Assembly: GCA_021797995.1 (NCBI GenBank) | Contig: JAJZYR010000001.1 | Location: forward strand, 79,342-143,341 | Reading direction: 5' to 3' | Source of the DNA: Candidatus Micrarchaeota archaeon | Lineage (GTDB): Archaea; Micrarchaeota; Micrarchaeia; Micrarchaeales; CABMGC01 | DNA length: 64,000 nucleotides | Shown: one piece after another, positions 1 to 64,000 of the stretch | Numbering within the stretch: position 1 is the first letter of the stretch | Layout: every line of letters begins with the position of its first letter | The notes under the pieces: generated by a model | What the model was told of the DNA's origin: nothing | What the model saw: the letters and a program-made list of their open reading frames with translations, nothing else | Database searches by the model: none | Program-made: the position numbers and the translations under genes

Positions 1-302
1 TTTGACGTAAACATTATGTCATTGCCGCGAAGCCCCACTCTTTCTGATAACACAAGCTCCGGAAGGGAGCTGCAGTCAACGCCGCCGGACTCATCCCTCA
101 AGATCTCTACGATATACGGATTTGGGCAGGCCTTCACCGCAAAGTAGTTCTTGAACCCCCTGGACCAGCTAAATGCCCTGTAGAGCCTCCTTGCATTCTC
201 CCTTATTCCCTTTTCACTGTATATGTGGAACGGAGTCGGGTATTTCTTTATCGTCTCCTGTATCTCACTGAGGCCGAAGAAAAGGTCAGAATCGTCATTC
301 AT
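1..302 (-). CDS. lysA: diaminopimelate decarboxylase, N-terminal ~100 aa (gene runs off window start)
   Basis: Minus-strand frame from ATG 302-300 reads MNDDSDLFFGLSEIQETIKKYPTPFHIYSEKGIRENARRLYRAFSWSRGFKNYFAVKACPNPYIVEILRDESGGVDCSSLPELVLSERVGLRGNDIMFTS. This looks like an Orn/DAP decarboxylase N-terminal barrel with the AVKA PLP-lysine context. It starts 6 nt after the dapL stop. It is absent from the ORF track because it is truncated. Confidence 0.7.
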   Translation of the reverse strand, partial: MNDDSDLFFGLSEIQETIKKYPTPFHIYSEKGIRENARRLYRAFSWSRGFKNYFAVKACPNPYIVEILRDESGGVDCSSLPELVLSERVGLRGNDIMFTS

Positions 303-308
303 CGCATC

Positions 309-1610
309 TCACCCGAGCTTGGCACGCATCAGCTCAGCCGCCAGCCTTACCTCGTCAACATGGGGAACGAGAGCAAACCTGACATAGCCGTCGGCGTTTG
401 GCGCGTCGCCGAGCGCAAGCATGCTGCCTGGAGTCACATTTATCCCGACCTTCTTTTCCCTGTCGAGCGTGAGCATGCGCTTTGAGAAGTCTATGGAACT
501 TCCATGGATCTTCGCCCAGACATAGAAAGTTGAGTCGGCCCAGTATCTTATTCCGGCAGTGTCCAGCGCGGCTGTCAGCAGCTTCCTCTTCTCGTCATAA
601 AGCGCCCTCATCTCCTGCACGTGACCTTCGTCTCCGAGCGCAGCTATGGCTGCTTCCTGCACCGCATTAGCGACTCCAGAATCGAGCTGTGTCCTTAGCT
701 TCCTGTAATAGCTTATTAAGTCCTTGCCGCCGGCTGCAAAGCCGACTCTCAATCCTGTGGCGTTGCTCCTCTTCGACAATGACTGGAAGACGATGATGTT
801 GCTCCAGTCATCTGAGAATTCAAGCACTGACCTTGGCTTCTTATCCACGTACATCTCTGTGTACGCCTCGTCTGAGGCGATGACAACCCCGTACTTCTGC
901 GTAAGCTCGATGAGGCCCTTGTAGAACGCGTCGGTTGCCATGGCTGTTGTCGGGTTGTTCGGGTAGTTTATCCATATCATCCTTATGCCGCTGTTTGCGC
1001 TGATCTTCCTCTCTATCTCCGCAAGATCGGGAAGGAAGCCGTTCTCCTCCTTGAGCTGGTAGTACTCCGGAATTCCGCCTGCGAAGACCGTCCCGCCCCT
1101 GTATGGCGGATATCCTATGGAAGGCATCAGGACGGACTCGCCAGGATCCAGTATCGCAAACGGGAAGTGGAAGATCGCCTCTTTCGATCCTGCTGTGGAC
1201 GTGATCTGGGTATCAGGATCTGCCTCAACGGAGAATCTTTTCTTAAGCCATCCTGCTGCAGCCTGCCTGAAGCGCGGCATTCCTATGTAGCTTGGGTATC
1301 CGGACCTGGAATGCTCCGAGGCGCCGCGCTGCAGTGCCCTTACTGCACCATCATAGAGCGGCTCTGTCGGATCCCCAACTCCGAAATCGATTATCCTGTA
1401 TCCCTCCGCCTGCGCGCTGCTCTTTGCCTTATCTACTTCTGCAAATGCGTAGGTCATGAACTCCTTCATCCTCTTGCTTGGCCTTATCATTTCATCCAAC
1501 CTCTCTTTGCCGCTTGCCGCGGCTCCTCTTTCTGCCCTGCGTAACGCAGCATGCTGCTGTTTCGGCGTACCTGCATCTGACCCGCTGCTGCCTCTATACT
1601 TATATGGCAT
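309..1610 (-). CDS. dapL: class I/II aminotransferase, LL-diaminopimelate aminotransferase type
   Basis: Fold-type I aminotransferase motifs are present: IDFGVGDP, NYPNNPT, and SLSKRSNATGLRVGF carrying the PLP lysine. The gene lies between asd and lysA. The first 40 aa look non-native, so ATG at 1490 (MIRPSKRMKEF) is the likelier start. Confidence 0.7.
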   Translation of the reverse strand: MPYKYRGSSGSDAGTPKQQHAALRRAERGAAASGKERLDEMIRPSKRMKEFMTYAFAEVDKAKSSAQAEGYRIIDFGVGDPTEPLYDGAVRALQRGASEHSRSGYPSYIGMPRFRQAAAGWLKKRFSVEADPDTQITSTAGSKEAIFHFPFAILDPGESVLMPSIGYPPYRGGTVFAGGIPEYYQLKEENGFLPDLAEIERKISANSGIRMIWINYPNNPTTAMATDAFYKGLIELTQKYGVVIASDEAYTEMYVDKKPRSVLEFSDDWSNIIVFQSLSKRSNATGLRVGFAAGGKDLISYYRKLRTQLDSGVANAVQEAAIAALGDEGHVQEMRALYDEKRKLLTAALDTAGIRYWADSTFYVWAKIHGSSIDFSKRMLTLDREKKVGINVTPGSMLALGDAPNADGYVRFALVPHVDEVRLAAELMRAKLG

Positions 1611-1658
1611 AACAAGACCTGCTGCCTGGACTGAAAGATGAAGCCAACACCATTTATA

Positions 1659-2729
1659 TCACTTTCCTATACTCTGCCCGTCAATATATCCCTGCTTTAC
1701 TAGCATCTCTGCATTCAGTATTGCGGAGCCTGCCGCGCCTCTTACAAGGTTGTGGCCCAGCAGCACGAACTTATAGTCAAGGATGCTGCATTCCCTGAGC
1801 CTTCCTATAACCGTAGTCATGCCATTGCCTGCGGATGCATCCTTGCGCGGCTGCGGCCTGTCGCTTTCCCTGGTATATGTTATCGGACGCCGCGGCGAGC
1901 TCGGAAGGCCCAGCCCTGCCAGCGGATTGAAGTCTTCCCACGCTTCTATGACCTCGTCTGGATCCGCTTTCCTGGAGAGCTTCACGCTTACGGACTCTGT
2001 GTGCCCGTTCACGACGCCTACCCGTGTGCATGTGGCGCTGATTGCGAAGCCCGCGTTCCTTATCGCGCCTCCGGAAAGCCTTCCGAATATCTTAAGGGGT
2101 TCAGATTGCATCTTCTCCTCCTCTCCGTTTATGAATGGTATAACGTTGCCGACGATATCGAGCGATGGCACGCCGGGATAACCTGCCCCGCTGAGCGCCT
2201 GAAGCGTAGTCACCACTGCCTTTTCCACCCCGAATGCGTCGTATAGCGGCTTCAGGCCCATGCAGAAGCTTATCGTGGAGCAGTTGCCGTTTGTTATTAT
2301 GAATCCCTTCGAACCCCTCCTCGTTCTCTGGCGTTCTATCAGCCCGAGGTGCTCTGGATTTATCTCGGGAATTGAGATCGGCACGTCTGCATCCATCCTG
2401 TGGTTCCTTGCATTTGTAGAGACAGCATACCCATGGTTTGCGAATTCCTCCTCTATTCCCCCGGCCACGTCGGAATCAAGTGCGGAGAAGACGATGCTGC
2501 AGTCCAACCCCGGATGGCACTCCTTTACCACCATGTCCCTTGCATACTCGGGTATCTCGGCCCCTGCGCTCCACCTTGAGCGCATAAGCTCGCCGTAGCT
2601 CTTTCCGGCGGACCTGTCAGAAGCGGCGAGCTCAGTCACCTCAAACCACGGATGCCCGTCGAGCATCTGCACGAACATCTGGCCCACTGTCCCGGTTGCC
2701 CCGAGTATCCCTATGCTGATCTTCCTCAT
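1659..2729 (-). CDS. asd: aspartate-semialdehyde dehydrogenase
   Basis: GILGATGTVGQ dinucleotide fold and GNCSTI active-site cysteine. ATG at 2729 (MRKISIG) lies 1 nt after the lysC stop. Confidence 0.85.
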   Translation of the reverse strand: MRKISIGILGATGTVGQMFVQMLDGHPWFEVTELAASDRSAGKSYGELMRSRWSAGAEIPEYARDMVVKECHPGLDCSIVFSALDSDVAGGIEEEFANHGYAVSTNARNHRMDADVPISIPEINPEHLGLIERQRTRRGSKGFIITNGNCSTISFCMGLKPLYDAFGVEKAVVTTLQALSGAGYPGVPSLDIVGNVIPFINGEEEKMQSEPLKIFGRLSGGAIRNAGFAISATCTRVGVVNGHTESVSVKLSRKADPDEVIEAWEDFNPLAGLGLPSSPRRPITYTRESDRPQPRKDASAGNGMTTVIGRLRECSILDYKFVLLGHNLVRGAAGSAILNAEMLVKQGYIDGQSIGK

Positions 2730-2730
2730 G

Positions 2731-4053
2731 CTAACTACCAAAGAAGGCCTTGTGCAGGTGCCTTACTGCATCGTCGGCATCCCCATCCTTCACGACAAGA
2801 CTCTGATTTATCTCGGAGGTGCTGGATGAGGTCATCTCCACTGCCACGCTGCTCAGCGTCGAGAAGATCCTGCTGAGCAGGTCGGTCCTGTATGCAAGGC
2901 CGTTGCCGACGACCGATACCATTGCCATGTTGCTCTTTATCTCCACCTCCGCAATCTTCTCCAGCTCTTTTACAAGCCCTCTTGTGTCGTGGCGCTGGTC
3001 CAGCGTAACCGAGACGTTGACTTCCGAGGTCGAGACCATGTCAACCGAGAGCCCGAACATGTCGAATGTCTCGAATACCCTCCTGAGGAACCCGTGCATG
3101 AGGAACATCTTCGGCGTGTGTATGTTTATCACGCTTATCCTCCTCTTGCATGCTATCGACGCTATCCGCTTCCTGTTTCCTATGCACCTGACAATCGTGG
3201 TGCCCCTGTGCGACGGATTGAATGTATTCAGTATCCTTACAGGTATGTTCTTGCTTATTGCGGGGAGTATCGTCTTTGGGTGAAGTACCTTTGCGCCGAT
3301 GAATGCGAGCTCTGAGGCCTCGGCGTATGATACCAGCCTTACGTTCCTTGCACTCTTCACTATCCTGGGATCTGCCGTCATTATCCCGTCCACATCGGTC
3401 CATATCTCTATCCTCTCTGCACCTACCGCGGCGCCGATTATCGATGCTGTATAGTCGCTTCCCCCCCTCCCGAGGGTGGTTATCTCCCCGCGGCCGTTCT
3501 TCCCGATGAATCCGGTTACAACATGAAGGTCTGGGCCGTCCTTTCCGAGCGCAGCCCTTATCAAGCGGTATGCTCCAGGGAGTATGTCGGCATTTCCAAA
3601 GTCCGAGTTAGTCAACATGCCCGCATCATAGGCGTCGCATGCCGCTGCCGGAATGCCGCTCTCTGCCATATGCGCGGCTATTATCCTGCTCGACATGCGC
3701 TCCCCGAACGACATGATTGTATCAAGCACCTTTGGGGTAATGTCTCCAGGCCCATTTATCCTCGATGCCGACTTATCCAGCTGGCTTAGCTCCTTGTCTA
3801 TAAGTCCCTTCTTGAGCCCGAGGTCGCTTATCACCTTGTAGTGCCTCTCGCGTATCCAGTCGAGCTTGCCTTCTGCATGCCTGCCGGCCTGGGGACCATT
3901 TGCCAGGGCGATGAGCGCATCGGTAACCCCGCTCAGCGCTGATACGACGACGATTGGATTGCCCTTGCCCATTCTAGACCTTACGATGGCAGTGGCCTTC
4001 CTGATCTGCTCTGCGCTTCCGATAGAAGTGCCGCCGAACTTCATTACTATCAT
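2731..4053 (-). CDS. lysC: aspartate kinase
   Basis: MKFGGTSIG N-terminus, GRGGSDYTA motif and a C-terminal ACT-like duplication. The start forms an ATGA overlap with the dapB stop. Confidence 0.85.
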   Translation of the reverse strand: MIVMKFGGTSIGSAEQIRKATAIVRSRMGKGNPIVVVSALSGVTDALIALANGPQAGRHAEGKLDWIRERHYKVISDLGLKKGLIDKELSQLDKSASRINGPGDITPKVLDTIMSFGERMSSRIIAAHMAESGIPAAACDAYDAGMLTNSDFGNADILPGAYRLIRAALGKDGPDLHVVTGFIGKNGRGEITTLGRGGSDYTASIIGAAVGAERIEIWTDVDGIMTADPRIVKSARNVRLVSYAEASELAFIGAKVLHPKTILPAISKNIPVRILNTFNPSHRGTTIVRCIGNRKRIASIACKRRISVINIHTPKMFLMHGFLRRVFETFDMFGLSVDMVSTSEVNVSVTLDQRHDTRGLVKELEKIAEVEIKSNMAMVSVVGNGLAYRTDLLSRIFSTLSSVAVEMTSSSTSEINQSLVVKDGDADDAVRHLHKAFFGS

Positions 4054-4811
4054 TTCCCTTCGCCTCCCTGCATCATGTCACGCACCATGTCCTCCATCGA
4101 GAAGATTCCCTTCTTCCCTGCTATCCACTTCGCGGCGTATATCGCTCCGGATGCAAAGCCTGCCCTGCTTCTTGCGGTGTGCGTAAGCTCAATGGTATCT
4201 GATGCGCTGTCGAATCCTACTGTGTGTATGCCTGGTATCGATCCGGCCCTTAGGCTTGCCACATGCAGCTCATCAGGTTTGATCCTCCTGTCAAGCCTAT
4301 CAAAGACTGCGCTCTTCTTTCTCTTAACATTCCTGATGACAGCATCAGCAAGCGCCCTTCCCGTACCTGAAGGCGAGTCCGCCTTCCCGCTGTGATGCGC
4401 CTCGTAGATGTAGGGATCGTATTCCGGTGCCTTGTCCATCAGCCTTGAGGCATACTCTACAATCTTCATGAAGAGGCTTGCGCCTATGGAAAAGTTTGGG
4501 CTGTATACAAGCCCGGTATTGCATCTCCTGACTATCTTTCCGGCCTCTTCCAGGCCATTGTACCATCCCGTAGTCCCGACTACCATGTCCTTTCCTGCGC
4601 CTGCAACCATCTCGATATTTGAGAGCTCTGTCTTCTGCGAGGAGAAATCTATCGCCACGTCAGCCTGCCTAAGCGAGCTCTCGCCAACTGACTTGTATTG
4701 GGCGGCAGAATCCTCTGGGTCGATGATTGCTGCTACCTCAATCCCGTTGGCCTTCGCCTGCCGCTCTACCTCCTTCCCCATATTGCCATATCCTATTATC
4801 GCTATCTTCAT
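4050..4811 (-). CDS. dapB: 4-hydroxy-tetrahydrodipicolinate reductase
   Basis: MKIAIIGYGNMGK Rossmann N-terminus and the EAHHSGKADSPSGTG signature. ATG 4811 is chosen over the upstream ORF start, which would overlap dapA. Confidence 0.85.
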   Translation of the reverse strand: MKIAIIGYGNMGKEVERQAKANGIEVAAIIDPEDSAAQYKSVGESSLRQADVAIDFSSQKTELSNIEMVAGAGKDMVVGTTGWYNGLEEAGKIVRRCNTGLVYSPNFSIGASLFMKIVEYASRLMDKAPEYDPYIYEAHHSGKADSPSGTGRALADAVIRNVKRKKSAVFDRLDRRIKPDELHVASLRAGSIPGIHTVGFDSASDTIELTHTARSRAGFASGAIYAAKWIAGKKGIFSMEDMVRDMMQGGEGK

Positions 4812-4815
4812 GCCG

Positions 4816-5727
4816 TCACCTGCCTCCCTTCCCCTTTCCAAGGCCCGTGAGCTCCTTGTATCTTGAAAGGGTCTCGCGAAGGATCTCCATGTTCTGCGGC
4901 GCGAGGCCGCAGAGTGGGAGCCTTACGCCACCGGACGGCAGGCCTGCCAATTCCATTGCAGCCTTTATAGGTACCGGATTTGTCTCCAGTTTTGCAGCCC
5001 TGAACAGGGGCATCAGCTTGTAGTGCAGAACTCTTGCGCGCTCCATGTCCCCGTCCAATGCCGCACCGACCATCTCTGACATCAGGCCTGGAAGAAGGTT
5101 GGATATCGTACATATTACCCCGTCGCCGCCCAGCGCGATGAGTGGAAGGGTCATCTCATCGTCCCCACTCATCATGGCAAAGCTGTCAGGCAGCGCATTC
5201 ATCACGTCCATTGCCTGTGAGATGCTCCCCGAAGCCTCCTTTACTCCGGCTACGCCCTTGAGCCTGCTCAGCCGCAGGAGGGTCTGCGTCTCGATATTGA
5301 TCCCTGTCCTTCCCTGGATATTGTAAATTATCATTGGAACCCTGACGGACGCTGCGACTGCACTGAAGTGCCTGTACAGCCCCTCCTGCGAAGGCCTGCT
5401 GTAGTACGGCGATACGACAAGCACGCCGTCTGCACCGCACGCCTCGGCCTCGCGCGTATACTCGATTGTCTTCTCAGTAGAGTTCGTCCCTGTGCCTACG
5501 ATGACGGGAATCCTTCCCCCAGCTTCGTCAACCGCTTCGGTTACTATCCTCTTTCTCTCAGGCTCCCGAATTGTCGGTGACTCCCCGGTGGTGCCGAGCA
5601 CCACCACTCCCGAGGCCTTATTCGATATCTGTAACCGTATAAGCTTGCGGAGGCCTTCGTAGTCCACCTCGAGCTTCCTGTCAAAAGGGGTTATCAGGGC
5701 GGTCATGCAGCCCTTAAAATTTATCAT
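4816..5727 (-). CDS. dapA: 4-hydroxy-tetrahydrodipicolinate synthase
   Basis: GTTGESPT motif and GVKEASG, the Schiff-base lysine context. First gene of the minus-strand lysine operon. Confidence 0.85.
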   Translation of the reverse strand: MINFKGCMTALITPFDRKLEVDYEGLRKLIRLQISNKASGVVVLGTTGESPTIREPERKRIVTEAVDEAGGRIPVIVGTGTNSTEKTIEYTREAEACGADGVLVVSPYYSRPSQEGLYRHFSAVAASVRVPMIIYNIQGRTGINIETQTLLRLSRLKGVAGVKEASGSISQAMDVMNALPDSFAMMSGDDEMTLPLIALGGDGVICTISNLLPGLMSEMVGAALDGDMERARVLHYKLMPLFRAAKLETNPVPIKAAMELAGLPSGGVRLPLCGLAPQNMEILRETLSRYKELTGLGKGKGGR

Positions 5728-5988
5728 GCTATTACCTTAATGCAACGAGCGGTGCGCGCAGCGAATTATAGGAAGTTATGCGGCGCGAGTCTTTATGCCC
5801 TCTAAAACTTTATAACCTTCGCCTGTTTGATTGCGAGTGCGTCTTGTACTGCTTATATGTTGCTGCTGACTATTTAAATCTTCGTAATTATTTTACGATA
5901 ATCGTATTCTATCCGCGGGCTTCCGAAGGCATAGCTGCATCCCGAAACATTTAAATCCCAGAAGCAGCTATGGTAATCAGGTAATAGA

Positions 5989-6612
5989 ATGGCTGAAGAC
6001 CAAGCTGCGCCGTGGGATGCTAATACTGATGGACTTATAACGAACCTGGATAAGCAGATAACAAAAGAGTACGGACTCAGCCTGCGCGAGCTCCTGCTGA
6101 CCCCGGAGAAATTTGCCGGCCAGAAGGACGCGCTGCAGAATGCCGAAAAGATAAGGGATTACGTCAGCAAATACTTCAGCGGCGTAAAGGACGGGATGAA
6201 GGATGAGCAGGCGGAGTTCACGAAGGAGCTTGAAAACGCCGACGCGCAGAGCGCAAAGATCGAGGAGGTGATCTCGACTAAAGCGGCGCTTGCAAGGATC
6301 CCTTTCATCAAGCCGTACTATGTAGACTTTGATCCTGCAAGGAAGGAGGAAATAACAGTAGACAAGTACGATAACTCCGTCGATGCGCTGATTGCGAAGC
6401 TTGTGAACGTCTCAGATTATGTCAGCGATATGTCAGGCATTTACGGCAAGTACGTAATAGGCTCGTGGCTCTTCTCAGGCCGGAAGGCATATGTCATCTC
6501 GGTGTATCTTGAAGAGAGCATAATCTCTTCCATAGACAGGATGGAAGGGGACCTTGACAGCATGATAGAGACGGCGTACCAGAGCCTGAAGCTCGTCTCC
6601 AGAAAGCAATGA
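5989..6612 (+). CDS. hypothetical protein
   Basis: 207-aa ORF. A TATA-like catttaaatcc lies about 35 nt upstream. The stop forms an ATGA overlap with the next gene. No motif recognised. Confidence 0.55.
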   Translation: MAEDQAAPWDANTDGLITNLDKQITKEYGLSLRELLLTPEKFAGQKDALQNAEKIRDYVSKYFSGVKDGMKDEQAEFTKELENADAQSAKIEEVISTKAALARIPFIKPYYVDFDPARKEEITVDKYDNSVDALIAKLVNVSDYVSDMSGIYGKYVIGSWLFSGRKAYVISVYLEESIISSIDRMEGDLDSMIETAYQSLKLVSRKQ

Positions 6613-7172
6613 TCCTGATGGATGCTGTGGTCATTACAGGCACTCCGGGAAGCGGGAAGAGCACCATTGCAGGGAAGGTGGCTTCCAGGCTCCGCGGATC
6701 CGGCCTCATACACATAAACGAGCTCGTACGGTCCAGGCACCTCTTCTCCTCACGCGCGAAGGACGGAACCATGATAGTAAGGATGAAGGCGCTTGAGGCA
6801 GAGATAGGCAGGATCCTAAAAGGAGGCAGGGGCAGGACCATGATCCTTGACGGGCACCTGCTATGCGACATGCAGATCAGGAAGGCCACTGCCATCGTTA
6901 TAAGGGAACACCTGCCTGTATTGAGGAGGAGGCTTGAGAAAAGGGGGTATGCGGAGCGGAAGGTGATGGACAACCTGGTTTCCGAAGCCCTTGACTACTG
7001 CGGCGAACATGCTTCCTTAAATTACGGCAGGGTGTTTGAGCTCTTTAATACAAGAGAGGCCCCTGGGGAGATAATAAGAATCATAAGGTCCGGCCGGGGC
7101 AGGCAGGCGCGCCCTGACCTCCTTCCGGAGCTTGAGGCGTTGCTTAAGCAGCGCGGGCTTGGAGGCATCTGA
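6609..7172 (+). CDS. P-loop nucleotide kinase, adenylate kinase AK6/Fap7-like
   Basis: ITGTPGSGKST Walker A at the N-terminus. Small size. Contains DGH and VIREHLPVLRRRLEKRGY...N..SEA segments typical of Fap7-type kinases. Confidence 0.6.
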   Translation: MILMDAVVITGTPGSGKSTIAGKVASRLRGSGLIHINELVRSRHLFSSRAKDGTMIVRMKALEAEIGRILKGGRGRTMILDGHLLCDMQIRKATAIVIREHLPVLRRRLEKRGYAERKVMDNLVSEALDYCGEHASLNYGRVFELFNTREAPGEIIRIIRSGRGRQARPDLLPELEALLKQRGLGGI

Positions 7173-7306
7173 CGCGGGTGTGCAGAAAGGCGCCCGGGGA
7201 TCCCGAGGGGCAGCACGATGCCATCAAGGAGCTATGCAGACTGAAAAAGCCAGCCACCATTCATCGATGGAGGAATACCGTTGGCATGCGGGCCCTGGAT
7301 GCCGCG

Positions 7307-8602
7307 CTATCTGAACTTTGAATGCGTACGGACTCCTCTAGACCTATCGCCCCTGAACCTGGAGTCTGCCGGCTGGCTGTGGCCGTATCTGCCGCCGCCC
7401 CTCGTATCGCCCTGGCGGCCGTGCCCCCAGTGGCCGCGGCCCTGATCCTGGCCTCCGCGCCTGAAGTCAGGCCCCCTTCCACTTCTCCTGAATATCTGTA
7501 TATTGCTATACGGGGCCGTGTTGAGCGATATCCTTTCAAGGTGAATTTTCGCCATGTACTCGATATCCTTTACGATCTCCCGCTCCTGCGGCACGGTTAT
7601 TGAAAATGCCCTGCCATCCGCATCCATTCTCGCCGACCTGCCGACCCTGTGCACGTATATGTGCGGGTCTTCCGGAAGGTCGAAGTTTATGACGTCTGAC
7701 ACCCCGAGGATGTCTATGCCCCTTGCTGCGACATTTGTGGCTATCATGAATCTTGCGCCTCCCTTGAACTGCCTCAGTGAGTGCTCTCTCCGCGCCTGTG
7801 TAAGCCCGCCGTGCAGCAATATGGCTTCGTAGCCCTGCTGCTGCAGCGCGTCGTGAATCGCGCTTGCTGCATACTGGGTCTGCGCAAAGATTATCGCCTT
7901 CTTCGGATTGTACTGTTTTATGTATGCAAGGAGGGCGCCGAACTTCTGCCTGCCTTCCGAGACCACATAGAGGTGCTTTATCTTCGTGACCACGAGTTCG
8001 TCACCTGTGCCTACCTTTATCACCTGCATGTCGTGCATGTACCGCCTTGCCACCTGTATGATCTTGTCAGGCATCGTCGCCGAGAACAGAAGCGTCTGCT
8101 TGCTGCCTGGCGTCTTTGATAGTATGAATTCGATGTCGTCGATGAAGCCGATGTCGAGCATCGTGTCCGCCTCGTCGAGTACAAGGAACCTTATGCTTTC
8201 TATCCTCAGTTCCCCCCTTTCCATCAGGTCTATAATCCTTCCCGGGGTCCCTATCACAATGCTCGGATTTCTTTTTAGCGATTGTATCTGCATGTTGATT
8301 GAGGCTCCGCCGTATACCACTGCGACGTTCCTGTTGCCGTATCCGAGCCTGTTTGTCATCTCCAGTATTTGGAGGGCAAGCTCCCTTGTCGGCACTATAA
8401 TCAGCGCCTCTGGCTCCCTGCTTGGCCTCGACATCTGCTTTATCGGCACCAGGAAGGCGCATGTCTTTCCAGTTCCCGTCTTCGCCCTGACAACAATGTC
8501 CTTGCCCTGCATGGCCACTGGTATGACCTGCTCCTGCACATCTGTTGCGTTTATAAAGTTTATTCTCTTTAAGGCCTCAACCAGCTGCGGATTGAGCCCC
8601 AT
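7307..8602 (-). CDS. DEAD-box ATP-dependent RNA helicase with C-terminal Arg/Gly-rich tail
   Basis: Motifs AKTGTGKT, PTRELA, VLDEAD, SAT and HRVGRSAR. ATG 8602 is preferred because gttaaatttgaa lies about 25 nt upstream; the ORF track begins at TTG 8644. Confidence 0.85.
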   Translation of the reverse strand: MGLNPQLVEALKRINFINATDVQEQVIPVAMQGKDIVVRAKTGTGKTCAFLVPIKQMSRPSREPEALIIVPTRELALQILEMTNRLGYGNRNVAVVYGGASINMQIQSLKRNPSIVIGTPGRIIDLMERGELRIESIRFLVLDEADTMLDIGFIDDIEFILSKTPGSKQTLLFSATMPDKIIQVARRYMHDMQVIKVGTGDELVVTKIKHLYVVSEGRQKFGALLAYIKQYNPKKAIIFAQTQYAASAIHDALQQQGYEAILLHGGLTQARREHSLRQFKGGARFMIATNVAARGIDILGVSDVINFDLPEDPHIYVHRVGRSARMDADGRAFSITVPQEREIVKDIEYMAKIHLERISLNTAPYSNIQIFRRSGRGPDFRRGGQDQGRGHWGHGRQGDTRGGGRYGHSQPADSRFRGDRSRGVRTHSKFR

Positions 8603-8879
8603 TTCAGAAAATGGTTTCAAATTTAACACCTTGCTCAAAAGCAAAAAGAGTAATTAAGCGAATGGCTATCTGTTAAAAGTAGCCATTGGTACTGTACTAC
8701 CGTATCTGCTCCTATTTTCTTTATGTCGGACAGGTATTTAAACCTTAACTACGCCGGGATCCTGATGCGCGGTTTTGTAGCAGAGGCTGGCACCGGCGTT
8801 TTTGAGGCAGGATACTTGCCCTGATGGCGCGGCGGCAAGGCGCCAAGCCGCCTGACGGCATTCGACCCGTGGAGCGCCT

Positions 8880-10046
8880 TCAGCTCCGCGAGAATCGCCT
8901 TCCCGAGTATGCAATTATCGCAGCGGCGAGTATCGCCACCATGCCTGCATAGAGATATGAGTAGGCAGGGCTGAGGGCATAAAGCAATCCCATTATCACA
9001 TTTGCAGAGAAGATGCCTATGCTTCTGGAGCCCGTGAGCGCGCCCATTCCGCTTCCGATGCTGCCGGCCTTCTTTATCAGCGAGACGATAGTGGGCTCGA
9101 TGGTTTCCACGACACCCATGGAGAAGCCGATGACGGCGACAGCGGCATATAGGGCCATGGCGCCCTGGCCGGAGAGGTATGCCAGCGCAAGGAAGAGCGT
9201 TCCCAAGCCGGAGAGCAGGTAGCCGTAGAGGCCCAGCGTTCTTACGTAGTTCCACCTCCTGGAGCCAATGTAATATCCTGCGACAGCCGACACTCCGAGA
9301 TATATCCCGTATGACCCTATTCCGAGGAGGCTGCTCGACGACTGCTGTGCTATCGTCAATATCGGGAAGCCGAGGCTGTAGCTGCTGAAGCCGTACAGGG
9401 AGGTTGAGAGGATTATGCCCCTGTACGCGGCCCTGCCCGCGGACGGAAGGGCAACGTTGGCGTTGCGGGACGCCTTCCGCCTTGCCATCCTGCTGTCGCT
9501 GATCATGACCAGCAGGATTGTTGATATCACCAGCGGTATTGCGGTAAGGAGGAGTATCTGCGTGTAGCCGAGGCCTGCGAGGAGAAGGAGCAGGAGGATG
9601 AGTATCGAGACCATGCCTCCGCCTATGTCCAGTGCGTGAAGGAAGCCGAAGGCCTTTCCTCTGTCATCTGTGCTGGACGATCTGGCAAGCATGGCTCTCC
9701 TTGCCGGAGACCTGAAGTTCCTGGCCCACCATCCGCCGGAGAAGAGCGCTATCGCCGCAACAGGGCTCACTGCAAGGCCCATGAGCGAGATGAGCGGTAT
9801 AAGCGCATTTCCCAGTATCGCTATGCGTTTGCTGCTGAACCTGTCACTGAGCCTGCCGCCCACGTATCCGAATGCCGAGCCGCCGCCGAATGCTATCGCA
9901 TTTACCAGCCCGAACTCGTACGCGGGGGCCTTGAGGGTTATAATTAGGAATATGGGCAGGATTGCAAGCGCAGCCTGGTACCCCAGATCAGCAAAGAACG
10001 CCGACAGTGATATCAGCATCACGTTCCTGTTAAGCCACCTTGCCAT
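8880..10046 (-). CDS. MFS transporter
   Basis: 388 aa with about 12 hydrophobic segments and the GGRLSDRF loop motif between TM2 and TM3. Confidence 0.7.
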   Translation of the reverse strand: MARWLNRNVMLISLSAFFADLGYQAALAILPIFLIITLKAPAYEFGLVNAIAFGGGSAFGYVGGRLSDRFSSKRIAILGNALIPLISLMGLAVSPVAAIALFSGGWWARNFRSPARRAMLARSSSTDDRGKAFGFLHALDIGGGMVSILILLLLLLAGLGYTQILLLTAIPLVISTILLVMISDSRMARRKASRNANVALPSAGRAAYRGIILSTSLYGFSSYSLGFPILTIAQQSSSSLLGIGSYGIYLGVSAVAGYYIGSRRWNYVRTLGLYGYLLSGLGTLFLALAYLSGQGAMALYAAVAVIGFSMGVVETIEPTIVSLIKKAGSIGSGMGALTGSRSIGIFSANVIMGLLYALSPAYSYLYAGMVAILAAAIIAYSGRRFSRS

Positions 10047-10111
10047 GCCACCAACGCCTTTATTATGGAGTAGATGCTTTATATCCGCGCATGGAGTGCT
10101 GCAGGCGCAGC

Positions 10112-12520
10112 CTATTGGCCGAGGCCGAGGCGCGTGAATGCCGCAACCTTTACTGCATCATTTACGAACATGAAGGCGATAGAGAGCGCGAAGACCGATA
10201 GTATCGGAACGAGCCCTATGCGCGGTATGAGGATTCCGAAATATGAGAGCACGACGCCTGCGAGGATCCCGATTGCGGATGAGAAGACAAGAGCTGCGCT
10301 GGGCCTCGACTTCCAGAAGGCGCGGCGCTCCCTCAGATTGAATACCGTCAGCTTGTCAGTGACGTCGAACATGAGGAAGATAAGCGTCTGGAATTGCAGT
10401 ACGGTCATGTTGAATAGCCCGAAGCCAAGTGGCACAAGTACAAGCGACTCCGCGATCAGCATGACCCCGAAGATCCCTGACGAGTACATGATCGACCGTA
10501 TATTCCACCTGTCTGGGCTCCTCGAATAACCAGTATTGTCGGTGGCGATTGAGATGTTTGCTATGTCATTTGTGAATATCAGCAGGATAAGGAGGAAGGT
10601 GGTTATGGGTATGAACTTAAACGCGATGAATGCGATCGCTACAAAGCCGACTATCTGGAAGACCTTGGCGACCTTTGCCATCGTGTAGACTAGCATGCGC
10701 TCGAATATTCTCCTGCTCTCCTTTACCGCGTCGACTATAACGCCTATGCCGTTCTTTGTAAGCACCAGGGCGGCGGAGCTCTTCGCAACGTCGGTAGCCG
10801 TGGCGACTGCGATTCCGACCTCGGCCTCCCTGAGCGCCGGGGCGTCGTTTACCCCGTCTCCGGTCATCCCCGTGACGAAGCCCATGCCCTGAAGGGCCTT
10901 GACTATCGTAAACTTGTCCTCAGGATACACCGCGGCGAAGCCGTCGGCCTTTATCGCAGCGCTGCCAAGCGATCCGCGCCGCCTGTCCATCAGGATTATG
11001 TTCTTGCCGATCCCCACCTCTCCCGCAATCTCGTCTGCAACAGGCAGGCTGTCCCCTGTTATCATCTTCACGGATATTCCAAGGCTTATAAGTTCGCCGA
11101 CAAGCCGCTTCGCCTCGGGCCTCGGGGCGTCGTAGAGCGCTATCAGGCCGGAGAGCTTCCATCCCGACCTTCCCGACTTTACAGCAACGGCGATGGCCCG
11201 CAGGCCGTTCCCCGCGAGCCTGGAGGCCTCGGCGTCGACCTGTTTCCTCTCCCGGCCGGAAAGGCTGACCAGCTTCATCACCGAGAGAACCGAACCCTTC
11301 GTAACCTCGTATGCCCTGCCTGAGCTGCCTCCGGAGATCTTTGCCTCAGTTCTCTTCGTGGACGGATTGAACGGGCTGAATGAGATCTGGTTGCCGGCCT
11401 TTATGCCCATCCCTGACGAGTAATCGAGCACCGCGTTGTCTATGGGATCGTTGTCCTCGAGCCTGGAGGCCTCGGCGGCGTACCTTACAACCGTCTCGTC
11501 GCTCTGGCCGTATGGCACCACTTTCTTCACAGTTATGGCATTTTTGGTCAGGGTGCCGGTCTTGTCGATGCAGAGCACCTTCATGGTCGCAGTGTCCTCT
11601 ATCGCCTCAAGCTTTGTCACGAGCACTGACTTCTTCGACAGTTTTGCAGTTCCCAGCGCCATCGCTACGGTAAATGCAGCAGACAAGGCCACTGGTATCG
11701 AGGCGATGAATACGACAAGCAGGAAAGGCAGCAGTATGGCGGTGCTGAACTTAAGCACGAAGACACCGTAGACGAACATCACCGAGACTATGGCGGCATC
11801 GCTTATGACAAGATACTTGACGAGCCTGAGTATCATGCCCTCAAGGTGCGACTTTGGATTTGCAACCTGCACGAGCTTCTCGACCATGCCGTACCGTGTA
11901 TGGTAACCGGTTCCAGTCACGAAGCACGTGGCCTCGCCGCGCTTGACCGTAGACCCTTGGTATACGCTGCCCTTTGGCCTTTTCTCCACGAGAAATGACT
12001 CGCCGCTTATCACCGACTCATCAATGGCAAGGGACTCGGACTCGATTATCTCCGCATCCGCAGGAACTATGTCCCCGAGCCTTATGCGTATCATATCCCC
12101 GGGCACCAGGAGCCTTGCAGGGATTGTGGACCATGAGCCATCCCTTAATGCCCTTGCATTTGAGGCAAGCATGCTCTTCAGGGCCATTATCGACTTGTCG
12201 GCCCTGTACTCTTCAAAGAAGCCGACGACCGCGTTGAGGACAAGAAGGGCTATGATTATGTAAAGGTCCTGAATGTGGCCGAGATAGAATGAAAGGAGGG
12301 CCACTGCCCAGAGCAGCAGCTGCACAGGCCCGTAGAACTTCCTCAGGAAGAGCAGGTAGTAATTCTTCCTCTTTTCGTTTACCTCGTTGTAGCCGTATCT
12401 GGCGAGCAGGCCCTGCGCCTCGGAAGAGGAGAGACCGTTCTTCCTGGCTGGTATTTTATCCATGTTCAGACCTTTTTGCAGCTTCTTTGGATGGGCACCT
12501 CGTGAAATCGCGCTTTCCAT
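10112..12520 (-). CDS. P-type ATPase, plasma-membrane H+-ATPase-like (type III)
   Basis: CIDKTGTLT phosphorylation site, MITGD, GDGVNDAPAL. The N-terminus GLSSSEAQGLLARYGYNEV is typical of type IIIA pumps. Ion specificity is inferred only. Confidence 0.8.
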   Translation of the reverse strand: MESAISRGAHPKKLQKGLNMDKIPARKNGLSSSEAQGLLARYGYNEVNEKRKNYYLLFLRKFYGPVQLLLWAVALLSFYLGHIQDLYIIIALLVLNAVVGFFEEYRADKSIMALKSMLASNARALRDGSWSTIPARLLVPGDMIRIRLGDIVPADAEIIESESLAIDESVISGESFLVEKRPKGSVYQGSTVKRGEATCFVTGTGYHTRYGMVEKLVQVANPKSHLEGMILRLVKYLVISDAAIVSVMFVYGVFVLKFSTAILLPFLLVVFIASIPVALSAAFTVAMALGTAKLSKKSVLVTKLEAIEDTATMKVLCIDKTGTLTKNAITVKKVVPYGQSDETVVRYAAEASRLEDNDPIDNAVLDYSSGMGIKAGNQISFSPFNPSTKRTEAKISGGSSGRAYEVTKGSVLSVMKLVSLSGRERKQVDAEASRLAGNGLRAIAVAVKSGRSGWKLSGLIALYDAPRPEAKRLVGELISLGISVKMITGDSLPVADEIAGEVGIGKNIILMDRRRGSLGSAAIKADGFAAVYPEDKFTIVKALQGMGFVTGMTGDGVNDAPALREAEVGIAVATATDVAKSSAALVLTKNGIGVIVDAVKESRRIFERMLVYTMAKVAKVFQIVGFVAIAFIAFKFIPITTFLLILLIFTNDIANISIATDNTGYSRSPDRWNIRSIMYSSGIFGVMLIAESLVLVPLGFGLFNMTVLQFQTLIFLMFDVTDKLTVFNLRERRAFWKSRPSAALVFSSAIGILAGVVLSYFGILIPRIGLVPILSVFALSIAFMFVNDAVKVAAFTRLGLGQ

Positions 12521-12738
12521 GCTCCCGGTCCGATCTCCTGCTGCCTCTTGAGGCAGCTATAGGATAATGCGGATATGCAATATATATTCAATATGTTAGT
12601 ATCTTGTATCTTTATAGTATTTGTAGTGCCGCTGCTGCTTTAGTTGCGCTCCGACTTACGCATGGCTGCAAACCAGCGGCTAAGCAAAGCCTTCCCGCCC
12701 ACAAGCTTTTAATACATACACTGCAAGTGATAAACGGG

Positions 12739-14172
12739 ATGCCAATGAACAAGATATCGATGCTGCTCTCAGTTGTCGCGGTAGTGGTTGTAGTGGTAGC
12801 TGCTGTGCTTCTGCTGTTTGCTCCGGGGCGCACTGCCCCATACACAGGTGCAGGCGGGAACTTCACTAGTGGTGCAGGGCAGTCGTATGCGCTAGCCTTC
12901 AGCCTTACTGACCCTCCGCAGGTGCCTCCCGGAACCAACGCGCTGGTAATTTCATACTCATCTGTGCAGGCGCATGAAGCCGGCTCAGGAGGCGGTGCGT
13001 GGATAAACGGCACGGGCAACGGGACGCTGAACCTGATGGCGCTTGTAAACAGCAGCCAGGTGATAGCAGGGGCGAACGTGCCCGCAAACGCATCAATAAA
13101 TCTCGTGAGATTTTACATCAGCTCCGCCTATATAACGATAAACGGCATATCGTACAATGTCACGGTGCCGAGCGGCGAGATAACCGCATCGCTTACCGGG
13201 AGCGCGAGGATAAACGGCAGCTCCTCGGCACTTATAGACCTCTCGCCCACTGTAGCGGCCATATATACGCAGAATTCCACCGTCTTTGTGCTGGTGCCTT
13301 CGGTAAAGGCCGTGATAGTCCCTGGGGAGGGCTCCGGAAGCGCCATTGGCTCTAAGGCCGGGCTTACATCCAGGGATAAGGCGGAGCTTGAAGCGGCAAG
13401 CCCTAACATTACAGTATCTGCATCGTCATTGTCGGCTTCAGGCAACGCCACCAGCTTCTCGGTGACGGTAAAGAACAATGCGAACTCGAACGTGATTATC
13501 CGGCATGTCACGCTCTTAGGCAATATCTCAGTATACGTGATCCCGGAGCTTGGAGTGAACGGGAATGCAGGCGCGAATGCGTCAGCAGCATCGCACGGCT
13601 CTGCTGGTGCATCCGGAGTGGATGTGGCCGCAGGGTCAGATGGCCATGATAATCATACTGGAATTGGAGGCACCGCCAGTGGCCTTGGAGTAAACGCCAC
13701 GGCAGGGGTGCAGTCACATGGCGGCTCCTCTGGACCCGGCGTGGAGCAGAATGCCTCTGCAAACGCCAATGGCTCTGCGGAGAATGCAGGAAACGGGCAG
13801 GCAAGAAGGGAAACCGAGCGCGGAATCGGCGTGGTGCTCCCTGTAAGTGCGAACCTCACCGCGAACGCCACCCTTGAAGCTGATGTACACGGACTTGTTG
13901 ATACCGGACTGAATATCGAGTCGATAAGGGCCATAACGTTTGCTGTGTCTGCCAATGGCACGCTTACGGTGCCTTCTTCAGAGCACGATCTTGAAGGAGG
14001 AGGCTATGCCCTTGGCGCCGGGAGTTCGGTAACCTTCAGCTTCAGCGGCAGCATCGGCTTCGGCAACGGGCACATCAAGGCCAACGTGGTGCCTGGAGAC
14101 GCATACGCCATATCGGTAAGGGGAGAGGAGGGCGCAAAGGCCTCTGCCAACGTGACTGCGCTTTCCGGATAA
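12739..14172 (+). CDS. membrane-anchored, sequon-rich extracellular protein (DUF4382-like N-domain, tentative)
   Basis: ATG 12739 (MPMNKISMLLSVVAVVVVVVAAVLLLF signal anchor) has cttttaatac about 27 nt upstream. Many N-x-S/T sequons and a central G/A/S/N low-complexity tract. The LTDPP...VPSGE pattern resembles DUF4382. Confidence 0.7.
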   Translation: MPMNKISMLLSVVAVVVVVVAAVLLLFAPGRTAPYTGAGGNFTSGAGQSYALAFSLTDPPQVPPGTNALVISYSSVQAHEAGSGGGAWINGTGNGTLNLMALVNSSQVIAGANVPANASINLVRFYISSAYITINGISYNVTVPSGEITASLTGSARINGSSSALIDLSPTVAAIYTQNSTVFVLVPSVKAVIVPGEGSGSAIGSKAGLTSRDKAELEAASPNITVSASSLSASGNATSFSVTVKNNANSNVIIRHVTLLGNISVYVIPELGVNGNAGANASAASHGSAGASGVDVAAGSDGHDNHTGIGGTASGLGVNATAGVQSHGGSSGPGVEQNASANANGSAENAGNGQARRETERGIGVVLPVSANLTANATLEADVHGLVDTGLNIESIRAITFAVSANGTLTVPSSEHDLEGGGYALGAGSSVTFSFSGSIGFGNGHIKANVVPGDAYAISVRGEEGAKASANVTALSG

Positions 14173-14330
14173 CCTGCTCCAGTGCGCCTAGGGTTGGCAT
14201 GCGCACTGAATGTATGTCCAGGGCAGGTCTGCAGTACTTGAGCTCAGATGGCACGGCTGGAATTGATTTTACCTTCTTGACGTTAGGCGGCGCAACGCCT
14301 TTATAATAATACCCTGCCAAAGCGGTATAT

Positions 14331-15653
14331 ATGGGAACAAAGAAACTGATCAGCGTCCCTGTCGCGACCGCCGTAGGCCTGGGGGCCATAATCGGCGCGG
14401 GAATATTCGTGCTTAGCGGGAGCGCCATAGCCCTGGCAGGGGCCGACGCAATCATAGCATTCCTGATAGTAGGATCGATTGCGGTGCTAGTGGCGCTTCA
14501 GATGGGGGAGCTCGGCTCGATCATGCCTGACACGCAGGGAGCGTCATATTCTTACGTGTACAATGCGTTCGGAAGCGAGCTTGGCTTCATAACCGGCATA
14601 ATATTCTATTTTAGCTCGGCCGTCGCAATATCGGCCATCTCCCTGGGCTTCGGATCTTACCTTGCAGGCCTTCTAGGCATGCAGTCGGTATACGCTGTTT
14701 ATCTGGCAATACCGCTGATTCTCGTGCTTGCCGCGCTGAATCTCCTTGGGATAAAGAAGGCGGCGAACGCAGACTTCGTGCTCGTCCTAATAAAGATGGC
14801 GGTGCTTGCACTATTCATAGCCTTTGCGCTTAACTTTGCCTTCGGGCTCGGCCACTTCAATCTCTCCAACTTCGGCGTATCGGCTTCGCAGGCTGGCCTG
14901 GCGCCGCTCGCAGCGGCGAGCATAGCGATATTCTTTGCATATTCCGGATTCCAGACCATAAGCACCTTTACCTCGGAGGTGCGCGGAGGGGCGCGTTCCG
15001 CAGCGAAGTCGATAATGCTTGCCGTGATCCTGAGTCTCGTCGTATACACAGCTGTCGTCATCTCTATGCTCCTGCTTGCCCCCTCGTCGGCATACAAGGT
15101 ATCGACTGCAGACCCCATCTCCCTTGCACTTAACGCCGTGTCGGCGCCATACGGCCTTGAGCTCCTTGTCGGCATAGGCGCACTGATAGCGACGGCTTCG
15201 GCAAGCCTTGCGATGCTCATGCGGTCCTCAAGGATAGTGTACCAGCTCGGGAAGGACGGGCTGCTTCCGCGGTTCCTGCGCAGGTACAACGCAAAAAAGG
15301 ACGTCTCGCCGAACGGTGTTCTGGTCACGGTTGCCATATCTGTGGCGGCGCTCTTTGCTGGAAACGTTTACATAATAGCCGCGATCTCCGCTTTCGGCGT
15401 TCTGTTCACATACCTCATGTCGAGCTTCGCCTTGGTGCACTTCCGCAGGATCGGGAAGCACGGCGGCTTTAAGGCGCCCCTCTATCCGTATATATCGGCA
15501 ATCTCGATAATCTTCCTCCTGGGATTCATGTACGGCATGCCTAGGGAAGCGCTGATTATAGGAATCGTGCTCATACTGGCGCTCATAATCACATACTACT
15601 TCCTGAGGGAGTATGACGAGAAGAAAATCGTGAAGACAAGGCTCTTCAGGTAA
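14331..15653 (+). CDS. amino acid permease (APC superfamily)
   Basis: 440 aa, about 12 TM segments, GAGIFVLSG N-terminal motif, and a TATA-like ctttataataat upstream. Confidence 0.75.
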   Translation: MGTKKLISVPVATAVGLGAIIGAGIFVLSGSAIALAGADAIIAFLIVGSIAVLVALQMGELGSIMPDTQGASYSYVYNAFGSELGFITGIIFYFSSAVAISAISLGFGSYLAGLLGMQSVYAVYLAIPLILVLAALNLLGIKKAANADFVLVLIKMAVLALFIAFALNFAFGLGHFNLSNFGVSASQAGLAPLAAASIAIFFAYSGFQTISTFTSEVRGGARSAAKSIMLAVILSLVVYTAVVISMLLLAPSSAYKVSTADPISLALNAVSAPYGLELLVGIGALIATASASLAMLMRSSRIVYQLGKDGLLPRFLRRYNAKKDVSPNGVLVTVAISVAALFAGNVYIIAAISAFGVLFTYLMSSFALVHFRRIGKHGGFKAPLYPYISAISIIFLLGFMYGMPREALIIGIVLILALIITYYFLREYDEKKIVKTRLFR

Positions 15654-15731
15654 GGGACGCGTGTCCATGGGGAACGGCGCACCGGGCACTTGCCCTTTGC
15701 TCTTGGCCATGATTCCATTCCAGCTGCAGGA

Positions 15732-16511
15732 TTATTCGGCCTTATGCCTTGCCTTTTTAGCGCTATCCTGGTCTCTGTCAAGCACCGACGTCAGCGACAC
15801 AGCCGCTATTGTCGCGGGATTTATCACGCTGCCGACGCCGAGGTCTGCAAGGTGCGCTTCCAGCTCCTTGTTGTGCACCACGACCGATATCTTGACCTCT
15901 TTTGCCAGCTTCCTTACGACGAGGACCACGTATACCGTCTTTGAGTCGTCCCTCAGGTCTATTACCACGTCGGTGGCCTTGGCAAGAAGGAACTTCTCCA
16001 TGTCCTGCTTTGAGGTATAGTCAGCAAGATACGCCGCATATCCCTTCTCCCTGAGCTCGTCGGCAAGGACCTTGTCTCCGGTTATTATTATGAATCTCCT
16101 CTTCTGCTCCGCGAGCCTCTGGGCTATGATGGCGTTTGTCGCATCGTATCCTATAAGCACTATGTGCCTGTTCATGCGCTTCCTGTCCACCCTTGACGCC
16201 CCGTGATACAGTTTCTCCACTCGCTCACTCAGAAAATCGCTCGAGAGCACCGTAACGGCGCTCAGGAATATACTTAAACCGGAGATTATTAAAATGATTA
16301 CAAAGATCCTTCCGGCCTCTGTAACAGGCACTATGTCGCCATATCCCACCGTTGATATCGTCACTATTGTAAAATAGAGTGCCTCTATTGGCGAGCTTAT
16401 GGCGACGTTGAAATTGCCAGACTGGCCTAGTATGTACGTGCCTAAGACCCCGTATACCAGGACACCGGCTATGGCGGAGAGGTATATTGCTATCCTGCTT
16501 TTTATTTGCAT
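15732..16511 (-). CDS. potassium channel with C-terminal RCK/TrkA-N domain
   Basis: TVGYGD selectivity filter after two TM segments. Followed by the Rossmann-like HIVLIGYDATN. Confidence 0.8.
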   Translation of the reverse strand: MQIKSRIAIYLSAIAGVLVYGVLGTYILGQSGNFNVAISSPIEALYFTIVTISTVGYGDIVPVTEAGRIFVIILIISGLSIFLSAVTVLSSDFLSERVEKLYHGASRVDRKRMNRHIVLIGYDATNAIIAQRLAEQKRRFIIITGDKVLADELREKGYAAYLADYTSKQDMEKFLLAKATDVVIDLRDDSKTVYVVLVVRKLAKEVKISVVVHNKELEAHLADLGVGSVINPATIAAVSLTSVLDRDQDSAKKARHKAE

Positions 16512-16634
16512 TTGTTTACCACCTTGCTCCTCTGCCAGGGCATGCTATGCGGCTCCTGAAGATTGTGTAATGCACGACTGAATTGGCGTGCAAATATATT
16601 TAAGGGCTGGCTGACCATCCTTCCTGCTGATTGC

Positions 16635-17858
16635 TTGAAGCTTAGTTCCGGCTGGTTCAAATTCCTGCTTGCCTCAAGGGCGATTAGGAGCATTGCGCTG
16701 ATATACATGACACTTGCCGCTCCGCTGTACCTGAACCTGATAGGCATAAGCGTGCCCGGGATAGGAATAATCTATGTGGCCGTTATGCTGCTTTCCGCCG
16801 CGCTGAACCTTTTCCTAGGAATGTTAGGGGACAGGAAGGGCTACAAGAAGGCGCTCATTCTGGCAGAGGTCCTCCCTATGCTCTCAGCCTTCACGCTGTG
16901 GTTTACCGGAAACGCCCCTGCAGTAGTGCTTGCGGTCATCTTCGGTGGCGTTGGAGGGGTTGCCGGGGGCATAAGAGGGGTATACTCTCCAGGAAGCACG
17001 GCCCTGGTGGCGTCAAGTTATCCGCAGGACGACGAACGGGTAAGAAAACTGGGAGCCTTGATAAAGATAGGCGCGGCCTTCAGCATCCTCGGGGCTATTA
17101 TGCTCATTGCCCAGTCATACCTGTTTGCAATTGTTGGAGCGGCGTATGCCTACAGGCTGCTCTTCCTTGCTGCGGCGGCAATGATGGCGCTGTCCCTGAT
17201 AAGCTTGATGTTCATAAAGGAGGCCAAAAGACCTAAAAAGACAACTAGGATGATGAAAAGAGCCAGCTTGGCATATACGCTAAAGGTGATCGCCTCTAAC
17301 ATGGCAAATGGGGCAGGGATGGGTCTTTCGCTGCCTCTCCTGCCCCTTATAATCGGGCTGGCGTTCCATGTGCCTGTCCAGTCACTCGGGCTCACTGTCG
17401 GCCTGGTTTACATACCGTCATATGCAGGGGTTGCGCTTGGATCGTATCTTTCCGGAAGGCATTCCATGAGGAACAATATCGTCAGGACGGCAAGTTATAC
17501 CAGGATGGCAAGCGGCAGTCTTATGATGGCCATGGGAGCAGTGATAGCCGCAGGATACTTTGACTTCTGGATACCGGTTTACCTGCTTGCCATAGTAACC
17601 CTGCTGTACCTGCTCAGGTCCGTAATTGCGGGCTTTGGCAGTCCTTCCGTCAATGCCGTAAACATAAAAGGGATAGACGCCGAGGACTATGGCACTGCAT
17701 CAAGCATACAAGGAGTGGCAGTTGGGGCCTCGATGTCCAGCAGCGGAGCAAGCGGCTTCCTCATGGATGCCTTTCTCCCACTACCCCTCTTCCTCGGCGG
17801 GGCCCTGCAGGCGGTAAGCGGGGTCTTGTATGGGAGATTCTTCACTGACAGGAAATAA
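16635..17858 (+). CDS. MFS transporter
   Basis: Multi-TM ORF. In-frame TTG at 16635 lies about 33 nt downstream of aaatatattta. The ORF track start at 16563 is also TTG, so the start is uncertain. Confidence 0.6.
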   Translation: MKLSSGWFKFLLASRAIRSIALIYMTLAAPLYLNLIGISVPGIGIIYVAVMLLSAALNLFLGMLGDRKGYKKALILAEVLPMLSAFTLWFTGNAPAVVLAVIFGGVGGVAGGIRGVYSPGSTALVASSYPQDDERVRKLGALIKIGAAFSILGAIMLIAQSYLFAIVGAAYAYRLLFLAAAAMMALSLISLMFIKEAKRPKKTTRMMKRASLAYTLKVIASNMANGAGMGLSLPLLPLIIGLAFHVPVQSLGLTVGLVYIPSYAGVALGSYLSGRHSMRNNIVRTASYTRMASGSLMMAMGAVIAAGYFDFWIPVYLLAIVTLLYLLRSVIAGFGSPSVNAVNIKGIDAEDYGTASSIQGVAVGASMSSSGASGFLMDAFLPLPLFLGGALQAVSGVLYGRFFTDRK

Positions 17859-18042
17859 CTGTTTAGTATTTTGAAGTTACTATTGGCAATTTATTACAGT
17901 ATAAGAGGCCATTGGCCTTTATGGCTCCTCGCACTGGCGATGCCAGAGCAAGAGGAGCGGCAGCCCTAGCCACCGTGAGGGCTTTTACCTGAGTACCTGC
18001 ATCATCGAGTAGATATAATATTTATTGTCCTCCAATGCATGC

Positions 18043-18228
18043 ATGCGTGATATGATGGAGAAGGTAGTGTTTGAATTTACACAGAATGGCCCGGTCCTGG
18101 TCAAAAAAGACGGAAAGGTGGAATTTGCCTTGTGCAGATGCGGCCATTCGACTAAAAAGCCGTTCTGTAGTGGAGCACATGTGGATGCAGGATTCAAAGC
18201 CGACCGCAGTATGCTGGAGCTGAAATAG
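18043..18228 (+). CDS. CDGSH-type iron-sulfur domain protein (variant motif)
   Basis: CRCGHSTKKPFCSGAH matches C-x-C-x2-S-x3-P-x-C-[D>S]-G-A-H. ATG 18043 lies about 25 nt after gatataatattta. Confidence 0.6.
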   Translation: MRDMMEKVVFEFTQNGPVLVKKDGKVEFALCRCGHSTKKPFCSGAHVDAGFKADRSMLELK

Positions 18229-18320
18229 CGGGACCTCGTGATAAGGCCAGTGAGGCGCCGTAAAAAGCGTTTCGCTTTCGCCCCACACTATTGTACTACG
18301 CCAGACAACACAGAATATAG

Positions 18321-19466
18321 CTACTGATAAACCAGAAGCGGTATCTTCATCTCCAGTTCAGACATGCCAGAATGGAAACCTCTATTATCGAACTTTCTTG
18401 GCTTTTCCAGGGGGTATTGGTATTTTATAATTCCATTATCCTTCATAAGTATCATATGCGTTCCAAATCTGTGCCTTAACCTATCGCTTACTGCCCGTTT
18501 TCCAAATATGCCAGAGTGAATAAGCGAATCGCTCTCTACGAGAAGTGCGTCGTTTCCGTATTTGCGCTCAAAGAATCCGGTTAGACTGTCCTCTTTGCCA
18601 GGCAAGGCACTTAAGCACATGACTCGTGAATCGCCCCATGGTGGCATTGAGATGTATCTCATGATCTCGTCACCGCTTTTTATTATAATCTTCTTCTTTG
18701 CCTCAATTTGACCATGATCCGAGGTTATTACTAAATTGTAGCCGCTCTTTTTCAAATGAGAGGCAAGTATCTGGTTCAGATCTCTGAAGAGTGAGAGCAC
18801 GCCCTGCTTTACTGACTCCGAGCTATAGCCATTTTTGTGTTCTAAGTGGTCTATTGAAGGATAGTAAGCGTATACAAACCACTCATCCCCTTTCTCAACT
18901 ATCTTCTTGAGTTTGACCATCAAGTCTGCAGAAGTATGATAACTGACATTTCTGCTGTTTTCAATGGTTCTGATGTTCTTTATGTCATCCGGATAGACTA
19001 TGCTTATACTGCCTTTATGTGCAGCTTTCTCAAGAATTGTCGGTTTGGCAAGCACACTGGCCATCCCTTCCTGGCTAAGGCTCGCCCTTCTCGAAAAAGC
19101 GATGGAATCTCTGTATGGCGTGATAACCACCCCGAACTCCTTATAATATACATCCCACCCTATCAAGCCGTGCTCTGCCGGCGTGAGGCCAGATTCCAAC
19201 GAATTCAGGATGGGAACGGTCGTGGAGGGGAACAATGTGCTTATCTTCTCCATATGCGCTTGATTTACAAGCGAGGCATTTGGCCCGTTTAGCATATCCT
19301 CTACCAGATTGTAGCCGAGTCCATCAACAACAAGGAATATCGTTTTCTCTCCAGCTCCAACGATGCCCTTTCTTCCCGACGCTATTCCCTTTATTACTGA
19401 CAGGTTGCTGTTCCCATATTCAGGAAGCACAAAACCATTATCCATAAGTTCGGATGTCAATTCCAT
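18321..19466 (-). CDS. alkaline-phosphatase superfamily enzyme, NPP/PglZ-like phosphodiesterase
   Basis: Ordered motifs VVDGLG, FPSTTVP (nucleophile Thr context), GLTPAEHG, YYPSIDHLEHKNG, ITSDHGQ and GFHSG. The gene is AT-richer than its flanks. Confidence 0.6.
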   Translation of the reverse strand: MELTSELMDNGFVLPEYGNSNLSVIKGIASGRKGIVGAGEKTIFLVVDGLGYNLVEDMLNGPNASLVNQAHMEKISTLFPSTTVPILNSLESGLTPAEHGLIGWDVYYKEFGVVITPYRDSIAFSRRASLSQEGMASVLAKPTILEKAAHKGSISIVYPDDIKNIRTIENSRNVSYHTSADLMVKLKKIVEKGDEWFVYAYYPSIDHLEHKNGYSSESVKQGVLSLFRDLNQILASHLKKSGYNLVITSDHGQIEAKKKIIIKSGDEIMRYISMPPWGDSRVMCLSALPGKEDSLTGFFERKYGNDALLVESDSLIHSGIFGKRAVSDRLRHRFGTHMILMKDNGIIKYQYPLEKPRKFDNRGFHSGMSELEMKIPLLVYQ

Positions 19467-19575
19467 AATATCAATTTTGCATTACTATTCTATAAAACTT
19501 GCCTACTACGCTTCCAACTACGTCTGACCGATATGTGGTACTGTCATCTAGCTACTTATGAAACCGCTATTGAAT

Positions 19576-19591
19576 GTGGATGGACTCTGCG
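19576..19591. repeat. direct repeat copy of the tRNA-Ala(GGC) 3' end plus trailer (att-like)
   Basis: gtggatggactctgcg here matches gtggaatggactctgcg at 21226-21242. That is an 11-nt exact core plus 5 further nt with a 1-nt indel. The second copy is the last 11 nt of the tRNA plus its 3' trailer. Confidence 0.65.
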
Positions 19592-19672
19592 ATAGTCAGT
19601 CATTGAGTATGATGTACAAACACTATCACCTGATGATGTTTAACATCAAACACAGTTATTCGCAGTCGCTTA

Positions 19673-20560
19673 CTATTTCAGATATCTTCGATACTCTTTT
19701 ATATATCTTCTAAAGAACCACGCCACAAATATAGAATCAATTTTTTTGACCTGTGCCCTTTCCAAGGCATTATAATATCCTATCCTATTTTTGTAGGATA
19801 TATTGAGCATCGGATAACCAAGTCTGTTTAGAATAAAGTTCATAATGAGCCTTGATAATCTTCCATTTCCGTCTATAAACGGGTGTACTGTAACAAATTT
19901 TAAGTGTGCTAGTGCAGCCAACTCAACAGGATGCATTTTCATTCTGTTTTTATTGTACCAACTAAAGAAATCCTCAAGTAACGGCATGACTTCTACAGGA
20001 CTTGGAGGTATAAATTTGCTGCCATGTATCCAAACCTGCCTCGTTCGTATTTTTCCAGCTATATCCTTCTTTGTATTTTCAAAAAGAGTATGGTGCCATT
20101 CCAAGATGAGTTGCAGAGTCAGACCTTTTTTATATCTCAGCATATTATAAAAGATATTCGAATGCGCCTCGGCTTCTTTAGCATCTCTCGAAGGTTTATT
20201 TGAAGGTGTCACTCCATGCTGTAATAAATTAGCGGTTTCTTTTAGGGTTAGTGTTGAACCTTCTATTTTTTGAGTATCATAAGTAAACTTAATCATAAAT
20301 CCTTCAATTTCTTTGTCTTTTTCAGAGGGAGTTGCAGAACCGATGTCTTTTTTATAGGACGCCTTTATCTTATCCAATGATAAATACCACTTCTGAGTGT
20401 AAACCTGTGTGAGAAAATCGCTCTTTATTTTATCTAAATTCTTAGGTATACTACTCCCCAGATATTTCTCCTTCTTAATGACAGTTCCATTAAGCCTGAA
20501 AGAGTGTTCGATATAGTAGTACTTTTTATTACCGTATTTCCGTTCCCTTATATTTACCAT
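19673..20560 (-). CDS. Fic-domain protein (AMPylase family)
   Basis: HPFIDGNGRLSRL is the canonical HPFx(D/E)GNGR motif. An upstream TQKIEGS helix motif is present. ATG 20560 (MVNIRERKYG) lies about 25 nt after a minus-strand tttataaat TATA box. Confidence 0.85.
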   Translation of the reverse strand: MVNIRERKYGNKKYYYIEHSFRLNGTVIKKEKYLGSSIPKNLDKIKSDFLTQVYTQKWYLSLDKIKASYKKDIGSATPSEKDKEIEGFMIKFTYDTQKIEGSTLTLKETANLLQHGVTPSNKPSRDAKEAEAHSNIFYNMLRYKKGLTLQLILEWHHTLFENTKKDIAGKIRTRQVWIHGSKFIPPSPVEVMPLLEDFFSWYNKNRMKMHPVELAALAHLKFVTVHPFIDGNGRLSRLIMNFILNRLGYPMLNISYKNRIGYYNALERAQVKKIDSIFVAWFFRRYIKEYRRYLK

Positions 20561-20725
20561 AGTAATACTTGCCCCTACACATTTATAAATATTTGGTTTT
20601 TGATTGAAATGTAGGGGTAGATAGCTACTACTATGGGATTTGTATCCTGCCTCCTCGTAAACGTTAAATGGACTCAGCGTGGCTTCCAACAAAGTTGTAA
20701 GTTCCTCGTATATAGCTATATAACG

Positions 20726-21145
20726 CTATACGAGTATGGCTAAGATAATAGCAGGTACGATGACAAACCAGGCAAGTAAATACATCAGATTAAGCGGAAA
20801 GCTGCGTATATCTATCTTCTCTCCTAAGACGGTTATAAGCAAGTCCAAAATTATCGTAAATAGGAGAGAGGTGATACCAACTGGGAGAAGTTGGATAGCC
20901 GACAGGGACAAGTGCAATTCCGCTAGCACAACCTTGGTCGTTATGAAAAACGACACGAAGCTGCAAATCGGCACAGTAGCGATTGCAAGGGCTGAAGGAA
21001 GCCTCTTAACAATGGCAAGTGGGTGTTTATAGTCCATGCTGATTCTGAATAACTTGAAGTATATAAGGAAAAAGACAATGCCCAACAGCCATAGTCCGAT
21101 ATATCCTATTAATGGGATAAGGATAACGATCAGCTCGTTAGCCAT
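20726..21145 (-). CDS. small integral membrane protein, hypothetical
   Basis: 139 aa with 4 hydrophobic segments. AT-rich and co-oriented upstream of the Fic gene. Confidence 0.55.
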   Translation of the reverse strand: MANELIVILIPLIGYIGLWLLGIVFFLIYFKLFRISMDYKHPLAIVKRLPSALAIATVPICSFVSFFITTKVVLAELHLSLSAIQLLPVGITSLLFTIILDLLITVLGEKIDIRSFPLNLMYLLAWFVIVPAIILAILV

Positions 21146-21231
21146 GAACTTCGCCTACTTATTGTGACCTTGAGCAGTTATTATAATTATGCCTGGGGTG
21201 ATATGCACATGCCCACGAGGGACAAGTGGAA

Positions 21232-21303
21232 TGGACTCTGCGGGATTTGAACCCGCAACCTCCTGCATGCCATGCAGGCGCGCTACCATTGCGCTAAGAG
21301 CCC
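21232..21303 (-). tRNA. tRNA-Ala (anticodon GGC)
   Basis: 72-nt cloverleaf. Acceptor GGGCTCT/AGAGTCC with G3:U70. D arm GCGC-AATGGTA-GCGC. Anticodon arm CCTGC-ATGGCAT-GCAGG. T arm GCGGG-TTCAAAT-CCCGC. Discriminator A, no encoded CCA. Confidence 0.9.
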
Positions 21304-21641
21304 AGAATCTGCAGTTAGAGTTGTCTGATTTGACATGTGACATCCTCCCCGGGCTTTAGCCCGGGGCTTCCCATCGGACCAAGACTTCCCGATCCGAAGG
21401 TATGTTCTCGCTTCGACGGTCCCGCTTTCGCATCCGTTTCCGGGTGCAAAGAGGCAGGATCTCCACGAGCTTCAATTCCCGCATGCCCTGCGGTACTCTT
21501 GTGCAGTATATTCCTCGCAGCATTTATATCCCTGTCGATCCGGAGGCCGCACACCATGCAGGAGTACGTCCTCTCGCCGAGAGAGATGTCCCTGATTGCA
21601 CTGCACGCGCTGCACCTTCTTGTCGTATCCTTCGGTTCCAC
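21304..21641 (-). mobile_element. tnpB: IS200/IS605-family remnant: TnpB (OrfB) C-terminal fragment plus right-end hairpin
   Basis: The translated tail PKDTTRRCSACS...YSCMVCGLRIDRDINAARNIL carries a zinc ribbon and the RuvC-III DRDxNAAxNI motif. It continues into ...GSPGLKPGEDVT, which is encoded by the GC hairpin ccccgggc-ttta-gcccgggg (21347-21366). Only about 105 aa of a normally ~400-aa protein remain. Confidence 0.7.
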
Positions 21642-21851
21642 TGGGTCTATCCTTATCCCGACCTCCTCCCTGGCCTCTCTTACCGCAGCCGCGCTGATAG
21701 CCTCGCCTTTCTCTAAGTGGCCGGATGGCATAGAGTACCATCCATCCCTGTAACCGGTGCCTTTGCGCCTTATGAGAAGTATCTTCCCCTCCTTTCTGAG
21801 TAGGATGAATACGCCAATCCTGTGGCCGCTCCGTATCTCATGTCCAGGCAT
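21642..21851 (-). pseudogene. Nudix hydrolase, N-terminal ~70 aa, fused in frame to the TnpB fragment
   Basis: The complete Nudix box GHLEKGEAISAAAVREAREEVGI is followed within about 5 codons by TnpB sequence. The rest of the Nudix fold is missing. Confidence 0.65.
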
Positions 21852-21855
21852 CCGA

Positions 21856-22083
21856 TCACGCCGGCGAGACGAATAGGATGTTTCCGCCCCTCAGAAGCAC
21901 CGTGCCTATCTTTGCCTTCAGGTTTCCGCTCTCCAGCTCCTCAGCGCCGTCGAGCACGATATTCATGTGGGCATCGAACGAGACTACCTTTCCCCTGATG
22001 TCCAGGCCGTTCTTCAGCCTTATCATCACCTGCTTGCCTACCGCCTTGTTCAGAAGGTCAAAGGGCCGTTCCTGTATTGCCAT
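21856..22083 (-). CDS. archaeal Sm-like protein (SmAP/LSm)
   Basis: 75 aa. Sm1/Sm2 pattern: VMIRLKNGLDIRGKVVSFDAHMNIVLDGAEE...LLRGGNILFVSP. Confidence 0.85.
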   Translation of the reverse strand: MAIQERPFDLLNKAVGKQVMIRLKNGLDIRGKVVSFDAHMNIVLDGAEELESGNLKAKIGTVLLRGGNILFVSPA

Positions 22084-22131
22084 TCATACACCAGAAATCA
22101 GATATACATTAGAGCATTGGCGCATAGATAT

Positions 22132-23169
22132 TTAGGGCTTTACCTTTGACATATCTTCCTTCTTTATCGCAAGCCTGACAGATCCGGTGCCTATCGGTAT
22201 CTGCTTCCCCACAAGTATGTTCTCCGTGACTCCGCGCATCTGGTCCGTTTCTCCGAAGGCCGCGGCATTGATCAGGTGCTTGACCGTCTCCTCATATGCA
22301 GCCCTGGCGAATACCGACTTCTTCTCGCCGCTGAGCCCATGCCTTCCTACCCCCTTTACAGATCCGCTTGCAGTCATCGCGTCAGCTATGAGGAGCAGGT
22401 GCCGCAGGTCGACAGAGATCTTCTGCTCGTCAAGCGTGAGCTGCAGCTCCCTCGCAATTGCATTCCTTGCGGCTTCGATTCCGAAGAGCCTGTAGATGGC
22501 AAAGACGTCGTTTGTATATATCCTTGATTTGTCTATGCCCTCTATGCCCATCATGCCCTCTATGTTGCTCCCTGCCGAGATTATGTAAAATTCACCGGTC
22601 TTGAGGTTCTTTTGCACTATCGCCTTTCCCGCCCCTTCGATCCCGCTTATCACAGACCTCATGATCTTTACCCTCACAGCCCTGACCTCCTTGAGGTTCT
22701 TCGTATGGGTCTTTACAGTGAGCACCAGACCCTCAACGGCCACTTCGAGGCTGAGCAGCTTTCCCAGCCTGTCCGCAACCTGCCTGGGTGTCATGTCCTC
22801 TGACTCTAGCTCCTGCCTGCTTAAAGCGATCTTTATTGTCCCTTTTGCAAAGTTCTCAATAATCCTCCTGACAAGCGTGCCCATACGCACCTCGTTTATC
22901 TTCGCAGCGACCTTTTCCGCATCGTCGATGTTTCTGGAGGCCTTGGCATCGAGGTATATTGTCGAAAGCGGCGTTGTAGGCCTCTTCTTTGCATCCACGA
23001 GCTCTACTATTCTCGGAAGCCCTGATGTAGCTATGGCAGACTCAATGCCTGCGAAGTGAAACGACCTGAGGATCATCTGCGTTCCAGGCTCCCCGACAGA
23101 CTGCGCCGCAATCATTCCTACCGGCTCGCCGAACTCCACCTTGAAATCGCTGCTCTTCTCTTTTGCCAT
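22132..23169 (-). CDS. rpoA2: DNA-directed RNA polymerase subunit A''
   Basis: AAQSVGEPGTQM motif, appropriate size, and position directly after rpoA1. Confidence 0.9.
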   Translation of the reverse strand: MAKEKSSDFKVEFGEPVGMIAAQSVGEPGTQMILRSFHFAGIESAIATSGLPRIVELVDAKKRPTTPLSTIYLDAKASRNIDDAEKVAAKINEVRMGTLVRRIIENFAKGTIKIALSRQELESEDMTPRQVADRLGKLLSLEVAVEGLVLTVKTHTKNLKEVRAVRVKIMRSVISGIEGAGKAIVQKNLKTGEFYIISAGSNIEGMMGIEGIDKSRIYTNDVFAIYRLFGIEAARNAIARELQLTLDEQKISVDLRHLLLIADAMTASGSVKGVGRHGLSGEKKSVFARAAYEETVKHLINAAAFGETDQMRGVTENILVGKQIPIGTGSVRLAIKKEDMSKVKP

Positions 23170-23173
23170 GGCA

Positions 23174-25765
23174 TCACTTCTTGTCCTTTTCCGCCATCTT
23201 GGCGAACTGTGTTGCTACTGGTTCCATCCCGTCCCCGCCATATGAGGTCTGCACCACGTTGTTCGCCGTGTCCCTTACACTAAAGTCCTTTTCTATGTAT
23301 AGGTCCTGGAGCGCGTTCGACAGCCTCCTGTAAAGGTATCCAGACCTTGCGGTCAGGAGAGCCTTGTAGACTTCAGATCCCCTGGATCCGACGGCATGCA
23401 TGAACAGGTCTATGGGCGACAGCCCTGATTCATAGTTGGTCTGCACGAATCCGCGTGCCGAAGGCCTCACGTCGCCTTCGTATATGTGTGGAAGCACCCT
23501 CCTTGTATAGTATCCGCGTTTTATCCTGCCTCCGCTAAGCGTTGCCTGCTGCCCGAGAAACATGCTCATTTGCTCATATTGGAAGATGCTGCCTCTGGAG
23601 CCTGCCCTTGCCATCTGCATTGCGCTGTTCTGCGGGTCGATGTGCCTTATCAGCACGTCCCCTGCCTTCTCCCTGGCAAGGTTCAGGTCGACTATGATCC
23701 TCCTCTCGAGCGACTCCCTTCTAGTGTACCCTATCAAAGGCTCGAGTTTCCCGTTCTTGTACTGGCTTATCTTCTCGTCGATCAGCCTGAACGTGTTCTG
23801 CAGAAGCTCCTCCCTGGCCTTCTCTATCTCATTGTTGGTTGTATATTCCTTTACCCCCACAGTTACGCCGGCAAAGGTCACATATGCGTCCGCCAGCTTT
23901 GAAGAGAGGAAGAGGAACTGCTTGAGCACCTCGTCGCCGTACTCCATTCCTATCTTAATGAGCAGCTTGTTGTTGCCCTTGCCATAGGTCTCCTTGGTAA
24001 TCACCCCTTCGACGAGCTTGCCGTTGACTATCCTTACCATGCCCCCCGCGGTCTTGGTCTCGAAGTTCAGCTTTGGGGGGAGAAGCAGCGAGAAGATGTC
24101 CTTGCCCCTGTACATGCCGTCCTTGTCCGGTTCGGGCAGCTCGTATATGCCCCCGATCCCGAGTATGTACGACGCCTCGTCCTTGTTGAGCCTTGTCTCG
24201 TCTTTTGTGAGGAAGTACATTCCAGTGATCCCGTCCTCGTTATTCGTTATTACGGCCTCGCCGTCCCTTGGGGAGAAGACCTGATGCTGTACCGCAAGCA
24301 GGTACTTTGCTTCTACCTGCGCCTCAAGCGTCTGCGGAACATGCAAATTCATCTCGTCTCCGTCGAAGTCCGCGTTGTAGGGCGATGTCACGCAGAAGTT
24401 TATCCTGAATGTCTTGCCTGGCAGGACCCTCACCCTGTGTGCCATTATCGACATCCTGTGCAGGGACGGCTGCCTGTTGAACAAGACGATGTCGCCGTCG
24501 ACGAGCTGCCTTTCGAGAATGTCCCCGGGCTTTACCGCGGCAAGAAGCTCGTCGTGGTTTATGTCGATGACACGCTTCCTCTTCCCATCCCCGCTTATCA
24601 GGTTAAGTATCATGGGATATTCGGTCCTTGCAAGAAGCTCCTTTGCCTTGTCAAGGTTCCAGGCAGTCACATAGAACGGCACCGTGAGCCTTGAGGCTAT
24701 GTCATACGGTACACCCACCTCGTCGAGGTTTATGTATGGATCCACGCTTATTACGGTCCTTGCAGAGTAGTTTACGCGCTTTCCGCTCAGGTTATACCTA
24801 AAACGGCCCTCCTTGCCCTTGAGCCGCTGCGCAAGGGTCTTCAGCGCCCTTCCGCTTCTGTGCCTTGCCGGCGGTATTCCTGATGTCTCGTTGTTGAAGT
24901 ATGCGGTAACGTGATACTGGAGAAGCTCCCACAGGTCGTCTATGATTATCTGCGGCGCCCCGGCGTTTATGTTCTGGGCGAGCCTCTGGTTGATGCGCAT
25001 GATGTCAACGAGCTTGTGCGTAAGGTCATCCTCGCTTCTCTCCCCGCTCTCCAGCGTGATGGACGGCCTTACATTTACAGGAGGAACGAGAAGGTACGTG
25101 AGTATGAGCCATTCCGGCCTGCTCGAATCCGGGTCGATCCCGAGAATCCTCAAGTCCTCGTTGTTTATGCCCGTGAGCATGTCCCTGATCTCGTCCGGCT
25201 TGAGCTTCTTGTCCCCCATGTAGAAGTAAGTAGGCGAGGAGAACTTGATCTTAGTCTGCGGTGCACCGCAGTGCGGGCATTTCTTAGCGCTCCTAATCTT
25301 CTTAAGCACGCTCTTTCCGCCCTTCTTCTCGTCCACCTCGGCCGCATTGTCGGCTATTTCGGCATCTGTGAGGTCTTCCACCTCCAGCGCGATGATCTTC
25401 TTTGACTTGTCCTGGAGCCCGTGTATCTCATCGTCGGTGAGAAGGACCCTGTGGCACTCTCCGCATGTGGACTGCAGAAGCATGTATAGTATCTTTGAGA
25501 ACTCCGAGTGTATTACCGGCCTGACAAGCTCTATGTGCCCAAAATGCCCCGGACAGGACTTTGCACGTGCTCCGCACGTCTTGCACACAAGGCCTGGGTC
25601 TATTACCCCGAGCCTCTGGTCCAGCAGACCACCGTCTATAGGATAACCATCCTCGTTGTACGTGTCGGGGATGCTAAGCTTGACGACACTGAGCCTCTTG
25701 GCCTTCTCCGGCGATATTATGCCAAATTTCACATTTTTAATTATCTCGGCCTGCATATCAATCAC
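23174..25765 (-). CDS. rpoA1: DNA-directed RNA polymerase subunit A'
   Basis: NADFDGDEMN catalytic motif and N-terminal zinc-binding cysteines (CKTCG...CPGHFGH). Confidence 0.95.
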   Translation of the reverse strand: MIDMQAEIIKNVKFGIISPEKAKRLSVVKLSIPDTYNEDGYPIDGGLLDQRLGVIDPGLVCKTCGARAKSCPGHFGHIELVRPVIHSEFSKILYMLLQSTCGECHRVLLTDDEIHGLQDKSKKIIALEVEDLTDAEIADNAAEVDEKKGGKSVLKKIRSAKKCPHCGAPQTKIKFSSPTYFYMGDKKLKPDEIRDMLTGINNEDLRILGIDPDSSRPEWLILTYLLVPPVNVRPSITLESGERSEDDLTHKLVDIMRINQRLAQNINAGAPQIIIDDLWELLQYHVTAYFNNETSGIPPARHRSGRALKTLAQRLKGKEGRFRYNLSGKRVNYSARTVISVDPYINLDEVGVPYDIASRLTVPFYVTAWNLDKAKELLARTEYPMILNLISGDGKRKRVIDINHDELLAAVKPGDILERQLVDGDIVLFNRQPSLHRMSIMAHRVRVLPGKTFRINFCVTSPYNADFDGDEMNLHVPQTLEAQVEAKYLLAVQHQVFSPRDGEAVITNNEDGITGMYFLTKDETRLNKDEASYILGIGGIYELPEPDKDGMYRGKDIFSLLLPPKLNFETKTAGGMVRIVNGKLVEGVITKETYGKGNNKLLIKIGMEYGDEVLKQFLFLSSKLADAYVTFAGVTVGVKEYTTNNEIEKAREELLQNTFRLIDEKISQYKNGKLEPLIGYTRRESLERRIIVDLNLAREKAGDVLIRHIDPQNSAMQMARAGSRGSIFQYEQMSMFLGQQATLSGGRIKRGYYTRRVLPHIYEGDVRPSARGFVQTNYESGLSPIDLFMHAVGSRGSEVYKALLTARSGYLYRRLSNALQDLYIEKDFSVRDTANNVVQTSYGGDGMEPVATQFAKMAEKDKK

Positions 25766-27598
25766 CTATACGTTGAGTCTTACCTCAGGCATTATGTGCA
25801 GCGACTTTATCTCATCGAGCAGTATCTTGAAGGCATAGCTTATCTCGACCTCTGCAAAAGAATTTGAGCCGCACAGCGGGCATATCGTAACCCTCTTTAT
25901 CCTATCGTAGTAGCCGATGTCCCCGCACTCCTTGCATATGAGAACTTCCGCCTTGTCAGACTGGTCAAGGAGCCTCTCCTTCAGGAGCAGGCTTGCGCCG
26001 TAGCCTATAAGCGCATCGCGCTCCATCTCCCCGAACCTAAGTGCGCCCTGCCTGGCCTTGCCTTCCGTAGGCTGGTGGGTGAGTATCTGGACCTTGCCCC
26101 TGCTCCTCACCTGTATCTTGTTGCTTACCATGTGGTAAAGCCTGTTGTAGTATACCACGCCGGTAAATATCCCTGCCTTGAACGGCTTGCCCGTCATTCC
26201 ATCATACAGTGTCTCCTCGCCGTTCTTGTCGAAACCGTATTTCTCAAGTATCTTACCATACCCTTCTATCCTTGCCGAGCCCTTTTCCGTGAAAGCCGTA
26301 CCGTCGACAATGTGGCCGCCTACCGCTCCGGCCTTTCCAGCAAGCTCCTCGAGCAGATGGCCGAAGGTGAGCCTTGTCGGGATGGAGTGCGGATTGAGGA
26401 GCAGGTCAGGCACAATGCCTTCTGCCGTGAATGGCATGTCCTCTTGCGGCACTACCATCGCAATGACTCCCTTCTGCCCGTGTCTGCTTGCAAACTTATC
26501 CCCCTTCTCCGGGATTCTCAGGCTCCTTACCCTTACCTTTACTATCTTTGTGGCTCCCGTAGACTCCGTGAAGATCACGCTGTCAACGCTGCCTGTCTCT
26601 CCGGTCTTCAGCACCGATGAGTCGTCACGCATCTTCTCCTCAAGGCCTCCAGCGCCTATGCTCTCCTCAAGGAATCTCGGCGGAGCGACCTTTCCGATAA
26701 GCGCATCGCCCTCTACAACCTTCATCTCAGGCTCTATTATCCCATCGTCTCCGAGCTTCGAATATGCATGCTCGCCCATGTATCCTTCGGCCGTAGGCTG
26801 CGGAATCTTGAACTTGTCCTTCTGCCCTCCCGGATACCTCCTCTCCTCATCCACATACGTCTTGTAGAATATGCTTCTTCCTAGGCCCCTGTCAACCGCC
26901 GACTTGTTGACCACTATGGCGTCTGCCATGTTGTATCCGTAGTAAGTGGACAAAGCCACCACGAAATTCTGGCCGCTCGGATGGTGCTTTATGTTTGCCC
27001 CGTCATATGCTACCGTAGTCACTATTGGCGCCTGCGGATAGAAGAGCAGGTAACCTCTCGAGTCGAATCTCAGATTGAAGTTTGACGCATAAAGCCCCTC
27101 GGCCTGCTTGGTGAAGTTTGCAAGCATGGCGTGCCTGGCTATGTTATTGTGCTCCGGGAACGGCGAGGTATTGACGGTAAAGCCGAAGATCGATGCAACG
27201 TCTATCTCCATGTGCGTTGTCTTGTCTGTGATGTCCTCTTCGTTGAAGGCGACGAGCGCGTTCTCCTCCTCTTCAGCGTCAAGATATTCTAGTATCCCAT
27301 TTCTAAGCAGCGAATTGAAGTCGAGCTCGCGTTTCTTTACCTTCTCCACGATCTCCGGCGTCATCTTCGGCTTCATATGCTCCACGATGATGTACGGCTT
27401 CCTTATCCTGCCCCTGTCCGTGTTTATGTTTATCACGTTCAGGCTCTTTATGAACGCTATATTTGTCTCTCCCGAGATGAGCCCCTTCCTCCGCGCGGCC
27501 CTTATCTCGCTTACATACGCGTCAGGATCCGCAATGTGGCCTATGACCCTGCCGTTAAGGTACAGATAGCATCTCGATTCATCTTCCTTAGCCAACAT
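25766..27598 (-). CDS. rpoB1: DNA-directed RNA polymerase subunit B' (C-terminal half of split B)
   Basis: GDKFASRHGQKG motif and C-terminal CKECG...CPLCG zinc ribbon. ATG 27598 (MLAKEDESRCY) lies 7 nt after the rpoB'' stop. The longer track ORF overlaps rpoB'' out of frame. Confidence 0.9.
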   Translation of the reverse strand: MLAKEDESRCYLYLNGRVIGHIADPDAYVSEIRAARRKGLISGETNIAFIKSLNVININTDRGRIRKPYIIVEHMKPKMTPEIVEKVKKRELDFNSLLRNGILEYLDAEEEENALVAFNEEDITDKTTHMEIDVASIFGFTVNTSPFPEHNNIARHAMLANFTKQAEGLYASNFNLRFDSRGYLLFYPQAPIVTTVAYDGANIKHHPSGQNFVVALSTYYGYNMADAIVVNKSAVDRGLGRSIFYKTYVDEERRYPGGQKDKFKIPQPTAEGYMGEHAYSKLGDDGIIEPEMKVVEGDALIGKVAPPRFLEESIGAGGLEEKMRDDSSVLKTGETGSVDSVIFTESTGATKIVKVRVRSLRIPEKGDKFASRHGQKGVIAMVVPQEDMPFTAEGIVPDLLLNPHSIPTRLTFGHLLEELAGKAGAVGGHIVDGTAFTEKGSARIEGYGKILEKYGFDKNGEETLYDGMTGKPFKAGIFTGVVYYNRLYHMVSNKIQVRSRGKVQILTHQPTEGKARQGALRFGEMERDALIGYGASLLLKERLLDQSDKAEVLICKECGDIGYYDRIKRVTICPLCGSNSFAEVEISYAFKILLDEIKSLHIMPEVRLNV

Positions 27599-27605
27599 AC
27601 CACCT

Positions 27606-29081
27606 TCAGACCTGCTCGGCCTTGTGCAATTCATTGAGCTTCTGCTCGACCTGCGCCTCGTCGGCCCCCACCGTGACCTTTGACATGATTGCAAGATACT
27701 TCGTAAGCCCCACTTCCTGGCCCTCAGGGGTCTCGGACGGGCAGATCTTGCCCCACTGGGTCCCATGCACGTCCCTTGCGCGGAAGTGCGGATGTTTCTT
27801 CGCAAGCGGGGACTTTACCCTCCTGAGGTGCGTGTACGAGCTTATGAGATTCGTGCGATCAAGGACCTGCGATACCCCTGTCTGGCCTGCTACCCACGTC
27901 CCGGTCCCCATCGCATATGCAATTTTCTCGGTAAGCGTATCAGGGTTTATTATCGACTGTATGGAGAGCTTCCTGCCCCTCGCGCTCGTCCTCTCTATCT
28001 GATATTTGACCTCTTTTACGAAGAACCTGAAGGCATATGCAAAGAGCTCCTCCATCAGGTCCCCGGCAAACTTTACCCTCTTGTTGGCGTAATGATCCTT
28101 GTCGTCCTGCCTTGCGAGCTTGTTCCCTATAATTGTAGCCTTGCGCGCCATCTGTATCAGGTACTTGCCCTTTTCAATCCTGTCCTCGCTTCCGCTGCCT
28201 ATATGCGGCAGGAGATAGTTGTCGAGCTGCATCTCGGCGCGCTTCTCCTGGTACTTGCTTGCCTGCCCTGGCGCAGCCATCTTTCCAAGCTCCAGGAGCG
28301 CATCCTTTGGGGTAATATCCTTCGTATCGCTTATCTCGATGTTGAGGAGCATGTCATTCTTGAAAGGATGAAGGTCCTGGGCATAGGCGAGTATCTCGCC
28401 CATCTGCATGCCAAGCGCCCTGAGCAGCATTATCAGGTCGAGGCTCTTGCCTGTAGTAGGGAAGTCAACGCTGAATATGCCATTCTGGTTTCTTGAGACG
28501 ACACATCGCGCCCTGAAGCCAGGGGTGGTGGAGAAGACACGGCTCTTTACCTCCTTTCCGTCAGACTCCCTGGTGGTAATTATCCTGTTCGGGGCGACAT
28601 CCTCGAGCCCTATGAGCACGCGCTCCACCCCCTTGAGTATGAAGTAGCCTCCCGGATCGTCGGGATCCTCGCCGCTCTCAAGAAGCTGGCTTCTTGCCAT
28701 GGTCCTTGTGTTGCAGAGATTGCTCTTTATCATAATGGGCATCTCACCGACAAATACCTCCCCGTATGCCGCAGTCTTCTCAATGCCCCTTATAATCGGG
28801 ACCACTTCTATGAAGATCGGCGTGGCATAGGTGAGGTTTCTCAGCCGCGCCTCGTTTGGCAGTATGCCCCTCCTCGATCCGTCAGACTCGATGATGGAGA
28901 CCCTGTCAAGCCTTATGTTCCCGAGTTTCAGCGCAAATCCCTCCACGCTCGGCTCGATGAGGTTCTGCCTGCTTACCACCTTCTGTATGCTGCTGTCAAG
29001 GAAGCGGTTAAAACTCTCAGTCTGGTGCTGCACAAGGGATACCGAATTAAGGTAGGATTCCAATAGACCATATTGTCGCAT
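27606..29081 (-). CDS. rpoB2: DNA-directed RNA polymerase subunit B'' (N-terminal half of split B)
   Basis: 491 aa colinear with RNAP second-largest-subunit N-terminal regions. Located between rpoH and rpoB'. Confidence 0.9.
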   Translation of the reverse strand: MRQYGLLESYLNSVSLVQHQTESFNRFLDSSIQKVVSRQNLIEPSVEGFALKLGNIRLDRVSIIESDGSRRGILPNEARLRNLTYATPIFIEVVPIIRGIEKTAAYGEVFVGEMPIMIKSNLCNTRTMARSQLLESGEDPDDPGGYFILKGVERVLIGLEDVAPNRIITTRESDGKEVKSRVFSTTPGFRARCVVSRNQNGIFSVDFPTTGKSLDLIMLLRALGMQMGEILAYAQDLHPFKNDMLLNIEISDTKDITPKDALLELGKMAAPGQASKYQEKRAEMQLDNYLLPHIGSGSEDRIEKGKYLIQMARKATIIGNKLARQDDKDHYANKRVKFAGDLMEELFAYAFRFFVKEVKYQIERTSARGRKLSIQSIINPDTLTEKIAYAMGTGTWVAGQTGVSQVLDRTNLISSYTHLRRVKSPLAKKHPHFRARDVHGTQWGKICPSETPEGQEVGLTKYLAIMSKVTVGADEAQVEQKLNELHKAEQV

Positions 29082-29102
29082 GCTATCACCAGCATAGAGA
29101 GC

Positions 29103-29333
29103 TTAACCCTCTATGACTACTCTATAATACGTGTAAGAGTGCCCGTTGTCCGACCTGTGTATCTTGATAACATGGCCGGGTTTCGCGCCGAGTTTCTTGC
29201 ATTGCGGATCGCTCTCAAGAATCTTCGGAAGATTATCTATTGTTATATGGCTCCCGTCGAGAAGCGTGTTGACCTCCTTAAGTTTAAGGATCTCGTGATC
29301 CGGAACAATCTCGTGGTCGCTTCTATATGCCAA
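29103..29333 (-). CDS. rpoH: DNA-directed RNA polymerase subunit H (RPB5 C-domain homolog)
   Basis: 76 aa, HEIVPDHEILK...LPKILESDP...GAKPGHVIKIHR. First gene of the rpo operon. Confidence 0.85.
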   Translation of the reverse strand: MAYRSDHEIVPDHEILKLKEVNTLLDGSHITIDNLPKILESDPQCKKLGAKPGHVIKIHRSDNGHSYTYYRVVIEG

Positions 29334-29623
29334 GAATCCACCTAAAACAAGAACTAACAGTGGCGCGCATTGCAGTAGGTATTTATATCAGAAGATTTAT
29401 AACCCTGCGCCTACGTTCCACCACGTCCACTACATCCCTTACAGAGAGGCTTTGTAGGAAAAATCTGATTAAGGGGTATATTGCCGCCACAATGCCTCGG
29501 TTCCTCAGTGCCAATAAGGCTACAAGAGAACCAATAAAATTGCAGAAATTGGAGTGAACTACAATGCCCTTGCACCCCAAACTGTTTTATATTCGCTCGG
29601 GCCATAACTACTTAAGTGACCTT

Positions 29624-30748
29624 ATGCCCGAGAGCTTCAATGTAACGGCTTACGATGTAAACGGCGAGGTAGATTATAGCAAGCTGATCGAGCGCTTCGG
29701 CATAAAACCAATAGACAAAGTTATGGAGGAAAGGATAAAGAAGGATGCAGGCGACCTTCACTATTTAATAAGGAGGGGCATCTTCTTTGCGCACAGAGAC
29801 CTTCCATGGCTGCTGGGCGAGTATGAGAAAGGGAACAAGTTCTACGTATACACTGGCATAGCGCCATCAGGGGGCATGACCATAGCGCATCTGCTTCCCT
29901 TCATCATGGCGCAATGGCTCCAGAAGAGATTCGATGTCGAGGTTCTTATACAAATTCCCGACGAGGAAAAGTTCCTTGCAAAGAAGGACCCCAACCTCAC
30001 GCTGGAGAAGATCCATGAGCTTGCGTATGCAGATGCGCTCAACATAATGGCGCTGGGTTTTGACCAGAAAAAGACCAGGATCTTCTTCGATACCGATTAT
30101 GCGAGCAGGACGTACAAACAAGCCGTAAGGGTGTCGAAATATATAACGTATTCTATAGTAAAGGATGCGTTTGGCTTCTCCAACGAGACTAACATAGGCA
30201 TGCTGTTCTACACAAGCATGCAGGCTGTTCCGGCATTCATCAAGTCTGTCGAGGCCGGAAAGAACGTGCCATGCCTCATACCCCTTGGCGTAGACCAGGA
30301 CGTGCACTTCAGGGTTGCAAGAAACGCGATTGAGAAGCTGGGATACTACAAACCCGCTATAATGCACAACAAGTTCGTACCAGGGCTCAAGGGCGGTGCA
30401 AAGATGTCCTCAAGTGATCCTGGCAACTCCATATACCTAGACGACAGCGAAGATGAGGTAAATAAGAAGGTCAACAGGGCGATTACAGGACAGCAGGCCA
30501 CTGCAGAGCTTCAGAAAAAGCTTGGCGGGGACCCTGAGAAATGCTCCGTATGCCAGTACTACAGGTTCCTGTTCGAGCCTGACGACGCAAAACTTGAGGA
30601 TATTTTCAATGCGGAGAGGAAGGGCACTCTTCTTGCAGGCGAACACAAGGCCGACCTTGCAAGGAGGATAAACAAATTCCTTGCGGACCACAGAAAGAGG
30701 AAGGAAGCGCTCAGGGACAAGCTTGGCAGTTTCATATTACAGGCATAA
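29624..30748 (+). CDS. trpS: tryptophanyl-tRNA synthetase (archaeal/eukaryotic type)
   Basis: GEVDYSKLIERFG, YTGIAPSG..IAHLLPF, QIPDEEKFL and KMSSSDP motifs. ATG 29624 lies about 30 nt after ttttatattc. Confidence 0.85.
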   Translation: MPESFNVTAYDVNGEVDYSKLIERFGIKPIDKVMEERIKKDAGDLHYLIRRGIFFAHRDLPWLLGEYEKGNKFYVYTGIAPSGGMTIAHLLPFIMAQWLQKRFDVEVLIQIPDEEKFLAKKDPNLTLEKIHELAYADALNIMALGFDQKKTRIFFDTDYASRTYKQAVRVSKYITYSIVKDAFGFSNETNIGMLFYTSMQAVPAFIKSVEAGKNVPCLIPLGVDQDVHFRVARNAIEKLGYYKPAIMHNKFVPGLKGGAKMSSSDPGNSIYLDDSEDEVNKKVNRAITGQQATAELQKKLGGDPEKCSVCQYYRFLFEPDDAKLEDIFNAERKGTLLAGEHKADLARRINKFLADHRKRKEALRDKLGSFILQA

Positions 30749-30767
30749 GTTCTTCTATACCGGGCTG

Positions 30768-31151
30768 TCAGAATATCTCTCCAACAACTGCAGTGACACC
30801 CCCTTTCAGGCTGTACGACTCAACGTTATGCCTGTCCTTCAGCAGCTTGGCCACTGCACGGGAGGTGTTGCCGTGGTAGCATACGAAGATGCAGTCGCTG
30901 AATTCAAGGGCCCTGAATCTGTCAGCGCCGAATATCTCCTGCGGCTCGGCCTTCTCGGCGATGCCAGCGTCGAGCTCCAGAAGCCGCGCAATGTAATCGG
31001 CAGGCTCTTTTCCTAGCCAGACAAACTTACGGCCCGATTCGAGCAGCTCCACAGCCTCCTGAAAGTCTATCTCCCTTATTCCGTTCTTTTCTTCCACGAT
31101 GTTCAATAGGCACGTTTCATATAAAAGCATTGCCGTCTGGTCGGCGGCCAT
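30768..31151 (-). CDS. rhodanese-domain protein
   Basis: 127 aa. CYHGNTS active-site loop followed by GGV. Confidence 0.6.
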   Translation of the reverse strand: MAADQTAMLLYETCLLNIVEEKNGIREIDFQEAVELLESGRKFVWLGKEPADYIARLLELDAGIAEKAEPQEIFGADRFRALEFSDCIFVCYHGNTSRAVAKLLKDRHNVESYSLKGGVTAVVGEIF

Positions 31152-31291
31152 GGATATGCCTCAAAATCCGCACAAGCGCCCTGGCAGGCAGATACGCCGT
31201 AAGCCCTGATGCGGTTTCCGCCTTGCGGCTGGCATGCATTCTGGGTTACAAATATAAGCATGCATTTCCAAGACTGATGTGGCAGGGCTTT

Positions 31292-32395
31292 ATGGAATAC
31301 GTCCTCAGGTGCACGGGCTGCAGTTTAACGGCAAGGGACTACGCCTCGTTCAGGTGCAAGAGGTGCGGTTCGGTTCTTGAGGTAAGCTATGATTACTCTA
31401 CCCTTGTGCTGCCTGCCGGCTTTAGAGGAGAAAGGATAGGGAGCAGGAAATATCTGCCGTTTCTGCCTGTTCGCTCGCTTTCTGCGAGCCTCGGAGAGGG
31501 CGGAACCGCGCTGGCGTGCAAACGCATCCCGAAGTACAAAGGAGTCAATCTGTTCTTTAAGACCGAGACCGAGAATCCTACGCGCTCATTCAAGGACAGG
31601 GGATCTGCAGTGGAGATCACAAGGGCGCTGGAGCTCGGGTTCGACAGGATCATATGCGCATCCACCGGAAATATGGGCATGTCGCTTGCACATTACGCCA
31701 AGCACGCCGGTATAAGGGCGACTGTCTTCATAAACAGAAGCGGCAATCCAGAGAAGATAAGGAGAATCCGCGGTTTTGGCGCAGAGATCAAGGCGGTAAA
31801 AGGGGACTTTAACGAGTCGCTCAGGGAGGCTGAGGCATACGCATCGTCATCAAGCGCGTTCCTCTGCGGAGATTACCATTACCGGAAGGAGGGGCAGAAG
31901 ACCGTTGCGTATGAAATTGCAGAGCAGCTGCGCTACGAAGTGCCTGACTTTATCTTCCTCCCGGTGGGAAACGCAACCCTGCTGTCAGCGTTGTACAAAG
32001 GGCTTAAGGAATACATGATGCTCTCGCTTATAGACAGGCTCCCAAGGATCGTTGCAGTCCAGTCATCGGGATGCGACCCGCTGGTAAAGGCATACAACAG
32101 GAAGGAGAAGATAGGTTACGTAAAGCCCTCGACGGTGGCAGACGCGATCGCAGTGGGATACCCCACTTTCGGAACAGAGGGGATAACCGCGCTGAGTGAG
32201 ACAAAGGGATACGCGGTGAGAGTCCCCGACGAGGGCATCATTAAGTCGATGAGGCATCTGGAATCGCTTGGCATATACACTGAGGCAGGTGGTGCCGCGG
32301 CATTCGCAGGATTCAGGAACATGTATGAGGGCAGCAAGCGGGTCTTTAATGGGAAGACCGTCGTAGTCTTAGTCACGGGAAACAACGAGAGGTAG
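31292..32395 (+). CDS. thrC: threonine synthase (with N-terminal zinc ribbon)
   Basis: ENPTRSFKDRG PLP-lysine motif. CTGC...CKRCG N-terminal ribbon. ATG 31292 lies about 35 nt after a TATA-like caaatataagc. The track ORF start overlaps the rhodanese gene. Confidence 0.85.
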   Translation: MEYVLRCTGCSLTARDYASFRCKRCGSVLEVSYDYSTLVLPAGFRGERIGSRKYLPFLPVRSLSASLGEGGTALACKRIPKYKGVNLFFKTETENPTRSFKDRGSAVEITRALELGFDRIICASTGNMGMSLAHYAKHAGIRATVFINRSGNPEKIRRIRGFGAEIKAVKGDFNESLREAEAYASSSSAFLCGDYHYRKEGQKTVAYEIAEQLRYEVPDFIFLPVGNATLLSALYKGLKEYMMLSLIDRLPRIVAVQSSGCDPLVKAYNRKEKIGYVKPSTVADAIAVGYPTFGTEGITALSETKGYAVRVPDEGIIKSMRHLESLGIYTEAGGAAAFAGFRNMYEGSKRVFNGKTVVVLVTGNNER

Positions 32396-32399
32396 TGCC

Positions 32400-33197
32400 A
32401 TGGTCCTCCTTTCGTCAACAAAGAGGATGGACCTGCATCCGCTCGAGCTGGTAATAAAAAGATGCCCGGTCTGCTTAAGGGACACAGAGCAGGACTCCTT
32501 TTACGTATCAAACCCTGACTTCGGCGTTGAGGCAATGACGCCTACAACGCCGCAGTTCAAGGTGGTCGTGGTGCCGAAGGAGGACCATAAGATGAATTGG
32601 TACATAGTTGCGAGGTGTAGGTCTTGCGGTTACCTTTACAAAGTCACCGGGATCCCGCAGTACAAGATAAAGCTGCTAAAGCCTTCGGAGGCAGCAGATG
32701 CCAAGATAGCGATCTTCTGCTGTGATATCTGCTACAACGAGGAGTACAGATACGAAACTGCTGAGATATTCATCAACCTAAGTGATGGAAAGAGCGTCTA
32801 CCTGTGCAATCCCCATGCGGCTGAAGTGGAGGGAAGGAAGGAGAAGAATGGGTCGTACTCGGAACTGGTAAACAGGTTCAATGTCTGGAAGGCCAATGGT
32901 GCGATGCCGAGGGCCGTGCAGCTTAAGGATGGAGAGGTAGTGGTGCTGAAGGGCGATAGAGGATACATGGAGCAGATACTCAGGGAGCTCTCTGGGGCGC
33001 AGTGGATGGAACTCGGAGATCTTATGAGAGGGATAGTGCGGCATGGCATTGCACATAGGACGCCGAAGCTCATAGAATCTCAGGTAGAAGGACTGAAGGG
33101 CCTCTTGCTCGTTGGAGAGGCAAGAAGCGGACGGATAATAAAAAGGAGAAGGCTCTTCCTCACCGGGAAGGGGAAGAAGGTTGCAGGTATGCTCTGA
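32400..33197 (+). CDS. hypothetical cysteine-cluster (zinc-ribbon-like) protein
   Basis: 265 aa with CPVC...CRSCG and CCDIC...C pairs and a basic C-terminus. No family recognised. Confidence 0.5.
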   Translation: MVLLSSTKRMDLHPLELVIKRCPVCLRDTEQDSFYVSNPDFGVEAMTPTTPQFKVVVVPKEDHKMNWYIVARCRSCGYLYKVTGIPQYKIKLLKPSEAADAKIAIFCCDICYNEEYRYETAEIFINLSDGKSVYLCNPHAAEVEGRKEKNGSYSELVNRFNVWKANGAMPRAVQLKDGEVVVLKGDRGYMEQILRELSGAQWMELGDLMRGIVRHGIAHRTPKLIESQVEGLKGLLLVGEARSGRIIKRRRLFLTGKGKKVAGML

Positions 33198-33207
33198 CCC
33201 TGGCCCC

Positions 33208-33609
33208 TTACCTTTCCCCGTCGCCGTAAATGTATCTTGGACCCCTCATCATCGATGCTATCGCGGCGATAAACGCGAGCACTGCGGCTATAATTAGAAC
33301 CTCCTGCATTCCAGAGATGAATGGCACTTCAAGCGCTGTGGGGAAAAAGACCGTTCCGGTGAGAAAGTCTCTGACCGATGGCTGGAGGGAGCCGAGCACG
33401 CTCTTCGGAACAAGTGCTGCTACAGGGTTGTACCCAAAGAAGGATGCGAAGATAGCCGCAGTGGGTGGCAATGAGGCGACCTGCTGCGCCACAGAGGCAG
33501 AGATGCTCTGGGCCACTAATGTCTTGTAGAGCGTGGGCCCGATGCTGCCTGCCGGCTTTGTATGTGAGGAAGCTGTATAAGCCCAGCGCCATAACCAGGC
33601 AGTAGGCAA
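33208..33609 (-). pseudogene. C-terminal fragment of a DHA2-type MFS transporter
   Basis: 133-aa ORF with a non-ATG start. Its tail FISGMQEVLIIAAVLAFIAAIASMMRG parallels the tail of the full-length MFS at 38233-39690 (FITGMRFSFVAMIVILVAAGIVSLARG). About 350 N-terminal aa are missing. Confidence 0.4.
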
Positions 33610-33618
33610 TCCGATAGA

Positions 33619-34425
33619 CTAAATCGCGTTTCGCAGTTCCCGCGAGATCCTGGCTTCGTCAATGCTGATCTTCTTCATCGTGCTGTCCTCTACAGCCGAG
33701 ATGCCCTTTTCAATGTCCCCGTATGCCTGTACAAGAAGGGCCAGCTCTGCCGCATTATCCCCAAGCCTGACCCCGAAGCTTCCGTTTCCTCCGCGTTTCA
33801 CCAGTGCCTTGTTTAAGCGTTCCAGTCTTCTTAGCCTCCTTCCGTAATCCGTTATCCTGCCGAAAGTCAGTCCTGATGCCTTTGAAAACCTCCCTCTCCA
33901 GTCAAGCACCTCGTCTATCGCAGTGCGTATCTCGTCCCTCTCCAGCGGCACAGCGACGCGCTTCCTGAACTCGGCAAAGTCCCTTTCCCTGAATTCCATG
34001 TACTTCCTGAGAAGCGACTCCGACATCTCCCTTGTGGCTTCCGCGCCAATCTTACTGCTGCCCCTGGAATAAGCGGCATCATACTCCTGCTTGAGTGAAC
34101 TGTCCTTGAGCGTTGAGTAAGCCTCGTTTATCATCTCCGATATCTCCTTGGCCCCCTTCTCCCTGCTTACGTCAGGATGGTACCTTTTCATCATTTCCAG
34201 GTAAGCTGCGCGTATGGTCTTCCTATCGTTTGTATAAGGTATCCCGAGAACTTCATAATAGCTCCTCGAAGCCGTATTCTTCAGGTCTATCTTGAACCTC
34301 TTCGCCTCAGCCCTGAATTTTGCATCCAGTTCCGAGCTCTCCTCAAGAAGCCTCTTTATCTTGGCGTCAAGGCGCGCCCCGCCAATCTCCCTGAGCCTCG
34401 CCGCCACTGTATCAAAGACGCCCAA
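33619..34425 (-). CDS. J-domain protein
   Basis: YYEVLGIPYTNDRKTIRAAYLEMMKRYHPDVS is a J-domain with the HPD tripeptide, located internally. The rest is helical and unassigned. Confidence 0.7.
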   Translation of the reverse strand: MGVFDTVAARLREIGGARLDAKIKRLLEESSELDAKFRAEAKRFKIDLKNTASRSYYEVLGIPYTNDRKTIRAAYLEMMKRYHPDVSREKGAKEISEMINEAYSTLKDSSLKQEYDAAYSRGSSKIGAEATREMSESLLRKYMEFRERDFAEFRKRVAVPLERDEIRTAIDEVLDWRGRFSKASGLTFGRITDYGRRLRRLERLNKALVKRGGNGSFGVRLGDNAAELALLVQAYGDIEKGISAVEDSTMKKISIDEARISRELRNAI

Positions 34426-35026
34426 AGACCTCTACCTCCTTATCTCCTTCCGAAAACATCTCGTCCCTTACCTTCCTGCCCCTGGAACCAGTGACTTCAA
34501 GCACCAGGACCCCTGTATTTACTGTCCTTAACTTAAACTGCTCCTCCAGGGGGGTATTAAAGTAGAGCGAAGCGAGCGCCTTCACCACTCCGCCATGCGT
34601 GACGAGCAGGACGGTTTTGCCCTTATACTCCCTGCATATCCTTCCTGCAAACCTGCCCGCCCTGTCGCTCATCTCGGCCAGGCTCTCCCCCTTTCCAGGC
34701 TTGAAGTCCAGTAGAGGAACCCCGCTAGCCCGTATTATCCCCGCGAAGCGCTCATGGCTCATCCCCTCGAACTCCCCGGCGTTCCTCTCCCTCAGCTCCT
34801 TTACGTAATAAACAGGCACTTTATGGAATCGCGCTATCTCCCTGGCTGTATCCGCCGCGCGCCTAAGGTCGCTTGAGAATATTATGTCTATTTCTTCGCG
34901 GCTCAGCTTTAGCGCCACCTTCTTCGCCTGTCTTCTCCCAATCTTGTTCAGCCTTACGTCAGACCCCTGCACCACGCCCCTTACGTTATGGTTGGTCTGA
35001 CCGTGCCTGACGATTATCAGCCTCAT
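34412..35026 (-). CDS. histidine phosphatase family protein (phosphoglycerate mutase-like)
   Basis: The RLIIVRHGQTNHN catalytic RHG motif sits at the N-terminus. A THGG motif lies downstream. Confidence 0.75.
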   Translation of the reverse strand: MRLIIVRHGQTNHNVRGVVQGSDVRLNKIGRRQAKKVALKLSREEIDIIFSSDLRRAADTAREIARFHKVPVYYVKELRERNAGEFEGMSHERFAGIIRASGVPLLDFKPGKGESLAEMSDRAGRFAGRICREYKGKTVLLVTHGGVVKALASLYFNTPLEEQFKLRTVNTGVLVLEVTGSRGRKVRDEMFSEGDKEVEVFGRL

Positions 35027-35046
35027 GCACGCATCTCGTTCCGGGT

Positions 35047-36423
35047 CTAAATTTGCAGTTTCTTCATCAGTTCCGAATAGGCAGCCCCGGCATACTCCTT
35101 CGGAATAGAATTTACGAATAGCATCGCCTTTCCAAGGCGTATATCCTTGCGCGCCTTCCTTCCCTTCCTTATCATATCCCTGAAAGCCTCCTCCGCGCTT
35201 CCGTATCTGTTTTTCTCCAGGGCGTATAGCTCGGTGCCTTTTATCAGCGCCCCGATCGCCCTGCTGTGCCCTTTAATGAAATTGCCAGCAGCCTGGCGCA
35301 TAAAGACGCTAGGGCCCTTGAGCAGCCGCGTCTCTATCCTGGTGCCAGGAAGCGCGAAGAGGAGAAATCCGTAATGCCCCGAGATCCACTGTGCTGAGAG
35401 GAAAACGCCATAGCCATGCCTAGAGAGCGTATCCGCCATTATTCCAGAAGTCTTCCTCAGCTGCGGCCAGACGACATCCTCGCTCTTGTCCGGAACCCTT
35501 AACTTTACCATATAAAGCGAGAGGCCCGAATCCTTGGTGAACTTTCTCAATAGCACCCCGGCTGCAGGAGAGGGAAATCCCTTTCCGAAGAACAGCTCTG
35601 CGCTCGGGTTATCAACGAATCTCCTTGCGACCATCACAAACCGGCTGAGAGACTCTGGAGAGACTCCTGCGCCGACATTCCTATTGCTGTCGACGGGATC
35701 TATGACTATAAACTTAGAATTGAATCTCTTTACAAGCTGCTGGTCACCCTGCCTGCCTCTTGTCTTGGGGTCAAGTATTACAGGCAGCTCAAACGTCGCC
35801 GCACTTTCCAGGAGCTTGATGAGGGATCCAAACTGGAGTATCAGGAGTTCGCATAGATACCCGGGAAATCCGCCAACCCTTACCTCTGCACCATAGATGT
35901 TATGCGCCTTCAGCAGATACTTCAGGAGCCTCGTCTCGTCCCTCTGCCTCTCGGTCATGTTGGAATTTATGAAATCAGTATGCAGAGGGGTCCTGTCTAC
36001 CGTCGTGCCCATTTCCTCAATGTTGTCTATCTTAAGTGCGGGGACAAGATCTATCCTGACTCCAAGCCCTTCAAGGTAAACGCGTATGTATGGGTGCTCC
36101 GCATATTTTATCTCGAACCTGTCGCGTTTTCCGCTTGCAAGCTTCTTCCCGTAGGCTAAGCCCTTCCTGACAAGCTCCTCCTTCCCGGTTTTCTTATGGA
36201 AGAGCATAAAGATGTCGATGTCCGCATCCCCCTTCAGGTTAGTCCCCCTGGCCACGGAACCAACGACCCTCAGTTCAACCCCCTTCTCGACAATTCCTGC
36301 CAGCCTCGATGTCACCGTATTTATATTGGCTATAGTGGCATTGGTTTCGGCCTGGCTGGGCTTTATGTCGGCAAGCACCCTGTGGAAGATCATTTCTGCC
36401 TTCCCTGCCTTTCGTGCTTCCAT
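35047..36423 (-). CDS. cca: CCA-adding enzyme (archaeal class I tRNA nucleotidyltransferase)
   Basis: GSVARGTNLKGDADIDIFMLF nucleotidyltransferase motif. Length and order are typical of archaeal Cca. An alternative start at MIFHRV is possible. Confidence 0.8.
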   Translation of the reverse strand: MEARKAGKAEMIFHRVLADIKPSQAETNATIANINTVTSRLAGIVEKGVELRVVGSVARGTNLKGDADIDIFMLFHKKTGKEELVRKGLAYGKKLASGKRDRFEIKYAEHPYIRVYLEGLGVRIDLVPALKIDNIEEMGTTVDRTPLHTDFINSNMTERQRDETRLLKYLLKAHNIYGAEVRVGGFPGYLCELLILQFGSLIKLLESAATFELPVILDPKTRGRQGDQQLVKRFNSKFIVIDPVDSNRNVGAGVSPESLSRFVMVARRFVDNPSAELFFGKGFPSPAAGVLLRKFTKDSGLSLYMVKLRVPDKSEDVVWPQLRKTSGIMADTLSRHGYGVFLSAQWISGHYGFLLFALPGTRIETRLLKGPSVFMRQAAGNFIKGHSRAIGALIKGTELYALEKNRYGSAEEAFRDMIRKGRKARKDIRLGKAMLFVNSIPKEYAGAAYSELMKKLQI

Positions 36424-36482
36424 ATGTGCTTCTTACACTGGAAAGCTTAAAACCTTTGCGAGGTAATCCACTTCCATGTAAC

Positions 36483-36584
36483 GGGCTCGTAGCGCAGCAG
36501 TAGCGCGCATCGTTCGCAAGAAGCCTCTAAAAAAGGCTTCATCGAAAGACGATGAGGTCGCGGGTGCGATTCCCGCCGAGTCCA
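36483..36584 (+). tRNA. tRNA-Ala (anticodon CGC) with 30-nt intron
   Basis: Acceptor GGGCTCG/CGAGTCC with G3:U70. D arm GCGC-AGCAGTA-GCGC. Anticodon stem CATCG/CGATG with loop TTCGCA|A. Intron 36519-36548 sits at position 37/38 and contains the hairpin GAAGCCT-N7-AGGCTTC. T arm GCGGG-TGCGATT-CCCGC has a non-canonical loop. Discriminator A. Confidence 0.8.
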
Positions 36585-36675
36585 CATTTTTACTGCGGTA
36601 TTTGTTCTCTAGTAATGAACAATAGTGTTCATTGGTAATGAAAACATTTAAATATCTTAGCCTCTAAATGAAATC

Positions 36676-37896
36676 ATGATACTGAAGGAAACACTTAGGC
36701 AGATAGTCAAAGCTCAGAGGAAAGACTTAGAATCGTTCAGCTACGGAGTAGAAAGGGAAGAATTAGGTGAGATAAAACTCAATATGCATTACGCATTGAT
36801 ACTATCAGGTATAAGACGATGTGGTAAGAGTACTCTACTTCACCAATTGCTTAAAAAACTTCCAAATTTCTATTATCTAAACTTTGAGGACACACGGCTA
36901 GACAGCTTTCAAGTTGAGGATTTCGAAAAGTTAGATGAAATCTTCAAGGAAGATTACAGTGAATCCGAATACTATCTTTTCGATGAAATACAGAATATTG
37001 ATAAATGGGAGCTTTTTGTAAGATCCAGACTTGACAAACAGAAGAAATTTATTATTACAGGCTCTAACGCTTCGCTTTTAAGTAAGGAGCTTGGTACTAG
37101 ACTCACAGGCAGGCACATCAACATGGAACTGTTTCCATTCTCCTTTATGGAGTCGCTTTCTATGACTAAGGTAAAGGCAAGCGCAACTTCATTCTCAGAA
37201 TACTTAAGAAGTGGAGGGTTTCCAGAATATCTGAGATATAAAAAACAAGAAATACTGCGCGAGTTATTAACAGACATAATACAAAGGGATATTGTAGTAA
37301 GGCACAAATTGCGCGATTCTAAAACAGTGAAGACACTTGCGTTATATCTGCTTAGTAACACGGGCAACGAGTTTTCGTATAATAACCTTAAGAAGATGTT
37401 CAATCTGGGGTCAGTGAATACCGTAATAGCATTTGTTTCTTATTTTGAGGACAGCTACCTTCTATTTACTGTGCCAAAGTTTGATTACTCGCTTAAGAAA
37501 CAGATAGTTAATGCAAAAAAAATATATTCTATAGATAATGGTCTTTCGACCTCAAATTCGGCTTCGTTCTCTTCAGATTTAGGAAGAATGTTAGAGAATT
37601 CTGTATTCTTGCATCTTCGTAGGAGATATAAAGAAATATTCTACTTCAAAGGAAAAAGAGAATGCGATTTCTTAGTAAAGGAGCAAAACAAGATAAAAAT
37701 GGCAATACAGGTCTCGTATGAGCTAAACGAAGGAAATAAACAGAGAGAATTTGACGGACTTCTTGAAGCTATAAAAGAGTTTGATTTGGTAGAAGGATTA
37801 ATACTTACATTTGACCAAGAAGACAAATTTGAGATTGAGGGAAAACACATAATAGCAAAACCGGTTTGGAAATGGATGCTAGAAAGCAATTTGTAA
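36676..37896 (+). CDS. AAA+ ATPase, COG1373 type (AAA_14 + DUF4143), paralog 1
   Basis: GIRRCGKST Walker A, YYLFDEIQNIDKWE Walker B, ITGSNASLLSKELGTRLTGRH, C-terminal ECDF...IQV. AT-rich. TATA catttaaata lies about 25 nt upstream. Confidence 0.85.
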   Translation: MILKETLRQIVKAQRKDLESFSYGVEREELGEIKLNMHYALILSGIRRCGKSTLLHQLLKKLPNFYYLNFEDTRLDSFQVEDFEKLDEIFKEDYSESEYYLFDEIQNIDKWELFVRSRLDKQKKFIITGSNASLLSKELGTRLTGRHINMELFPFSFMESLSMTKVKASATSFSEYLRSGGFPEYLRYKKQEILRELLTDIIQRDIVVRHKLRDSKTVKTLALYLLSNTGNEFSYNNLKKMFNLGSVNTVIAFVSYFEDSYLLFTVPKFDYSLKKQIVNAKKIYSIDNGLSTSNSASFSSDLGRMLENSVFLHLRRRYKEIFYFKGKRECDFLVKEQNKIKMAIQVSYELNEGNKQREFDGLLEAIKEFDLVEGLILTFDQEDKFEIEGKHIIAKPVWKWMLESNL

Positions 37897-37995
37897 TGTA
37901 TGAAAGTGAAAAAGGAGGAACGAGATTAAAATTGTTTTATCTATGAGTCTGTGTTCAAAAGAAATATCTCCAATTTGGATTTTACCTAGTACACA

Positions 37996-38113
37996 AACCT
38001 TTTTGGAAAGGTTAATCGAAAACACTGGGTGCGAATACAGCCAGATTTGCACCGTGTCTGTTTATATTTCTAAATGCGGTATAATCTGTGTGCGAAGACA
38101 CAGATGTTCGCAT
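37996..38113 (+). repeat. conserved non-coding module R, copy 1
   Basis: Hairpin aaccttt-ttgg-aaaggtt (37996-38013). Hairpin 38023-38056. TATA tttatatt (38061-38068). gtgtgcgaa...ttcgcat hairpin. Homologous to 42857-43010 and 45542-45695. Confidence 0.8.
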
Positions 38114-38170
38114 TTCTGAAAATAAAATCTACGGTGGCTATATGGAAACGAAAGCTAGACGAAAAAGCTA

Positions 38171-38226
38171 CGACCCGCGTCCGCTTTGCAAGCGGAAGGT
38201 CGCTGGTGCGATCCACGCGGAGTCGA
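38171..38226 (+). pseudogene. tRNA-Ala(UGC)-like 3' fragment
   Basis: Anticodon arm TCCGC-TTTGCAA-GCGGA. Then AGGTC, an imperfect T arm with a TGCGATC loop, and GGAGTCG-A. There is no matching 5' acceptor strand or D arm. Confidence 0.6.
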
Positions 38227-38232
38227 TTCAAG

Positions 38233-39690
38233 CTACCTGTCCGGCTTCGTAGTGCCTGCGCCGTGAAGCTGTTGTACTCTGTCATCCTTCCCTCTTGCCA
38301 GCGATACTATCCCTGCAGCGACAAGTATGACTATCATTGCAACGAACGAGAACCGCATGCCCGTGATGAATGCGCTGGCAGTTGCCCCTGTCAGCTTTGC
38401 AGAGGTGCCTACGAAGATCTCAAACGCCTGCGCGCGCGGTATCGATGCAGCTGCTACCACGAAAACGACTATGAAGCTGCCCATCATGCCTATGGTAGAG
38501 AACATCCTGGACAATCCGGAAGCTATGCCGAACCTGCTCTGCTCTGCGTGCGCCATGATGGAGCTACTGTTTGCTGGCCAGAACATCGCGCCCCCTATAC
38601 CTGTAATCAGCGACCCTAGTATTACAAGGTAGACCGAGGAGTATGGATTCAGGAACATGTACACTATTATCCCAAGTATCTGGAGGGCTATGCCCAAGGT
38701 CGCCACAATCCTCGCGCCGTGCTTGTCCGAGATCCTGCCCATGTAAGGCGACAGCAGGCCGCTTACAACGTAGCCTGGCACAAGCAGGAGGGAAGCGAAG
38801 AGGGGTGTAAAGCCGAGGACCCCCTGAAGATACAGTATAAGCATGAAGACGACTCCCAGGAAGCCCAGGCCCTGAAGCATAGCAGCGAAAACTGAGTTCT
38901 TGAACACCCTGTTCGCGAACATGTCGAACGGTATCGTTGGGCTCTCAGATCTCCTCTCTATGAAGTAGAACGCTGCCAGGAGCAATACGCCTATGACCAC
39001 CATAACCGTGTTGAGTGCACCTGTGCCGGTTGAGGCATATCCTATGCCGCCGTACAGCAGCAGGGACAGGGCAACTGCCAACGTCACCATGCCCCCTATG
39101 TCCAGCTTGGCTGCGAACGTCTGCTTGTCGGATATGTACTTGACGCCCAATACCAATGCCACTATGCCTATTGGCACGTTTATGAAGAATATGTACTGCC
39201 AGCCTATGAAGGTTGTTATTATGCCGCCAAGTAGTATGCCTAGGAGCGCCCCTATATTGTATGCCATGGCGGTGAAGCCGAAAGCCCTTCCGATTCTGTG
39301 CCTTCCGAAGGTATCAGCTATTATTGCGCCGCTGGTTGCTGCGATCATCGCCCCTCCGAGCCCCTGCACTGCCCTAAATACGATAAGGAGAACGTCAGTA
39401 GGGGCTATGCCGCAAAGGAAAGAGGAAGCGGTAAACACGGCAAGCCCGGCTATGAAGATTTTGGCCCTGCCATATATGTCGCCCACCTTACCGAACTGTG
39501 TTGTGGCTACTGCACTGATGAGCATGTATATCAATATGACCCATATTATGGTAGTCAAGTTAGAATGAAGCGACGACACTATTGCAGGGAATGCCAACAG
39601 CACTATTGTTGAGTCTATGGCTGCCATCAGCACTGCTACGAGTATCACACCCAGTATTATGTCCTCGTGTACGTGTTTTGCAGCCAACAT
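38233..39690 (-). CDS. MFS transporter, DHA2 (EmrB/QacA-like, 14-TM) family
   Basis: 485 aa with about 14 hydrophobic segments. N-terminal LMAAIDSTIV and GKVGDIYGR motifs. Confidence 0.75.
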   Translation of the reverse strand: MLAAKHVHEDIILGVILVAVLMAAIDSTIVLLAFPAIVSSLHSNLTTIIWVILIYMLISAVATTQFGKVGDIYGRAKIFIAGLAVFTASSFLCGIAPTDVLLIVFRAVQGLGGAMIAATSGAIIADTFGRHRIGRAFGFTAMAYNIGALLGILLGGIITTFIGWQYIFFINVPIGIVALVLGVKYISDKQTFAAKLDIGGMVTLAVALSLLLYGGIGYASTGTGALNTVMVVIGVLLLAAFYFIERRSESPTIPFDMFANRVFKNSVFAAMLQGLGFLGVVFMLILYLQGVLGFTPLFASLLLVPGYVVSGLLSPYMGRISDKHGARIVATLGIALQILGIIVYMFLNPYSSVYLVILGSLITGIGGAMFWPANSSSIMAHAEQSRFGIASGLSRMFSTIGMMGSFIVVFVVAAASIPRAQAFEIFVGTSAKLTGATASAFITGMRFSFVAMIVILVAAGIVSLARGKDDRVQQLHGAGTTKPDR

Positions 39691-40022
39691 AGGAATCAGC
39701 GTATGATAACGGCATATCCACTGCCAATTACATACATGTAGCTGTTTTAACGGTCGAAGCTTAATAACCTTTATCAGTTACTTACGGAATACGCGTAACA
39801 ATATTCCACTATAAAAGATAAATTTACTTGCTTATAATGGCCCAATAAGGACGGCGTAAGCTTAAGGAAAGATTTCACTCCTTTTTCTTCATTGGTTATA
39901 TGTTTGGGGCCAGCTATGTGACATCCTCCGATGACTAAAGGTCGTTGGCTTCCCCTGCATTTGCAGGGTATGTTCTCAATTCCTCAAGCGGCTTTTCGAT
40001 TCCTGTTGAATCGCAGAGGCTA

Positions 40023-40655
40023 CTAATATGGGCTGGTGAGCTTGCCGGCGTCTGCAGATTCTTTGTGCCGCTTTATGAAATTCAGGACGACTGTAGCAGT
40101 ATGCTTGTCGTATCTCTCAAGGTATTTGTGGATCTTTTTTCTGCTTATCTTCTTTAGTAGCTCGCTGTAATCTTGAATCGGCAATTTCACCCTATAGTAG
40201 AACAGGTCTATAAGCGTCTTTTCTGGTTCAGATACAGGCACCTCCAGTGTCCCGTATTTGACTATGCCAAATCCGAAGAAATACTTTGCTGGCATGTGGT
40301 GGACGAAGACCGTTTCCTTTATATCGCCAAATATGTGTATCGAAGAGGCGCGGACCTTCCTGATGGTAATGATATCAGGCCTAGAGTTCTGTGTCCAAAG
40401 CTCCCTTATAGTTAGCGCGGACAGCAATCCATAGTAGAATGGACTGTATGCAAAGCCTGCCACCATGCTATCTTTTTTGAATGCATAGGCCCCTTTTCTA
40501 ACCGTATACAGCTTTCCGCTGCTCTTCATATACGCGATGATCCTTGTAAGGTTTGCCGTTTTCAGCTTTTTGTTTTTGAAGTATAGCTTAAGGTCCCTGC
40601 GCGTGAACACAGGGTAGTCTGAAAAATGATTAATTATGTCCTTTACTATTGTCAC
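40023..40655 (-). CDS. AbiEi-like antitoxin / COG5340-type wHTH regulator (tentative)
   Basis: 210 aa. The N-terminal pattern FTRRDL...L..L..SGKLYTVRKGAYAF resembles AbiEi wHTH domains. It overlaps the upstream nucleotidyltransferase gene by 26 nt. Confidence 0.5.
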   Translation of the reverse strand: MTIVKDIINHFSDYPVFTRRDLKLYFKNKKLKTANLTRIIAYMKSSGKLYTVRKGAYAFKKDSMVAGFAYSPFYYGLLSALTIRELWTQNSRPDIITIRKVRASSIHIFGDIKETVFVHHMPAKYFFGFGIVKYGTLEVPVSEPEKTLIDLFYYRVKLPIQDYSELLKKISRKKIHKYLERYDKHTATVVLNFIKRHKESADAGKLTSPY

Positions 40656-41328
40656 TCAACCACTTCTTTATCGTGTTCACCATCAGGTCGAATGTCGGCG
40701 GCAGGCCTGCGATTATCAGATGCCCTAAGCTGCCCATATTCGGCGGCGGATTTCCGTCTATTTTTCCAATTAATGCCTTTAGCCGTTTGACTGACGTTGC
40801 ATCAACCCTGTTGATCAGGGAAATCAGATAGTAAATATCATACAGATCCTGCACTTCAGTCTGCTTGAATCTCTCCACACTATTCAATTTATCTTCATAG
40901 GCGGCCATCTTTTCATTGAGCAGTTCCAATGGACTTAGAGATAGGACAACGATTTTGCTGCCGTCAATTTTCATGTAATCGAATTCGGTGCCCTTTTTGT
41001 ATTTGAAGTTGATGTCGATTTTCATCTTTGTGTTGGATTCTACCAAAAAGTGCATCGTGTCTGTTGCCTTTTCATATCCCTTTTCTTTCATCAGAAATCC
41101 TGAATCTTTCAAGAAATCTGAGAGCTCCTTGTAGTGCCGCATCTTTTCTTCGTTTGTCTTAGCATCGAGATAGAAGTCTATGTCTCTAGAGAACCTGTTT
41201 CCCCCATGGCATCTCCATATCGAAGTGCCGCCGTGAAACACCAGGCCGTTGTATCTGCTATACAGGAGTTCTACTAGAACGTCCTCCAGTTTTGCTTTCT
41301 CCATCTGCGCCTGATCTCTTATATCCAT
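40630..41328 (-). CDS. nucleotidyltransferase AbiEii/AbiGii toxin family (DUF1814)
   Basis: FHGGTSIWRCHGGNRFSRDIDFYL matches the GGTAL...R.S.DIDF N-terminal motif of the family. 232 aa. Confidence 0.65.
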   Translation of the reverse strand: MDIRDQAQMEKAKLEDVLVELLYSRYNGLVFHGGTSIWRCHGGNRFSRDIDFYLDAKTNEEKMRHYKELSDFLKDSGFLMKEKGYEKATDTMHFLVESNTKMKIDINFKYKKGTEFDYMKIDGSKIVVLSLSPLELLNEKMAAYEDKLNSVERFKQTEVQDLYDIYYLISLINRVDATSVKRLKALIGKIDGNPPPNMGSLGHLIIAGLPPTFDLMVNTIKKWLSDNSKGHN

Positions 41329-41402
41329 AGAACCATAACTACATTTTATTACAATTTTATGTAATAATATGCACTTATATATTTAAATACCTTGCTGTTG
41401 AA

Positions 41403-41499
41403 GGCAGTGTGGCGGTAGTGCTCATCGTTCGCAAGAAGCCTCTAAAAAAGGCTTCATCGAAAGAGGATGAGTTCGCGGGTTCGAATCCCGCGGAGTCTA
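41403..41499 (+). pseudogene. tRNA-Ala(CGC)-derived pseudo-tRNA retaining the intron
   Basis: A 42-nt run (41423-41464) is identical to tRNA 36508-36549, covering the anticodon stem-loop and the whole intron. The T arm is canonical (GCGGG-TTCGAAT-CCCGC). The 5' acceptor strand and D stem do not pair, and the anticodon stem has one mismatch. Confidence 0.7.
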
Positions 41500-41577
41500 C
41501 TTACTCTGATTAGGTCGTTTGGATATTATATAGTATAGTAACAAAGATTTAAATAACATTATATAGTATACTATATC

Positions 41578-42852
41578 ATGGATAAAGAAACGCTCAGGCT
41601 CGTAATAGTTGACCAGAGAAAGAGCCTCGAGGAAAAGCTTAGAGACAAAAACATAATCGTTCGGGATGCAAGTAAGTCGATAGTGCTGAAAGCCCCGACC
41701 GCCTTCATAGTCCTCGGGGTCAGGCGCTCTGGCAAGTCTACGCTTTCGGAGCAGTTGTTTATTGATGACAAATTTGGTTATATAAATTTTGATGACGAGA
41801 GGCTCCTAGGCGCAACTAGAGATGACCTTAATATCATACTTCAGATATTCTATGAGTTGTACGGATCCGATCTTGGCAATATAATACTCGATGAGATACA
41901 ATTAGTACCTGGTTGGGAACCGTTTGTGAGCAGGCTTAGGGATACAAAGAAGGTCATAGTCACTGGGTCTAGCTCTAAACTGCTTAGTGGCGAGCTTTCG
42001 ACCAGGCTGACAGGCAGGCACATCGACCTCCTGTTGTTTCCGTTCAGCTTTAATGAGTTTCTTACGTATAAACACTGGAACATACCTAAGGCTTTCTCTA
42101 CTACCGATAGGGCAGAGGTTGTAAGATTACTCGATGAGTATATAAGCTCTGGGGGATTCCCGGAGCAGTTTACCTTGGGCAGGCAGATAATCAGGAACAT
42201 TTACAATGATATAATAACAAAAGACATCGTAATAAGGCATAAGATAAAGTACATAGACGACTTAAGGCAGGCAGCGCGGTTTTTGGTATCAAACAGCTCA
42301 AAAGAATTTACATACTCTTCTCTTAAAGGTGTGACTGGGGCCAAGAGCATTATAACCCTATCGAATTGGGTGAGGTACCTTGAAGAGGCATATCTTATCT
42401 TCAAAATAGAGCGGTTTTCATATAAACTGAAGCAAACAATCCTCGCGCCTAAAAAGATATACTGCGTCGATGTTGGTATAATAAACGGGATAAGCCCGGA
42501 GCCGACGGGCAACAAAGGCAGATTGATGGAGAATACTGTTGCAATGGAACTGATAAAGGGCAGCAAAAATGTCGGATTTGAGGTATTTTACTGGAAGGAC
42601 CATCAAGGGAGGGAGGTAGATTTTATTATTAAGGACGACAGAAAGGTCGCTAAGCTAATCCAGGCTACTTATGCAACAAGCCGTGAAGCAATTGAAGATA
42701 GGGAAATAAAGTCGCTAGTAATAGCTTCTAACGAACTGAGATGCAATAATCTCTTCATAGTCACGTGGGATTATGAGGGCAGTATCGTGATAGAAGGAAA
42801 GAAAATAGCACTTGTTCCATTATGGAAGTGGCTGCTGAATAAAGAATTATGA
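41578..42852 (+). CDS. AAA+ ATPase, COG1373 type (AAA_14 + DUF4143), paralog 2
   Basis: GVRRSGKST, NIILDEIQLVPGWE, VTGSSSKLLSGELSTRLTGRH, C-terminal REVDF...IQA. TATA atttaaataac lies about 25 nt upstream. Confidence 0.85.
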   Translation: MDKETLRLVIVDQRKSLEEKLRDKNIIVRDASKSIVLKAPTAFIVLGVRRSGKSTLSEQLFIDDKFGYINFDDERLLGATRDDLNIILQIFYELYGSDLGNIILDEIQLVPGWEPFVSRLRDTKKVIVTGSSSKLLSGELSTRLTGRHIDLLLFPFSFNEFLTYKHWNIPKAFSTTDRAEVVRLLDEYISSGGFPEQFTLGRQIIRNIYNDIITKDIVIRHKIKYIDDLRQAARFLVSNSSKEFTYSSLKGVTGAKSIITLSNWVRYLEEAYLIFKIERFSYKLKQTILAPKKIYCVDVGIINGISPEPTGNKGRLMENTVAMELIKGSKNVGFEVFYWKDHQGREVDFIIKDDRKVAKLIQATYATSREAIEDREIKSLVIASNELRCNNLFIVTWDYEGSIVIEGKKIALVPLWKWLLNKEL

Positions 42853-42856
42853 CAAT

Positions 42857-43010
42857 GCTTTACGAAAAGCTTTACCAAAGAGTCTGGGTGCGTAACCTTT
42901 TTGAAAAGGTTGAACCAGAACACTGGGTGCAGTTTTGTCGTTATTTGCACCGTGTCTCTTTATATTTCTGAAATGCCATAGTCTGTGTGCGGATACACAG
43001 ATGCGCGCAT
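42857..43010 (+). repeat. conserved non-coding module R, copy 2
   Basis: Starts 5 nt after the ATPase-2 stop. Hairpins at 42894-42911 and 42921-42954. TATA at 42959-42966. By hand alignment there are 3 mismatches in about 117 nt versus copy 3. Confidence 0.85.
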
Positions 43011-43061
43011 TTTGAAATATGATCTACTGTGGCTTGAATGGCTAGAAGAAATGACGGTAAA

Positions 43062-43119
43062 AGCTTAGAGCGCGTCGTTCGCAACGATGAGATTGCGAGT
43101 TCAAATCCTGCCGAGTCCA
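43062..43119 (+). pseudogene. intron-less tRNA-Ala(CGC)-derived 3' fragment
   Basis: CGTCG-TTCGCAA-CGATG anticodon arm joined exactly at the exon-exon junction of the 36483 tRNA. T arm GCGAG-TTCAAAT-CCTGC. CGAGTCC-A. The 5' acceptor strand and most of the D arm are absent. Confidence 0.65.
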
Positions 43120-43230
43120 TTTTATGTTTACGAGTGAAGCAGGTGCGATGGACTTGTCTTTAGTCTTTGGTAGAAATAGATGTTCTATATTCTAGAATAT
43201 CCAGAAGATTTATATATGTATATCATCACA

Positions 43231-43248
43231 TATATCACTAGTGATATA
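43231..43248. promoter_or_regulatory. perfect 18-bp palindrome, candidate PadR operator
   Basis: tatatcact|agtgatata lies between the TATA-like gatttatatatg (43207-43218) and ATG 43249. Confidence 0.5.
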
Positions 43249-43479
43249 ATGAGAAACGTAGAAAACGTAGAGAAAGAAGACTGTGGATGCAGCTGCAGAT
43301 GCGGAGGTGGAAGCAGAGGAATGCGCAGGCATATGGGCTTCGGTGATATGGACTTGACAAATGACGAAACAGCTGAACGTCTGAGATACTACAAAGATGA
43401 CCTCACGGAAGAAATAAAGCTCATAGATAAACGGATAGCGGATCTCAAGGCAGAAGCCACAAGGAAAGGCAGCAAATAG
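43249..43479 (+). CDS. small Cys/Gly/Arg-rich plus coiled-coil protein (DUF5320-like, tentative)
   Basis: MRNVENVEKEDCGCSCRCGGGSRGMRRHMGFG followed by a heptad-like tail (LTEEIKLIDKRIADLKAEA). ATG 43249 lies directly after an 18-bp palindrome. Its stop overlaps the PadR start. Confidence 0.55.
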   Translation: MRNVENVEKEDCGCSCRCGGGSRGMRRHMGFGDMDLTNDETAERLRYYKDDLTEEIKLIDKRIADLKAEATRKGSK

Positions 43480-43859
43480 TGCAGGCTATGCCTATAAATT
43501 CAGGGTACTGCAACTGCGGTCCGTTTAGGGTGAGCGTGATCCCCCACGGGCTTCTCAAGCCGTATATTCTCAGGCTGATATCAGAGAGGCCTATGTACGG
43601 CTTTGAGATAATGGAGCAAATATTCGAGAAGACAGGCGGCATGTGGCGGCCCGGTCCTGCAGCCACGTATACTACGCTTGAGTGGTTGGAGCGGAATGGA
43701 TATATAAAATCGCTGAATGCAGTGCAGAGGTCCGAAAAGCAGAGGAAACAGTATAAGATAACTGAAAAAGGCCTCACTGCGCTCACAGACTATGCCGAAA
43801 CGTCAAAAATGATAGCGAACCGCATGAAAAGGTTCGGATTGCTGTATGGTGGCCTTTAA
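43479..43859 (+). CDS. PadR-family transcriptional regulator
   Basis: LLKPYILRLISERPMYGFEIMEQI...GPAATYTTLEWLERNGYI is a PadR wHTH. The start is either GTG 43479 (TAGTG overlap) or ATG 43488. Confidence 0.8.
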   Translation: MQAMPINSGYCNCGPFRVSVIPHGLLKPYILRLISERPMYGFEIMEQIFEKTGGMWRPGPAATYTTLEWLERNGYIKSLNAVQRSEKQRKQYKITEKGLTALTDYAETSKMIANRMKRFGLLYGGL

Positions 43860-44223
43860 TGATCGTTATCCCAATTACTACAAAATATATACTGATGATA
43901 GTATAACGGCAGTCAGATTTGCTGTAGCAGTTTAAAGTCAAAATCTCTTACTTCATCTACCCCGCGTACTACTGACGGTTGATGTTCTTTATAGTCAACT
44001 GCCAATAATTCATCCAGCATTTTACTGCCTAAAAGACCAAATTTTACCTGGGGATACGCGTATAACAAATTCCTGCCTTCCACGTAATCGACAATATACT
44101 AATGCTTATCTTACAGAACAGCACAAAAGGTGCAGAGGAGCAGAGTAATGATCAGCCGTCTTTCATTTACGTACAGTATACTAAACGTAAAGCATATAAA
44201 CATGTATAACATACTATACAGAT

Positions 44224-45522
44224 ATGGCTAGCGTTGATGACTTTAAGTATGTGCTTACCCTCTGGAAAGAGATGGAGCTACCAGAAGTCATAGACAGGAA
44301 GATTACTTTAGATTTAGATGCAGACAAAATAATAGTCATTGCTGGTGTAAGACGCTCTGGTAAAACGAGTTTAATGTTTCAGCACATTAAAGAGCTAATG
44401 AGAAGAAAGGTGGGAAAGGACAATATTATTTATGTTAATTTTGAGAATGAGCGCCTAATAGCTACTAAAGCAACAGACATGGATAATCTCATGGTTGCGC
44501 ATTCGCAAATATTCACTCCTGTAGAAGGAATTGTGTATTTGTTCTTGGATGAGATCCAGAACGTAGAGAACTGGGATAAATGGATAAGGAAGATATATGA
44601 CACCAAGAAGTATAGAATTATAATAACCGGATCGTCATCGCAATTACTTAGCAGCGAGATAGCTACGGCGCTTGCAGGCAGGAACCTTTCTTATACTGTT
44701 TATCCATTCTCTTTTAGCGAGATACTGAAATCGAAGGGTATAACCACCGAAATTAGTAGCATAAAATTTTCTTCAAAGAAAGGCATTGTACTGAAAGCGC
44801 TAGATGAATTTCTCGAATATGGCTCTTTTCCAGAGGTCATACTTTCAAATGATGCTACAAGAAAAATGGATCTTTTATCAGCGTACTTTGATGCAATATT
44901 CTTTAGGGACATAATAAAGCGATATAACCTGAGGGAAATGGGTGCATTAAACATTTTCCTTAAGATACTTGCTAGTAACTATTCGACTTATTTCAGCTCA
45001 ACAAAAGCCCAGAATTATTTCAATAGTATGGATTTTAAGATTAGCAGGGTTACAATTCTTAACTTTTTAGAATACTCTAAATCTGTATTCTTTGCTGAAA
45101 CCTTGGAGCAATACTTAAAAAGTCCAAGAAAGCGATTTGCTAGACAGATAAAGAGTTATATTGTTGACATTGGGCTATCAAGATTGTTTACAGAGATAGA
45201 TAAAGGTAGGGCACTTGAAAATGCGGTGTTTATTGAGCTGCTTAGAAGGAGAAAGGCACCAGATAATATCTATTATCTGAAATTGAAATCAGGAAAGGAG
45301 ATTGACTTTATTATAGGTTGGAAACCTACTAAACTAATACAGGTATGCTATAAATTTTCTAGCAACGATGTAAAAAAAAGAGAAACTCTGGCACTAGTTG
45401 AAGCTGCAAAAACACTTAGACTTAAAGAAGGGACCATAATTACTTATGATTATAGCGGCAGTGAGGTTATAAATGGAATAAAGATATTACACACACCCTT
45501 CTGGGAATGGGCCCTTACGTAG
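44224..45522 (+). CDS. AAA+ ATPase, COG1373 type (AAA_14 + DUF4143), paralog 3
   Basis: GVRRSGKTS, YLFLDEIQNVENWD, ITGSSSQLLSSEIATALAGRN, C-terminal KEIDF...IQV. TATA gcatataaac lies about 25 nt upstream. Confidence 0.85.
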   Translation: MASVDDFKYVLTLWKEMELPEVIDRKITLDLDADKIIVIAGVRRSGKTSLMFQHIKELMRRKVGKDNIIYVNFENERLIATKATDMDNLMVAHSQIFTPVEGIVYLFLDEIQNVENWDKWIRKIYDTKKYRIIITGSSSQLLSSEIATALAGRNLSYTVYPFSFSEILKSKGITTEISSIKFSSKKGIVLKALDEFLEYGSFPEVILSNDATRKMDLLSAYFDAIFFRDIIKRYNLREMGALNIFLKILASNYSTYFSSTKAQNYFNSMDFKISRVTILNFLEYSKSVFFAETLEQYLKSPRKRFARQIKSYIVDIGLSRLFTEIDKGRALENAVFIELLRRRKAPDNIYYLKLKSGKEIDFIIGWKPTKLIQVCYKFSSNDVKKRETLALVEAAKTLRLKEGTIITYDYSGSEVINGIKILHTPFWEWALT

Positions 45523-45541
45523 TAACGAGCAACTTACAAGA

Positions 45542-45695
45542 CCTTTTTACGAAAAGCTTTACCAAAGAGTATGGGTGCGTAACCTTTTTGAAAAGGTTGA
45601 ACCAGAACACTGGGTGCAGTTTTGTCGTTATTTGCACCGTGTCTGTTTATATTTCTAAATGCGGTATAATCCGTGTGCGAATCGGATGTTCGCAT
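45542..45695 (+). repeat. conserved non-coding module R, copy 3
   Basis: Hairpins at 45581-45598 and 45608-45641. TATA at 45646-45653. gtgtgcgaa-tcggatg-ttcgcat hairpin. Confidence 0.85.
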
Positions 45696-45757
45696 CCATC
45701 CAATGGCTGAAGTGCGTGGACTCTCTGCTATTCATTTTGTAAGACTGTAGGCGCGTG

Positions 45758-46423
45758 TTACCTTGATATTACGAGCCCGAAATGCCAATGCCCGGGCTTG
45801 AATCTCTTCTTGATACTGAATCCAGGGAACCATGCAAGATACTCCTCCTCGGACATCCGCAGGTTATCTGGCGGGCCTGAATGCTGCTTGTCGCGCATGC
45901 CGGCACCTTTTCTCCAGTCAACGATTATTATACGCCCTCCAGGTTTAAGTATCCTTATTACTTCTCCAGCAGCAGCGCCCTTCCTGTCCATATCGTGGAA
46001 TGAATTCGCCATGAAAACTGCGTCTGCAGATGAGTCGGGCAGGGAGATCCTTGAAGCATCCTCCTTCAGGAACCTTACATTTTCTCCATGGACCGTCTTG
46101 CGCGCCGCAGATATCATGGCCTTGCTGCTGTCTATGCAGTAGAGCCTTGATGCGAATGGTTTCAGCTTTTTGGCATAGAACCCAGGGCCACAGCCTATAT
46201 CCGCTATAACCTGCTTCTCAGGCCCGAAGATGTCCTTGAGGAAGGCTGTATTCTCGAACTTTTCTCTGCCATTAAGCAGGCGCTGTGCTGCGGATTTGTC
46301 CCATGAGTGGTGATGCGCTTCCATTATTACACGTTTACTGGGAGACTGCCGAACAAACGATCTCCCATAGGGAGTCTGGCTTGCTATGCGCCTGCCGGAT
46401 GCACATTTGCCTGTATTCTCCAC
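45758..46423 (-). CDS. class I SAM-dependent methyltransferase (Methyltransf_11-like)
   Basis: VIADIGCGPGFYA motif I and IIIVDW post-motif. The track start is GTG 46423, with tctatataac about 25 nt upstream. An internal ATG at 46324 (MEAHHHSWDK) is an alternative start. Confidence 0.75.
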   Translation of the reverse strand: MENTGKCASGRRIASQTPYGRSFVRQSPSKRVIMEAHHHSWDKSAAQRLLNGREKFENTAFLKDIFGPEKQVIADIGCGPGFYAKKLKPFASRLYCIDSSKAMISAARKTVHGENVRFLKEDASRISLPDSSADAVFMANSFHDMDRKGAAAGEVIRILKPGGRIIIVDWRKGAGMRDKQHSGPPDNLRMSEEEYLAWFPGFSIKKRFKPGHWHFGLVISR

Positions 46424-46503
46424 GCCAGACCTCTGTTGTCAGTTATATAGAATGGCCGAGAAGCCTTAAATATCTTTAAATTAGACTGTTCTATCGGGTT
46501 CTT

Positions 46504-46568
46504 GGCCCAGTAGTAGAACGATTCCATTCGCAACGGGGAGGCCGCTGGCATGATTCCAGCAGAGTCGG
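46504..46568 (+). pseudogene. degenerate intron-less tRNA-Ala(CGC)-like fragment
   Basis: ATTCGCAA loop context. Perfect T stem GCTGG-CATGATT-CCAGC. AGAGTCG-G. Anticodon stem and acceptor stem cannot form. A TATA-like ctttaaatta lies upstream. Confidence 0.5.
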
Positions 46569-46601
46569 TTTTATCTTATTCAGTACAAACGTGGCGGTTG
46601 C

Positions 46602-47111
46602 ATGAAGAAGAAATTTAAGCTGGGCTTATTCATCGGCAGGTTCCAGCCCTTCCACAAAGGCCACATGTATGCGCTGGAGTTCTCCGCAGCAATGTGCAAG
46701 GAGCTGGTCATAGGGATTGGAAGCGCAGGGGAGTCTGGTACTGGAAGGAACCCCCTTTCGTCAAAGGCCCGCATAAGGATCATCAGGGCTGCGCTGGATG
46801 GGGCATCCCTCGATACAAGGTGCATACGCTTCATTGAGATACCAGACTTCAAGGATGATGAGAAGTGGTTCCGGTACATAACCAGGAAGGAACCAGGCAT
46901 AGAGGCCGTCTTCTCGCATCACTGGCTGGTGAAGAGGATATTTAGGGAGCATGGGCTTGCTGTAATAATGCCCCCATGGCACAAGAGGAGCTCGCTTGTG
47001 GCAACCAAAATCAGGAGGATGATAAAGGAGAAGAGGAATTGGAGGGGCAGGGTTCCTGCCGGCGCGATAAAGGAGATATCTTTATATGAGAAAATTATTA
47101 GAGGCGCATAG
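46602..47111 (+). CDS. nadM: nicotinamide-nucleotide adenylyltransferase (archaeal NMNAT)
   Basis: GLFIGRFQPFHKGH nucleotidyltransferase (H/T)xGH motif. 169 aa. Confidence 0.8.
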   Translation: MKKKFKLGLFIGRFQPFHKGHMYALEFSAAMCKELVIGIGSAGESGTGRNPLSSKARIRIIRAALDGASLDTRCIRFIEIPDFKDDEKWFRYITRKEPGIEAVFSHHWLVKRIFREHGLAVIMPPWHKRSSLVATKIRRMIKEKRNWRGRVPAGAIKEISLYEKIIRGA

Positions 47112-47428
47112 ACCCCGCTGCTGCTTTTTAGCCATGCAGAAGGCATAGGCTGGCTGTGCACCAGGGCTTTTATCTGATGCCGGAAAATGGCGAATGCCTT
47201 AACAACATGCGAGTGGAAGAATGCGCCATTTATGGGCGGATGGGAGCAGACCGCATCGCACAGGAAGTATAATGCAGATAAATATATATAAGAGATGAGC
47301 AAAAAGGTATGCAATGGAACTGATAAGTGCCCACAAATTCAGAATTTGTCCGGAGCGCGGCGCCTTCATGCGGGAAGAAGTCACTAAATGCAGAGCCACA
47401 CTTTCAGATAGCCATTGAAGCTGAGATA

Positions 47429-48646
47429 ATGGGAAGGGTACTAATCGTAGGCGCAGGAGGAGTCGGGAGGGTGGTAGCCCACAAGTGCGCGCAGATTCCT
47501 GAAGTCTTTGCTGAGATTATGTTAGCCAGCCGCAACGTCTCAAAGTGCGAAGAAATAAAGAGGGAGATTAAGGCAAAGACTGGGCGGGAGATAAAGGTTG
47601 CTGAAGTGGACGCCGATGCTGTTCCAGAGCTTGTTGCATTGATAAAGAAGTTTAATCCGGAACTCGTCGTCAATGTTGCCCTTCCTTATCAGGATCTCAA
47701 GATAATGGATGCGTGCCTTGAAGCCGGTGTAAATTACCTTGATACTGCAAACTACGAATCACCAGATGTTGCGCATTTTGAGTACAGCCAGCAATGGGCT
47801 TACCGGGATAAATTCAGACGGAATGGACTTATGGCAGTCCTTGGGTGCGGATTTGATCCAGGAGTCTCAAATCTCTTCTGCTCGTACGCCCTAAAACACC
47901 TCTTTGACGAGATAAATTATGTCGATATTCTTGATTGCAATGCAGGAAGCCATGGGTATCCGTTTGCAACCAATTTCAATCCTGAGATAAACATTCGCGA
48001 GGTGACGCAGGCAGTAAGGTATTGGGTGGACGGGAAGGTGATAGAAACCCCTCCCATTCTTGATCCAAAGAGCATTCATTTCAGCTTTGACTATCCTGTT
48101 GTAGGGCCCATGGAGAGCTATCTCCTCTACCACGAGGAACTTGAGTCGCTTGCCGCGAACATAAAGGGCCTGAAGAGAATAAGGTTCTGGATGACCTTCT
48201 CTGAAAGTTACCTGACGCACCTCAGGGTCCTCCGGAATATCGGAATGACAAGAATTGACGGAGTCGATTATGAGGGCAAGAAGGTTGTTCCGCTCAAGTT
48301 TCTCAAGTTGTTGCTTCCTGATCCGGCCACGCTTGGGACAAATTATACCGGAAAGACGGTCATTGGGGATATAATAACAGGATTAAAGGACGGAAAGAGG
48401 AAGTCTGTTTACATTTACAACATATGCGACCATGCAGAGTCGTTCAGGGAGGTCGGAGCGCAGGCAGTCTCATATACTACAGGGGTGCCTGCAATGATCG
48501 GGGCCATGATGATGCTTAAGGGCATTTGGAAGGACGCAGGGGTATTCAACATAGAGCAGCTTGACCCTGATGCATTTATGGAGGCGCTGAACAGGTACGG
48601 GCTTCCGTGGCAGCAGGTTGAGTTCACGGGGAAACTGCCTGATTAG
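47429..48646 (+). CDS. carboxy(nor)spermidine dehydrogenase (saccharopine dehydrogenase family)
   Basis: MGRVLIVGAGGVGRVVAHKCAQ Rossmann N-terminus, about 405 aa, immediately upstream of an nspC-type decarboxylase. ATG 47429 is preferred over the track start. Confidence 0.7.
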   Translation: MGRVLIVGAGGVGRVVAHKCAQIPEVFAEIMLASRNVSKCEEIKREIKAKTGREIKVAEVDADAVPELVALIKKFNPELVVNVALPYQDLKIMDACLEAGVNYLDTANYESPDVAHFEYSQQWAYRDKFRRNGLMAVLGCGFDPGVSNLFCSYALKHLFDEINYVDILDCNAGSHGYPFATNFNPEINIREVTQAVRYWVDGKVIETPPILDPKSIHFSFDYPVVGPMESYLLYHEELESLAANIKGLKRIRFWMTFSESYLTHLRVLRNIGMTRIDGVDYEGKKVVPLKFLKLLLPDPATLGTNYTGKTVIGDIITGLKDGKRKSVYIYNICDHAESFREVGAQAVSYTTGVPAMIGAMMMLKGIWKDAGVFNIEQLDPDAFMEALNRYGLPWQQVEFTGKLPD

Positions 48647-48656
48647 GTGCGCGTTC

Positions 48657-49835
48657 ATGGAAGGCCAATCTTATGAAGCTGCCATTAAAGACTTCCCGGA
48701 TAAGATGACCAGCAGCGTAGAAACCCCCTGTTTTATCGTAAGCGAGGGAGCCCTGAGGAGAAACCTTGAGATTCTTGCCTCCGTAAAGAGACGCACTGGG
48801 GCGAAGGTCCTCCTTGCGCTGAAGGCATTTGCAATGTTCAGCACATTTCCCCTTATTAGGAAATATCTTGATGGCGTATGCGCAAGCGGGCCTATTGAGG
48901 CACAGCTCGGCTTCGAGGAGTTCGGAAAGGAGGTGCATACGTTTGCCCCCGCATATTCTGAAGCGGACATGAAGAGGGTGATAAGATACTCGGACACCAT
49001 AATCTTCAACTCCATTGCCCAGTGGAAGAGGCACCGCGGGGCGATAGAGAGGAGCGGGAAGAGGATTGAGGTAGGGCTGCGCATCAATCCAGGATACTCC
49101 GAGGTGGAAAACAGGCTGTATAATCCCTCAGCTCCGGGATCGCGGCTCGGCATGGCGGCTTCGGATCTTGATGGTGATGACCTTGACGGCATCGACGGAC
49201 TTCACTTCCATTCACTATGCGAGCAGAACTCCGATGTGCTCGTGCGTGTACTGAGGTCTTTCGAAAAGCGCTGCGGGAAATACATACCGCGCATGAAATG
49301 GATCAATTTCGGCGGTGGGCACCACATAACAAGGAAGGGCTACGACACTGGACTGCTCGTCAGGACGGTAAACGACTTCAGGAGGAGGTACGGGGTGCAG
49401 GTGAACATAGAACCGGGGGAGGCTGTGGTCCTGAATGCAGGGGTATTGGTAGCCACTGTACTTGACATCGTCCACAACAGAGTCGACACGGCAATCCTTG
49501 ATACGTCTGCTGAGGCACACATGCCTGATGTCCTTGCAGGCCCTTATCGCCCGGAGGTTATAGGGGCAGGAAGGCCTGGCATGCGGAAACACACTTACAG
49601 GCTTGGGGGCCTTACGTGTCTTGCCGGCGATGTTATTGGGGATTACTCATTTTCAAAGCCGCTCAAAACCGGGGATCGCATAGTATTTCTTGACATGGCA
49701 CATTATTCGATGGTCAAGACAACCACCTTTAACGGAATACGGCATCCGTCGCTTGCACTATACAATCCAGGCACGGGGAAGGTCAGGGTGGTAAAGAAAT
49801 TTGGGTATGATGCGTATAAGGAGAGGCTTTCCTGA
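48657..49835 (+). CDS. nspC: carboxy(nor)spermidine decarboxylase
   Basis: ALKAFAMFSTFPLIRKYLDGVCASGPIEAQLG matches the NspC-type PLP-lysine region of alanine racemase-fold decarboxylases. The start is ATG 48657 or 48705. Confidence 0.7.
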   Translation: MEGQSYEAAIKDFPDKMTSSVETPCFIVSEGALRRNLEILASVKRRTGAKVLLALKAFAMFSTFPLIRKYLDGVCASGPIEAQLGFEEFGKEVHTFAPAYSEADMKRVIRYSDTIIFNSIAQWKRHRGAIERSGKRIEVGLRINPGYSEVENRLYNPSAPGSRLGMAASDLDGDDLDGIDGLHFHSLCEQNSDVLVRVLRSFEKRCGKYIPRMKWINFGGGHHITRKGYDTGLLVRTVNDFRRRYGVQVNIEPGEAVVLNAGVLVATVLDIVHNRVDTAILDTSAEAHMPDVLAGPYRPEVIGAGRPGMRKHTYRLGGLTCLAGDVIGDYSFSKPLKTGDRIVFLDMAHYSMVKTTTFNGIRHPSLALYNPGTGKVRVVKKFGYDAYKERLS

Positions 49836-49843
49836 GCCACAGC

Positions 49844-50812
49844 TTACTTGATGAACGATGCTGAGAAGGCCATGGCGTTTGCCCTTGCAATGTCGCTTTC
49901 TGTGAGCAATCTGCCCTTCAGCAGCAGGTCAATCTCATTCCTTAGGTTTGTCGTCAGCATCTCAGGCCCGTCGGTATTTATGGTATATTTTATCTTGTGG
50001 GAGTTCAGCGAGCTAAACACCTGCCTCATGTGTGCCATGTCCCTTATCACGCCGGTATGCATGTTTGATGACGGGCATACTTCAAGGACTGTGCCTGCAT
50101 CAGCCAGGAGATCCATTGTCCCCTCGCTTTCCGTTGCACGCACACCGTGACCTATCCTCTGCGGCTCAAGATACTCGAGAACCTCCCTTACTGATTCGTG
50201 GTTGTTGTCCTCCCCGGCGTGCACCGTCAGGCCGAGACCCGCTTTTCCGGCCTTCTTGTAGATATCGCCATAATCCGAGTATCTGAAGTCTCTGCTTGCT
50301 GGGCCGGCTATGTCAACGCCCACCACCCCCCTGTCCTGATACTTTATTGCCTTCTCGACTATTATCTCGTTGAGCCTGCGTTCGAAGGCCCTGTCAAGGC
50401 ACACTATTATCCCGGCCTTTACAGGATACTCCATTGACGCCCTGTCCAGTCCCCTTATCGCAGCCATCATTATCTGGTCAAGGTCCTGCTCCCCTCCCCT
50501 GTTTCTCTTCATCGGATTGAACCTTATCTCAAGCAGGGTTATGTTGTTCTTCCTGTACGCTCCGGCTATGGTCTGATATACAGCCCTCTCCACCGCCGTG
50601 GGGCTTGACTGTATAAGGTCCGTCCAGTTGAAGAGCTTCAGGTAGTCATCAAGCGACTTGACCGACTTCCGGCTTACCGTAATCATGTCCACGAAGCTCC
50701 AGTAGTCCTTCGTAGGCAGCCTTATGCCCTGCAAATGCGCAATCTCCCACATGACGGCAGGATCGACGGAACCGCCAAGATGCACATGGAGCTCGGCAAG
50801 CTTATTCTCCAT
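49844..50812 (-). CDS. add: adenosine deaminase
   Basis: ELHVHLGGS metal-binding N-terminus, HAGE, and INTDGP C-terminal motif. Confidence 0.8.
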   Translation of the reverse strand: MENKLAELHVHLGGSVDPAVMWEIAHLQGIRLPTKDYWSFVDMITVSRKSVKSLDDYLKLFNWTDLIQSSPTAVERAVYQTIAGAYRKNNITLLEIRFNPMKRNRGGEQDLDQIMMAAIRGLDRASMEYPVKAGIIVCLDRAFERRLNEIIVEKAIKYQDRGVVGVDIAGPASRDFRYSDYGDIYKKAGKAGLGLTVHAGEDNNHESVREVLEYLEPQRIGHGVRATESEGTMDLLADAGTVLEVCPSSNMHTGVIRDMAHMRQVFSSLNSHKIKYTINTDGPEMLTTNLRNEIDLLLKGRLLTESDIARANAMAFSASFIK

Positions 50813-50973
50813 GATGCTATTTGCCGTTGCGGTTTATAAGATTTCCTGTTTATTGCCATTTTCAGGGGCCGTGGCACCGGTGAATGAGTACCATTGTAAC
50901 GAAAAGTACTGACGGAACTGACACTTTTCAGTATATTTATATATGATGGACGGCGCAATTCCTGTGTGGAAAC

Positions 50974-51570
50974 ATGGCAGGCAGAGAAAGCGATAATGGA
51001 AGCGGGGGCAGGATAAGAACGCGCACAGGCATTATTACCGGTCGTGTTACTAACCGGATGGACTTGGCGCCTCTTGCAAGGGACGCAAGGGACAGAATAG
51101 GCTATAGGATAATGGATATGATGGACGCTATAAAGGACAGGGCGGGAGCCGCAAGAGATGGCGTAAAGCGAGACATACATGAGCTTATCATTGACGACTT
51201 GGCATCTGATATGTTGGATGCGTATAGAAAAATTAGCCCGGAAGAGATGCGGAAGGACGTTAGACGAAGCAGGCTGCATAGAACTGGCGCGTTTGCCTTG
51301 ACGCTTCCGTTATCCGTAGCAGGATATCTTGTTGATTTCCATGCGAGACAGCCTCCTAGCCCTGCTGTATGGGATATGGTGAACATTGGGTGGCTGATTG
51401 CAGTAGCCACGGTGGCCGGAACATGGGTGAATGTGAAGGCAAGGGAACTGGCTAGCATTATGGTAAAGAAGGAGCGGAGAATGGCGGCGGTGGCGGAGGA
51501 GGAAGAGATAGGGAAGGTAATACATGTTGACTTCTCCGGCAATGGCAGTGGAAGCGGGCCTGCAAGCTAG
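50974..51570 (+). CDS. hypothetical membrane protein
   Basis: 198 aa with two hydrophobic segments. TATA-like tatatttatatatg lies about 30 nt upstream. Confidence 0.5.
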   Translation: MAGRESDNGSGGRIRTRTGIITGRVTNRMDLAPLARDARDRIGYRIMDMMDAIKDRAGAARDGVKRDIHELIIDDLASDMLDAYRKISPEEMRKDVRRSRLHRTGAFALTLPLSVAGYLVDFHARQPPSPAVWDMVNIGWLIAVATVAGTWVNVKARELASIMVKKERRMAAVAEEEEIGKVIHVDFSGNGSGSGPAS

Positions 51571-51642
51571 GCAACGCGCTGCCGGGCCCGGCAAGCACTG
51601 ATAGGTTTAAAAAGGTGCCATGAATAACAGTAGTGTCATTAT

Positions 51643-52239
51643 ATGCTCTTCATGCTCGGCATTATCCTAGACGTGGTTGCGGTAATTGCAGTCCTTGTGG
51701 TGCTCATTCTCATAGGCACGTTCGTAAGCATCTATAACGTGCTCGTCACGCTGAGCAACAACGTGAAGAAGGCATGGGCTGACATCGATGTGCTCCTTGA
51801 GAAGAGGCATGACATGCTGGGAAAGCTGATGGACACGGTGAGCGGATATGCAAAGTACGAGAGGAGCGTGCTTACGCAGGTCACCAAGGCCAGGACGGCA
51901 TGGATGGGCGCGCAGAAAGGCACCGTCCAGAACAAGATCGACGCATCGAACCAGATATCAACCGCGCTCAAGTCAATATTCGCCGTCGCGGAGAACTACC
52001 CGGATCTCAAGGCCGACAACAACTTCATGCAGCTGCAGCAAGCCATTACGGAGATTGAGAGCCAGATAGCCGACAGGAGGGAATTCTACAATGATGCAGT
52101 GAACTTATTCAACATAAGGATACAGCAGATACCGTATACCTTCTTTGCAGGCATGCTCCATTATGCACCGCAGCCGCTCTTCCAGGTGCCTGAAGAGGAG
52201 AAGCAGGATGTCAAGATCCGATTTGACACGGGTTCCTAG
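51643..52239 (+). CDS. LemA family protein
   Basis: N-terminal TM segment followed by the ENYPDLKADNNFMQLQ...REFYNDAVNLFN LemA signature. Confidence 0.8.
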   Translation: MLFMLGIILDVVAVIAVLVVLILIGTFVSIYNVLVTLSNNVKKAWADIDVLLEKRHDMLGKLMDTVSGYAKYERSVLTQVTKARTAWMGAQKGTVQNKIDASNQISTALKSIFAVAENYPDLKADNNFMQLQQAITEIESQIADRREFYNDAVNLFNIRIQQIPYTFFAGMLHYAPQPLFQVPEEEKQDVKIRFDTGS

Positions 52240-52296
52240 ACGGCTCGCCATACTGGAAGGCTGAGCCCGCTGATATGCGGCTGGGCAGGCGCATAC

Positions 52297-55200
52297 CTAA
52301 CCATTTCGGGGATTGCGGGAGCCGTGCCGTGCAAGCGGTCCCCTTCTCCTTTTGCCCTTCCTGCTCAGGTAGTATGCTGCAATCATTAGCAGGATTATTG
52401 CAACTGCAATAACAGCGATTACCGTGCTGGTTGCGGCCGGCGGCTTTGCCTGCGCAGGCGGCGCGGCCGCCTGGGAGGTCGTCTGTGCCGTAGAGACTGG
52501 CACCGTAGTGGTTTTCGGCGGCAGGGCCTGGAAGACGCCTATTATAGGGTCGCCTGGCGCAAGGCTGAAGGAGACTGTGCACGCTGACGCATTGGCAGTG
52601 GAAGTTATCGCAGCCCACGCACCGTTGAGCAGCTTGTATACGCTTATAGTTGGAGAGGGTGCACTGCACGGATAGTGAACCGTGATGTTGAGCGATGCGG
52701 AAGGCGAAGACACGTTGACTCCGAATGAGAGCAGCTTCTTGTATCCCGTCAGGTTGGGTGTCGATGCCGTGTCGTTCGCAAGCGACACATTTGAAGTGAA
52801 AGGGACGTTTGACGCAGTATAGACAAGTATGAGCGCATTCCCGTTCTCGAAGTTGATGTCGAGCGGGCTGTTGCTGGATATGTAAGGTATAAGGCCATTG
52901 AATGACGGCCCTGTTACGTTTATGATACGCAGGGCGTTGGTGGAGAGGTAGAAGCTGACCGAGGCATTGTGGAGTATGGGTGTGTACTGTATGCTGTTCA
53001 GCATGGCGTAGCAGCTGCCCTGGCCTGAGGCGCCTATCTGCACAGGATTGCCGAGCGTGAGCACCTTTAGCGCGTTGTTTACGCTGATGCCTGTGGCGTT
53101 TGGACTGATGTAGTTGTCCGTCACCGTGAATGCCTCGCCGCAGAGCGTGATGCTGAAGGTATTTAGCTGGGCAATGCCGTTGACGATGTAGCCGTTAGGG
53201 ATAGTGGATATCGAAGGCTTCTGCACCCCGCCACCGCCGCCGGTTGCCATGCCTGACGAGCCTCCGGTTCCGTAGTATATCGTAGTCGTCGATGGCGCAG
53301 GAGGACTTGGATTTGGAATCGAGAACTGCGTGCCTGGATCCGTACTGCCTACAACAGTGTTTGCGCCCCATAGGCCATATACGGTATCGTTAGTGAGTCC
53401 TGTAGCAAGCAGGAGAGATGCAGGAGCCCTGCTGCCGAAGGAAGGAAGCTTGAGGAACGCCCTGTTATCCCCGTAGGTGGAGCTGTGGGTTATGTAGAGC
53501 ACGAGGGAGTTGTTCCTTCCCCCTCCGATAGTCGTATTTGCGCCAAGAGTCGGGGTAAGTATTAGGGTATTGGCTGAAGTGACGTTAACGAGGAGCGTTA
53601 TCTCGTTTATGGGCAGGGTCAGCGTGAAGGTGTTGTTGATAGTCGTGCTTGCACTCGGCGGGAGCAGCGACCAGTATCCCGTGTACGGAGGCTGACCGCC
53701 ACTGAAGAAGAGTGTTAGGAAGGTAGTCTTTCCTACATCGACAGTGGTGTTTGTTATAGAGACTGTTGCAGGGGAGATTGCGGGGAAGAACACAGAGCTG
53801 AAGATTCCGTTCGCGGTTTCCTGCGGAGTGCCTGCATCCTTTACTGATACCTTAACGAGGTTCGGGCCGGCAGAGGCTGTGACGGAGTTGAATGTGAAGG
53901 AGTTTGTCGTATCCTCTGAGACGCTGTTGTACGCTATCACATTCGTGGCCATGTAGTATGAGATTGCCATTGGCGTGATGGGCCCTATTGCACTGCCTCT
54001 GTCGGTGACGTTCGCTGCCATCTCTACTATCCCGTTGCCTGCGGAATTTATGTAATTCATGTTGTTTATGTTGGTGTTGGAAGAGGTAAAGGACCTGACG
54101 AACGTATATGCTGGGAACTGGCCCAGCCTCGTTGAGTTGGTCAGGTTTATCAGCATGAATGTGTTCGGGACGTTTGACTGCGCGTTGGCGATCTCGGGCA
54201 TGTTGTACGTGAAGTACGTGACCGAATTTGTTGGTATCGCGGAGCCCGGAACAAGCAGAGTATTGGTTGTAAGTATCAAATTGACCGGGATCCCGTTCTC
54301 GCCGGAGTACGTAACTAGGTTATTAGGCGCAATTGGCGTGTTGGCAGGCACCTCGCCAAGGAAGTTCCCGTTAGGCACGTTGTAGAGCAGCGTGGGGCCG
54401 TTGTACGTGTACTGTGCAAGCTGAATGTTGTTTGAGGGATCCTGCGAAGGCAGCACCCCGTTTGCGTTGATTGAGTCGTAGATGCTGATCCGCACGCCTG
54501 GTGCAGGTGGCGTTAGGCCATAGATCCATACTCCTGTAATGTTGTAGGCGAGGAACGTGGGCAATGAAGAAGGGCCTTGCATGAGGGCGGTGTTGGAGCT
54601 TGCAGGCAGCGCATTTATCCCATAGATCAGGAAGGACCGTACCTTCGAGCCATTCAGCCCGCCTCCCCACCCTGCGACAGCAACGATGAACGGGGGTGTG
54701 TACGCGCTCACGTAGTTCGCACTGATGCCAAGGTTGGTTATCGTTACCTCTGGATCTACAAGCTTTCTGGCTATGGCATTCTGTATCTGCGGCGAATTTG
54801 ATGTGAGCACCGTAGCAACGTTGAGCGTATTGGACTGCATGAGCGAGTATGTGTCAAGGTTGTAGATTACGCTGTTCTGCACCCCGCCTGCGCCGGGCTG
54901 GTACTGCGCACCTACCGTATTGATTGTGAACATGCCGGTGTGGTTGCTCGATACGACGAAGAGGTTCGGAAGGAAGGCGGGCAGCACACTTTCGTTGCCT
55001 CCGGCAACCGCAAGCACATTGCCTGTAGACATTGCATTGAAGGCAATGCCATTCCACGCGTAAGGAGTCACTGTAAGCGTGTTTCCTGGATTCTGATATT
55101 CGAACATCGGGTTCGGAGGCGTTCTGCTGCTTGGACTTTGCGGCTGCGGCATCTGAAACGGAGGAACTAGGGAAAACTGCATGAGGTCGTATCCCCCAAG

Positions 55201-57183
55201 TACACTTCCTGCAAACCAGTTGTATGTATATGAGTTCGGTGCAGGGCCAGGGGTCCCTCCAATTGGCATTATGTTGCCAGTAAAGGCCTTGCCTTGCTGA
55301 AGTATTGGCCCCTGGCCCTGCGGGAACTGCGCTATCCCAAATGCGAGCCCGTTGTTCACGTTTACGTTTACGCTGAACGGCGAGTTAAATATGTATGGCG
55401 AGGAGGTGCTGATGTCGTTGGCTACTGCATTGAGCGTGTACGCTCCCGAAACGCTCGGTGTGAAGAGGAGTGAGGTAGGGGTGCACTGCGCTGTGGATGT
55501 GATCCCGTTAACCGAAATGTAGCCCGGCTTAAGGATGTTGACATCGAATAGGTCTGTCCCTGCGCATGGATAGCCTCCAGCTACAATCACGTTTACCGTC
55601 AGGGAGGTGCTCTGCCCCACCCCAATAACAGGATTGGATGGCTGTGAGATCGTAACGGCTGGCTGCAGGTTAATCGTGAGCGTGTTCGAAACGGACAGGG
55701 TATTTGCGCCTGTACTGTCGTATATAAGGGCATTGAATGTCCATACGCCCGCTATGGTATTCGGAGGCACTGTGGTTCCGAATGGATAACCTTCTGCTGC
55801 ATTCTGTAATATATTAAGGTGCAGGTCGTTGACAGGAGAGGAGGTGTAGAACATGTTCACGTTTGACGGAATGGCATAATAGACGCTGTTGGATACCATG
55901 CCGTTGTATCCGCCTATGCAGACTATCGCACCAGGGAAGACGCAGCTCATGTTCTCTGTTGCGACCGGATACGGCACCGTGTCAAAAAAGCTTCCTGCAC
56001 CGCCATTCTGCGGATTGACGAATGTATAGTTTGCCATTGAGAGGGGTACCGACGGAGCAGAGGCATACCCTCCGATGCAATATATGCCTACTCCGTTTGA
56101 CTGGAAGGCAACGCAGCTCGTGCCGCCTTTATAGGAGCCGCCAAACGCACCGGATGATCCAGAAATGGAGGACCAGGATATTCCCGTCGGGCCGGGAGTG
56201 CCCTCTGCATAAGCGCCATTTGGTCCGATGCAATGGAACATGCCTCCGGTCGGAGCCTGGTCGCAGTGGGTGGCACCTGACCATGCCAGCGAGTTTGCCT
56301 GCGTCCATGCGCCTATGCCTCCTGAATTCGGCAGTATGTTTGCGTAGTAAACCGCATTGGTAGGGATGCCAATGGCATTTCCGTCTAGGGTGTTTGTCGT
56401 GGTTCCTCCAAAGCAGTAGATGATTCCAGAAGCGGCGCCGCAGCTTGTGTTGGCAATGAAGAGAGGGTAGCTGTTTGTAGATGCCCATGAGCTTATCACA
56501 TTCCCAGAGACGGTTGCGAAGGTGACTATATTTGCGTATGCCGAATGCCCTGCGTATGATAGAGTAAGACCGTATGGGTTGTATCCCCCTACGCAATAGA
56601 TTGTGTTTGAGGGCATAATGCAGCCTGTGCCTATTGTATTGGTCATGAATGCGTTTGCAGACGGCACCCAGGCGCCAATCCCGTTTGCGCCGTAGTTATT
56701 CACTGGAGCGGCAAAGGCGTTGTAGACATAGTTGTCGCTTATGCCGTTGAACCCGTAGCCTGCCATGCAGTAGATGTACCCTGCGCCGGGATTCGAGACG
56801 CAGCTCTCCGCCTCTATGTTTGAGGGGTATGCGTTTGTCGCAACCCATGTATCGAGCGCAGCTGGAACTGTGCCGGGATTTGATGTCTCTGGATTGCCGC
56901 CGCCGATATTGGCTAAGCCTGAAGATGCGGGGGCGGTAATAATCTCGTTGAATGAGTAAGGAGGGATGCCATTGCTTACTATAAAGCTCTGCGCTGCAGT
57001 GAGCTGCGGTACGTCGATGAGCGAGTTTGTCAGTATCTCTGGACAGGGAGATGCAGTCAGGATATTGCCAGGACCTGTGCCGCAGACTCCTGTGGCATTG
57101 AGCGGTGCAATATAGATAAATGCTGCCGCAAGGATTGCCAGGAAAAGTGCCAGGCCCGACAGGCGGTTGCCCATAATTCCCAC
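52297..57183 (-). CDS. giant surface protein: signal peptide, six-bladed Kelch-like propeller, beta-rich repeats, Thr/Pro linker, C-terminal TM anchor
   Basis: 1628 aa. N-terminal LALFLAILAAAFIYIAP. Six IYC(I/V/F)GGY-type blades, about aa 120-440 (nt 55863-56826). Dense N-x-S/T sequons and very few charged residues. The C-terminus reads PPKTTTVP...VIAVIAVAIILLMIAAYYLSRKGKRRRG. The start is GTG 57183 or ATG 57174. Confidence 0.8.
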   Translation of the reverse strand: MGIMGNRLSGLALFLAILAAAFIYIAPLNATGVCGTGPGNILTASPCPEILTNSLIDVPQLTAAQSFIVSNGIPPYSFNEIITAPASSGLANIGGGNPETSNPGTVPAALDTWVATNAYPSNIEAESCVSNPGAGYIYCMAGYGFNGISDNYVYNAFAAPVNNYGANGIGAWVPSANAFMTNTIGTGCIMPSNTIYCVGGYNPYGLTLSYAGHSAYANIVTFATVSGNVISSWASTNSYPLFIANTSCGAASGIIYCFGGTTTNTLDGNAIGIPTNAVYYANILPNSGGIGAWTQANSLAWSGATHCDQAPTGGMFHCIGPNGAYAEGTPGPTGISWSSISGSSGAFGGSYKGGTSCVAFQSNGVGIYCIGGYASAPSVPLSMANYTFVNPQNGGAGSFFDTVPYPVATENMSCVFPGAIVCIGGYNGMVSNSVYYAIPSNVNMFYTSSPVNDLHLNILQNAAEGYPFGTTVPPNTIAGVWTFNALIYDSTGANTLSVSNTLTINLQPAVTISQPSNPVIGVGQSTSLTVNVIVAGGYPCAGTDLFDVNILKPGYISVNGITSTAQCTPTSLLFTPSVSGAYTLNAVANDISTSSPYIFNSPFSVNVNVNNGLAFGIAQFPQGQGPILQQGKAFTGNIMPIGGTPGPAPNSYTYNWFAGSVLGGYDLMQFSLVPPFQMPQPQSPSSRTPPNPMFEYQNPGNTLTVTPYAWNGIAFNAMSTGNVLAVAGGNESVLPAFLPNLFVVSSNHTGMFTINTVGAQYQPGAGGVQNSVIYNLDTYSLMQSNTLNVATVLTSNSPQIQNAIARKLVDPEVTITNLGISANYVSAYTPPFIVAVAGWGGGLNGSKVRSFLIYGINALPASSNTALMQGPSSLPTFLAYNITGVWIYGLTPPAPGVRISIYDSINANGVLPSQDPSNNIQLAQYTYNGPTLLYNVPNGNFLGEVPANTPIAPNNLVTYSGENGIPVNLILTTNTLLVPGSAIPTNSVTYFTYNMPEIANAQSNVPNTFMLINLTNSTRLGQFPAYTFVRSFTSSNTNINNMNYINSAGNGIVEMAANVTDRGSAIGPITPMAISYYMATNVIAYNSVSEDTTNSFTFNSVTASAGPNLVKVSVKDAGTPQETANGIFSSVFFPAISPATVSITNTTVDVGKTTFLTLFFSGGQPPYTGYWSLLPPSASTTINNTFTLTLPINEITLLVNVTSANTLILTPTLGANTTIGGGRNNSLVLYITHSSTYGDNRAFLKLPSFGSRAPASLLLATGLTNDTVYGLWGANTVVGSTDPGTQFSIPNPSPPAPSTTTIYYGTGGSSGMATGGGGGVQKPSISTIPNGYIVNGIAQLNTFSITLCGEAFTVTDNYISPNATGISVNNALKVLTLGNPVQIGASGQGSCYAMLNSIQYTPILHNASVSFYLSTNALRIINVTGPSFNGLIPYISSNSPLDINFENGNALILVYTASNVPFTSNVSLANDTASTPNLTGYKKLLSFGVNVSSPSASLNITVHYPCSAPSPTISVYKLLNGAWAAITSTANASACTVSFSLAPGDPIIGVFQALPPKTTTVPVSTAQTTSQAAAPPAQAKPPAATSTVIAVIAVAIILLMIAAYYLSRKGKRRRGPLARHGSRNPRNG

Positions 57184-57435
57184 GCTTTTATCTTGGGAGG
57201 GAATATTAATAAATGTGTGCCGAATGAGTAAGAAGTATTAGCTTGGCAGCCCGACCCAATTCAACGTGTATTGACATGGGGGGCGTAATAAGCGCGGCTG
57301 CCATGAAAACTGAAAACTGCATATAAGTATCACGCAGGCTGTGAGGAGGAACTGAACCGGTAGCACCATGGAGGCCGGTCATGGCCGCTCCGGAAGCCTG
57401 CGCGCTTCGGATCTCTTTGGATTGGGTTGTTGGTA

Positions 57436-58122
57436 ATGGCGATGCTTAGGATAGGGCACAGGGGCGCTGCCGGCGAGGCTCCGGAGAATACGCTAAGGAG
57501 CTTCAGGCTTGCGCTGGAGCAGGGTGCAGATGCAGTTGAGCTTGATATCCGCAGAACGCGGGACGGGGTGCTTATAGTCATGCATGACGCCGACCTTATG
57601 AATCTTACAGGCACCGCAGGTCTTGTCTCAGATACTCCAATGAGCCATATCAGGGAACTCCGGGTAAAGGGGGAGCGCATACCCACCCTCGACGAGACCT
57701 TATCAGAGCTTGGGCACTACAGGAAGCTTATCTTCCTCGAGGTGAAGGAATACGGCATCGAGGAGCAGGTCGTGGCTGCAGTGGAGAATGCCGGCGTCAG
57801 GGATGTCTCGGTTGTAGTCTCGTTTAACATGGACTCGCTCAGACAGATAAGGAGGATTGGCAGCGCAATTCCGATAGGCCCCACGTTCGAGAGCAGGGAA
57901 GCGTGGGTGCCCATAGCCAGGGGGATGGATGCGCAGTATATCTCTGTCATGAAGGACCTGCTCCGCAGGGAGGACATAATGCAGGCCCACGAGAGCGGGC
58001 TTAAGGTACTCGCATGGACCGTCAACACGAAGGAGGAGATGGCCAGGTTCGGGGAGATGCAGGTCGATGGGATCATCTCGGATTATCCGGGAATGCTGCA
58101 CGAGGTCTTTCCAGGGTCGTAA
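57436..58122 (+). CDS. glycerophosphodiester phosphodiesterase
   Basis: GHRGAAGEAPENT catalytic motif, ELDI and MHD segments. ATG 57436 is chosen; the track start is TTG 57427. Confidence 0.8.
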   Translation: MAMLRIGHRGAAGEAPENTLRSFRLALEQGADAVELDIRRTRDGVLIVMHDADLMNLTGTAGLVSDTPMSHIRELRVKGERIPTLDETLSELGHYRKLIFLEVKEYGIEEQVVAAVENAGVRDVSVVVSFNMDSLRQIRRIGSAIPIGPTFESREAWVPIARGMDAQYISVMKDLLRREDIMQAHESGLKVLAWTVNTKEEMARFGEMQVDGIISDYPGMLHEVFPGS

Positions 58123-58250
58123 TGGCGGCTTTGTGGCATAATCTTGCTCCATGAATGGGCGTGGCACGGTTTCCCGCCCGCTTTTGCTAAAGCATGGTTC
58201 CGCAGACGCATTCAGGCTCCGCATTCCCGCTTTGCACGGGCCGTTGGGCA

Positions 58251-59150
58251 TCATGCCTTCGGAAGGTCCGCAATCCACTTGACGACAGAAGCTGCCATTG
58301 CATCCTCGTATCCTGTGAACGAATGCGATGCACCTCTGATCAGCATCGAATCGAACGCCGTGGAGTTTGCCTTCTCCCTGAGTATCTTCATGTACATCTC
58401 CACTGGCTTTACCGCGCCTTCGTCCCTGGACCCGAAAATGACGTACATAGGGATCCTGATGCTGCTGAACTCGCGCAACTTCCCGTCGTAATTGAAGAGC
58501 CGCGCCTCAATCCTGCCGGGATCTGCGACCGACAGGAACCTCTGCGGTGAGAAGGGGAGGGCGGGGCAGCATGCATTGCCTCTGCCAAGCCTTACCATGC
58601 GCCGTGCCTTTTTTACAAGCCTGGCCCACTTCCTGCCCAGCTCCTTCTTGTTAAGGTTGTAGTCATCATCAGGGGCAAGCAAGACCAGGGCCCTTACTTT
58701 CCTGTTTCTTCTCCTGTACTGGTAATATAGTATCTTCTGGCATCCTGTGCTGTGGCCTGCAAGCACGAACCTGCTGTATCCAATGGACTTCAGGAACCTC
58801 AGTGCGCCGTCTATATCACGCACGCTTTCCTCAAACCTCTCGTACCTTGTGCCTGTCCTTATCCTCCTCCGCTTCCCGCCGAGCGCGACTGTTCCGCTGC
58901 TCTCGATATCATGACCGCGGGTATTGGCCGCAAGGACAGAATACCCGGCTCTCCTGGCGGCTCTCATGAGCGCCAGGGGGATTCCTCCGGAGTAGAAATT
59001 CGAGGCCATGCCATGCACATATATTATGCACAGTCCGGCTTTCCTTCTTCCGGCGAGGAAGCCGTCAAGCCTGAGCCCGTCCGTTGCCCTGAATGAGACC
59101 TGCTCGCCCTGAATCTGCAGTGCCCCCATGCTACCTGTGCTGTAAGCCAC
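58251..59150 (-). CDS. alpha/beta hydrolase
   Basis: GHSTGCQ nucleophile elbow (GxSxG) and HG oxyanion region (VHGMASN). The start is GTG 59150 with tatttatat about 30 nt upstream, or ATG 59129. Confidence 0.7.
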   Translation of the reverse strand: MAYSTGSMGALQIQGEQVSFRATDGLRLDGFLAGRRKAGLCIIYVHGMASNFYSGGIPLALMRAARRAGYSVLAANTRGHDIESSGTVALGGKRRRIRTGTRYERFEESVRDIDGALRFLKSIGYSRFVLAGHSTGCQKILYYQYRRRNRKVRALVLLAPDDDYNLNKKELGRKWARLVKKARRMVRLGRGNACCPALPFSPQRFLSVADPGRIEARLFNYDGKLREFSSIRIPMYVIFGSRDEGAVKPVEMYMKILREKANSTAFDSMLIRGASHSFTGYEDAMAASVVKWIADLPKA

Positions 59151-59299
59151 TATGTCACAGACCTTCTTATTCCGTCACGGTGTATTTATATCCGACTATT
59201 TGCCTTTATATCCGGCTGGTTTGACGGCCCATCGAAGCGTATTCTGTGCTCATTCTGACATCCCCCTGCAAATTAAGGGGAAGTCGGCCTCGCATTTTA

Positions 59300-59950
59300 C
59301 TATATAGTTGAATCTCCATTTCCCAGTAGCTTAAGCGACACGCTATCCCATATCAATGCCCTAAGGAGCCATTCCTGCTCGGGCAGGTGTTCGTCTATCA
59401 CAAGGCTCCTTACCTTTACAATCCATTCATCATACGCTTTTTTCGCCCTCTCTACAGATTCTGCACAGCTGTTGCCCTTCATGATAGAAAGAGGTATCCT
59501 GTTTGTTGAGTCAAAGAAGGGTCTTGAAAGCTCATCTTTAAGTGGTGTTACAGTTTTGGTATGGTCATATATTATGACAAACTTCTCCGTATAACCAATA
59601 AAGCATTTAGTATTTTTGGATACTGCAGCTTTCCCTAGAGACTTTGCAGCCTCACACGCTATCGTATATATTATTCCTTTAAATTTCGATATATTACGCC
59701 CATCAATGAGGGCCTTATCCCCGTATCCGTAAATCGCATCTTCATCCCCATGGCCATTGACTATGAAGAGGTCTATGCCCTTTGAGGCAACTATTCCCTC
59801 TATCACATCCCTGCTGGCTCTTTTGCTTATAAGCTGTACCACTTTAAGGCCGCACCTCTTTCCCTCGGTTGTAATGGCCTCGCTCCATTTGCTCACGTAG
59901 GTGGTCTCTATGTCGTGGTCAGGAAGAGTTATGATTACACTCTTTTCCAT
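59300..59950 (-). CDS. hypothetical protein with His-Gly ... Ala-Cys dyad pattern (possible clan-CD caspase/gingipain-like fold)
   Basis: 216 aa. LFIVNGHGDEDAIYG and IIYTIACEAAKSLG are spaced as the catalytic His and Cys strands of clan-CD peptidases. This is pattern-level evidence only. AT-richer than flanks. Last gene of an overlapping three-gene operon. Confidence 0.55.
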   Translation of the reverse strand: MEKSVIITLPDHDIETTYVSKWSEAITTEGKRCGLKVVQLISKRASRDVIEGIVASKGIDLFIVNGHGDEDAIYGYGDKALIDGRNISKFKGIIYTIACEAAKSLGKAAVSKNTKCFIGYTEKFVIIYDHTKTVTPLKDELSRPFFDSTNRIPLSIMKGNSCAESVERAKKAYDEWIVKVRSLVIDEHLPEQEWLLRALIWDSVSLKLLGNGDSTI

Positions 59951-60156
59951 TGGGCCTCATCCTTGAAGAGTTCAAGATAACGAAGCTCTATCTTCGCAAG
60001 GAGTACTCCGGTACCATCCCTCTTCTTGAGAGCCTCAATCGCCTTCTTCTTATCAATAGACTCGCCGCCGCCTATGGCAATGCTGATATGGCTCGGCATC
60101 TTCTCGTACCTTTTTATCATGATGCCCCAGAATTCATCAGGTATCTCACCAGTCAT
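59935..60156 (-). CDS. small hypothetical protein
   Basis: 73 aa. The start forms an ATGA overlap with the upstream gene, and the gene overlaps the downstream gene by 16 nt. Confidence 0.5.
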   Translation of the reverse strand: MTGEIPDEFWGIMIKRYEKMPSHISIAIGGGESIDKKKAIEALKKRDGTGVLLAKIELRYLELFKDEAQWKRV

Positions 60157-60440
60157 AGCAGTCCCATTTTATGCATTTTATTTATAACCTTTCTGCCTTC
60201 AGGCCCGCCTGTAGCCGCTTTTCTGTAGGTCTGCTTCCATGTGAGTGTTTTGTTGCCTAGTTTTACGATTGGCATATCGCGCTCTCCGACAGGCAGGATG
60301 GACATTATACGTCTTAATTTATCTACGTAATCAAGGTATAAGACCTTTGGCTTCTTTTTGCGATAGGCCGACATTCCCAGACCCTCAACCTGAGTTACAT
60401 TATACGCGCTATGTGACATTCCTCCGCCCGCAAGCGGCAT
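60153..60440 (-). CDS. small basic hypothetical protein
   Basis: 95-aa ORF. The likelier start is ATG 60374 (MSAYRKKKPKV, 73 aa), about 27 nt after cgtataatgt. Confidence 0.45.
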   Translation of the reverse strand: MPLAGGGMSHSAYNVTQVEGLGMSAYRKKKPKVLYLDYVDKLRRIMSILPVGERDMPIVKLGNKTLTWKQTYRKAATGGPEGRKVINKMHKMGLL

Positions 60441-60652
60441 GGGCTTCTTGCATCAATGGAGTAAAATCCATAGTATCATTGCCATGCACGCTTATATGCC
60501 TTTGCGGTTCGCTTTCACCCCGCCCCGAAGAGCGCGGGCTTTCCGCCACCTCCTGTCACTCGTTCCGTAGACTGTCAATTATTTATAGAAATATTCAACT
60601 TTTTATTGAAAAAAAGCAAACATTTATATATCTAAAGCTGAATAGCATATGC

Positions 60653-61087
60653 ATGGCCTCTGAGGAGAAGATCGTGGTCAGGCAGATCGGCAGGCCGCAT
60701 AAGGAGAACGCCGATGCACTGCTGGTATGGTTCTGCGAGTCGCTGGACCTGTCCGGAAATAAGGACATAATGGGGCCGGAGATGCTCAGGGAAATAATAA
60801 ACGGAAGCCTGAACGGGAACGGAGTGACGAGCAAGGAGTTGAACTGGAAGCTTAATGTACCGAGGACCACGGTGATATACCACCTGAACAGGTTTATCTA
60901 CTCAGGGATTGTGATAAGGAGGGGCAGGAGGTATTACCTGCGCTCTGAGGACATGAAGAGCACCCTGCAGGAACTCCAGGCAGACATGATAAGGGAGTTC
61001 CAGCGCATGATGGACATGGCCCAGAAGCTGGACGGGATACTGGAAGATGAGACATATGCCAGAAGGAGAAGAGCAAAAAAAGGATAG
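60653..61087 (+). CDS. winged-helix transcriptional regulator, co-transcribed with grpE-dnaK-dnaJ
   Basis: 144 aa. TSKELNWKLNVPRTTVIYHLNRFIYSGIVIRRGRRYYL is an HTH plus wing. ATG 60653 lies about 25 nt after tttatata (60623-60630). The 3' end overlaps the grpE start. Confidence 0.65.
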   Translation: MASEEKIVVRQIGRPHKENADALLVWFCESLDLSGNKDIMGPEMLREIINGSLNGNGVTSKELNWKLNVPRTTVIYHLNRFIYSGIVIRRGRRYYLRSEDMKSTLQELQADMIREFQRMMDMAQKLDGILEDETYARRRRAKKG

Positions 61088-61655
61088 CTTGGGAGGAGCC
61101 GAAGCCGCGGGGAAGGTGCCTAAGGATGGCAGTGGCAGCGGGGAGAAGGGACTGGGAGCGCCCGAGAAGGAAGAGGCGGGGAAGGCTAAGCCCGAAGAGG
61201 AGCTTAGGGAGAGGCTCCTGAGGCTCGCCGCGGAATTCGACAACTACAAGAAGAGGACTGCCAAGGACATCGAGAATGCGAAGAACATAGGCAAGGCGGA
61301 GATGGCACTGAAGCTGCTTCCGGCCCTGGATGAATCTGAGCTTGCGCTCAATGCGCTTGGGGAAAAGGGGGCCAAGGAGGGCATCGGCATGGTGCTCGCG
61401 AACCTCACGGATGCGCTAAAGGGGCTTGGGCTCGTGGAAGTGGACGCGCACGGGACCTTTGATCCGTACAGGCATGAGATAGTGCTTGCCAGGGAGAGCG
61501 AGAAGAAAGAGGGTACGATCCTTGAGGTCGTAAGGAAAGGGTATGAGCTGAATGGCATCATGCTCCGGCCTGCATCGGTAATCGTCTCGAAGGGGACTGC
61601 CGAGGCAGCAGGCAGGAAGGAGGAGAAACTGCAGCAAGAACAGGATAAATTATGA
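61047..61655 (+). CDS. grpE: nucleotide exchange factor GrpE
   Basis: [13 protein letters not shown] signature and C-terminal beta domain ([16 protein letters not shown]). Confidence 0.85.
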
Positions 61656-61669
61656 TCATAGGTGAAAAA

Positions 61670-63550
61670 ATGGCTAAAATAATAGGAATTGATTTGGGAA
61701 CCAGTAATTCTGCGGCAGCGGTACTTGAAGGAGGGAGACCGGTTCTGATCCCAAGCTCTGAAGGGACATCGTTATACGGAAAGTCGTTTCCAAGCTATGT
61801 CGCCTTCACAAAGGACGGCCAGAGGCTCGTAGGCGAGCCGGCAAGAAGGCAGGCGGTGGCAAATCCTGATGGAACCGTGAATGCATTCAAGAGGAAGATG
61901 GGCACTGACTACAAGTACAGGATCTTCGGAAAGGACTACACCCCCCAGGAGCTCTCCGCAATCTTATTGCAGAAGATAAAGAAGGACGCGGAGGCATTCC
62001 TTGGAGAGGAGATAAAGAAGGCCGTGATAACGGTGCCGGCATACTTCAATGACAACCAGAGGCAGGCCACAAAGGACGCCGGGGAGATCGCCGGGCTTGA
62101 GGTGGTAAGGCTCGTGAACGAGCCCACGGCAGCATCGCTCGCATTCGGAGTCGACAAGCTCAGCAAGGAGATGAAGATCCTTGTCTACGACTTCGGAGGC
62201 GGAACGCTCGACGTGACGATAATGGAGTTCGGCAACGGCGTCTTTGAGGTGAAGTCCACGAACGGGGACACGCAGCTCGGAGGCACGGATATGGACAACG
62301 CTATAGTAACGTTCCTGCTTGCCGAAGTGAAAAAGCAAACAGGGATAGACATCTCAAAGGACACGCAGGCGCTGCAGAGGCTCCGCGAGGCCGGGGAGAG
62401 GGCCAAGATCGAGCTCTCGACAACGCTCACTACGGAGATAAACCTGCCTTTCCTGACAATGGGGCCCGGTAACGCGCCGGTTCACTTCGCATACCCGCTC
62501 GCAAGGGCGAAGCTCGAGGAGATAGTCTTCCCGATTGTCGATAGGACCACAAAGCCCGTAAGGCAGGCGCTCACGGACGCAAAGCTCGAGCCCAAGGACA
62601 TCGAGAAGGTGATCCTTGTCGGCGGGCCTACCCGAATGCCCATAGTGCAGAGATACGTGGAGCAGCTCCTCGGGAAGAAGATCGAGAGGGGCGTCGATCC
62701 GATGGAGGCCGTTGCCTTCGGGGCGGCAATACAGGCAGGAGTGCTTACCGGAGAGGTAAAGGACATCGTACTTCTAGACGTAACTCCGCTCTCCCTCGGG
62801 CTTGAGACCCTCGGGGGCATCATGACCAAGATCATAGAGAAGAATACGACGATACCTGCGAAGAAGACCCAGATATTCAGTACCGCGGATAACAACCAGC
62901 CTGCAGTGGAGATCAACATACTGCAGGGCGAGAGGCCCATGGCGAAGGACAATGTAGGGCTCGGGAGGTTCCAGCTTACCGGGATCCCTCCCGCACCAAG
63001 GGGGGTTCCGCAGATCGAGGTGACCTTCGACATCGATGCGAACGGGATCTTACATGTAAGCGCGAAGGACAAGGCGACCGGCAGGGAGCAGAGCATGCAG
63101 GTAGTCGCACCGAACAAGATGGACAGGTCGGTGATAGAGAAGAAGGTGAAGGAAGCGGAGGAGTTTGCCGAGGCGGACAAGAAGGAGCTCGAGAAGGTGC
63201 AGACAAGGAACGACGCGGAATCGCTGATTTACTCCGCTGAACATACCATGAAGCAGTTCAAGGACAAGATATCCAAGGACGTTGCAGACGAGGTTGAGGC
63301 TGCAAGGAAGGCGCTCCAGGAGGCCATCGAAAAGGAGGACTACGACGCGATGAAGGCGAGGATGTCGGACCTCGGCGACGCGCTTCAGAAGGTAGGAGCA
63401 GGCATGTACGGCCAGGGGCAGGGTGGGGGCGGTGGAGCCGCGGGGCAAGGCCCTGAAGAAGGCGCGGGAGCGGGAGGAGGTGCAGATCCTGGTGCTGGCG
63501 GCGGCGGTGCAGGCGATACGGTAGATGCGGACTTCAAGGTAAAGAAATAG
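61670..63550 (+). CDS. dnaK: molecular chaperone DnaK (Hsp70)
   Basis: [19 protein letters not shown] and [11 protein letters not shown] motifs. Gly-rich C-terminal tail. Confidence 0.95.
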
Positions 63551-63556
63551 AAGTAG

Positions 63557-64000
63557 ATGCAGATGCCTGATGATTACTACAAGGTATTGGGAGTCCAGAA
63601 GGGCGCCAGTGCTGACGAGATAAAGAAGGCGTACAGGGAGCTTGCGCTGAAGTACCACCCTGACAGAAACCCGGACAAGGAAGCAACAGAGAGGTTTAAG
63701 GAGGTCAACGAGGCTTATGCGGTCCTAAGCGACCCGGAGAAGAGGAGGCAGTACGACGCGTACGGGCCTGCGGGCTTCGGGCAGAAGTACAGCGAGGAGG
63801 AGATCTTCAGGAACTTCGACTTCGAGCAGATCTTCAAGGACATCGGCATAAACTTCGGCTTCGGTTCCGGGGGCCAGCCGTTTGGCAGCTTCTTCGAGCA
63901 GGGAGCCGCGCGGCAGGGCGGGGAGGGGCAGAGCATACTGTACAGGATGGAGCTGCCGCTGGATGAGATTGCCGACGGGGTGCAGAAGGAGATCTCGGTG
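63557..64000 (+). CDS. dnaJ: molecular chaperone DnaJ, N-terminal part (runs off window end)
   Basis: Read by hand: [40 protein letters not shown]...FGFGSGG. This is a J domain followed by a G/F region. Absent from the ORF track because it is unterminated. Confidence 0.85.

Follow-up and report, generated by a model that had tools for sequence, protein, structure and literature searches.

Results

The window (the whole stretch of 64,000 nucleotides that was analysed) carries three overlapping genes, designated here A, B and C. They are listed below together with the junctions, the predicted active-site codons and the upstream region.

60153-60374, minus strand: gene A, 73 aa from the Met at 60374 (the longest ORF extends to 60440 and gives 95 aa)
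59935-60156, minus strand: gene B, 73 aa, taken from the ORF list
59300-59950, minus strand: gene C, 216 aa, homologue of the clan-CD (caspase-hemoglobinase fold) cysteine peptidases with a single domain
60153-60156, minus strand: A/B junction, ATGA stop/start overlap of 4 nt, translational coupling
59935-59950, minus strand: B/C junction, the end of B with its stop overlapping the start of C by 16 nt, translational coupling
59750-59752, minus strand: codon of His67 in the NGHG motif, predicted catalytic His at the C-terminal end of β3
59654-59656, minus strand: codon of Cys99 in the [AS]-C motif, predicted catalytic Cys at the C-terminal end of β4
60375-60652: intergenic region separating A from the divergent HTH-grpE-dnaK operon, sequence inspected

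The earlier note described three minus-strand reading frames joined by an ATGA overlap and a 16-nt overlap, and both are present. Its estimate of about 73 aa for each small protein is correct for B, and also for A if the start is taken from the homologues: they can be aligned only from the internal Met at 60374 (MSAYRKKKPK...), and since the alignments begin there, the start of A is placed at this codon, which gives 73 aa and not 95. A TATA-like element, GTATAATG, lies at 60398-60405 with its centre about 28 nt upstream of the start of A; judging from the sequence, its position is consistent with a leaderless archaeal transcript from that start. A scan for promoters of the bacterial type was uninformative. 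A, B and C are real genes forming a real operon rather than chance ORFs, since the homologues of C in the homology search reach E = 1e-138, and family HMMs recovered A and B in about 100 further loci (among the matches listed).

The tract is indeed richer in AT than its neighbours, as originally noted. The GC content of the cassette is 0.45 vs. 0.55-0.57 in both neighbours, and its GC3 is 0.46-0.57 vs. 0.69-0.74; still, among the same-size windows of the 64-kb stretch the tract lies only at the 16th percentile of GC, because stronger low-GC islands occur elsewhere in it. A discrete insertion scar was considered and rejected: around the cassette within the window there is no tRNA gene, and the repeats are short, imperfect and at chance level.

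The assignment of C to the clan-CD peptidases, initially proposed from motifs, is upheld by the structural comparison. The AlphaFold2 model of C is confident (pLDDT 95.6, pTM 0.91), and 15 of its 20 top Foldseek matches in the PDB are clan-CD peptidases (probability 1.00, TMq 0.4-0.62). The top match is SAVED-CHAT (8tl0, E = 5.5e-6, TM 0.60); gingipain R (1cvr) is matched with E = 2.4e-5 and TM 0.62. Separase (5fby, 5fc2 and 7nj1), C11 proteases, caspase-11 and legumain are also among the top matches, and the RgpB pro/mature complex (4ief) and a legumain-type ligase (6l4y) are among the fold matches as well. The named matches in the viral structure library BFVD are caspase, metacaspase or clostripain-like.

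Clan-CD enzymes are cysteine peptidases of strict P1 specificity, and their α/β/α fold has a central β-sheet of the caspase type with the strands in the order 2-1-3-4-5-6 and β6 antiparallel. In the definition of the clan, the catalytic His stands at the C-terminal end of β3 and has a Gly behind it, the catalytic Cys stands at the C-terminal end of β4, and the loop that follows β3 (L3) bears a small sheet of three β-strands (PMC4357240). The order of elements in the model of C (β1-α1-β2-α2-β3-[three short strands]-β4-α-β5-helices-β6) agrees with this definition, with the His after β3 and the Cys after β4. In the model, the strand 61-63 precedes N65-G66-H67-G68 and the strand 93-95 precedes [AS]98-C99, while the three short strands 67-69, 72-74 and 80-83 (DSSP) between β3 and β4 correspond to the L3 sheet. 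The two motifs noticed earlier, FIVNGHGDEDAIYG and IIYTIACEAAKSLG, are both present, but the distance from His to Cys is 32 residues and not about 40. H67 and C99 are unchanged in 120 of 120 homologues of C, in which N65, G75, Y95, G106, F117, G119, Y120, P136 and N150 are also invariant; D13 is conserved in 97% and D139 in 99% of them. A non-peptidase fold, for example a flavodoxin-like one without an aligned dyad, was also checked for, and AlphaFold2 with Foldseek gave the clan-CD fold. By its model, C has the clan-CD (caspase-hemoglobinase) fold rather than a generic flavodoxin-like one, and we infer that His67 and Cys99 form the catalytic dyad of a protease; these two residues, as well as D13 and D139, were matched to known active sites by their position in the secondary structure only.

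In RgpB, MALT1 and TbMCA2 the Asp determining specificity is located at the start of α1, and MALT1 also has an acid in L5 (review). In the secondary structure of the model, Asp13 of C falls where β1 passes into α1, and Asp139 belongs to the loop that follows β5. As these are the places where Arg/Lys-specific relatives form the S1 pocket, C probably cleaves after Arg or Lys. The protein consists of the catalytic domain only, with neither signal peptide nor transmembrane segment nor prodomain, and is among the smallest clan-CD catalytic domains.

At the sequence level, C belongs to a large family without annotation: it comprises at least 487 clusters of homologues with a length of about 215 aa, and none of these clusters is annotated. 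All of its relatives that bear a name are listed as “hypothetical protein” and belong to Marsarchaeota or DPANN archaea, and the closest of them outside the window's own group come from Aenigmatarchaeota (38-45% identity, GC about 0.3). No family match was obtained for A, B or C in Pfam, NCBIfam, PADLOC or PHROG, which agrees with the remark in the earlier note that the two small proteins resemble nothing recognised; the PADLOC-DB v2 defence models gave no match to any of the three at E up to 1. C of the window does not match Peptidase_C25 (PF01364), and only two of 26 homologues match it, both below threshold (best E = 0.017); none of the 26 members matches the Peptidase C14, CHAT (PF12770), C11 or C13 profiles of Pfam and NCBIfam at E up to 5. 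A sequence-level link of C to solved structures was sought in the PDB with the single sequence and with the family profile, and none was found. An apparent bacterial relative (L011, Candidatus Crickella) proved to be a false positive inside a 708-aa ORF similar to glutamine synthetase. Within a protease clan that is already known, A-B-C constitutes a new family with a new operon architecture.

Co-occurrence of the three genes in other genomes, suggested as a check from the beginning, is complete: A, B and C follow in the same order and orientation at 97 of 97 scorable loci (among the matches listed). These comprise 13 of 13 curated loci, two of which were reached via B alone, and 84 of 84 metagenome loci that have a full-length C and sufficient upstream sequence (among the matches listed); in all 84, A was found upstream of B by its family HMM. 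The metagenome scan lists at least 120 loci of C, and among the matches listed it contains no orphan A or B. The 4-nt A/B overlap recurs in 9 of 9 loci checked by hand and in 73 of 91 metagenome loci, with a 1-nt overlap in 10 more of the 91, and the B/C junction in metagenome loci varies from -41 to +12 nt, mostly from -8 to +1 (among the matches listed in each case). Family lengths are uniform (about 61 aa for A, 83 aa for B and 215 aa for C), and the mean identities of 45%, 40% and 44%, respectively, correspond to similar rates of divergence. The synteny of A, B and C is obligate.

Protein A, as far as can be told from its sequence pattern, would consist of a helix, a loop with the conserved Arg32, a β-hairpin ending in the invariant Trp46, and further helices. 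Position 32 is R or K in 95% of the family, and the C-terminus is two aliphatic residues, [ILV][ILV], in every member. One of the small proteins had been called strongly basic; this is true of A here (pI 10.5) but is a lineage-specific property and not a family trait, as the pI ranges from 4.6 to 11.2. A basic charge as a sign of DNA binding was rejected on the same ground, i.e., the charge is not conserved across the family. A has no match in the PDB.

Protein B is modelled as a helix, a β-hairpin, a helix and, at the C-terminal end, a long helix that leads into a variable tail (AlphaFold2, pLDDT 89.9). Gly29 and Gly50 are invariant; basic residues are conserved at positions 16, 25 and 36, and position 16 is basic in 100% of the family. 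The homologues of B amount to 19 representatives among 1.84e9 proteins. Foldseek gave no significant structural neighbour of the model; the best match, archaeal prefoldin β (E = 0.35, TM about 0.4), is non-significant, and a prefoldin-like assignment was dropped. B was also not accepted as a fragment of iron-containing alcohol dehydrogenase: the Pfam match (E = 0.0056), with which the JGI label agrees, is far below threshold and is explained by chance similarity to a Gly-rich strand. Two other candidates failed: P0133, a repeat protein of 265 aa, matches B by chance, and P0137, considered as an A-B fusion, joins a zinc-ribbon N-terminus to B instead. A and B could not be accepted as paralogues, the profile-profile probability being only 4.7%, 6.4% and 8.6% with 6, 11 and about 100 sequences. 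The same collinear region was aligned each time in this comparison. The family, profile and B-structure searches recognised no DNA-binding domain and no known toxin or antitoxin fold in A or B.

The flanking context of the cassette is variable. No flanking family occurs in more than four of the 130 flanking ORFs (among the matches listed), and the context varies even between close relatives. The commonest flanks are MNT nucleotidyltransferases, type IIG restriction-modification enzymes, AAA_14/DUF4143 and AbiEii, together with integrases, Bro-N and PD-(D/E)XK nucleases (raw counts, without a genomic baseline). Curated loci adjoin ParE, an SLFN-like helicase, MmeI, HsdR/RadC, HEPN-NTase, PIN-MazE and AbiEii. 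Other copies lie among core genes: in the ribosomal L3-L4-L23-L2 operon, between L15 and SecY, and near SecDF, the proteasome α subunit, or S8e/Gar1/TFIIB; the cassette in the window is divergent to HTH-grpE-dnaK and has a DUF1749 hydrolase gene on its other side. One contig (L118) has two divergent cassettes, and C is frameshifted at approximately 9 of 114 loci, i.e., about 8% (among the matches listed). The family is seen only in some archaeal lineages, archaea with tiny genomes (among the matches listed). Carriage by viruses, phages or plasmids was rejected: the cassette is absent from three viral-contig scans and from the phage and plasmid collections subjected to translated searches. No CRISPR or CBASS genes are linked to C at the inspected loci. 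A DPANN lineage of low GC is the probable source of the copy in the window, which is taken as belonging to Marsarchaeota. The very uniform lengths, the moderate divergence and the several housekeeping neighbourhoods would fit a conserved cellular function as well.

Discussion

Proteases of clan CD are increasingly recognised as executioners of immunity in prokaryotes (for example in CHAT/Craspase, SAVED-CHAT and the gasdermin-activating systems), and those known so far are large, have several domains and come mostly from bacteria. CHAT proteases (SAVED-CHAT; TPR-CHAT/Csx29, or “Craspase”), which include the top structural match to C (8tl0), are caspase-like, act inside multi-gene conflict modules and cut dedicated partner proteins. 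However, they are fused to SAVED or TPR sensors and depend on CRISPR or cyclic oligonucleotides, whereas C has no sensor, no CHAT match in Pfam and no linked CRISPR or CBASS genes, and its partners A and B are new families. Metacaspases and orthocaspases (C14B) are prokaryotic and archaeal clan-CD enzymes that have a His-Cys dyad, are specific for Arg or Lys and carry the acidic residues of S1 on α1 and on loops near it; C differs from them in having no Peptidase_C14 match, no p10 region and no extra strands, in being much shorter, and in its operon context.

Among classical peptidases, gingipain R (C25) scores best by fold (1cvr), and C has an acid at the start of α1 as does RgpB (Asp163). 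The distance from His to Cys is similar, 32 in C vs. 23 in RgpB (His221/Cys244, review numbering). C, a cytoplasmic archaeal protein whose operon also contains two small partner genes, is half as large and has no N-terminal subdomain, Ig-like domain, prodomain or secretion signal; nor is there significant sequence similarity, C being below the Pfam threshold and having no sequence match in the PDB. In the original numbering, which we take to be His211/Cys244, the RgpB distance is 33. The RgpB prodomain inhibits the enzyme by a loop that inserts an Arg into S1 (review), and by analogy the same is proposed for A and B acting on C in trans. Separase (C50), which is among the fold matches of C, is held by securin, a small separate protein serving as a pseudosubstrate in trans, and we consider this pair the closest functional analogy to a protease that may depend on small partners. 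Separase, though, is eukaryotic, of giant size and equipped with large helical domains; the model predicts a well-folded B, unlike the disordered securin, and neither A nor B shows evidence of homology to securin.

The cassette resembles type II toxin-antitoxin (TA) systems in being compact, coupled and mobile, with small genes upstream of a larger enzyme, and in occupying variable regions that adjoin other TA and restriction-modification genes. It differs in having three genes instead of two and no known toxin or antitoxin fold; to our knowledge, a clan-CD protease is not an established class of toxin in such systems. The variable context, with its frequent wealth of mobile-element and defence genes, agrees with the TA-like or defence role put forward in the earlier note. 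Indirect indications of a TA module are the tight coupling, the mobility, the duplication and the frameshifted copies.

The best overall explanation in our opinion, though we rate it slightly short of an even chance, is a self-contained three-gene module, horizontally mobile and accessory in role. C would be its minimal cytoplasmic cysteine endopeptidase of clan CD with the His67/Cys99 dyad. Since C has neither a prodomain nor a sensor domain of its own, its control or targeting would be supplied in trans by A and B, which coupled translation would produce in fixed proportion with C. We presume that A and B most likely bind C. The loop of A with Arg32, or a basic residue of B, could fill the S1 pocket and hold the protease inactive, much as securin acts on separase or the prodomain on gingipain; a trigger that removes the small proteins would then release C. 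Alternatively, A and B may be substrates of C. The accessory, dispensable behaviour of the module suggests a TA-like or defence role. The more specific proposal, to which we lend only limited and tentative credence, is a hitherto undescribed three-component archaeal protease system in which A and B would switch C on and off in trans, as a prokaryotic counterpart of the separase-securin pair or of prodomain control. It would act as a mobile TA or abortive-infection module of DPANN archaea, and the copy in the window would have been transferred to a possible host lineage, Marsarchaeota.

The cassette might instead be a conserved DPANN-type housekeeping system. The task of C would then be the maturation or turnover of particular proteins in the cytoplasm, perhaps A and B or else partners active in translation, secretion or proteostasis, with A and B serving as adaptors or chaperones and not as an antitoxin-like brake. 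We regard this as rather unlikely, yet it agrees with the uniform lengths and the moderate, similar divergence of the three proteins, with the many loci among core genes (ribosomal, SecY, SecDF, proteasome, Gar1/TFIIB, and HTH-grpE-dnaK here), with the lack of a PADLOC match, and with the absence of the cassette from the viruses and plasmids searched. It is at odds with the lack of a conserved neighbour, the compositionally foreign island in the window, the different context among close relatives, the two divergent copies on a single contig and, among the matches listed, the 8% or so of frameshifted C genes and the restriction to some archaeal lineages, which is unusual for a core function. 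A role of A or B as a substrate that C cleaves after a conserved basic residue to give an active fragment seems improbable to us. CHAT or caspase-like proteases activate gasdermins or Csx30-type effectors, and precedents exist among the closest structural relatives of C (SAVED-CHAT 8tl0 and separase); Csx29 is described as a CRISPR-associated endopeptidase in PMC10028731. The conserved basic residues (Arg32 of A; positions 16, 25 and 36 of B) and the long C-terminal helix of B with its variable tail would suit this role, and co-translation with strict co-occurrence is expected of an enzyme-substrate pair. But A and B are very small, soluble-looking and devoid of a recognisable effector domain, the cassette encodes no sensor to trigger cleavage, and Arg16 of B lies within a predicted helix, which makes it a poor protease site.

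Two further explanations appear highly unlikely. C could be a transamidase or ligase that attaches or processes A; GPI8 and the plant asparaginyl ligases are such clan-CD enzymes, a legumain-type ligase (6l4y) is among the fold matches, and the [ILV][ILV] terminus of A is invariable. However, the terminal residue of A is partly forced by the ATGA overlap, which needs a last codon ending in A; the C-terminal Gly-Gly of ubiquitin-like modifiers is absent; neither an activating enzyme nor a target is encoded; and the sole basis of this explanation is analogy. It is about equally improbable that the function of the operon is non-proteolytic and that C, its fold being caspase-like, serves as a scaffold or pseudo-enzyme without catalysis. 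Pseudo-orthocaspases exist, according to PMC6426788; the known pseudo-variants have lost the His/Cys dyad, whereas C retains it along with the Gly and Ala/Ser neighbours in 120 of 120 homologues. Such conservation indicates that catalysis is under selection.

Conclusions

DPANN archaea are ultra-small and for the most part symbionts, and few defence systems are known from them. If A and B regulate C in trans, the A-B-C module would add a candidate conflict system to those of DPANN archaea and would offer a simple, tractable model for the restraint and release of caspase-type enzymes. The family of C is abundant (at least 487 sequence clusters and at least 120 metagenome loci), and even if its function proves to be housekeeping, a fold and a testable activity would be assigned to three conserved “hypothetical” families.

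Results

The cassette comprises three minus-strand genes, A and B for small proteins and C for a protease homologue.

59300-59950, minus strand: C, an ORF of 216 aa
59935-60156, minus strand: B, an ORF of 73 aa
60153-60440, minus strand: A, an ORF of 95 aa counted from the first ATG

The overlapping junctions reported in the earlier note are confirmed: by the ORF coordinates B and C share 16 nt, and the coordinates together with the sequence give a stop/start ATGA at 60153-60156 between A and B. The length of about 73 aa proposed for A is borne out by its homologues, which are alignable only from the internal Met at 60374 (73 aa). The TATA-like GTATAATG centred about 28 nt upstream of this ATG would suit a leaderless transcript of the archaeal type. 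The tract is indeed richer in AT than its neighbours and is compositionally foreign in the window: its GC is 0.45 vs 0.55-0.57 in the flanking genes (the α/β-hydrolase (DUF1749), GDPD, HTH, grpE and dnaK), and its GC3 is 0.46-0.57 vs 0.69-0.74.

It is not the most extreme low-GC island of the window; GC drops to about 0.35 around 18-20 kb, 36-38 kb and 44 kb. The stronger islands are 17750-20500, 36676-38000 and 41578-45500; the ORFs starting at 19673, 36676 and 44224 have a GC of about 0.35-0.36 vs 0.53-0.57 for typical genes, which suggests other horizontally acquired regions. The following features are also found around the cassette.

52297-57183, minus strand: a giant ORF of 1628 aa whose N-terminus carries a hydrophobic segment, which also has repeats rich in Thr, Ser, Asn and Gly and, at the C-terminus, a transmembrane segment and a basic tail; probably an archaeal surface or S-layer-type protein
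59185-59217, in the gap separating the C stop codon from the start of the hydrolase: two tandem copies of a 13-nt repeat, TTTATATCCG(A/G)CT
60653-63550, plus strand: a chaperone operon (HTH-like gene, grpE, dnaK) transcribed divergently from the cassette

On the minus strand the repeats resemble a doubled TATA-like box, and the hydrolase is therefore likely to have a promoter of its own and to lie outside the cassette operon. Counted from the Met at 60653, the HTH-like gene encodes about 144 aa; it overlaps the grpE start (61047) and has only weak regulator-like PHROG matches.

The three genes belong together. Ten loci found via C homologues (in Marsarchaeota-like, Aenigmatarchaeota, Woesearchaeota, Nanoarchaeota and other contigs) keep the A-B-C order and the coupled junctions, with different flanks in all ten; two divergent B homologues, located independently of C, likewise each have an A and a C as neighbours. 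A metagenome collection was scanned with a degenerate pattern joining NGHG to CFIGY, which gave at least 120 loci, and the genes there were identified by HMMs. Among the metagenome matches listed, every full-length C gene preceded by 520 nt or more of sequence has both B and A directly in front of it (84/84), and neither A nor B occurred as an orphan. A and B overlap by 4 nt at 73 of 91 junctions and by 1 nt at a further 10. The triad is thus present in 97/97 scorable loci, the window included, and the neighbourhood check proposed in the earlier note upholds co-occurrence. Mean pairwise identities of 45% (A), 40% (B) and 44% (C) indicate similar divergence rates.

A protein identical to C is on record from a Candidatus Marsarchaeota MAG as a "hypothetical protein". 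C has no Pfam, NCBIfam, PADLOC or PHROG family match and no PDB sequence match, also with a family profile as query; weak sub-threshold matches to Peptidase_C25 come from 2 of 26 family members. A single-sequence search found 30 clusters of homologues and a profile search at least 487, all of about 215 aa and none with a Pfam domain; the named ones are from Marsarchaeota, Aenigmatarchaeota, Nanoarchaeota, Pacearchaeota and Woesearchaeota.

The earlier reading of C as a possible caspase/gingipain-like protein is supported by structure prediction. The AlphaFold2 model (input alignment of 26 homologues) has a mean pLDDT of 95.6 and a pTM of 0.91, and its top Foldseek PDB matches are clan-CD peptidases almost throughout: activated SAVED-CHAT 8tl0 (E = 5.5e-6, TM 0.60), gingipain R 1cvr (E = 2.4e-5, TM 0.62) and its pro/mature complex 4ief, separase (5fby, 5fc2, 7nj1), C11 proteases (6nag, 6mzo), caspase-11 and caspase-4, and legumain with plant asparaginyl endopeptidases/ligases. 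Lower-ranked matches are unrelated α/β proteins with a TM of just 0.25-0.35. The viral-structure library agrees (caspase-domain, metacaspase-like and clostripain-like matches).

Clan CD is defined by a six-stranded sheet, by the positions of the catalytic residues (His at the C-terminal end of β3, Cys at that of β4), and by a small three-stranded sheet in the loop after β3 (McLuskey and Mottram, PMC4357240). In the model of C, strand β3 (residues 61-63) precedes N65-G66-H67-G68, three short strands span 67-69, 72-74 and 80-83, and β4 (93-95) precedes A98-C99; as in caspases, β5 (116-120), a helical region and a last strand (206-210) come next. Both motifs noticed earlier, His-Gly and Ala-Cys, are present, the His-Cys distance being 32 residues rather than about 40. 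His67 and Cys99 are invariant in 120 full-length homologues, as are N65, G75, Y95, G106, F117, G119, Y120, P136 and N150. No signal peptide, transmembrane segment or prodomain is found; the chain opens directly at β1, and the entire sequence is modelled as a single domain. Every clan CD feature examined is found in C, and sequence criteria place it outside C25, C14, C11, C13 and CHAT. We conclude that C, its catalytic dyad being intact, represents a new and very compact family within the caspase-hemoglobinase fold.

Arg/Lys-specific enzymes of clan CD carry an acid binding the P1 side chain at the start of α1 (RgpB Asp163, MALT1 Asp365, TbMCA2 Asp95) and additional acidic residues on L4/L5. 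Asp13 of C lies at the β1/α1 boundary (97% Asp among homologues, the remainder Glu), and Asp139 is on the loop after β5 (conserved in 99%). By topology these would correspond to the S1 acids, and C is therefore predicted to cleave after Arg or Lys.

A and B, which the earlier note could not recognise, have no match in Pfam, NCBIfam, PADLOC, PHROGs or PDB sequences either. Of 1.84 billion representative proteins, searched exhaustively, 19 match B; P0133 and P0137 excepted, these have the common signature W/K...R.E.MP...IGG...K...G...[YF]L. P0133 is a repeat protein and was rejected as a chance match; P0137 (138 aa) is a B-family protein whose N-terminus is extended by a CxxC...CxxC zinc ribbon; no other domain fusion was observed for any of the three proteins. 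The model of B built with homologues from that search (pLDDT 89.9) is confident and shows a helix, a β-hairpin, a helix and a long helix; none of its structural matches is significant (the top one is prefoldin β, E = 0.35).

The alignment of A points to a helix, then a loop in which an Arg is conserved (R 92%, K 3%), a β-hairpin with an invariant Trp at its end, and two further helices; all homologues aligned terminate in two aliphatic residues. The strong basic charge noted for one small protein holds for A in the window, but is lineage-specific and not a family trait (pI 4.6-11.2). A and B look collinear, yet the profile-profile probability is at most 8.6%, and we do not claim them as paralogues.

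Among 130 flanking ORFs on 41 non-redundant contigs, no recurrent family exceeds four occurrences. By raw counts, the most frequent families are of mobile-element or conflict types: MNT-type nucleotidyltransferases (4/130), type IIG restriction-modification enzymes, AAA_14/DUF4143 and DUF2283 (3/130 each), AbiEii, integrases, Bro-N and PD-(D/E)XK nucleases (2/130 each), and also RadC. Further neighbours, seen at the curated loci, are ParE, an SLFN-like helicase, MmeI, HsdR, HEPN-NTase, PIN-MazE, Fic and AbiEii. Housekeeping neighbours occur too (ribosomal protein operons, SecY, SecDF, proteasome, Gar1/TFIIB). At 573-4648 of the loci L007/L008, an MmeI-type type IIG restriction-modification gene and A-B-C lie as an insert between ribosomal protein L15 (Ribosomal_L27A) and secY, in a ribosomal-protein/SecY cluster that is conserved otherwise.

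The metagenome contig L118 has two complete divergent cassettes about 3.4 kb apart (7122-8196 and 11638-12735, minus strand). C is frameshifted in about 9 of 114 loci (about 8%) among the metagenome matches listed, the gene being broken into two neighbouring pieces whose frames differ (L021, L034, L039, L068, L083, L104, L110, L112, L114); these are either pseudogenes or assembly errors. No copy was found in the viral contigs, phages and plasmids searched, and there are no insertion scars or tRNA genes beside the window cassette. Its closest relatives outside its own Marsarchaeota-like group are 38-49% identical, the only named ones being low-GC Aenigmatarchaeota; together with the foreign composition this makes acquisition from a DPANN lineage plausible.

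Discussion

A, B and C form a strictly conserved, translationally coupled unit, and its largest product has the clan-CD fold, an invariant His/Cys dyad and no regulatory domain. We presume that C is an active endopeptidase, probably Arg/Lys-specific; the invariance of the dyad makes a pseudo-enzyme unlikely. Considering that C has neither prodomain nor sensor, A and B would supply its control or targeting in trans. The simplest route would be the binding of A/B to C, with a basic loop filling S1. The gingipain prodomain inhibits by a basic loop in S1; securin acts on separase comparably, as a small protein in trans. Separase-securin and prodomain inhibition are the closest functional analogies to C with A/B; the closest known structures to C are gingipain R (C25) and the CHAT proteases.

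The accessory behaviour of the cassette (variable and often mobile-element-rich context, duplication, frameshifted copies, and foreign composition in the window) points to a toxin-antitoxin-like or defence role, which the earlier note had also suggested. Its main rival is a conserved housekeeping processing function, for which the uniform sizes of the components and several core-gene neighbourhoods speak. Weaker proposals are that A and B are substrates activated on cleavage, or that C acts on A as a transpeptidase.

A full-text literature search found no description of the C family or of the A-B-C operon, and all database names are "hypothetical protein"; we therefore regard both the family and the operon architecture as new inside a known protease clan, C belonging to clan CD, yet to no existing family of it.
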